The notes: a model not told the origin generated them from the sequence alone. DNA of 49,210 nucleotides from Nemertoderma westbladi (GCA_032718475.1 JAUCBJ010008806.1:1-49210), one strand, 5' to 3'; shown: positions 1 to 49,210, numbered from the stretch's first letter. A program made the numbers and translations.

Positions 1-41
1 TCATGCCCTGTACCCTTGCTGCCAGGTGCAGGTCGCAGTGA

Positions 42-272
42 AGTGCTCTCATAGTGGACATGAGAACACTCTACTCCTGACCAGCCATTGGTAGATCACC
101 ATCTGCCTGGTCAGGCCATATACCCCTGCAGCCAAGTATATGGGTCCTTAATCCAGGACCAAGTGCGTCCTTATCCCAGAACGAAGGGGGTCCTAGTTAC
201 AGGACCAGATTTGCCCTAGTAAGAGGGTCTATACAGCTACAGGTGGCACCTCCTTTATGCTGCATGGAGGTG
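42..272. other. Hairpin-dense segment, putative structured RNA or retroelement UTR, identity unknown
   Basis: Seven near-abutting inverted repeats: 42-52/60-70, 76-84/107-115 (perfect 9 bp), 116-123/136-143 (perfect 8 bp), 143-148/155-160, 189-194/201-206, 213-217/224-228, 247-253/266-272. No ORF. Confidence 0.4.
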
Positions 273-323
273 GCAAGTTTTCTTGATCAATGACCTAGAA
301 TACCTGACCTGACCTACAAAAAT

Positions 324-3300
324 ACACAAATACTAAACAGTAAGTGGTAAGTGTTGCAGAAAGTATGACACAAATACTAAACAGTAAGTTTTAAGTGTTG
401 CAGAAAGTATGACACAAATACTAAACAATAAATGTTACTGAAAGTATGATAGAAATACTAAACAATAAGTGTTACAGAAAGTATGACACAAATACTAAAC
501 AGTAAGTGTTACAGAAAGTATGACACAAATACTAAACAGTAAGTGTTAAAGAAAGTATGACACAAATACTAAACAATAAATGTTACTGAAAGTATGATAG
601 AAATACTAAACAATAAGTGTTACAGAAAGTATGACACAAATACTAAACAATAAGTGTTACAGAAAGTATGACACAAATACTAAACAGTAAGTGTTACAGA
701 AAGTATGACACAAATACTAAACAGTAAGTTTTAAGTGTTGCAGAAAGTATGACACAAATACTAAACAATAAATGTTACTGAAAGTGTGACACAAATACTA
801 AACAGTAAGTATTACAGAAAGTATGACACAAATACTAAACAGTAAGTGTTACAGAAAGTATGACACAAATACTAAACAGTAAGTGTTAAAGAAAGTATGA
901 CACAAATACTAAACAGTAAGTGTTACAGAAAGTATGATACAAATACTAAACAGTAAGTGTTACAAAAAGTATTACACAAATACTAAGCAGTAAGTGTTAC
1001 AGAAAGTATTACACAAATACTAAACAGTAAGTGTTACAGAAAGTATGACAGAAATACTAAACAGTAAGTGTTACAGAAAGTATGACACAAATACTAAACA
1101 ATAAGTGTTACAGAAAGTGTGACACAAATACTAAACAGTAAGTGTTACAAAAAGTGTGACACAAATACTAAACAGTAAGTGTTACAAAAAGTGTGACACA
1201 AATACTAAATAGTAAGTGTTACAAAAAGTATTACACAAATACTAAACAGTAAGTGTTACAGAAAGTATGACACAAATACTAAACAGTAAGTATTACAGAA
1301 AGTATGACAGAAATACTAAACAGTAAGTGTTAAAGAAAGTATGACACAAATACTAAACAGTAAGTGTTACAGAAAGTATGACAGAAATACTAAACAGTAA
1401 GTGTTACAGAAAGTATGACACAAATACTAAACAGTAAGTGTTAAAGAAAGTATGACACAAATACTAAACAGTAAGTGTTACAGAAAGTATTACACAAATA
1501 CTAAACAGTAAGTGTTACAGAAAGTATGACAGAAATACTAAACAGTAAGTGTTACAGAAAGTATGACACAAATACTAAACAGTAAGTGTTAAAGAAAGTA
1601 TGACACAAATACTAAACAGTAAGTGTTACAGAAAGTATTACACAAATACTAAATAGTAAGTGTTACAGAAAGTATGACACAAATACTAAACAGTAAGTGG
1701 TAAGTGTTGCAGAAAGTATGACACAAATACTAAACAATAAATGTTACAGAAAGTGTGACACAAATACTAAATAGTAAGTGTTACAGAAAGTATGACACAT
1801 ATACTAAACAGTAAGTGTTACAGAAAGTGTGACACAAATACTAAACAGTAAGTGTTACAGAAAGTATGACACAAATACTAAACAGTAAGTGTTACAGAAA
1901 GTATGGCACAAATACTAAACAGTAAGTGTTACAAAAAGTATGACACAAATACTAAACAGTAAGTGGTACAGAAAGTATGACACAAATACTAAATAGTAAG
2001 TGTTACAGAAAGTATGATACAAATACTAAATAGTAAGTGTTACAGAAAGTATGACACATATACTAAACAGTAAGTGTTACAGAAAGTATGGCACAAATAC
2101 TAAACAGTAAGTGGTACAGAAAGTATGACACAAATACTAAACAGTAAGTGTTACAGAAAGTATGGCACAAATACTAAACAGTAAGTGTTACAAAAAGTAT
2201 GACACAAATACTAAATAGTAAGTGTTACAGAAAGTATGACACATATACTAAACAGTAAGTGTTACAGAAAGTATGGCACAAATACTAAACAGTAAGTGTT
2301 ACAAAAAGTATGACACAAATACTAAACAGTAAGTGGTACAGAAAGTATGACACAAATACTAAACAGTAAGTGTTACAGAAAGTATGGCACAAATACTAAA
2401 CAGTAAGTGTTACAAAAAGTATGACACAAATACTAAACAGTAAGTGGTACAGAAAGTATGACACAAATACTGAATAGTAAGTGTTACAGAAAGTATGACA
2501 CATATACTAAACAGTAAGTGTTACAGAAAGTATGGCACAAATACTAAACAGTAAGTGGTACAGAAAGTATGACACAAATACTAAATAGTAAGTGTTACAG
2601 AAAGTATGACACAAATACTAAACAGTAAGTGGTACAGAAAGTATGACACAAATACTAAATAGTAAGTGTTACAGAAAGTATGATACAAATACTAAATAGT
2701 AAGTGTTACAGAAAGTATGACACATATACTAAACAGTAAGTGTTACAGAAAGTATGGCACAAATACTAAACAGTAAGTGTTACAAAAAGTATGACACAAA
2801 TACTAAACAGTAAGTGGTACAGAAAGTATGACACAAATACTAAACAGTAAGTGTTACAGAAAGTATGGCACAAATACTAAACAGTAAGTGTTACAAAAAG
2901 TATGACACAAATACTAAACAGTAAGTGGTACAGAAAGTATGACACAAATACTAAATAGTAAGTGTTACAGAAAGTGTGACACAAATACTAAACAGTAAGT
3001 GTTACAGAAAGTATGACACAAATACTAAACAGTAAGTGTTACAGAAAGTATGGCACAAATACTAAACAGTAAGTGTTACAAAAAGTATGACACAAATACT
3101 AAACAGTAAGTGGTACAGAAAGTATGACACAAATACTAAATAGTAAGTGTTACAGAAAGTATGATACAAATACTAAATAGTAAGTGTTACAGAAAGTATG
3201 ACACATATACTAAACAGTAAGTGTTACAGAAAGTGTGACACAAATACTAAACAGTAAGTGTTACAGAAAGTATGACACAAATACTAAACAGTAAGTGTTA

Positions 3301-3614
3301 CAGAAAGTATGGCACAAATACTAAACAGTAAGTGTTACAAAAAGTATGACACAAATACTAAACAGTAAGTGGTACAGAAAGTATGGCACAAATACTAAAC
3401 AGTAAGTGTTACAAAAAGTATGACACAAATACTAAACAGTAAGTGGTACAGAAAGTATGACACAAATACTAAATAGTAAGTGTTACAGAAAGTATGACAC
3501 AAATACTAAATAGTAAGTATTACAGAAAGTATGACACAAATACTAAATAGTAAGTGTTACAAAAAGTATGACACAAATACTAAACAGTAAGTGGTAAGTG
3601 TTGCAGAAAGTATG
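324..3614. repeat. 37-bp tandem satellite, roughly 88 copies
   Basis: Unit GACACAAATACTAAACAGTAAGTGTTACAGAAAGTAT; period 37 (e.g. 481 and 518); occasional 44-bp units with a 7-bp internal duplication. Confidence 0.97.
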
Positions 3615-3993
3615 TGTGACGGGATCAGGGGATCCCGACCGGTTTGGTTTATTTACGCGTCAGCGTCACCGTGCGAGTGAAAAGAGAGTTTGTTATTGTT
3701 CCAATTTTATGGATAAACGGTAATATAAAATATGCAGAATTTATATTGTGTATATGTACTGTACGTCCTCAGTTTGTATTATTACACTTTCTAAACAACT
3801 ATGAAATCATATCTTATATTGCATTACATTTGTTACAAATATCACCAGTACTTCCTAGTTCCTACATTTTGCATACATAGCGAACATACTTATCGAGTTA
3901 CATTATATGCGAACTTATTTGTGTATGATACTAATTATAACCTATGTTTATGGTTTTGCTTTATTCATTAGTGGCAGTGGCACGCCCCAATAA

Positions 3994-4225
3994 AATAAAT
4001 AAATAAAAAAATATTGGTTAATTTTGTACTACTGTAAAATTGTACTACTACTACTACTACTAGGTCGAGCGAATTATGACAGTGGGAATAAGATCTTTCC
4101 AGGCTTCCCGATTCTCCATAGTTGTCGCAATTTCGTTTCTCCCATGTTCAGTATCCCTTTCAAGTTGATCTATATATGTCGTCCAAGACTACGCTTTCCA
4201 TGAGTTGCTTGCCAGAAAAGTAGAA
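3994..4225 (-). mobile_element. 5'-truncated RTE-clade-like LINE 3' remnant with (TAG)n tail
   Basis: Minus strand translates as LLFWQATHGKRSLGR / TYIDQLERDT...MENREAWKDL...IRST*, resembling the RTE ORF2 C-terminus. The stop runs into (TAG)n at 4043-4062. Flanked by 12-bp direct repeat ACGCCCCAATAA (3982-3993, 4226-4237), a candidate TSD. Confidence 0.7.
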
Positions 4226-4690
4226 ACGCCCCAATAATACTATACTCCTCCAGATGGAACTGATACTGGGAAGGCCTACTCCTTTACAGTATTTGTTACC
4301 ATTTAAAGATGCATTGCAGTGGCTCAGTTAGCATTACTATTGTGGTTATTTATTATACCTATGTCCTCAGTTTGCCCTTCACATTCTAGCACTATTTGTT
4401 TACAATTTTAGGCAAACTATTAGTGAAAGTACGTTATGAAGAAGATGGCCTCATACATACAGTAAATGCAACATTGATTGGTGAAAAGGTTATAGGTTAG
4501 TAAAAACTATTACACCTAATAATATAATAGTAATAATAATAATAACAATAGTATAGATAACAACAATAATCAAGCAAAGGCGTACAGGAGCTATATATAG
4601 ATATTCCCTCCCACCACCACCACTACCCCTTTAAACCAATAGGAATCTAGTTTGTCTGTTTGTCAATACAGAGTAAAATTAATTTGTCAA

Positions 4691-7600
4691 CAGGAGCGGG
4701 ACATCCGTTGGAGGACATTGTGGTTGCATGGGCGGGACATCCGTTGGAGGACATTGTGGTTGCATGGGCGTGACATCCGTTGGAAGACATTGTGGTTGCA
4801 GGGGCGGGACATCCGTTGGAAGACATTGTGGTTGCAGGGGCGCGAGATCCGTTGGAAGACATTGTGGTTGCAGGGACGGGAGATCCGTTGGAGGACATTG
4901 TGGTTGCATGGGCGGGACATCCGTTGGAAGACATTGTGGTTGCAGGGACGGGACATCCGTTGGAAGACATTGTGGTTACAGGGACGGGACATCCGTTGGA
5001 GGACATTGTGGTTGCATGGGCGGGACATCCGTTGGAAGACATTGTGGTTGCAGGGGCGGGACATCCGTTGGAAGACATTGTGGTTGCAGGGGCGCGAGAT
5101 CCGTTGGAAGACATTGTGGTTGCAGGGGCGCGAGATCCGTTGGAAGACATTGTGGTTGCAGGGGCGGGACATCCGTTGGAAGACATTGTGGTTGCAGGGG
5201 CGCGAGATCCGTTGGAAGACACTGTGGTTGCAGGGGCGCGAGATCCGTTGGAGGACATTGTGGTTGCATGGGCGGGACATCCGTTGGAAGACATTGTGGT
5301 TGCAGGGACGGGACATCCGTTGGAGGACATTGTGGTTGCATGGGCGGGACATCCGTTGGAAGACATTGTGGTTGCAGGGACGGGACATCCGTTGGAGGAG
5401 ATTGTGGTTGCATGGGCGGGACATCCGTTGGAAGACATTGTGGTTGCAGGGACGGGACATCCGTTGGAGGACATTGTGGTTGCATGGGCGGGACATCCGT
5501 TGGAAGACATTGTGGTGGCAGGGACGGGAGATCCGTTGGAGGACATTGTGGTTGCAGGGGCGCGAGATCCGTTGGAAGACATTGTGGTTGCAGGGGCGCG
5601 AGATCCGTTGGAAGACATTGTGGTTGCAGGGGCGCGACATCCGTTGGAGGACATTGTGGTTGCAGGGACGGGAGATCCGTTGGAGGACATTGTGGTTGCA
5701 GGGGCGCGAGATCCGTTGGAAGACATTGTGGTTGCAGGGGCGGGACATCCGTTGGAAGACATTGTGGTTGCAGGGGCGGGACATCCGTTGGAAGACATTG
5801 TGGTTGCAGGGGCGGGACATCCGTTGGAGGACATTGTGGTTGCATGGGCGGGACATCCGTTGGAGGACATTTTGGTTGCATGGGCAGGACATCCGTTGGA
5901 AGACATTGTGGTTGCATGGGCGGGACATCCGTTGGAAGACATTGTGGTTGCAGGGGCGGGACATCCGTGGGAGGACATTGTGGTTGCAGGGGCGGGACAT
6001 CCGTTGGAAGACATTGTGGTTGCAGGGGCGGGACATCCGTTGGAGGACATTGTGGTTGCATGGGCGGGACATCCGTTGGAAGACATTGTGGTTGCAGGGG
6101 CGCGAGATCCGTTGGAAGACATTGTGGTTGCAGGGGCGCGAGATCCGTTGGAAGACATTGTGGTTACATGGGCGGGACATCCGTTGGAAGACATTGTGGT
6201 TGCAGGGGCGGGACATCCGTTGAAAGACATTGTGGTTGCAGGGGCGGGAGATCCGTTGGAAGACATTGTGGTTGCAGGGGCGGGACATCCGTTGGAGGAC
6301 ATTGTGGTTGCATGGGCGGGACATCCGTTGGAAGACATTGTGGTTGCAGGGGCGGGACATCCGTTGGAGGACATTGTGGTTGCATGGGCGGGACATCCGT
6401 TGGAGGACATTGTGGTTGCAAGGGCGGGACATCCGTTGGAGGACATTTTGGTTGCATGGGCAGGACATCCGTTGGAAGACATTGTGGTTGCAGGGGCGGG
6501 ACATCCGTTGGAGGACATTGTGGTTGCATGGGCGGGACATCCGTTGGAGGACATTGTGGTTGCATGGGCGGGACATCCGTTGGAGGACATTTTGGTTGCA
6601 TGGGCAGGACATCCGTTGGAAGACATTGTGGTTGCAGGGGCGGGACATCCGTTGGAGGACATTGTGGTTGCATGGGCGGGACATCCGTTGGAAGACATTG
6701 TGGTTGCAGGGGCGCGAGATCCGTTGGAAGACATTGTGGTTGCAGGGGCGGGACATCCGTTGGAAGACATTGTGGTTGCAGGGGCGGGACATCCGTTGGA
6801 AGACATTGTGGTTGCAGGGGCGGGACATCCGTTGGAGGACATTGTGGTTGCATGGGCGGGACATCCGTTGGAGGACATTTTGGTTGCATGGGCAGGACAT
6901 CCGTTGGAAGACATTGTGGTTGCATGGGCGGGACATCCGTTGGAAGACATTGTGGTTGCAGGGGCGGGACATCCGTGGGAGGACATTGTGGTTGCAGGGG
7001 CGGGACATCCGTTGGAAGACATTGCGGTTGCAGGGGCGGGACATCCGTTGGAGGACATTGTGGTTGCATGGGCGGGACATCCGTTGGAAGACATTGTGGT
7101 TGCAGGGGCGCGAGATCCGTTGGAAGACATTGTGGTTGCAGGGGCGCGAGATCCGTTGGAAGATATTGTGGTTGCAGGGGCGGGACATCCGTTGGAAGAC
7201 ATTGTGGTTGCAGGGGCGGGACATCCGTTGGAAGACATTGTGGTTGCAGGGGCGGGACATCCGTTGGAGGACATTGTGGTTGCATGGGCGGGACATCCGT
7301 TGGAGGACATTTTGGTTGCATGGGCAGGACATCCGTTGGAAGACATTGTGGTTGCATGGGCGGGACATCCGTTGGAAGACATTGTGGTTGCAGGGGCGGG
7401 ACATCCGTGGGAGGACATTGTGGTTGCAGGGGCGGGACATCCGTTGGAAGACATTGTGGTTGCAGGGGCGGGACATCCGTTGGAGGACATTGTGGTTGCA
7501 TGGGCGGGACATCCGTTGGAAGACATTGTGGTTGCAGGGGCGCGAGATCCGTTGGAAGACATTGTGGTTGCAGGGGCGCGAGATCCGTTGGAAGACATTG

Positions 7601-10600
7601 TGGTTACATGGGCGGGACATCCGTTGGAAGACATTGTGGTTGCAGGGGCGGGACATCCGTTGAAAGACATTGTGGTTGCAGGGGCGGGAGATCCGTTGGA
7701 AGACATTGTGGTTGCAGGGGCGGGACATCCGTTGGAGGACATTGTGGTTGCATGGGCGGGACATCCGTTGGAAGACATTGTGGTTGCAGGGGCGGGACAT
7801 CCGTTGGAGGACATTGTGGTTGCATGGGCGGGACATCCGTTGGAGGACATTGTGGTTGCAAGGGCGGGACATCCGTTGGAGGACATTTTGGTTGCATGGG
7901 CAGGACATCCGTTGGAAGACATTGTGGTTGCAGGGGCGGGACATCCGTTGGAGGACATTGTGGTTGCATGGGCGGGACATCCGTTGGAGGACATTGTGGT
8001 TGCATGGGCGGGACATCCGTTGGAGGACATTTTGGTTGCATGGGCAGGACATCCGTTGGAAGACATTGTGGTTGCAGGGGCGGGACATCCGTTGGAGGAC
8101 ATTGTGGTTGCATGGGCGGGACATCCGTTGGAAGACATTGTGGTTGCAGGGGCGCGAGATCCGTTGGAAGACATTGTGGTTGCAGGGGCGGGACATCCGT
8201 TGGAAGACATTGTGGTTGCAGGGGCGCGAGATCCGTTGGAAGACATTGTGGTTGCAGGGGCGGGACATCCTTTGGAGGACATTGTGGTTGCATGGGCGGG
8301 ACATCCGTTGGAAGACATTGTGGTTGCAGGGGCGGGACATCCGTTGGAAGACATTGTGGTTGCAGGGGCGCGAGATCCGTTGGAAGACATTGTGGTTGCA
8401 GGGGCGGGAGATCCGTTGGAGGACATTGTGGTTGCAGGGGCGGTAGATCCGTTGGAGGACATTGTGGTTGCATGGGTGGGAGATCCGTTGGAGGACATTG
8501 CGGTTGCATGGGCGGGACATCCGTTGGAGGACATTGTGGTTGCATGGGCGGGACATCCGTTGGAAGACATTGTGGTTGCAGGGGCGGGACATCCGTTGGA
8601 AGACATTGTGGTTGCAGGGGCGCGAGATCCGTTGGAAGACATTGTGGTTGCAGGGGCGGGACATCCGTTGGAGGACATTGTGGTTGCATGGGCGGGACAT
8701 CCGTTGGAGGACATTGTGGTTGCATGGGCGGGACATCCGTTGGAAGACATTGTGGTTGCAGGGGCGGGACATCCGTTGGAGGACATTGTGGTTGCATGGG
8801 CAGGACATCCGTTGGAAGACATTGTGGTTGCAGGGGCGGGACATCCGTTGGAAGACATTGTGGTTGCAGGGGCGCGAGATCCGTTGGAAGACATTGTGGT
8901 TGCAGGGGCGCGACATCCGTTGGAGGACATTGTGGTTGCATGGGCGGGACATCCGTTGGAAGACATTGTGGTTGCAGGGGCGGGACATCCCGTTGGAAGA
9001 CATTGTGGTTGCAGGGACGGGAGATCCGTTGGAGGACATTGTGGTTGCAGGGGCGGGAGATCCATTGGAGGACATTGTGGTTGCATGGGCGGGACATCCG
9101 TTGGAAGACATTGTGGTTGCAGGGGCGGGACATCCGTTGGAAGACATTGTGGTTGCAAGGGCGGGAGATCCGTTGGAGGACATTGTGGTTGCAGGGGCGG
9201 GAGATCCATTGGAGGACATTGTGGTTGCATGGGCGGGACATCCGTTGGAGGACATTGTGGTTGCATGGGCGGGACATCCGTTGGAGGACATTGTGGTTGC
9301 ATGGGCGGGACATCCGTTGGAGGACATTGTGGTTGCAGGGGCGGGAGATCCGTTGGAGGACATTGTGGTTGCAGGGGCGGGAGATCCATTGGAGGACATT
9401 GTGGTTGCATGGGCGGGACATCCGTTGGAAGACATTGTGGTTGCAGGGGCGGGACATCCGTTGGAAGACATTGTGGTTGCAGGGGCGGGAGATCCGTTGG
9501 AGGACATTGTGGTTGCATGGGCGGGACATCCGTTGGAGGACATTGTGGTTGCATGGGCGGGAGATCCGTTGGAGGACATTGTGGTTGCAGGGGCGGGAGA
9601 TCCATTGGAGGACATTGTGGTTGCATGGGCGGGACATCCGTTGGAAGACATTGTGGTTGCAGGGGCGGGACATCCGTTGGAAGACATTGTGGTTGCAGGG
9701 GCGGGAGATCCGTTGGAGGACATTGTGGTTGCAGGGGCGGGAGATCCATTGGAGGACATTGTGGTTGCATGGGCGGGACATCCGTTGGAAGACATTGTGG
9801 TTGCAGGGGCGGGAAATCCGTTGGAAGACATTGTGGTTGCAGGGGCGGGAGATCCGTTGGAGGACATTGTGGTTGCATGGGCGGGACATCCGTTGGAGGA
9901 CATTGTGGTTGCATGGGCGGGACATCCGTTGGAGGACATTGTGGTTGCATGGGCGGGACATCCGTTGGAAGACATTTTGGTTGCAGGGGCGGGACATCCG
10001 TTGGAAGACATTGTGGTTGCAGGGGCGGGAGATCCGTTGGAGGACATTGTGGTTGCAGGGGCGGGAGATCCATTGGAGGACATTGTGGTTGCATGGGCGG
10101 GACATCCGTTGGAGGACATTGTGGTTGCATGGGCGGGACATCCGTTGGAAGACATTGTGGTTGCAGGGGCGGGACATCCGTTGGAAGACATTGTGGTTGC
10201 AGGGGCGCGAGATCCGTTGGAAGACATTGTGGTTGCAGGGGCGGGACATCCGTTGGAGGACATTGTGGTTGCATGGGCGGGACATCCGTTGGAAGACATT
10301 GTGGTTGCAGGGGCGGGACATCCGTTGGAAGACATTGTGGTTGCAGGGGCGCGAGATCCGTTGGAAGACATTGTGGTTGCAGGGGCGCGAGATCCGTTGG
10401 AAGACATTGTGGTTGCAGGGGCGGGAGATCCGTTGGAGGACATTGTGGTTGCAGGGGCGGGAGATCCGTTGGAGGACATTGTGGTTGCAGGGGCGGGAGA
10501 TCCGTTGGAAGACATTGTGGTTGCAGGGGCGGGACATCCGTTGGAAGACATTGTGGTTGCAGGGGCGGGACATCCGTTGGAAGACATTGTGGTTGCAGTG

Positions 10601-11775
10601 GCGCGAGATCCGTTGGAAGACATTGTGGTTGCAGGGGCGCGAGATCCGTTGGAAGACATTGTGGTTGCAGGGGCGGGAGATCCGTTGGAAGACATTGTGG
10701 TTGCATGGGCGGGACATCCGTTGGAAGACATTGTGGTTGCAGGGGCGCGAGATCCGTTGGAAGACATTGTGGTTGCAGGGGCGCGAGATCCGTTGGAAGA
10801 CATTGTGGTTGCATGGGCGGGACATCCGTTGGAGGACATTGTGGTTGCATGGGCGGGACATCCGTTGGAAGACATTTTGGTTGCAGGGGCGGGACATCCG
10901 TTGGAAGACATTGTGGTTGCAGGGGCGGGAGATCCGTTGGAGGACATTGTGGTTGCAGGGGCGGGAGATCCATTGGAGGACATTGTGGTTGCATGGGCGG
11001 GACATCCGTTGGAGGACATTGTGGTTGCATGGGCGGGACATCCGTTGGAAGACATTGTGGTTGCAGGGGCGGGACATCCGTTGGAAGACATTGTGGTTGC
11101 AGGGGCGCGAGATCCGTTGGAAGACATTGTGGTTGCAGGGGCGGGACATCCGTTGGAGGACATTGTGGTTGCATGGGCGGGACATCCGTTGGAAGACATT
11201 GTGGTTGCAGGGGCGGGACATCCGTTGGAAGACATTGTGGTTGCAGGGGCGCGAGATCCGTTGGAAGACATTGTGGTTGCAGGGGCGCGAGATCCGTTGG
11301 AAGACATTGTGGTTGCAGGGGCGGGAGATCCGTTGGAGGACATTGTGGTTGCAGGGGCGGGAGATCCGTTGGAGGACATTGTGGTTGCAGGGGCGGGAGA
11401 TCCGTTGGAAGACATTGTGGTTGCAGGGGCGGGACATCCGTTGGAAGACATTGTGGTTGCAGGGGCGGGACATCCGTTGGAAGACATTGTGGTTGCAGTG
11501 GCGCGAGATCCGTTGGAAGACATTGTGGTTGCAGGGGCGCGAGATCCGTTGGAAGACATTGTGGTTGCAGGGGCGGGAGATCCGTTGGAAGACATTGTGG
11601 TTGCATGGGCGGGACATCCGTTGGAAGACATTGTGGTTGCAGGGGCGCGAGATCCGTTGGAAGACATTGTGGTTGCAGGGGCGCGAGATCCGTTGGAAGA
11701 CATTGTGGTTGCAGGGGCGGGACATCCGTTGGAAGACATTGTGGTAGCATGGGCGGGACATCCGTTGGAAGACAT
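4691..11775. repeat. 36-bp GC-rich tandem satellite, left block, roughly 197 copies with higher-order duplications
   Basis: Unit GACATTGTGGTTGCAGGGGCGGGACATCCGTTGGAA; rare variants recur at 1440-bp and 900-bp spacing; single 1-bp insertion near 8990. Confidence 0.98.
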
Positions 11776-12043
11776 TGCTGTGTTGTGAGGTGAGCCGAAA
11801 GATAGAACAAGAGTTTATCTGAAGCATGTACACAACATAATAATCAATATAATACATATATAGATGTGATAGATAAGTCAGCAGTCATGTGGGCGCCGAC
11901 TGCATAGCAGATATACCAGATACCGGTATGGTAGGTATCAGTATGCAATAAGAAGAACTAGGTATATGCACTAAGGCAACCGACAGAACAGTATAACATA
12001 CATATATACTATATGGCTACGAGTAGGTCACGAGTATCTCTCA
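11776..12043 (-). repeat. 3' LTR of Gypsy element
   Basis: Direct repeat of 16846-17113; preceded on the minus strand by the PPT. Confidence 0.95.
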
Positions 12044-12057
12044 TCTCCCCCTTTCAG
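12044..12057 (-). promoter_or_regulatory. Polypurine tract of Gypsy element
   Basis: Minus strand CTGAAAGGGGGAGA abutting the TG of the 3' LTR. Confidence 0.88.
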
Positions 12058-12081
12058 TTTTAGTGAGTCTGGGAATATATG

Positions 12082-15000
12082 TCAGTACCTCTCACCTCCC
12101 CCTTTCAGTCTGGGAGATCGTTGCGGGATGATTTTTGACCTCACCTCGTCATCGAATGTAATGTTGCGTTTGGGTGGGGACCCACGAGGTGTGTCCGGAT
12201 TGGACGGTGTGGAAGGAGAGTTGCGTGCTCCGACAAAGCGACGGAGGTATCGACGGTTGCGTATGAGTTTGCGCCCATTCGAGAGGAGGATTTCGAAGCG
12301 GCGGAACCCGAGTTTACCCACGATAGTGCCAGTGCGGTCCCACAGGCGTGTCCGTTGACTTTGTAGACGGACCGTCTCACCGAGAGTAAGCGGTGGGAGG
12401 GGATGTGCAGATAGGTTATAACGATCAGCCATGTCCTGTTTAAGGATACCAGCTCGAATAACAGAATCGGTGGTCGGCTTTGTGGCAAAGGAAGCAGGGT
12501 TTACTGGCACGCGGGATCGCATTGAACGTCCATAGAGTAACTGCGCAGGGGACAAACCAGTGGCAGATGGGGTGTTTCGCCACTCAAGGATGGCCTCAGC
12601 AAATGCGCGTTGATCAAGATGTTTATTAGCGGTTTGACACTTTTTTACGAGGGCCTTCATGGCATGAACCGCAGATTCGGCATGGCCATTGGATTGTGGA
12701 TATTCAGGCGAGGAGATGCGGTGTGTCACCGACCAGTCGTGGAGGAAGTTGCGGAACTCCTCTGATGTGAACTGGGGCCCTCCATCTGTAGATAGTTCGA
12801 CCGGGGCACCATAGTCCCGGAAGTATTGGGTAAATAAGTCAATAAGGTGGCGTGTAGAGGGGCGGTATGCCTCGACTATGGGCCAACCAGTGTGTCGATC
12901 AGCATATACAAGGTAATATTGATATGCGTAGGAGTACAGATCAGCGGAACATTGCTCGAATGGTCGATTTGGAAGCGGGGTTGAAATTAAGTCCTCATGT
13001 GGTTGACTACGTTGGTGTAGTTGACACGAGTCACATGACTCGACAGTGTTTTTGATGTCGGAATTCATGCCGGGCCAGTAGAACGCCTGGCGCGCGCGAC
13101 GCTTGGTACAAACAATGCCTTGATGCGAGGCATGTAACCGCTTAAGGATTTCACGACGAATGGAACTCGGGATAATGATCCTGGCTCCATATAGAATGAG
13201 GTCGCCGTCGATTGACAGTTCCGGTATTATACTTTTATATTGATGGACTGACTGTTTCGGTATGTCGTCAGTGTCTTTACCATTGGCAAGGTAATGGTAC
13301 AGATCCTGGTAGGGGATGTCTGTTTTAGCAGCGTTGATGATGATGTCGAGAGCAGGGTCATGACTGGGATGTCCGTCGGCGACTGATTCATCATCTATAG
13401 CACTGACTCGTTGGATGACGGCTGTGTGGTGGTCATCTTGGAATAATACTTCATCACTGGGTTGCGGGTCGGAGGTAGGAGCTCGTGAGAGAGCGTCGGC
13501 TGAGTGATTGTCCTTCCCTGGGACCCATTTAGCTGTAAACGTATATGGGGCAAGTTTCTCGCGGAGGCGTTGGAGACAGGGGTTCTCAATGAGGTCGAGG
13601 GTGAACCTGTTGAGGATAGAAATTAATGGTTTGTGGTCAACTTCGATGTCAAAGTGTGTGAGGCCTTGGAGATATAACTTGCACTTTGATGCAGCCCATA
13701 CGACAGCAAGTAATTCAAGCTCACACATAGCGTAGCGCGATTCGGTATTAGTTGTGAAACGAGAGCCACATTGAATGAGACGCCAGCTCGGAGGTGAGTT
13801 GAGATCAGCGTTGTGATTTTGCTGCAACACATATCCTAAGCCTTGGAGACGAGACGCATCCGTGCGAAGGACGGTGGGCAACGCAGGGTTAAAAGGTTGA
13901 AGCACTGGTGGGGAGACCAAAGCGGCTTTAACGGCATTAAAGGCGGCGGTGTGCACGTCCAACCAGAGAAATGAGTTGCGAGTTTGCAGCAGCGGTCGTA
14001 AGGGAGCGGCAACAGCGGCAATTTTATTGGAGAACTCGCCGAGTTGGTTAACTAAACCAAAAAATGAGCGGAGCTCACGGATGTTCGTTGGGATGGGCAA
14101 TTCCGAGATGGCTGATACCCGGCTGGGATCAGCTTCGACACCAGTGTGGCCAACAATATAGCCAGCAAACTCAACACTTGGCTGCGCAAAAACGATTTTG
14201 TCAGGGTTTAGAGTTATTGAAGCGTTACGACATCGGGTTAAAAGTTCCGAAACAATAGTGACGTGTTCGTCAAACGTTGTTGTATAAACGATGATGTCAT
14301 CTACAATTTTTCTACTATTTGTTAGGCCCTTGAGTGCAGCATCGCCTCGACGGCAATATTCATCCCCGGAGCATGATAGACCCATCGGTGCGCAAAGATA
14401 CATATAGCGTCCATATGGGGTCAGGAATGTAGTGAGAGGTTGGCTGTCCTCGTCAAGAGGTATTTGCCAGTACCCATGGGTCGCATCGAATTTGGAAAAG
14501 TAGCGCATTCCATGGGGAATTGAGAATACTACATCGCGGGGTGACGGAAAGGGATGAACTGGTCGGTGTATATGAATATTCAACCGTGTATGGTCGACGC
14601 ACATACGTAATTTACCGTTCTTTTTCGTTGTCACGACCAGGGGACTAACAAACTCAGTTGGGTAGTCCACTTTTGAAATAACTCCCTTTTATTCCATCTG
14701 ATTGAGGTTTTCTTTGATTTCCTCGCGGTAAGCAAATGGTATGGGGCGAGCGGCGTGGACTGCATACGCCTCGTATTCCTTTTTCATGTAGATATGCATA
14801 GGGTCACCAGACATGGTGGGCAGTTCGACATTAGGTGAACTCCCGGCAAACACGTCATTGAATTCGCAAACAAGCTGTTGGTGGGTGTTTTCGATAGTTT
14901 TTATAGGTGTGTCGTCCGTGATTGGCGGTGGGGTTGACACAGTAAGCAGGTTCCCTCGTTGAGCGGTTATATAGCCGGGAATTGGAAATTCTGGGGCTAA

Positions 15001-16704
15001 TAGTCCGTGCTGTTTACATACAATGTATGACATTAGAAACCCATCGAAATCGGAGGTAACATATGCAACGGTGGGTATACAACGTTCATAGTAAATTATA
15101 TTAATTGAAATGGAACCAAGACATTCCATTTGTGTTTTATTTGCAGCTAACAGCGGTATGACGTCATTGGGGTTGATATACTGGGTTAAACCATGGGTTT
15201 CGACAATATAATTCGAAATTATGGTGTCATCCGCCCCAGTATCAACTACTGATGAATTTATGAAAAAGGTTGCATCATGGCAGGAGACAGAGACGCGTAT
15301 CCTAGGTGGTTTCGATGAAACAGCATAAATGAATGCATTGTTGTTGTTTATGTTTCCATCCTCGAGATCGGTTGCAATATAGCTATTATGGGAGGCTTTA
15401 TTTGGATGCGACCGACGGACAGGTTTAGGAGTCGTGGAGGTCGAGGTAGCGGACTGTTTCTTACCGCAAACAGGAGCTATGTGACCTTGTATACCACAAG
15501 CGTGACAGGTACTGGATCGATGCGGGCACTGACTCCGTTTGTGGGCTGAGTAACACTTTTGACAAGATTTTCGCCGTTCATAAGGTTGCTGGTTGGAGCG
15601 GGGGGCGGAGGGACTCCATCTTTGTTTGTGGCGTGGGCCTCGGTACCGTGGGTTGGAGGTTGATCGACCGCGGTGCTGTTCTGAATCTGTTGCATGTTTC
15701 CATCCGGATGTAGAATTTCCAGGGCCAGAAACTTTCAATGTTTTGGAGACTGCACCAGTAGCATCGTGGCGTGATTGTTCCCGGGCTCGACAAACCTTAA
15801 GAACATCGTCCAGGGTGGGGTCATCGTACTGTTCGAATATTTTCTCCCTGAGTTCGTCATCGTTGATGCCGGAAATAATTTGGGTCATAAGTTGCTGTTC
15901 CGAGCAATGGTTACAGGGTTCGGAATTACTCTGTAAGTCGGACAAGCGGACATAGTAGTCATCAAAGGATTCGCCCTGAGACTGTTTAGTGCGGGTAAAC
16001 TCCACACGGCGGCACACAACATTGGTTTTGCGACGATAATGAGCAAGGAGTTGGTCGAGAATTTCGTTGACCATCATGGTGTCGGTGACGTGCATGATGA
16101 CTCGCATCGCATCCTGAGTTTTACGGGAGATGCAGCCATAAAGGTGAACAACCTGGGCTGCGAGGTCGAGGGAGAGGATGTCGTTAACGTTATAAAAGCG
16201 TTCGAACTGTTCTCACCAGGTTTTGAACTGCGCTAGGGTATAGTCGTTTGTTAATGGTTCGGGTTTGTAAGAGGAATCCACGCGGCGGGATGTCCTGTGG
16301 TCGCCAGCGGCAGCGGGCTCGGGGCCATGGCCGGGGGCTATGGCAGCGCCGCGCGGGCCCTGGGTACCAGGAACCGGTACGGCTGGGCATTGTTGATCCG
16401 TGAGGAACTGGAAGAAGGCGTTTTGCTGGTCGAGTGCAGCGGCCTGCTGTTCGCAGATGAAACCCATTAACACAGCGATGGAATCGCCTTCCACGGTTCG
16501 GTAAACTTCCTCCACGCCAGGGTTGGAGGTGATGTCGGACACGTTATGTTCGCAGACAAATTTCATAATTATGCAACGCATAGAATCTGTGTTCGTCTTG
16601 GCGTCGACGTTGATGCTGAACTGTGTGGCCCACTCCCGGAGTTGATCCTGTGGGGCGTCAGCAACGTCAGCCAAAGATGGTAAATCTTCCAAGTTGGATG
16701 CCAT
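12082..16704 (-). pseudogene. gag-pol: Single gag-pol polyprotein ORF with two in-frame nonsense codons
   Basis: The three track ORFs are in one frame from ATG 16704 (MASNLEDL), split only by TGA at 16213-16215 and TAA at 14689-14691. Motifs: CQKC..H..C and CHAC...GH....C knuckles, protease VDTGAD, RT IVDDII, RNase H TDASRLQGLG, integrase HASHQG/CDSC, DGGPQF, PQSNGHAE. Confidence 0.93.
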
Positions 16705-16832
16705 AACAGATACGGTGATACAGAAAATGTGTACCAGTGTACAGTTGAGTAAAGTACGGTATGGTATTGCAGTATTGAGAACGGTATTGCAAAGTTCAGA
16801 AGTTGGGGTGTATCGCTGAGGTAGCAGACTAC

Positions 16833-16845
16833 ACAAACTGCGCCA
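16833..16845 (-). promoter_or_regulatory. Primer-binding site of Gypsy element (tRNA-Ser-like)
   Basis: Minus strand TGGCGCAGTTTGT directly after the 5' LTR CA. TGGCGCAG is complementary to a tRNA 3' end; the tRNA identity is from memory. Confidence 0.75.
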
Positions 16846-17113
16846 TGCTATGTTGTGAGGTGAGCCGAAAGATAGAACAAGAGTTTATCTGAAGCATGTA
16901 CACAACATAATAATCAATATAATACATATATAGATGTGATAGATAAGTCAGCAGTCAGGTGGGCGCCGACTGCATAGCAGATATACCAGATACCGGTATG
17001 GTAGGTATCAGTATGCAATAAGAAGAACTAGGTATATGCAGTAAGGCAACCGACAGAACAGTATAACATACATATATACTATATGGCTACGAGTAGGTCA
17101 CGAGTATCTCTCA
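16846..17113 (-). repeat. 5' LTR of Gypsy element
   Basis: Direct repeat of 11776-12043, followed on the minus strand by the PBS. Confidence 0.95.
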
Positions 17114-17789
17114 GACATTGTGGTTGCATGGGCGGAACATCCGTTGGAAGACATTGTGGTTGCAGGGGCGCGAGATCCGTTGGAAGACATTGTGGTTGCA
17201 GGGGCGCGAGATCCGTTGGAAGACATTGTGGTTGCAGGGGCGGGAGATCCGTTGGAGGACATTGTGGTTGCAGGGGCGTGAGATCCGTTGGAAGACATTG
17301 TGGTTGCAGGGGCGCGAGATTCGTTGGAAGACATTGTGGTTGAAGGGGCGGGAGATCCGTTGGAAGACATTGTGGTTGCAGGGGCGCGAGATCCGTTGGA
17401 AGACATTGTGGTTGCAGGGGTGCGAGATCCGTTGGAAGACATTGTGGTTGCAGGGGCGCGAGATCCGTTGGAAGACATTGTGGTTGCAGGGGCGCGAGAT
17501 TCGTTGGAAGACATTGTGGTTGCAGGGGCGGGAGATCCGTTGGAGGACATTGTGGTTGCAGGGGCGGGAGATCCGTTGGAGGACATTGTGGTTGCAGGGA
17601 CGGTAGATCCGTTGGAGGACATTGTGGTTGCAGGGATGGGAGATCCGTTGGAGGACATTGTGGTTGCAGGGACGGTAGATCCGTTTGAGGACATTGTGGT
17701 TGCAGGGACGGGAGATCCGTTGGAGGACATTGTGGTTGCAGGAACAGGAGATCCGTTGGAGGACATTGTGGTTGCAGGGACGGTAGATC
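17114..17789. repeat. 36-bp satellite, right block, about 19 more diverged copies
   Basis: Same unit resumes in register after the Gypsy TSD and ends at the Bel/Pao LTR. Confidence 0.96.
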
Positions 17790-18935
17790 TGTTCGCGCTT
17801 TTAGACCTTTAGCAGTTTAACCTGCCAATTTTAGGTGTCTTCTTGTTTATAAATCGACTTTAGCCTATAACAACTGTTTAGTACACATAAAGTAACATTA
17901 GCCGAAGCCAGTCTATCCGCGATCATTCACCCACTGTTAAGGGAGACTGGATTCGGATGCTTTGATCTTATTGCGGTGCAGACCTACTGTATTATTCGAT
18001 TGATCGTTACTATATAATCCCTGACAATATTATTCACTTTCGGGGAAATATTAACAGTTCCTTTAGGACGTGGCGCTTTAAATATATAAAACACAGTTAT
18101 GACTTATACTAAACACAACGCGATAGCTATTGAGTTTCGTAAAAGGCGCATTCTTTAGGAGATGCCTTATTATCTGTCACACTACTGCACACAATTTCAA
18201 ACCACTTCACACTGATTTGCCGACCGTCACTGAATTTGATTATGAAATAGCATTTACTTCACACAAAAACCTCTATAATGTAAGTCGCAATTGCTACCGG
18301 TTACCGGCCCTCTTACCTTCAATAACCAAGAAGATTGGGGTTTTATGATTATTTATCGTTATTCTCCAAATATAACAACATATCCATCCATATATATCAA
18401 TTAATAACAGACAGTAAACAGAAGTAAAATAATGCGGTGAAATGTATGTGGCCAGTGTTGATTACAGTTTTTTCATCAGGTGCCAGGGTGCAGTTTGTTA
18501 TCCGGCAGATAATAGGTTTACGTTTCTATAATCAAAGCTATCTAATGTTCCGGTCAAAGTCTGAAACTTCCACAGAAGCACAGAAGAATCCTAAGCCGGT
18601 ATTCTGGGCTTGGAAAAGATAAACACTAACACTGACATGCCTAGTACGGTTTACGTAGGCTCTTGTCCCACATAAAATGAAAATCGCTCTGATTGGCTGA
18701 GCCGAACAAAGAACAAAGAAAGGTTCCACGTTGGCAGTAAATCAGCTGACAGATGTCGTCATCTGAGTTCCAGTCTTTAGAGTATTATGCGCATTGCGGC
18801 AAAAATGGCTTGTTAAGTCCGCTAAAGCACACATGCAGACATAGCGGGTAAAAATGGCTTGTTAATGTCCGCTAAAACACCTACACGGTATATTGCGGAG
18901 AAAAATGGCTTTTTACATCCGCAAAAGCTTTTACA
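17790..18935 (-). repeat. 3' LTR of Bel/Pao element A (~1146 bp)
   Basis: Minus strand begins TGTAAAAGC after the PPT and ends GCGCGAACA at the satellite junction. A diverged inverted copy lies at 36268-37426. U3 has ~50-bp tandem repeats and a CCAAT box. Confidence 0.85.
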
Positions 18936-18943
18936 CCGCTCCC
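18936..18943 (-). promoter_or_regulatory. Short polypurine tract of element A
   Basis: Minus strand GGGAGCGG abutting TGT of the LTR, just after the extra ORF stop. Confidence 0.65.
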
Positions 18944-18961
18944 AGAAAATGGGATTTGAGT

Positions 18962-21900
18962 CTATAAAATATACAAAATCACAGTTTCTAAAATATAAGA
19001 ATACTCTAAACTACTAGTCCTTCTTATGTGAACGGCGTTTACAATGGCGCTAACAACCTTCAGAGCGTGTTTTAAGACAGCAGCTCTTACTGGTCCCTGA
19101 CGAGTCGTCTGTACGAGAGCGGTAGGTGGGCCGTGAGTAGTGAGAAACTTCCTCGGTTTGATGGTTCTTTCCAACTCACGTTCTCGGGCTCTATTTTCAT
19201 AGGGTCGCCTATGAACTTCCTGTAGTTCTGGATGCGAGTTGATGAACAAGTCACCGTATTCCGGATCTTGATGGATGAAGTTGATCAAGTTATAGGAATT
19301 AAGATCATTGGGATTAATGTTCCTGAGATATTTACGAACAAATTTGGTCGAAATATTCTCGCCAAGACGCTTCATTAGTTCGTAACTCGGTGTGCGAGAT
19401 TTTTGTTCAACGGATGCGAATAGATACGGCTGGAACGCATAAACTCCTTCATATGCACGTCCAGGGTATTATCGATGACGTGACTCACAATGTAGATCCG
19501 CGTTCGCTTCCCAGGCTCGAATGTAGCATAAGGTAATCATTTCATCTACGCTTTCCAGATCTCGGTTAAAAGGGCAATCAAAACTTGCATGTCCTTTAAA
19601 CTGACAATGATGGCATTGAGTCATAAATTGGGGGCAGACTGCGAAAATGTGCAAGTTATTGCATCTGCAATACGCACAATAGATATCCATCGTAGGTTGT
19701 TCACGGAAGTAGGAGCAGGGTACATTGGAGTCCACCGGGGTGAAATGGTCTCGAGATGCGCATAATCGGCAATGTTTCCTAGAGACATAGTTGGCATGCC
19801 GATAATCGTACGCGGTGAGACATTGTGGACCTTGATACCATTCCAGGACATAGTTGTTGTCACTGCTCCGGGGTGATGTTGGTTGAATCTCCTCGGATTC
19901 AAAGCATATTGGTTTGTCTTCCAAATGCATAGTGGAGATAGGTGTAGCTGTCTCCTCAAGCGAACCCAGTGTCTGAACTTCCACGATAGAATAACCCGTG
20001 GGGATTCGGGGTCTTTGTATAACAGAGGAATGTAAGTTCTGTATACAAACGTCCTTGAAAATGGCGAATCCAGCACTGTCTAACTTCTCAGCAGCTGAGT
20101 CTCTTAGGCTGAGCTTGGTCAGAGCGCAGTCCTTGAACTGACTATCAACGTTGCGGAACGGTGTCAGAAAGCGCTTAAAACATTTGAAGCGGATGAATTT
20201 ATTGTGTTCATCTAGCTTGGCGAGTTAGGTTCCAAGCATTAAGGGATGGGTGCGTATAGTACGACTGCACACATCGGCTAGCCAACCGGCAAGTGCGGCG
20301 TTCTCGAGGATAGTGTACATAGCTAATGAGGGACGAAGGGGACCACTCATAAAGCTATACACGATGCCAGGTGCGGTCAATAGTCTGTCGAAGTATAATC
20401 GAGAATAATGATCTCCATATACTTGTTGATAGTTGATAGGGTTTCCGACTTTGAAATTCCATCCGTATTCTTGGAAGGCAAGATGTCCGATGGATGTTCA
20501 TTGTACTCTATTGATGCCGCTGGGTGTATTGGCATACATAGTTCGGAAGAAACCTCGGCCTTCTGCCCATAGAGCAATCAGCTGGGTGTCTACGAAAGGA
20601 TATGGGATATTCTCCATGTTCCTAAAGTCGTTTTGGAGGTCTCCATAAACAGCTGAGCCGATTTTAAGAATTCTTTCGTTAAACAATATTTCGAGCACGG
20701 GCTGGGGTAACATCGATCCATCTATACCCATGGCCTGTTTGTGCTCGGTGTCGGTGATGTAACGCTGCGCGAGTTCGAATTGTCCATGTCGTAGTTTCTT
20801 TTGTATCTCGGTGAGAGTCTCAAAAGAATAACCAATCACGTCGGAACACGCTCGAGTAAACACGTGGGTATAACCAGCTAGTCCTCGTATATGTATCATG
20901 CGCATAGTTCCCAGTTCTCCGACCGGAACGCTACCTTCGTTATCGTAAGTGACAACTCCATACATTTCGATAATGTTAAGAGTTTCGTTCCACTCTTTAG
21001 TGGCGTTCTCTAGGGTCATCCCCACCGGATGCCATAAGATCTCCATCTCCATATCTTTGTATTCTCTCTTCCTCGAATAATACGTCGAGATTCCAATGGA
21101 CTAATCGAGTTTTAATAAATCCATCGAGATTATACGGAGGCGTGATATCCTTCTCTATTCTGGAAACATTGTAGGGTTTTCTGAATGAGTTTACTTTCAC
21201 TAACTGATCCAGATGTTTCTGCAATTGTTCGAGTTCGACAATATCGAGAGGATTTATTAGTGGTAGAAACCTTAGACTATGTGTCGGATCTTCAGGTTTT
21301 ACCATATAATATTGAGTTAGATTGACATAATAAGGGTGGTCTTTGATCCCATAAAACGAGTTCGGTAAAGGTCTAGCACGTATGTTGACCTCGTGTACCA
21401 TACGACGGACAAGATCCGCTCGATTGTCTGGAGGTTCAACGAGTATAGCGTCGACGCGTCAGTCATAAGGATTTGAGCTTCGGGTTGGGCTAAAGCTGCT
21501 TCCTCTCTCTCATCCATTTCGATGTGTTTCTCCTCGAGCTGATTTTCCTCCGCCCGTCGTTGTAAGTGTTTGTCTAAAAACTCTTGTAGAGAATAGGTTC
21601 GTCCAAGTTCGATGTCTTCCTCGAGGTTCTGGATTTCTCTATCGAACTGGGGTAAGGCCAATTCCTTCACCGCTTGGACTGGTTGCTGCAATTTGCGTTT
21701 CTCTAAACAATCGTAAGTCCCTTTTCCGATCTTCTGCCGAATAGCGTCTAACGCGTTTCGTACAACGCTCTCCTCGACTTCGGTGACTGGTTGTATCGGG
21801 GTTAAACCGGGACGATTATATGGGTTGAACGGCAATATTAAATGTTCGCGTCCCAATCCGGTTAGGTAGGATGGGCGAATATCTAGAGAGCCCACTACCG

Positions 21901-22881
21901 GAGTGCCACCAATTAATTGTTCGGGTAACACCAGATCTTTGAACAGTGAGTACAGTTCGGGAGGATCCATGATACTATTAGGATCAAGAGTTTGAGGTCT
22001 CACTAGGGAATGAGGAGGTCTGACCGAGTATTCCGGAACTCTGATCATGGGTTTATTTAAGGATCGTTTTAGTCGAGCGAGCGTAGGTGACTCGTCAAAC
22101 AAGTTTCGCTCGAAACTCCCGTAAGTATAGAGAGTATAACTGTGTTTAGTGCAACGTCTCCGGGATGTTTATATCTTTCTGTTTGCTGGTTGGGTCTAGG
22201 GCATTCATCGCAATAATACCAAAGACGCACGTCCTGTAGGGGAAACACGGGTGATCATTCTCCAGTTTTACAATATTCCTCCATATGTTCGAAGCTATCC
22301 GGGACAACAGGTAGCGGTCGATCGGCGGTAAGATACATCATAGTAAAATAGAGAGCCGTTTGAGTTCTATCATAGGGTTTATGATGTATACCTTGAGGAT
22401 ATCGAGTTTCTAGATTTTGTTGACTGGCAATATTGAGATATGTTTCTCTCAATAATTCCAGATATTCGTTGAAGTCACTGCGTTTATCCGGCACTTCAAC
22501 ATCTTCTGTTTTGAGTCGGTTTCGAATAGAATTCTCGTGTTCGATTCTCGGTTTATCGTTCCGACTCCGCTGGGTATGATATTTAAATAGAACCATTTCC
22601 CTTTCGGTGTCTACATCGTCCATATCCTGTAAATCGATAGGATGACCAGTAGTTAAGAAGTCCATATACGTACCATTGCGATGCATATAGCGAGCGGTGA
22701 ATTTTCTATAGTCCAATTCAGGCGTGAGTTGTTCTTTTGACATTGGCGGTTCGATATAACGGCCATCGTCCTCCGTAGTGGGTTGACTAGCGTCGCCGCA
22801 TATTAAACTATCAACAAATGCTTGCAATGGTAGGGTATATCATTCCCTGATACCAAGATCATCTTCTATCAACTCAGTCAT
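18962..22881 (-). pseudogene. Accessory ORF of element A: unknown N-terminus, DEDDy 3'-5' exonuclease-like domain, tandem CCHC zinc knuckles
   Basis: ATG at 22881. Track ORFs join via read-through of stops and about three frameshifts; 21052-18962 is one frame with three internal stops. ExoI-like YGVVTYDNEG, ExoII-like LPQPVLEILFNERILKIGSAVYGDL, FVDTQLIA, SIGHLAFQEYG, ExoIII-like PLRPSLAMYTILE; CRLC..H..C, CAYC..H..C, CHHCQFKGHASFDC. Confidence 0.8.
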
Positions 22882-23703
22882 AGTTGTTGTATGAGTTTAT
22901 CAATATTATAATCAATTATATTTAGGCTAGCAGTCTTCGCTGCCTACCCCTCAAGGCCCCCAGACAGCGCAAGATCCTCAGCGCTGATGTACTGTCGTCG
23001 CTGTGCCTCTCGCCAACGTAGTAGCTACACAACGACAACAATAACCAGCGCGAGTCACTCCACTGTCCGTCCCAAGGGCTTAAATTTACTTCAGGTTCTT
23101 GCTACAGAGGTAGGGCAACTTTCACAACTGTGACTCACTACTGTAAACACACTTTAGTAGTAACATTCACCTATAAACGCACAAATTCCCCACAACTGTC
23201 ACAAATTGTACACATTCGGGCCATTTGTCCGTTAGTCAAGTGCCTTCCAGAATGCCACGTTATTATTATGTATCCCTGGATACTAGCAGTGTGCTATTTA
23301 TTCCGTATGCTATTCAATGGGGCAAGCTTTCTATTGTTCGTTTAACTCGCTTCTAATTCTAGCGTGGTTGTTGCTATGGTGACATTATGGAAAGCTAGCA
23401 GTAGAATTAGGGTAATTCTCATGCATACAGATCTGGGATGCTATTTAATAGTAATTCTTTAATTGTCAATATTCCCCTTTATACATGATTTTATGAATTT
23501 TATCGGCTATTGACTATATATTGGAGATTTTCTCACACCAATATACTTAATAGGGTGAATCTCCGCTCCCATGATCTAATAATTAATGGAATTTTGGGAA
23601 TGTTATAAATTGTATAAAATGACAATTTATCAAATTCATGAGAGGATATGAATTTAAATTTATTCCCGTAAATTTTATTATTTAATATTAAAATAGACAC
23701 AAT

Positions 23704-24080
23704 TTTATTCCAGAGCATGTCTGGGGACTGGGATCCTTGATTCTAGGAAATTTGTCCTTTTAAGAGTATCGGTAAGTGCTATGATATCTTAATCGACTAG
23801 AATTTTAAAGGATCTAAATTTTAACAGATTTTGATTTATAGATTTTCTTGGTTTGCAAACTCCTTAGAGTTTATTAGTATGCATTTACTCTGTTATAACA
23901 TTTGTTTTAATAGATTTTTATAAATATTAACTATGTAATATTTAAGATGGGCACCGATTTATTCCAGAACTTGGCTGGGGACGTTAACCACTGATTCTAG
24001 AGTTTGTCTTTCAAGTATATCGGTGGGTGCCGCGATATCTTAATCTACTAGAGTTACAAATGGTCAAAGGGTTTAACATA
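23704..24080. repeat. Diverged direct duplication (~125-bp core, ~253-bp spacing) in the pol-ORF3 spacer
   Basis: TTTATTCCAGA...CTGGGGAC...TGATTCTAG...GATATCTTAATC.ACTAGA occurs at ~23704 and ~23958. Confidence 0.7.
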
Positions 24081-24608
24081 TTTATTTTGCGTTTTACGCT
24101 ACTGTTAACGGGACATCACGCTACTATATGTATTATTTAATATACGGTATGAGAGCAATATTGCAAGAAGCAATGTCAGTGAGAAGAGGCAAGTCGTCTC
24201 CAAGGTCTACCCAGAGCTTGGTTTAGCTGAGACACGAGGATCTGAACTTTGCATTCCTAATACTCTACTTACCAATAATACTTGAGTATAGTAGGAGCTT
24301 TATTGTACTTTAATAAGTACGGACATTTCATCTTACTGTAGTCACGTATTTATAATATGATACGGACAGTAAGGAAAGAGAAAATGAATTATTTCTCGCC
24401 GTTGCACTAAATATATAATATAAGTAATGAAGTAATAAACACGAGTATATCTATTGCACTAATCTACTAAATAATCGCTAAAATAACATTCTACTAAATA
24501 AAATTAAAGAAAACGATTATAATAAAATTACATAATAATACATACATAAATATAAAAATAATAAAACAAATATAAAATAATATAGTCACACACCCACTCT
24601 GTACGTTG

Positions 24609-27600
24609 CTACGTTGGGGAGTCCCTAGATGTTTGTTGGATTAGGGAAGTGGTCGTGGGAAGAGTATCTTGCCTTCCATAGTTTCCGGATAGTTCTCTGT
24701 CTCTTTCCAGTAAACATAAACGACCAATTGGGCGATTGAGCTGCTGCGTTTCGAATACAATTCCAGGTTTCTTAAAGTTACGTCGCATAATGATGAGTTC
24801 TACCGAACGCACTAAACCATCATCGGATATATGAGTCTCGATGATACGACCTGTCTGCCACCGCTTACGTGGAAGATCTGATTCCACAATAAGGACCATG
24901 TCTCCAGCACTGACGTTTTCTTGCTGCGCAAACCACTTGGTTCGAAGTTGTAGCGTAGGCAGATAATGTTTTTCGAAATGGTCAGCGAAACGACAGGATA
25001 ATAACTGCATAAGTTGCCAAGTTTGTCGGCAGTATTCGTCTCCGTCCATGATTTCTGATTGTGGGAGCATGGCGACAGGTTTCTTCAGTAGGAAATGTGC
25101 GGGTGTTAGCGCTTCTAGGGAGTCGGGACTCGATGAGACTGGCATAAGCGGTCTCTCGTTAAGATAGGCGGCGATTTCCTCCATTAACGTCCGCAAAAGT
25201 TCGTCGGTGAGATACGCACGGCAAGGCACTATAAAGTGAAATGCAGTCTTCATGCTCCTTATCAATCTCTCCCAACTTCCTCCCCACCAAGGGGCGTCGG
25301 CGGCGTTGAAGGTCCAGCTAGATACTGTTACCCTTAGCTGATCGTCTACCTGTCTTTGGTTCCAATCTCTAACGTAAGCTTTGATCTCATTATCGGTGCC
25401 AATGAAGTTCGTTCCCTTATCAGATCTCATCGTGTTGCTAGTTCCAAAGCGAGTGATCTGTCGGCATAAACTCAGTATGAAGCTGTTGGTAGATAGATCA
25501 TTCACTAAATCTAGATGGATCGCTCTACAAGTCATACAGACAAAGATGACACACCATCGCTTGACTATAGTCCTAGCACGATATACTTCAATAGGGCCAA
25601 ATAAATCCACACCAGTATTAGTAAAGGGTGGTTCATAGAAGCTTACTCGTTCCCTAGGTAATTCTGCCTCTCGCTGTGTTAAAGGCCTACTAAATGCTTT
25701 CCTACAGGGTATACAGTTCCTAAGAACTTGGTTCAGAGCTCTACGGGGTTTATGAAAATAATAGCAAGTTCGAATTTCGCTAAGAACTCGTTCTCTACCA
25801 GCATGGTAAAGCCTACTGTGAACATCTACAATCATCTTGATTTGTATTTCAAGATTTTTAATGAGTATGGGAAATTTAGTGTCAAAGGACAATGGAGCAT
25901 TAGTTAGTCTCCATCCAACACGTATTAACCAATCTATCATTGTGCTAGAGAAACGATCCCTTAAGCGCGTCTGTGGATTTCTCAACAACAGGAAATACTT
26001 ATCGGAATCTTCATAGCATTGCAGGAGTCTCAGTATCTGCTTATTGGTTTCTTCATGCTCCTGGTAACTGATCTTCTCCGTCAGAAACCGCTCCGATACC
26101 TTGTATTTGGGAAGATCTTTAATAGCATGGACCTGTGCAGATGTCAGTGTAGGGGTATCACTAGCAATCTTCGTCCTGGAGTAGTGATGATGGAAGCATT
26201 GCTTCAAATACATGACGGCCTTACAGAGCCGATTCCAGGAGCTATAGTGATTTATCGCTCTCTGCAGGAGAGGTGAGAGTCCCTGCGAGACGTCTGGCAT
26301 TCCAGATTTCCAGTCCCTTTCTCTGATTTCTACAACAAATTTATTGGTGGCGGTTGAGTTTAGATTCACAGCGTCGTTCCCGGAAATGTGTAGTACAGAC
26401 AGATCTATCACGGGTTTGAATAACTTTGATTTACTTGTCCGGGTTTTATGTTTGACTTTCTCCGCTCCCTTGGCTTGTCTAATCTCAGCTGTGGTGAAAT
26501 GAGGAGGCCATTCATCCTCTTCTTTGCTTAGGAAGTCGGGTCCACCTAACCAGTCTGGAGTATCTATCAGTTCTTGAGGAGTTGCTCCTCTGGAGGCGAT
26601 GTCGGCTGGATTAATCGTCCCAGGGCAATGTCTCCATTGATCTGCATTAGTGCGACTAAGTATAATGGCTACTCTGTTGGTAACGAAGAGGCTGAACTGA
26701 CAGACTTCATTGGTTATATACTCCAAAACGAGTAAAGCATCAGTCCAATAAACAGTTTTCTCCAGTGGATAGTCGATCTGTTCTGTTACATTCCGGCCGA
26801 TGGCTGTAGCGTATAGAGCCGCCTTTAACTCTGCTCGAGGAACTCGTAGTTTGTTGTTTATCAAGGCCTTAGAGGTAACCAAGGCAACTTTGATTCCATC
26901 CGGAGTTTCAACCCTCAGGTAGGCTACTATACCTATTCCCATATTGCTGGCTTCTCCAAACACATGGAGTTGATAGGAATACGTGGGGAGAATGTGACCA
27001 AAATATGAATGGGAAATAATAAAGTTCTCAATGGAGGGTAGAGAATCTTCCCATTTCATCCACTTCTTTATTAGTTCTCCCTTAAGTGGATCGTCCCACG
27101 AGTGGTTTTCAAGCCACATTTGTTGCACTAAGCTCCGACCAACTAATATAACTGGGCTAATAAATCCCAATGGATCGAAATAAGTGCTCAGGATACTTAG
27201 ACAAATCCGTTTAGTTCGAACTGGATTATCTCACTTTTTTAGCTAAAAAAACAGGATATCTCTCTCTGTGTCCCATTTCAAACCAAGCGTCTTGGTTTCC
27301 GGAAGATCATCCTTGATAAGGTCCAGATCTTTAACACCTCGATCTTCCACCGGGATCGATTCCAGAAACTCACGGGAGTTACTTGTGAATTTGGTTAGGC
27401 GAAATCCACCGCGTTTCAAGCACTCTACCATTCCCTTGGCAACATCAATGGCTTCTTCCACCGATGGGAGGGACTTTAAATTGTCGTCCATGTATATATC
27501 CCGTTTGATGTTGTCGATAACCGGTTTAGAGAAGGCGTCTTGGTTGTCATCAGCAGTGGTACACACTACTGAACAAGCGTTTGAGGGGCTCGAGATGATC

Positions 27601-28932
27601 CCGAAAGCCTGGATGGTCATCCAGTACTCCACCGGTTTTTGGTTGAGGTCTCCTTCAGGCCACCACAGAAATCGTAGGCTGTCTCGATCCCTATCCAGCG
27701 CCTTAACTTGTAAGAACATGCCTTCTATATCCGAGGCGAAAGCAATAGAATATTGCCGTAATCTTGTGAGTATTCCCAACAAGGATTGGAGTAAGTTGGG
27801 TCCCGGCAACAACTCGGAATTAAGGGATTGGCCCATGTAAAGGGCGGAGCCGTCGAATACTACCTGGACTTCGTTGGATTTACTGGGTTTGGGAACGTAA
27901 TGATGTGTTAGATAATACGTTCTCTCAGTTATGGGTGTTTCTTCCGGTACTCGCTTCGCGTATCCCTTATCGATGAATTTCTTCAGCTGGGTCTTATACA
28001 TGCAAAACGTGTAGTCGTTTCCTGGATCTGCTTGGCTCTTTCCTCCTCGACAGATAGAGCCTTGTCATAGGAAATTAGGCTCTACAGCTTCTTGAGTAAA
28101 GAATCGTACGGCGTGTTCATCGCGAATTTTATCGTTGTATCGATCTATCACCTCGTTTAGCTCGTCGTTGTAGTCGAATTGTCCGCCATGATTGACAAGA
28201 TGGCACAGTTGCATTTGGTTTCTCCAAACTTCACTCTCGGTGAGGAGGTCGTGTGTATTTTCCTCGTCAAATAATTGGGTAATATCGTCGTTATCTGATG
28301 AGTATGGTGTTCCCTCAGGTATGGTCTCTCCCTCACTGATTTCTTCTTCCCATTCACTTACCTGAGATATGTGATCGGTAGGTAATCTTTCTATGTGTGT
28401 TCTACGGGAAGGTCCAGTGAAGTACCAACCTACTCTTGTTCTTCCCGCATATGTTTGCAATGGTTGTGGTCGAGCAGGCCATTTTTCTAATGTCTCAAGC
28501 GCCTCATGCGCATTTTGGCCGATCAATATTTGCACCCCTGGGTAGTGTTGAATCTAGGGATATTATGTTGCTGGGTAAAATGGTCTTCATCCCAGTTGTA
28601 AGGTTCCACTTGGCTGGTAGCAAAGTTCTTTATCGCCACCATTTTTACTGACCTGATGCTATTTCTCCTAGTTCATCCTGGGGAGTGGAAAACGCGCCTA
28701 CATAGTAGTCTGTAGCTACTGTAGATTTCCAAACCTGCATAATTCCTGAAAGGTTCAACTTAGTTCGGAACTTGGGTTGTCCAGCAAAGATGTCTTCAGC
28801 TAGTTCCTTGTCGATGAACGTTCCTGTGCTGCCGGAGTCCAGGAGGGCGTTTACTATAAAACTCTTCGCTTTCCCGTGGACTCTCAGCTGAACTACTGGG
28901 AATTCACGAATTCCGACGTTGGAGGTTGGCAC
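24609..28932 (-). pseudogene. pol: Bel/Pao pol (protease, RT, RNase H, integrase), disrupted
   Basis: ALLDSGSTGTFI protease; GPNLL, DIEGMFLQV and YMDD RT; LHVFGEAS, PRAELKAA and NPADIASRG RNase H region; PFTNTGVDLFGP, SDKGTNF, APWWGGSWERLI integrase. Several stops and frameshifts. Confidence 0.93.
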
Positions 28933-28990
28933 TTTCCAAGATGGTTGTCGGTCCGGAATGGTCGGTTGAGCTTCATTATCGGTGTCAGCA

Positions 28991-31900
28991 TCAGCGTGTC
29001 AGTGTAAGCGCTCGATACACCGCGGTGTTTATCATATAACAGGATTCGTTTTCGTTGGAGAATTCGTCCGTGTAAAATCCTTCCATCTCAGAGCTGTGGT
29101 CAGTGTCGTTCACCTCACTGAATTGGACATGTAGTTCGGACTCACTTACCTGACTCAGGCTAGTTCTTTCAAATTCTGTGTGCAGCAAGATATGATGTTT
29201 CGCGCCGCACTTAGTGCACCTCGTGTCCGAGTAACAGGTCCGCTGTTGGTGTCCTTGTCTAAGATCATTATAACACAACCGCTTATCCCACATGACATCA
29301 CGTCTATCCTTTAGGGATTTCTTTAAGAACTCATCACATCCGTCGCACAATGCACATTTGGGTTTGATGTTACTTACTTTAACTTGGGTAGTGTTGTGCA
29401 CACTTGTTCTTTCCTCGGGCTTTCTTCCATGAATTCTCTTAGGAGACGTAGGAGGAGTTTTTGTTACCTGTTCTCTCCTGTCACTGGTTCGAGACTTAAA
29501 TTTACTTACGTCTTTAGGTGCTTTGTTGACATAGTAAGATCTATTGGTGTCTTTCCCGCTGTTCTCTTCCTGGGAGGTTTGGCTTTCGCCGTCGTCTGTA
29601 TAACATACTGGTATTACCTTTCTCCTAGAAACGGGTTTTTCACTTACTTTATTTTCCATTGTCTTCTCTCGGGACTGCTTTAGGAGCTGTAATCTTACCT
29701 CTCCATTCAAGAATGACATGAGATCAGTCATGGTAGGGTCTCTTTGTTGCTGGTCCATCATATAGAGAACTCTCTTATCCCAATGCGTACCTACTCCACC
29801 CTTCGGCAAAGTAGATGCTACGGCTCCAACAACCATAGAACTCTGATATTCGTGAGACTTACCTAGCCAATCTAACTGTCTACAGATCTCCTGGATCTCA
29901 TCGGAAAATTCTATAATCCCGCTGCTAAGAAACTTCCGGGGCGCTACTAATTTCGCATACAAATACCTAGCTATGTTAGTCCTATTACCATACCTGATGT
30001 TTAGTGTATCCCAAACTTGTCTTAATCCATCTGGATGTCCAATAAACTTTAATGCCATTAACTTGGGAGGTCCTTCCAAGCACTCGATGAGGAATCTAAG
30101 TTTCTCTCCATGGGATAGTACGGAACTCTGTATGTTATCTTTATAATATTCATTAAAAGGCAACCATTTCATCTCATCTCCATTGAACTTGACGATCTCT
30201 CCCACCTTTACCGCTTGACGGGCTTCAGTTCTTGCCATTTGACGCGTAAAACTTTCTTGGGCCATCGTATTATTTAATATCGAGTTATCGGTATATAAAT
30301 TTCTCGGATTATGATCAGGTCTATATGGAATATCATTATCAACAGGTTTATAATTATCCTTAATAGGGTTTACTATAGGAGTCTCTACTTCACTAGCAGT
30401 ATAGATGCATGTAGGCTCTACACCTTGCACATGAAATACTTCAGACCTAACAGGTTGACACATTGTTACAGGAGGTGGTGGTATACCCTTTTGTATATTT
30501 ACTAACTTATCGTGTTCTAACGGATACACTTCTTGCAATTCTAACCTACCCTCTCTTACTGTTCCCTTCAACTGTTGAACAGTCCCCTCCAACTCTCGGA
30601 CCTGCTGGGAGGAACGTGCCTGATTTTCCTCCATCTGCCCAAGCAAGAGATCCATCCCCCGCCGTCGCTCATCCACCCAATCTACCGCCGAAGCGGGAGC
30701 CGCCAACATTGTAGCGGGTAGACGAGGGACGACGGGCGATAAATCATTAATGTCTCGCTCGGCGTCCAGGACCAGAATTGACTTAGGAACTGTCCTACTG
30801 GGCACAGGTAGTTTAGTACTGTGCAAAGGGAATTTAGAGTTAGGTTCTGTAAGTACAGGGGTCTCTATCACAGAGGGGGTGGCTTCGAGAACAGGCCTAA
30901 TTATTTCAGGCTCATCCACTATAGTAGGGAGTCTTTCTATTCTGATAATTTGGTCTGTGTGTTCTGTACTACCTAAGTCTGCACTAGCTAGTTGCCTTCT
31001 CACAGCTGGGGGCAAATCAGGCAATTTCTGACGGTGGGGCGTTCTTCTATGTCCGCTGGAATGGGATCTTTTTCCTCCGCCTTCAGGATCTGTTGTATCG
31101 CCTTCATCAGATGATGTAAATCCCTGTCTTGGGAGTAGATTGACTCATTATCTTCCACTGACTAGCTGTTCTCTGTTTATTAAAGTAGTCTTTCTTCTCT
31201 TGAAGATTTTCCAACTTTAGTTGGGTTGTCCCTTCAGATGCTTTCTGTTCTGCTTCTACCGCTGCCGCTTTTCTTTCTGCCTCTGCCACTGCCGCTTTTC
31301 TTTCTGCCTCTGCCACTGCAGCTTTTCTTTCTGCCTCTGCCACTGCAGCTTTTCTTTCTGCCTCTGCCACTGCAGCTTTTCCTTCCGCTTCTGTCGCTGC
31401 CTTTTGGTCTTCTATATGTTTTTTCTTTAATTGTTCTTCCTGTTCTCTAGCGATGAGGATGCTTTCATCAAATTTAGCCTGCTCTGTGGCTAACATTTCC
31501 GCATCTAATGAGTCTAACACAAATTTGGCTCGCTCACTTTTAGGGTGAAGTCCAGCTAGCCGTCTCCTTAACTCTTTGTCACCTATAAATCGTTGATAGT
31601 CCGACAGATAGATGTCAATAGCGTCCTTCTTCTGAGGTTTTTCGGTCGTAACTTCGCTTTCAACTTGAGAAAAGGCAGCGTCTGTTGATTCTCCTTGGGT
31701 CGAGCGCTCGGTTAGCTGAATTTTCCATTGGGCCATTCCTTGGACTTTAAGACTCACCCATTGGAACTAAATCTTTACGGCGACTTGCAACGACGTGTCT
31801 TGGCTTCTCTTCGAGGCTTCCTCAAAGGCTGACAGGATTAGTCTGATCCGTACAATTCGTTCGCGAACTTGATAAAGCAGCTCTCCCTGCTCTTGAGGTC

Positions 31901-32585
31901 CGTGAGGTTGTTGAAACAGGTGTTCCTCTAATCGCTCCAAAGAGCTGAAGAATCCCTGGACATATCCTGCTGCTGACCTCTTCCACACAGCGGGATCTCG
32001 AGTATCCTTTACTACTCCCATCCGGTATAAGTCCTCCCAGGCAGCTTCCGATAAGTTAAACGGGAGTCCGGGTCCGGGGAAGTTCCATTGCGCCTCGACA
32101 ATAGACCTCAGTTCTTCCATTGTGTATCCAGCATAACTATCTTTGGTTGATCGCTTACTTCTCGCCCAATCGATTTGATGTTCTTCCATAGCGATCAATA
32201 CTCTAGTGAGTATGGCTTCAGGAAGAATGAGAAGCGGATCAGAATAAACTGCTTCTGCCATCTTCGCTCCGATCTCGGGTGTCAACTCTACAGTATCTGA
32301 ACTACTGGAGCTATCGGACTGCTGAGAAATAAGTTCTCGGTTCGGGTGTTGCTGGTGCTGCTGTTTAACAGCTGCCTCTTGGTCCCACTTGACTTGAGCC
32401 CGCGTGCCTATAATAGACCTACGGTGCTTAACTAGCCTAGGGTCTGATACTACTACTGAAGGGATGACCTTTCTTACAGTAGGAGGGGACTTGGACTTTG
32501 GTCTCAGATGTTCTGCACTCCTGTCTGAGTCGCAGACTGTTCTTTCTAGGAGACTATCTGACAGAGTTTGCTTTGTGTCAGCCAT
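28991..32585 (-). pseudogene. gag: Bel/Pao gag with long N-terminal extension, disrupted
   Basis: KFNGDEMKWLPF, EKLRFLIECLEG, LNIRYGN capsid-type motifs; LCYN...GH...C...CTKCGAKHHILLH knuckles; nonsense codon at 31767 and frameshift near 31130 relative to copy B. Confidence 0.88.
31245..31400 (-). repeat. 27-bp coding repeat (AAVAEAERK)n in gag A
   Basis: Visible in ORF 31107-31757; related but different expansion at 40848-41095 in copy B. Confidence 0.85.
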
Positions 32586-32933
32586 GTTTGATTGTGCAGT
32601 TGAATGCCTACTACTATGACGACAGTTAAAGCAAGTCTAGTAATTCAGTATCCACTGTAAGCCTAGTAATTAATTACCGATACCGTTACTCAGTGTAGCG
32701 TGATATATATAATATATTAAAATACCGGTATACACTTATAGTATATATAAGTATGGTTACAGACTAGGTTTAGTCACAGAATACCGGTATATAATTTCAG
32801 CCTAAATTTATATAAATATATATAATATATAATATATTTATAATAATACAATTAACCGATAAATCGCCAGGGACTGCGGCTTTTAAATCTGCTGCTCAAG
32901 GTATTTGAATGCGAATGGGATACTTCCGGTAGT

Positions 32934-33040
32934 GAGAGAGTGGGGCGAGCCATCAGGTGGGGAGGTAGTGGGGTGAGTCGTCAGGTGGGGAGAGAGTGGG
33001 GCGAGCCATCAGGTGGGGAGGGAGTAGGGCGATCCATCAG
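32934..33040. repeat. G-rich minisatellite, about 4 copies of 27-30 bp
   Basis: Unit approximately GAGAGAGTGGGGCGAGCCATCAGGTGGG. Confidence 0.8.
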
Positions 33041-33521
33041 ATGTGAAAAAGATATTATTTTTGATATGTTTTGTTATCGAATACATTATTTTGCATTTAC
33101 TGTTATATCAATCAATGATTGAGTTAGGTGTTATTGTTCGATTTCACTATTTCGAGCCTGTCCAAAAATTTCAATAAAATTAGTTTGAATGGTTTTTGTA
33201 GCTCAAAATTTCAGGTATCTAACAATTTTGAAATAATGACAAATGACAAGTTATAATATAAGGTTTTAGGTCACTATCTAGGCACAATCTGAAAAAACAA
33301 GTAAACAGTAATCAACAAGTGAACCCAAAATTTGACATTACATTTTAGAGTGCTAAAGTATAAATTCACATATTTAGGTTTTCTGGGCCGCTTTTTCTAA
33401 TGGAAAATGCAAAGTCGTATTTTCGTAAACCAATAGTATTTTTGTAAACTAAACTTTTTAGAAGGGTTGTACTATAAGTGAGAGAAAGTAAATTTTTCAG
33501 ATGTAATATTTTATTTTTTAG

Positions 33522-33721
33522 CTCGTGGAGGCACGAAACGACGCGCTTGGAGCAAAGAAGAGATAAAAGCTGTGCGACAACTTAAACTGTCTAAATCAAG
33601 GTTGCCTGGGAAACGGGAAATATAAAATTTAATAAAAGAACACCCTGTTTTAAAGGAACGCACCTGGCGTAACATCAAAGATTATTGCAGAAATAATAAG
33701 GATAAAATGATGAGTTTGTAA
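33522..33721 (+). pseudogene. Terminal-exon-like relic encoding a KRxW...PGK...LxxRxWxxIK C-terminal domain
   Basis: Preceded by TTTTTTAG acceptor; translates RGGTKRRAWSKEEIKAVRQL...LPGKREI*NLIKEHPVLKERTWRNIKDYCRN. Resembles, from memory, the C-terminus of large animal proteins with a tyrosine-recombinase-like core (PTHR33480-type). Confidence 0.55.
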
Positions 33722-33782
33722 AGAGATAAACTTATTAATCTATGATCTCTATGATAAACTATTATGTATAATAAAGCTGTAA

Positions 33783-34459
33783 ATATCAGCAACGATTTAG
33801 TCCCGACCATATCAGTGCCCAACGCCTTAGTTGCGGTCATATCAGTGCCCAACAACTTAGTTCCGGTCATATCAGTGCCCAACGATTTAGTTCCGACCAT
33901 ATCAGTGCCCAACGACTTAGTTCCGGCCTTTACAGTGCCCAACGATTTAGTTCTGACCATATCTGTGTCCAACGATTTAGTTCCGACCATATCTGTGTCC
34001 AACGACGGAGTTGCGGTCATCTCAGTGCCCAACGACTTAGTTCCGGCCAAATCAGTGTCCAACGACTTAGTTCCAGCCATAGTGTCCAACAACTTAGTTC
34101 CGGTCATATCAGTGACCAAAGACTTAGTACCGCCAATATCAGTGCCCAACAACTTAGTTCCGGCCATATCAGTGCCCAACGACTTAGTTCCAGCCATAGT
34201 GTCCAACGACTTAGTTCCGGCCATATCAGTGCCCAACGACTTAGTTCCGGCCATATCAGTGACCAAAGACTTAGTTCTGCCAATACCAGTGCCCAACGAT
34301 TTAATTCCGGCCATTACAGTGCCAACGCCTTAGTTCCGGCAATATCAGTGCCCAACGACTTAGTTCCGGCCATATCAGTGCCCAACGACTTAGTTTCAGC
34401 TTTGTCAGTGCCCAACGCCTTAGTTCCGACCATATCAGTACCCAACGACTTAGTTCCGA
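33783..34459 (+). repeat. 30-bp tandem repeat block 1 (ISVPNDLVPA)n
   Basis: Unit ATCAGTGCCCAACGACTTAGTTCCGGCCAT; 27-bp variants keep frame; one 1-bp deletion near 34323. Confidence 0.93.
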
Positions 34460-34810
34460 TTAATGAGGGTGAAACAAGCAATAATGTCATCATGGAAATG
34501 AATGATTATATCGATAAAACATTGTATCAAACAAGTACGCCGACTCGAGAGCTAAATTTTAGTTTTGATGGAAGAACGGTTTTTCAAATTGTCTGATGAG
34601 TTATCTTCATTTGGTAGTTAATCGGAAAGTTATGATACTGAAGTTGATGAAACTTCGTCAAATATAAGTTCTACAGCGATAGAACGTATTTCACCAGAAA
34701 TACAGACGGGCTCAGATTCTATAGTCATTTCAGTTACAAGTGAAACATCTGGGGACAGAAAAAACTTTTGTCCATTTTGTAGTTAAGAACTGCACAAGTT
34801 AAAGAGGCAT
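34460..34810 (+). pseudogene. Decayed coding segment continuing from the 30-bp repeat to a CxxC...KLxRH motif
   Basis: Repeat frame runs into INEGETSNNV..., then after a frameshift into an acidic Ser-rich tract and DRKNFCPFCS*ELHKLKRH. Confidence 0.5.
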
Positions 34811-35339
34811 ACGTCATCATCAGCGACTTTAGCATTAAACTTAGTGGGAGAATCTATGGGTACCGACGACATTATCCGGAAATATCCCAACGCTTTTAAC
34901 CCAGATGTATTTCAACAGTACAGACAATTTCGTGACGATCGCCAACATAACTTTATCGACGAAGGTTACACCAGGGGCCCAGCTTTTCAGTCATCCACGT
35001 GGCGTACAGCTGGACAGCGAAACCGACATGTAGTCACGAGGGCGACAGTCCACGGCTTCCATCACCGACTGTGTGGGACGGGGATAGGTTTCCACGAACC
35101 TGCCGATTCCTGCATCTGCCGGTATTGCAGTCTGCCCTGCACCGACCGATACCACGCTTTAGCATGTCAACTCTGCCCTTCACTATCCGAACTGGCCAAG
35201 ATGTGACATATATTACTGGGATACGCTATTATGCTTTACTTTTATTGAGTTATATTAATTTTTATTTATATTTTATCAATTAATTATTAAATAAAACTTT
35301 TACCCCGACACGGGGTGTAGCTAAAAAAAAAAAAAAAAA
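34811..35339 (+). mobile_element. 5'-truncated non-LTR retrotransposon 3' end
   Basis: ORF 34844-35206 ends with CRYC-x8-H-x3-C knuckle; short 3' UTR with AATAAA (35290-35295), stem-loop ACCCCG-ACA-CGGGGT (35302-35316) and A17 tail (35323-35339). 5' boundary approximate; no clear TSD. Confidence 0.7.
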
Positions 35340-35585
35340 TCATTGATAATAGTAAGATGTTAATTAATTTTCCTTAAGGCAATGATGAAACGTTTGGTCG
35401 GCAGTATGGCCGGCACTGATGATGGACCTCACGCCTTACCTGTGGAACAAAGCTCTGGATTGGAACTCTCAGAGACGCTCACCGCAGATCGCCCTTTGTC
35501 AAGACAAGTTATAGCAAATCTATGCTATAGGAGGCGATTCATTGAATTGCAAGATGTTGCTAGTTATGATGATGTACAGCGGAAC

Positions 35586-36267
35586 AAGACTTAGTTCCGC
35601 CAATATCAGTGCCCAACGATTTAATTCCGGCCATTACAGTGTCCAACGCCTTAGGTCCGGCCATATCAGTGCCCAATGACTTAGTTCCGGCCATATCAGT
35701 GCCCAATGACTTAGTTCCGGCCATATCAGTGCCCAACGACTTAGTTCCGGCCATTACAGTGCCCAACGCCATAGTTCCAGCCATTACAGTGCCCAAAGAC
35801 TTAGTTCCGGCCATATCAGTGACCAAAGACTTAGTTCCACCAATATCAGTGCCCAACGATTTAATTCCGGCCATTACAGTGCTCAAAGCCTTAGTTGCGG
35901 TCATATCAGTGCCCAACAACTTAGTTCCGACCATATCAGTGCCCAACGACGGAGTTGCGGTCATATCAGTGCCCAACAACTTAGTTCCGGCCATATCAGT
36001 GACCAAAGACTTAGTTAAGCCAATATCAGTGCCCAATGCCTTTGTTCCGGCCATATCAGTGCCCAACGACTTAGTTCCGGCCATATCAGTGCCCAACGAC
36101 ATAGTTCCAGCCATAGTGTCGAATGACTTAGTTCTGGCCATATCAGTGACCAAAGACTTATTTCTGCCAATATCAGTGCCCAACGATTTAATTCTGGCCA
36201 TTACAGTGCCCAACGCCTTAGTTGCGGTCATATCAGTGCCCAACGATTTAGTCCCGACCATATCAGT
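35586..36267 (+). repeat. 30-bp tandem repeat block 2
   Basis: Same unit as block 1; ends abruptly at the LTR of element B. Confidence 0.93.
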
Positions 36268-37426
36268 TATTTTCCCCGCAAAGTACTCTGTAGTTGGTTT
36301 AACGGGCATAAAAAGCCGTTTCATTACTGTACTGGTGTTTTAGTGGACACAAAAAGCCATTTTATCTGTATGTGTACTTTAGCGGACATAACTAGCAATT
36401 TTATGTCGCAATACGCTAAATCCTCTTGAAACAGTGTAGTTACTATGACGACAGCTAACAACTGATCTGTACACGTGGAGCTTTTCTTTGTTCTCTGTCG
36501 TTTCTTTGTTCGGTCAACCAATCAGAGCGTTTTTTGACTCTGTGTTGGAGATTGTATACAGAAACTCATGCAATTGAGTCAGTATGTGTATTTTGTCCAC
36601 AGCCAGAAGACCGGCTTTGGAATCTCTGTGTTTTCAGGCTTTAGCCCAACATTAGTAGGCTTAATTATAGAACGTATATCTGTTATCAATGCTCACACGC
36701 AACATATCTCACTCATCTCAATCTATCATATCATAACAATTTATACCTTAAAATTTATACTGCTATTGAGTGTCGGTTATTCATTATATCGGTTGATGGA
36801 ATATGATTATATTTGGAACATCGATAAATAATTACAAACCACTCAATCTTCTTGATATACTGAAGGTAAGAGAGACCGGTTACATATAACGATTGCGACT
36901 TACATTAAAGTGGTTTTGAAGTGAATCTAATGCTATTTCATAGGCACTACAGGTATCAGTTGTTGTTCTCTTTATATGTGACTAAAATTAGTGAAGGTCG
37001 GCAGATCGGTGTGCAGTATTATGCAGTAGTGTGTATGATTGTGACTGATAACAAAGCATCTCCTAAAGAATGCGCCATATACGTGAATCTATAGCCATCC
37101 CGTTGTGTCTAGTTTAAGTCATAGCTCTGCTTACATATTTAGAGCGCCACGTCCTAAAGGAACTGTTAATATTTCCCGAAAGTGAATAATATTTGTCAGA
37201 GATTATATATTACGATCAGTCGAATAATACAGTAGGCTTACACCGCAATAAGATTAAGCTTCCGAATCCAATCTCCCGGGTATATCCAGCGGGTGAATGG
37301 TCGCGCATAGACTGGCTTCGGCTAATGTAGTGTATCCAATACTCGTCATAGGCTAAAGTCGATTTATTATCTAGAAGACATCCTAATTTGGCAGGTTAAA
37401 CTGCTAAAGGTCTGAAAGCGCGAACA
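36268..37426 (+). repeat. 5' LTR of element B, lacking roughly the first 30 bp
   Basis: Diverged reverse complement of 17790-18905; ends AAAGCGCGAACA at 37426. Confidence 0.82.
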
Positions 37427-37772
37427 ATAACAGATATTAATTCTGATTGCAGTGTAGGCAATAAATACAGTTTACTATTGTTCTGGTAAGAACAATAACA
37501 GATATTGCTTCTTTATTGCAGTAAGCAATAAAGCTGAAGTACCGGTCGACCGGTAACCTGTAGGCCTAACTACGTAACCACCGGAACCGGTACTTACAAC
37601 AGTATAGGTACAGCAGTATTATTCGATTTTGATAATTATATACCGGTAGGTCTTGATATTAAATCGGGGACGCCTGGTTTTTATTGGGATTTTACTTAGG
37701 CCTATTTCTGTCAGTTTTATTCATTTGTAGGCTAATATTGAGCAGAAGGCGTGTAAGCCTGCTCAGATCGTA

Positions 37773-38357
37773 CAGATAATTTGTAGGCTGGACTGTTGTC
37801 TGACTGTTGTTAGGTCTGAACGGATTGCAGTGCATGTAGAGTGTATGTCCGATAAAGTGCCGGTTAGGAACGTAGGGGCAGCCAGAGCTGTAAGGTAAAT
37901 CCCCACCGAAAGAATAACTCGTACTACTAGGTTAGAACGCATACTAACTAACCATTTCGGAGTCTGCATGTCCTGTAGTTTATTTAGGCTTGATAGTAGT
38001 CTGCCAGCGTTTGGTCTGTACTTTGTTTGTGTAGTCTGTACAGGTACCGTAATATTTCTTATTCAGATAATTTATAGGCTAGATTGTTGTCTGGCTGTTG
38101 TTAGGTCTGAAGAGATTGTAGTGTGTGTAGAGTGTCTGTCCGATAAAGTACTAGTTAGGAATGTAGGGGCAGCCAGAGCTGTAAGGTAAACCCCCCCCGA
38201 AAGAATAAGTCATACTACTCGGTTAGAACGCATACTAACTAACCATTTCGGAATCTGCACATACTGTAATTTATTTAGGCTTGATAGTAGTCTGCCAGCG
38301 TTTGGTTTGTATTTTGTTTGAGTAGTTTGTACGGGTAGCGTAATATTTATTATTCAG
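37773..38357. repeat. 291-bp tandem duplication in leader of element B
   Basis: CAGATAATTT.TAGGCT at 37773 and 38064; second copy ends near 38355. Confidence 0.88.
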
Positions 38358-39690
38358 AGTTTATGCGATTATTCGCAACATTCATAACCCCAAGTTTATT
38401 CCTACAGTAATTGTGCTTGTTATACATACCGTTATAGTTAAATTAACCCCGGTACTACATCAGGGCTGCTCGGCGTAGGTAAAGACTGGTGATTTTGTGC
38501 CCCGGTCACTCCGGCAGATGCCGTGGTTCTTTTAGCTGTACAAGTATTTCTAACTGCTAGTTATTGGTTGTACAAGTACTTGTACCTAATTTAGGGTTTA
38601 GTGTACAATACTTTCCGAAAGTAATTTAGTGTGTAAGCAGTATATTTGTGTTGTAAAGTGGTTAATAGGCACGTTGGTTCTGGTAGACCGCGGTAATTAA
38701 CTTCTAGGTAGGGACACTCCGTGAAACATAACGTAGTACTTATAGCGATACGGCTATAAGTCGTCAGACTATGGTATTTTCCTATCTGGACAACGCAATA
38801 TATTTACTACTTGTTATTTTCAAATTCCGTAGTATCCTGTCCGTTGTAATAACCAGATTTCTAACCCTTTGTTAGGCTGGTTTGTAGATTCCTTGTAAAA
38901 TTACCCTAAAAATTTGTATTTGTGTATTTGTAATTTTTTTGTGTTTATTTAGAGATTGTAATCTCACCCCGAATTGTACGTAATTTGTAGTAATAAGTAA
39001 CTTAGGTAAATTATAATTATTTGTTTTAGTGTCCAACAAGTAGCACTTTACTGAGAGCGCACAGCTTCTGTGTAGTGACTCCTCCCCAGAAATAATAACA
39101 TTTATTTCAAATATTGACAAAACCCATTAAACGGGTATATATATATTATAAATCAACTCAAACGATTTATAAATAGTAGGCCTGCCATACAACAATTAGG
39201 TCTCAATATCAGTTGGACTACTGCTTAAATAACGGTAATCAAATAAAGTAAAGTAACCAAGTAACCCCTAAAATTCAGAAATTCAATTATTCTAAAATAA
39301 TTGACATACCGGTATTTACAATAGGCTTATTATATTTATTTCTATAAATTTAGGCTGAAATTATACCGGTATTCTGTAATTAATTCTAGCCCATAATTAT
39401 ACTTATATATACTATAAGTGTAAGCTGTATACCGGTATTCACGATAGGCCTATTATATATTTATATATATTTGTGCTAAAATTATATACCGGTATTCTGT
39501 GACAAACCTAGTCTGTAATAATACTTATATATATATACTATAAGCATACCGGTATTCTAATATATTATATATATCACGCTACACTGAGTAGCAGTATCGG
39601 TAATTAATTACTAGGCTAACAGTTGATACTGAATTACTAGACTTGCTTTAACTGTAATATAGCAGTAGGCATTCAACTGTACAAACAAAC

Positions 39691-42600
39691 ATGTCTGACA
39701 TGTTCTTAGATACAACCATCTGTGACCCAGATAGGAGTGTGGAACGTGTGAGAACAAAGTTCAACTCATCTCCTACTGTAAGAAAGGTCATCCCTCCAGT
39801 AGTAATATCAGACCCTAGGCTGGTCCAACACCGTAGGTCTATCATAGGCACTCGAGCTCAAGTCAAACGAGACCAAGAAGCAGCGGAACAGCAGCAACAC
39901 TCGAGCCGAGCACTTATTTCTCAGCGGACCGACAGCTCCAGTGGTGCGGATACTGTAGAGCTGACACCCGAGGGCGGAGCTAAGATGGCAGATGTGGTTT
40001 ATTCAGATCCCCTTCTCATCCTTCCTGCAGCCGTACTCGCTAGGGTATTGATTGCGGTGGAGGAACACCAGATTGATTGGATGAGAAGTAAGCGATCGAT
40101 CAAGGATAGTTATGCGGGATACACAAAGGAAGAACTGAAGTCTATTGTCGAGTCGCAATGGATCTTCCCCGGACCTGGACTCCCGTTTGACTTATCAGAA
40201 GCTGCCTGGGAGGACATACACAGGATGGGAGTAACAAAGGAAACCATCGATCCAGCTGTATGGAAGAGGTCAGCAACCGGATATGTGCAGGGATTCTTCA
40301 GCTCTATGGAGCGATTAGAGGAACAACTGTTTGGACAATCACAAGGACCTCAAGAGCAGGGAGAGCTGCTTTATCAAGTTAGAGAAAGAATTCTAAGAAT
40401 CAGACTAATTTTATCTGCCTTTGAGGAGGCTTCGAAAAGAAGACAAGACACGTCGTTGCAAGTTGCCGTAAAGACTTGGTTACAGCGGGTGAGTCTCCAA
40501 GTTCAAAGAACTGTCCCGTGGAAATCTCAGTTAGATGAGCGCTCAACCCTTGGAGAATCAACAGACGCTACCTTTTCCCAAGTGGAAAGTGAAGCGACAG
40601 CAGAGAAACCGCATAAGAGGGATGCTATTGACATCTATCTGTCAGACTATCAACGTTTTGTAGGAGATGAAGAGTTGAGGAGAAGGCTGGAGGGACTTAG
40701 CCCTAATAGAGAAGGAGCCAAGCTTGTGTTGGACGCAATCGATGCGGATATGATAGCTGCGAACCAAGCTAAATTTGATGAAAGCATCCGCATCGCTAAG
40801 GTTCAAGAAGAACAAGTAAAGAAAAAACGTATAGAAGATAGAAAGACAGCAGCAGCGGCAGTGGCAGCGGCAGAAGCGGAAAGAAAAGCGGCAGAAGTGG
40901 ATAGAAAAGCGGCAGAGGCAGCGGCAGAGGCAAAAGCGGCAGCGGCAGAGGCAAAAGCGGCAGCGGCAGCGGCAGAGGCAAAAGCGGCAGCTGCAGCAGT
41001 AGAAGCGGAAAGAAAAGCGGCAGCGGCAGAAGCGGAAAGAAAGGCGGCCGAAGCGGAAAGAAAAATAGCAGTGGCAGAAGCAGAACGGAGGGCATCTGAA
41101 GAGACAACCCAACTAGAGTTGGAAAATTTTCAAGAGAGGCAAGACAACTTCAATAAACAGTTAACAGCTAGTAATATGCAGATGATGAATCGATCTACTC
41201 CCAAAAGATAAGGTTATACATCATCTGAGGAAGGCGATACCACCGATCCTGAAGGCGGAGGAAATAGATCTCGTCTAAGTAGGCGTAGAAGAACATCTCA
41301 CCGTCACAAATTGCCTGATTTGCCCCCAGCTGTTAGAAGGCAACTAACTAACACAGACTTAGGTAGTACAGAACCCAAAGTCCAAATAATTAAAATAGAA
41401 AGACTCCCTACTATAGTAGATGAGCCTGAAATAATTAGGCCTGTTCTTGAAATCACCCCTTCGGTGATAGAGACACCTGTGCTCCCAGAACCTACCTCTA
41501 AATTCCCTCTGCACAGCACTAAGCTACCTGTGCCCCACAGAACCACCCCTGAAAATGTTCATGTCCCTGACTCCGAGCGAAAAATTAATGATTTGTCGCC
41601 CGTTGTCCCTCGTCCGCCCGCTACAACGTTGGCGGCTCCCGCTTCGGCGGTCGAGTGGGTGGAGGAGGGACGGCGGGGGATGGATCTCCTGCTCGGGCAG
41701 ATGCAGGAGAATGTTAAGCAATTCAAGGGCACAGTAAGGGAAAGTAGGTTAGAGTTGCAAGAAGTGCAGCAATGTATCGCGTTAGAACGCGATAAATTAG
41801 TAAATACACAAAAGGGTATACCACCACCCTCGGTAACAATGTGTCAACCTGTTAGGTCTGAAGTATCTCATGCGCAAGGTGTGGAGCCTACACGCATCTA
41901 TACTGCTAGTGAAGTAGAAACTCCTATAGTGAACCCTATTAAGGGTAATTATAAACCTGTTGACAATGATATTCCCTATAGACTTGATCATAATCCTAGA
42001 AATTTATATACCGATAACTCGATATTAAATAACACAATGGCCCAAGAAAGTTTTACGCGTCAAATGGCTAGAACCGAAGCCCGTCAAGCGGTAAAGGTGG
42101 GAGAGATAGTCAAGTTCAATGGAGATGAGATGAGATGGTTACCTTTTAACCCTATTAAACCCGGGGGGGGGGTCAATATGACCCCCCCCCCGTGGTTTTT
42201 TTATTATAATTCTGAAACAAACGCAGTTGGGAATCTGAAATTTTATGACTTTTCCTAAAAATCTATTGTCTTCCTAGTAGTGAAAACCGTTTTCAAAAAT
42301 ATTGGGTACTTTTCGAGTTATAGCACCATTTTTTAACCCTACTTTTGGCACTTTTTTTGAGACGTTTTTTGAAAATTAAATTTCATTAAATATGAATTGT
42401 AACATCTCTAATTTTGATTTACACCGGTTTTTTGGTGTTAGAAATTTGATGGAATTCATATCAATTGATTTAGAAATTTCAAACTTTTATTTTTCGGCGG
42501 GTACCAAATTTTGGTGCCAGCACCAAATTTTGAAATAAGTCAATTTTGTAAATTGAACGTTTGAAACTTGTTTTTTACGTAATTGGGGTTTTTTGGGTTT

Positions 42601-45240
42601 CTGGATTCGATGAAATATATACGAGTTGCACCAAGCGTATCAAACTTGTATTTTTCGGTGCTGTGTGCAAATTTTGGTGCTTAGCACGAAATTTTGAAAA
42701 TCCATTCAATAGATAAAATTGCTTGTGACAATTTATTTCTTGCGTTTTAGAGGTTTATGGCTGTTCTGAATTCAATGGAAAATATAATTATCGAACTAGA
42801 CATCTCAAACTTGTATTTTTCGGATGTGGGTGCAAAATGTGGTGCTAGCACCAAATTTTGAAAACCATCAAATATATCAATTGATTGTGTCACCTTGTTT
42901 CTTGCGTTATACGGGTTTGTGATGGATGGAAAAATTTCATAAGAGTTCTCAAACTTGTATTTTTCGCCGGTGGGTGAAAATTGTTGTGCCAGCACCTAAT
43001 TTTGGAAAATATGCAAATTGATAAGAAGATAGTATCACCTTGTTTCTTGCGTTATACGGGTTTATGAGGGTCCTGAATCCGATGGAATCAATAAAAACAG
43101 CACTGGACATCGCAAACTTGTACTTTTTGGTGATGGGTACGAAATTTGGTGCTAGCACCAAAATTTGCCAAATTACGCCGAAAAATACAAGTAGCAATGA
43201 TCTGGCATATTAAAAATGTATTCCATTAGAATCAGCGCCCTCGAAAACCTGAAAATGTTAATTTATAGCATCGTATAAGTGAATTAAAAATTTTGTGTTC
43301 TAACTGAAAAGTGCTGGTTACTTGTTTTTTTCATTTTTTTCCTACGCAGAGAGGACTAAACAGCCATTTATAGTAATCATATCATTTTTTAATATTTTCC
43401 AATGTATTTTGCACCCCAGAAAACCTGTATTGAAAAATAATTAGCCGAAAATGTAACTTTCAAATTTGGTGAAAATTGTGCACTACTTGTAATTTTGGTG
43501 CTGCAATATAACCACCCCAGTAAATTTTTTCGAAAATTTTTTTTTTCGGTCGGATCCAGACAAGTGATACCTACGTACAAACAAAAAATCAGACGTTTTC
43601 GTAAATATTTGTAGATTTTAGAGGGGGGGGGGGGGGGGGGGGGGGGGGTCAATATGACCCCCTCCCGGTATTTGTACAACATTTTATAGCCCGGTACTAA
43701 TAGGGTTAATGAATATTACAAAGATAACATACAGAACTCTGTACTATCTAATGGAAAGAAACTTAGATTCCTCATCGAGTGCTTGGAAGGATCTCCCAAG
43801 TTAATGACGTTAAAGTTTATTGGACATCCAGATGGATTAAGACAAGTTTGGGATACACTAAACATCAGGTATGGTAATAGGAATAACATAGCTAAATATT
43901 TGTATGCAAAATTAGTAGCGCCCCGAAAGTTCATTAGCAGCGGGATAATAGAGTTTTCCGATGAGATTCAAGAGATCTGTAGACAATTAGATTGGCTAGG
44001 TAAGTCTCATGAATATCAGAGTTCTATGGTTATTGGAGCCGTGGCTTCTACTTTACCGAAGGGTGGAGTAGGTACACGCTGGGATAAGAAAGTGTTATAT
44101 ATGATGGAACAACAACGAAGAGACCCTACCATGGCTGATCTCATGTCATTCTTAGATGGAGAAGTGAAATTACAGCTCCTAAAGCAGTCCAGAGAGAAAA
44201 CACTGGAAAACAAGGTAAGTGAGAAACCCGTTTCTAGGAGAAAAGTAACACCAGTGTGTTATACCGACGACGGCGAAAGCCAGACTTCTCAAGGAGAGGA
44301 CAGCGGGAAAGACACTGAAAGATCTTATTATGTCAATAAAACGCCTAAAGAACAGGTAAGTAAATTCAAGTCTCGAACCAATGACAGGAGAGAACCGGTA
44401 AGAAAAACTCCTCCTACGTCTCCTAAGAGAATTCAGGTAAGAAAGCCCGAAGAAAGAACGAGTGTGCACGTGTTGCACGCGTGTTGTGTTATAATTGCCT
44501 CAGACAAGGACACCAAAGGCGAACCTGTTACTCCGAAACAAGGTGTGCAAAGTGCGGTGCGAAACATCATATCTTGTTGCACACTGAATTCGAACGAAAC
44601 AGCCCGAGTCAGGTAAGTGATTCCGAACTACATGTCCAATTCAGTGATGTGAACGACACTGACCAAAGTTCTGAGATGGAAGGATTCTATACGGATGAAT
44701 TCTCCGACGAAAATGAATCCTGTTACATGATAAATACCGCAGTGTATCGAGCACTCACGTATGAAAAAGACACTGACAGCGACCTCACCCTAACTACTTC
44801 TGATCGACAACCATCTTGGAAAGCGCCAACTTCCAATGTAGGAATCCAAGAATTTCCTGTAGTACAATTAAGGGTCCACGGACCTAAAAGGAGTTATATA
44901 GTGAATGCCCTCCTTGACTCCGGTAGCACAGGAACATTCATCGACAAAGAACTAGCCGAAGACATCTTTGCTGGACAACCCAAGTTCCGAACTAAGCTAA
45001 ACATGTCAGGAATTATGCAGGTTTGGAAATCTACCGTAACAGCGGATTATTATGTAGGCGCATTGTCCACCCCCCAGGATGAACTAGGAGAACACAGCAT
45101 AAGGTCAGTAAAAATGGTAGCGATAAAGAACTTCGCTACCAGCCAAGTGGAACCTTATAACTGGGATGAGGACGATTTCACCCAGCAGCTTGAAATACCT
45201 AGATTCAACACCGATTACCCTGGAGTGCAAATACTCATCG
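39691..45240 (+). pseudogene. gag: gag-protease of element B, disrupted by a stop, a MITE, a frameshifting deletion and insertion C
   Basis: ORFs 39691-41211, 41311-42145, 43710-44470 and 44481-45240 match A's gag; LCYNCLRQGHQRRTC...CAKCGAKHHILLH; ALLDSGSTGTFI. Confidence 0.88.
42150..43705. mobile_element. Non-autonomous piggyBac-type DNA transposon, 1556 bp
   Basis: TTAA on both sides (42146-42149, 43706-43709), single TTAA at the empty site in copy A; termini CCCTATTAAACCCGGG / CCCGGTACTAATAGGG; subterminal GnTCAATATGACCn near-palindromes; about five 145-165-bp internal repeats; no transposase. Confidence 0.9.
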
Positions 45241-45942
45241 TGATGAATTATTTCACTATAAGATAGCATTTGTAGTTTAACTTTAACGTAAAAACTTTCG
45301 AAAATCCGACGTATTTTGATTGAGCTACAGTAATGTAATATGCCTATTCATATTTGTACACATAAAACCCTTAGGTACTCTCGTGGCGTAGTGGTCAGAT
45401 GGTTAAGGCGTTGGTTACATTACATAGGTTACGAGTTCGAATCCCAGTCGGGAAATTTGTATTTTGGGGCCATTTATTTTCGTGTGGTGCTAATTGGTAG
45501 GCCAATGAGAAGCGTACAGCGTAGCGAATGATGAGCCAGGCCAATCATAGGGCATAAATTATCTTATTGCTCAAATGTGAGGCAGTGGAAAATTCTGTTA
45601 GGATTCCATGTCCCAGATTAGTGTAAGGGCCGGACTGCGTTGAACGATGAGCTGGGCCAATCATAGGGCACGAAGCACTTCATTGCTCAATGGTGAAGCT
45701 GTGGAAAATTCTGTTTAGTTTCCATGTGCAATTTCTAGTATAAAAGGCCGGTTTGCCTTCGGTTATCATGTTATCACGTCATACACACCTTACCCCCTTC
45801 TTAGATCGTTTATTCTTGTAAATTTAGTTAATTCGGTTTCTTGTTGAAACTTTATTTGATAAATCCTTTTGTAAAACTGTAAATATACTGCAAATTCCTG
45901 ACATGTTTTCTTCTGGTCCAACTTCGGGACAGCCAAACATCA
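45241..45942 (+). repeat. Putative 5' LTR of element C
   Basis: TGATG...CATCA inverted termini; three CCAAT boxes; ~117-bp tandem duplication (45527-45750); TATAAAA near 45739; TGGCAGCC candidate PBS at 45949. Second LTR not in window, so the 3' end is provisional (alternative: ACA at 45903 with TGGTCC at 45914). Confidence 0.6.
45379..45454 (+). other. tRNA-like sequence with Pol III A and B boxes inside the putative LTR
   Basis: A-box TGGCGTAGTGG (45384-45394), GATGGTTAAGGCG D-arm-like, B-box GTTCGAATCC (45435-45444); anticodon arm not convincing. Confidence 0.6.
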
Positions 45943-48447
45943 GGGAGATGGCAGCCTAGATCGTTAGGCCGTAAGCAACGCAGGGAAGAGATGTCCACAA
46001 CACGCTAGCGCCCACATTGGATTGACCGCGCACCCCCTTTGCCCCTTCGAAATACTCCACTTGCTATGCAGCGCCCGCTTTGTGAGAAGGTAAGACTTTG
46101 TTCGACGCCCTTGCCCGCCGTAAGACCTATAGATCAGGGTAAGCGTGACACCGTACTGGACGCCGCAAATTTAGGATCAAATAATTATATCCAGACAACC
46201 CCCCCCCCTTTTGTCAAGTCCTATGAATCCCTGGGTTAACCTGTACTTCCTACAGGTGCGAACTATTGCCATTCGTCAGTACGCGAGTACATATTAGGTA
46301 CGGACAGCATATGTTCCATAATTTAGTGATTCGTAGCACTGACTGTTTGGTACCGGTTCGCTTTGTAGAACGTACATTAGTACCCCCCCCCCCCCCCCTG
46401 TCTGGAGTTAGCTATTTGATCAGGCAAGGAGCATTTCTGCTACCGGCACACTGCTTGGCCTAGGGAGGTTTATTAATATCCTACCGCGCCTTGCCACGTA
46501 CTGATAGGTATTGCTGCTAACTACCGCAGCAACAAAGTTCTAGAATTAAAATTAGTATACCAGATCAGCTAACGTACGGTAGCGATTAACCCCTATTCTT
46601 ATCTTACAACCAGAATCTGGTATTAGTGCCGATCACGGGTGTAGTTACTAACACTGTGGTTGCCCATTGGGTTGTGGATAGGAAGGAGAGAGCTTTGACG
46701 TCATTCGTGAGTATAAAGTTCTACAAACGCGACTAGTTTATTTTAGTAGCTAGCGCACGGTATCATTTAGTCAGAAAATCACTAAAACCTAGTAAAAGGA
46801 ATTACACAAAATTGTTTTATTTGTAACACACCCACACACACACGCCCTAAAACATATTGCCCTTAAAGTTCTACTAGCTATAGCGTACTATACATTACTT
46901 TAGGTGGAAATTATCTGTATTTGTAAAATTAGGATCTGATTTAGTTGCGGCGATAAGGAGTATTTCACTTTCGTTATTAAACTGTTGTTTGTCTGGACAA
47001 CGGTATTGTTACATTTAGGCCTGACCTTTTAGACTGATTTCGTACAGGGGGATCAGTTATTCTTACATTTAGGCACGACTTTTAGGCTGATTTCGACAGG
47101 GATGATCAGCATTGTTACACTAGGTCTGTTAACCACCTAGTTCGTATATAAACCATATAAATCACACCGCGGCAAGTTACTGTATTTAGGACTGTCAGTG
47201 ATAGTTAGGATTCGCTGCGCGGGGATTGTTTTCCCGTGAGTTTGGTCTGTTACTGTAACTGTACATCTGCCTCACCGGTTAGAGGACAGGTATCCTTCTG
47301 TCTAGTACGTAGGCATTCGACCCGCTCACGTACATAGAATAGATACAAGGCTCTGTTCCTCGCCAGTAGTCGTTTGTGTATTGTATCTGTTTGTTTAGAT
47401 ATCCTGGACTGGGATTTGTTGTCAGATACTGTACAAGCCCGTATACATTACTAGAGTCTCATAGTAAGATACATCGTTACTAGGATCTGGTAAGCGGTAT
47501 ACTACTGGACCCTTACAGTAGGAAGTATTTATATAAATTAGTATATAGTATTTCCGCCGTAGCGTATAGTATTATTTCGATTGTTAGCTATTGAAAGTAG
47601 GAGATATTTAAAAATTAAGGTTAGTAAATTTAGTAATTTAGAACGTCCCCTGCTTCAGTAGGCTTTTAGGGTAGCTAGTACTTTCGTATTTAATCTTTGA
47701 CTAGCTAACAGTTAGTTTGTAGCACTTTGTTTTACGCCGTGTGTGTGCAGTGTTACTTTTCGGTACTTGAAAAGGTACATAGGGTTTAAAGACCAATTTG
47801 TATCAGTACCTAGGAAGATTTTCGTAAGCGTAGAAGTAAAACTCTCACCTTCGACCTTTTCAGGACTCAAGGACTCATTTCTGGACCGCTTCGAGGATTA
47901 AACCGCTTTTCGCAAAGTTTGGGAGACAATAAATTCGTCCGCGCCGCCGAAAAACGGAAAGACCCAAGTCCGGTTTGTATTTGGGAATTTGTACGACTGG
48001 AAGATCAAAGGAACGTAAGTTTTACGACTCGCGTCGTTCAAACTTAAGAAAGCACAGTAGTACTCAAAATTTGTGGGTTTCACTGTCTATTAGTAGTGTT
48101 GTTGGTACTTATTTTCCCGTTAGACATTGCTGTTTGGCCTATTGTTTATACTTGTTGATCTACATTTTGTTAACGTATACCGTTATCTCACTTATTCGTA
48201 CAAATTTAGCCGGTAGGCTAGATTACTACTTATTTTATTATATACCTTGTTAGTTTATTTGTACCGGTTAGGGTATATATATGATATATATATATATCAA
48301 GGTAAGTTTGACATTTGTACATTTCGACATTTTGACATTTCGACATTCTGACTTGTTGATTTATTTGTACCGGTTAGGTAAGTTTGACACTTCAACATTC
48401 AGACACTTTGACATTTTATTACCCGTACTTGACGTATATAATAAGAC

Positions 48448-49210
48448 ATGAGTGACACACCCCATTCGACGAGATACCCACCTACCGACTATGACTCGTG
48501 CGACCCGGACAGATCGACAGTAGACGAACCGAGAAGGAGAACCCGAAATTCCACCGATGTCACACCGCTTGCGTCGCCGGTACCCCGAACGGAAATACCG
48601 GAAACCGCAACGCGTGGCGACGGCAGAATCGAAGATTTCCTTACCGTCCCGCAGACTAGATCGTGGGAACCGGACATGGTAAGTTCGACTGGAAGCCAGG
48701 AGAACGTTATCAGAAGTATAGGAGGACACATGGCCCAGATTACTCGGAACCTCGGAGAAGGTTTTCGCGTTTTACGCGAGTTAACCGCCCCGATGTCGAG
48801 ATACGAGTTCTACACCTTACAGGTAAGGATAGAAAGTAGGGTACATGCCTCCGTAGATAAACTTAAAGGTTTGCACGAACTTGCAGAGTTGCGTGGCGAT
48901 AACTTTACTCAGGTAAAGATAGTAGATAAATTGGTAAGTGCGAGAGAAAGCCTTATCCAGTTTAAGTCGGTGATAAGATTGGCTCAACAGGAGCAGTTCG
49001 ACCAACTGCTAGGTGAGTCAGTTTCGGACGTGTTGTTACAACCCGAAGAGGAAGAAGAACTCTACTGCCTGGACGGAAGGTTGGAAACGCTGACCAATTT
49101 TCTTCGTAGATGCGGCGTACCGATCGACGAACTGGAAGTCGAACCGCGAGGGACGACGGAAGTTCTCACTACGGAAGGCTCGCGAGCCTACCAACATCCA
49201 CCACTGGATA
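48448..49210 (+). CDS. Open ORF (>=254 codons, no stop in window), probable gag N-terminus of element C
   Basis: Hand translation MSDTPHSTRYPPTDYDSCDPDRSTVDEP...SIGGHMAQITRNL...AYQHPPLD; missing from the ORF track because it has no stop; shares CDPDRS with gag B. Confidence 0.65.
   Translation, partial: MSDTPHSTRYPPTDYDSCDPDRSTVDEPRRRTRNSTDVTPLASPVPRTEIPETATRGDGRIEDFLTVPQTRSWEPDMVSSTGSQENVIRSIGGHMAQITRNLGEGFRVLRELTAPMSRYEFYTLQVRIESRVHASVDKLKGLHELAELRGDNFTQVKIVDKLVSARESLIQFKSVIRLAQQEQFDQLLGESVSDVLLQPEEEEELYCLDGRLETLTNFLRRCGVPIDELEVEPRGTTEVLTTEGSRAYQHPPLD

Follow-up and report, generated by a model that had tools for sequence, protein, structure and literature searches.

Between the pol gene of a Bel/Pao retrotransposon and the polypurine tract and 3' LTR of this element there is a further sense-strand coding region of 3.9 kb (22881-18962). 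What does this region encode, and is it part of the element? Both questions are considered here within the window, that is, the whole analysed stretch of 49,210 nucleotides of Nemertoderma westbladi DNA. The element and its sister copy consist of the following parts.

24609-32636, minus strand: decayed Bel/Pao gag-pol, seven ORF pieces of at least 100 amino acids
22882-24608, minus strand: AT-rich spacer of 1.7 kb from the pol stop to the extra ORF, non-coding by codon score
18936-18943, minus strand: purine-rich, polypurine-tract-like sequence GGGAGCGG, directly abutting the LTR, whose TG is at 18935
17790-18935, minus strand: 3' LTR (TG...CA), about 1.15 kb, 71.6% identical to the sister LTR
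36288-45240, plus strand: sister Bel/Pao copy with 5' LTR (36288-37426), leader, gag and protease, cut at about 45240

The Bel/Pao identity given in the original prediction is confirmed. The Pfam domains of the decayed minus-strand copy are gag with DUF1759, aspartic protease, an RT fragment, RNase H (Peptidase_A17), integrase zinc finger and, past the integrase, DUF5641, and thus retain the gag-PR-RT-RH-IN order of Bel/Pao. The matches are to PF03564 (E 8e-12), PF05380 (7e-34), PF17921 (1.5e-6) and PF18701 (5e-20); those of the protease and RT are weak (0.002 and 0.05). The spacer has stops in all frames and no frame with a consistent score in the codon model described below; it contains a 165-bp direct repeat (23669-23831 and 23921-24083).

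The 3' LTR was assigned via the sister copy. It is 71.6% identical over 1160 columns to positions 36334-37426 of the plus strand, located ahead of the sister gag. The two gags are 80-90% identical. Most of their mismatches (60 of 118 and 48 of 75) affect the third base of a codon, so the copies are subfamilies of a single lineage, to which the LTR also belongs. This puts the extra region inside a Bel/Pao element, in the sense orientation and in the env position. One contig of sequencing run X4 departs from the stretch at 18936, the LTR start. Of the predicted LTR-bounded element, the 3' LTR stands; the element's own 5' LTR is absent, the 5' end having been lost near 32830. The predicted limits of the extra ORF are as found: it begins with ATG at 22881, and its TAG (18964-18962) is followed by 18 nucleotides, the purine tract and the TG at 18935.

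The extra region is decayed coding sequence. Its parts are listed below; P0003 is a related protein.

22072-22881, minus strand: N-terminal segment from ATG 22881, 270 codons, two premature stops, one CxxC
21030-22168, minus strand: middle segments in two further frames, assigned by codon score
20270-21030, minus strand: RNase D-like (DEDDy-type) 3'-5' exonuclease domain, premature stop at 20500-20498
19574-19771, minus strand: Cys/His zinc-knuckle-like cluster, CRLC..H, CAYC..H..C, CHHC..GH..C, also in P0003
18962-19573, minus strand: C-terminal part to the TAG, premature stop at 19471-19469

Six-frame reading yields the segments 22881-22072 (2 stops), 22168-21460, 21458-21030 and 21100-18965 (3 stops), with frame junctions near 22170-22070, at about 21460 and at about 21100-21030. 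The decay thus amounts to five stops and three frame changes. A codon model was trained on the window's own gag/pol frames, stop codons being left out. In their own frames the four segments score +38, +27, +26 and +48 bits from the N- to the C-terminus. The other two frames of the same strand score from -9 to -63 bits. One frame of the opposite strand reaches +22 and +16 bits in two segments, but with 19 and 10 stops. Therefore the region is coding beyond chance. A single original ORF of about 1,300 codons is plausible. It had been predicted that several small ORFs reassemble into one sense ORF; the codon model bears out the coding character of each segment and, given the three frame junctions, leaves the single ORF plausible rather than proven.

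The N-terminal segment has no family match in Pfam or the other profile searches. The middle segments, which are proline-rich and then form an acidic helical stretch (22168-21460), followed by 21458-21030, have none in Pfam. No transmembrane stretch was observed in the four segments (19-residue Kyte-Doolittle maximum 1.38). An env gene was rejected on the same hydropathy maximum and on the lack of an env family match in Pfam and other profile searches. Env-type third ORFs occur in the Bel/Pao elements roo, Tas and Cer7. Like these, the extra ORF is situated between pol and the 3' LTR of a Bel/Pao element; unlike them, it has no membrane-spanning segment, and its cargo is a nucleic-acid enzyme fold.

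The candidate exonuclease domain is highly diverged. The window copy has no exonuclease match in Pfam, and no exonuclease was found among PDB sequence matches or in the PHROGs search. A phmmer search over 1.84 billion representatives retrieved two proteins at E of at most 0.001, P0003 and the knuckle-only peptide P0004, which was set aside as such. P0003 is an intact protein of 648 amino acids (E 9.5e-6, 29% identity to the window protein), a singleton from one 9.4-kb ENA contig, and the sole relative among these representatives with the full exonuclease and zinc knuckle architecture. It aligns over the ExoII-ExoIII half (pairwise E 1e-12) and again over the knuckles; the part past DTQ and the knuckle part each outscore all 5000 of 5000 shuffles. 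Word-seeded searches for homologues of the read-through protein, whether of near or of greater length, were empty, and the one with P0003 found only P0003 itself. No related loci were observed in metagenome contigs (P0003 and pol queries) or in viral contigs (pair alignment and pol queries). The 21458-21030 frame ends in a stretch that resembles the N-terminus of P0003, a likeness that was dropped because 1609 of 5000 shuffles reach its score.

Profile comparisons point to RNase D. The only NCBIfam models that match the last segment are two for RNase D, at E 0.0052 and 0.058 over residues 133-178; TIGR01388 (E 0.0052) is the top one among 18,950 models, with a score of 16 bits, far below the curated cut-off of 299. 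RNase D profiles were built from bacterial PF01612 proteins. With a profile of 27 RNase D domains, the window protein scores 19.6 bits, where the highest of 500 shuffles scores 5.0; P0003 scores 8.2 and its best shuffle 8.1. Neither protein is recognised by a second profile, built from 42 short RNase D-like proteins (window copy, -2.4), and the joint profile gives the two 8.4 and 9.9 against best shuffles of 6.5 and 1.9, respectively. The window protein and P0003 taken together as a profile match RNase D with 92.2% probability (E 6e-7), whereas 60 column shuffles of this profile reach at most 11.8%. When the same profile is run on 288 ORFs of 30 loci, 24 of the 30 exonuclease ORFs come out ahead of every ORF of another kind, although these 24, being related orthologues of one phylum, are not independent.

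P0003 points in the same direction. For its residues 20-290, 25 of the 30 Atlas matches are in the PF01612 set (best 0.94, 179 shared features), the best cluster of which carries the family on 50% of its members. The other five are clusters without a name and rank first, at 0.94-0.95. In Pfam, P0003 matches PF01612 only at E 0.2. Single-sequence AlphaFold2 models, made with no alignment, have mean pLDDT of 34 and 33, too low for use. The sequence and profile comparisons give good support to the view that the ExoII-ExoIII half is homologous to the RNase D type. A DEDD-type match had been predicted for the region 20250-21050. Pfam gives no such match; the NCBIfam RNase D models, the Atlas PF01612 set (through P0003) and the RNase D profiles do, for ExoII-ExoIII. 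Of the proposed kinship with the RNase D/WRN/EXD/Mut-7 nucleases, RNase D/PF01612 is the nearest similarity found, and none of the comparisons tied the domain specifically to Mut-7 or EXD1.

The predicted motifs are all present at their places in one frame (21100-18965, with three stops inside).

20956-20933, minus strand: ExoI-like VVTYDNEG, with DxE
20671-20636, minus strand: ExoII, ILKIGSAVYGDL
20593-20582, minus strand: VDTQ
20494-20477, minus strand: SIGHLA
20344-20300, minus strand: ExoIII, GPLRPSLAMYTILEN, P-L-x6-Y-x3-E-N

The ExoII aspartate is present in both proteins, YGDL and KADL being aligned with the 'Dl' of RNase D. RNase D, P0003 and the window copy have the same ExoIII spacing, P-L-x6-Y-x3-[D/E]. 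However, ExoIII does not have YxxxD: at the RNase D position both the window copy and P0003 have YxxxE. The glutamate noted in the original prediction is thus confirmed, and since P0003, at 29% identity, has it too, it probably characterises the family and did not arise by decay. Of the motif assignments, that of ExoI is the weakest. Two of three MAFFT modes pair VVTYDNE with ILSIDVE of P0003, but the local score, reached by 3023 of 5000 shuffles, is not significant by itself. The ExoI candidates of both proteins are preceded by a helix-like stretch and followed by a similar H-x-x-x-L-x-G strand. However, the alignment needs a 30-residue insertion, and hhalign puts the RNase D ExoI on another stretch. 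A DEDDy exonuclease-like domain is supported by four tests, mainly through the ExoII-ExoIII half; its ExoI is a tentative assignment, and the ExoIII aspartate is absent. Because of YxxxE in place of YxxxD, we class the domain as DEDDy-like and not as a canonical DEDDy enzyme.

The window protein and RNase D (E. coli Rnd; TIGR01388) share the ExoII pattern 'L-x2-p-x-I-l-K', 'D-L', 'P-x-x-D-T-Q' and the ExoIII spacing P-L-x6-Y. Unlike RNase D, the window ORF has glutamate at the last catalytic position, about 30 more residues between ExoI and ExoII, and a longer stretch ahead of ExoIII. No HRDC domain was detected in it; instead, zinc knuckles follow. These tandem CCHC-type knuckles (19771-19574) were absent from the original prediction. 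In the window copy they match zf-CCHC_3 weakly, and their alignment with the P0003 knuckles is reached by none of 5000 shuffles. The P0003 knuckles are similar to those of retroviral nucleocapsid (best E 1e-4) and show a weak similarity to Air2; that to CCHC clusters in the Atlas (best 0.87) is a lead only.

We consider it somewhat probable that this decayed Bel/Pao element carries, in its extra RNase D-like and knuckle region, a gene for an accessory RNA-binding protein that would hold on to RNA 3' ends and perhaps trim them. The protein would be made separately from Gag-Pol, as the 1.7-kb non-coding spacer ahead of the extra ORF suggests. Its zinc knuckles may bind RNA, as in nucleocapsid or Air2 proteins. 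The RNase D-like pocket would engage an RNA 3' end and either trim it or merely hold it. The likeliest substrate would be the element's own RNA or reverse-transcription intermediates. The function may be supplied in trans, because variants without the exonuclease and knuckles exist. One point against this reading is the density of breaks, eight in the 3.9 kb extra region against at least six in the 8 kb of gag-pol.

Given glutamate for the last aspartate, metal-dependent trimming and binding without cutting appear about equally probable from the predicted active site. One possible, though doubtful, alternative to the accessory protein above is a pseudo-nuclease, in which the RNase D fold is kept for RNA binding only and helps to localise or package the element RNA. 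Mammalian EXD1 and Exuperantia are RNA binders of this sort, and Egalitarian acts likewise with no need of its catalytic residues. The ExoIII replacement in both proteins and the knuckles, a further RNA-binding surface, are consistent with it, and RNA binders derived from DEDDy domains, binding without catalysis, are described in the accessible part of 10.1101/2025.08.03.668247. However, both proteins, at 29% identity, have DxE and the ExoII aspartate, and glutamate, still a carboxylate, should be able to bind metal.

The extra region is not confined to this copy. The stretch is present in four of the six sequencing runs listed, which have one organism label and come from three studies, with no RNA run among them. 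In all four runs, contigs cover 30 of 30 bins of the region 17700-27300. Run X1 alone contributes 37,073 contigs to this region, of which 6807 have identity of 99% or more, 12107 of 95-99%, 13516 of 90-95% and 4643 below 90%; three runs have thousands of contigs in every identity class, down to below 90%. No contig extends across the whole element, as all are short. Since divergent contigs are found across the whole region, many divergent copies carry the extra region, and the prediction that other family copies contain this segment agrees with the run contigs. Of the 24 loose contig ends listed (there are 3097 more), one is at the LTR start 18936, one is just upstream of the ATG, and none separates the stop from the purine tract.

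Some contigs contain joints that look like amplified deletion derivatives. The joint 19192/19194-21519 was observed in three of the four runs, in one contig each, with 7 or 5 letters between its sides. The net loss of 2319 nucleotides, a multiple of three, removes the exonuclease and the knuckles and retains the frame. A joint within pol (24738/24740-26455/26457) has a net loss of 1704 nucleotides, again a multiple of three. The chance of each deletion being in frame is one in three. At least 16 variant sites were found in the exonuclease-knuckle frame in a selected 40 of about 2200 rows, a number that is no gauge of selection.

These copies bear on whether the region is one gene at all. It might instead comprise two or more adjacent ORFs, or a neutrally evolving passenger fragment of the host. 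Indeed, there are three frame junctions, the codon score is near zero at 22200-21720, deletion variants exist, and P0003, which starts just ahead of the exonuclease domain, has no counterpart of the first 600 or so codons. However, each segment is coding in the sense direction with the codon usage of the element, intron-like gaps are absent, divergent copies cover the region end to end, and 17 contigs in run X2 depart from the stretch exactly ahead of the ATG. We regard several ORFs or a passenger as unlikely.

Exonuclease capture has a published precedent, as the original prediction said. The bdelloid elements Juno and Vesta and the Athena/Terminons have RNase D-like DEDDy ORF3s with the motif DEED and a predicted enzymatic role (PMC5408684, in its available text); the Terminon ORFs appear again in the accessible part of PMC6431247. 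The extra ORF is like the ORF3 of Juno and Vesta described in PMC5408684 in being an RNase D-like ORF past pol, in the env position inside an LTR element, with no transmembrane domains and one catalytic acid altered. The differences from this published description are several. The host is a Bel/Pao element, the change is in ExoIII (E for D) as against the bdelloid DEED, knuckles follow the domain, about 600 more codons precede it, and homology to DEDDy enzymes is barely detectable, whereas it is strong in the bdelloid ORF3. No bdelloid retroelement ORF was found among the homologue matches of the window protein or P0003.

DEDDy-type exonucleases are also carried by transposons. In the Dada elements of Laccaria and Ectocarpus, as the available text of PMC3706591 describes them, the domain lies inside the DDE transposase with all four acids intact, unlike the separate retroelement ORF of the window. 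A DnaQ-like domain is listed as an LTR accessory domain, with the rotifer paper among the citations, in the accessible part of PMC6338049. In the accessible text of PMC5408684, 'Pao' appears once, inside a reference, and in that of PMC3985635 Bel/Pao is named only regarding RNase H. No Bel/Pao exonuclease was found in the open-access literature; repeat libraries, such as Repbase, and supplements may hold one. In the open-access literature searched, as far as its texts were accessible, env-position exonuclease capture is in print for bdelloid rotifer elements only.

Two further alternatives concern the role of the protein; the rivals are not all mutually exclusive. An anti-silencing factor that trims or sequesters the piRNAs or siRNAs aimed at the element seems quite improbable. 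The element family is abundant in the host, and the cellular DEDDy proteins Mut-7/Nibbler and EXD1 work in small-RNA pathways (PMC5408684, available text), although the bdelloid DEDDy ORF3 is described there as having no clear link to copy number. Against this function, the domain was nearer Mut-7 or EXD1 than RNase D in no test. Finally, it is very unlikely that the exonuclease trims a piece of the element RNA back to an 11-nucleotide duplex at the primer-binding site for self-priming. RNase D does trim 3' tails up to a duplex, and in the sister copy the 11 nucleotides past the 5' LTR are exactly complementary, in reverse, to 36676-36686 of that LTR (7 of 5000 shuffles). However, the matching site differs in the window copy's 3' LTR, where only 8 nucleotides match, elsewhere in the LTR, and the window copy's own primer site is lost.

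A Bel/Pao element whose exonuclease is of another, highly diverged kind and is followed by RNA-binding knuckles would add to the bdelloid precedent. Such a case suggests that retroelements have recruited the fold repeatedly and independently, and so have a recurring need, be it for the processing of 3' ends, for RNA handling or for evading small RNAs. A further idea, which we hold to be quite improbable, is that the extra ORF and P0003, defined by the RNase D fold, the YxxxEN third motif and tandem zinc knuckles, form an undescribed family of mobile-element proteins, with which Bel/Pao elements counter host defence by trimming or soaking up small RNAs. If true, an LTR retrotransposon of animals would here suppress piRNA silencing with the very enzyme fold that the pathway itself uses. 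The intact P0003 makes the role of such ORFs directly testable.

The Bel/Pao lineage to which both copies in the window belong, the decayed main copy and the sister copy, has a gag whose N-terminal extension is unusually long and places about 500 codons ahead of the usual region:
31107-32636, minus strand: gag N-terminal extension of the main copy
39658-41211, plus strand: gag N-terminal extension of the sister copy

The extension contains an AAEAERK repeat, and a Pfam search with it gave no match. In the sister copy, the 5' leader measures 2.2 kb and includes a 295-bp duplication. Further downstream, the sister gag is interrupted at 42150-43705 by an insertion of about 1.5 kb, whose ends are similar and inverted and which has repeats of ~160 bp inside; this insertion is probably a non-autonomous DNA transposon.

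The 11 nucleotides directly 3' of the sister copy's 5' LTR (37427-37437, plus strand) are the exact reverse complement of positions 36676-36686 (plus strand) inside the same LTR. When this LTR was shuffled, an 11-nt complement was present in 7 of 5000 sequences. The pair resembles a self-priming signature, present instead of an obvious tRNA primer site.

The Bel/Pao copies are surrounded by other repeats and insertions:
330-3610: AT-rich satellite array, unit of ~30 nt
4690-11775 and 17114-17793: 36-nt tandem array, frames open on both strands
17113-11776, minus strand: young Gypsy-type element with an LTR pair and target duplication
33783-34459 and 35588-36267: two arrays of 30-nt units, open in frame on both strands
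45330-49210, plus strand: start of another LTR-like element

The 36-nt array comprises more than 200 units, and several of its open frames reach up to about 2,400 codons; it may be a satellite or a mucin-like exon. Its end adjoins the Bel/Pao LTR of the main copy, and it is the insertion site of the Gypsy-type element (LTRs of 268 bp, 98.9% identity; target duplication of 5 bp). The arrays of 30-nt units lie between the back-to-back Bel/Pao copies. The last stretch listed contains repeats, a long leader and an ORF running from near 48450 toward the window end.

Deletion joints of the Bel/Pao family, 19192-21519 and 24738-26457, were seen in contigs of several sequencing runs, and the net loss at both is a multiple of three. 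The former drops the RNase D-like exonuclease domain and zinc knuckles of the extra ORF, the latter the integrase region. These variants are possibly amplified non-autonomous derivatives.
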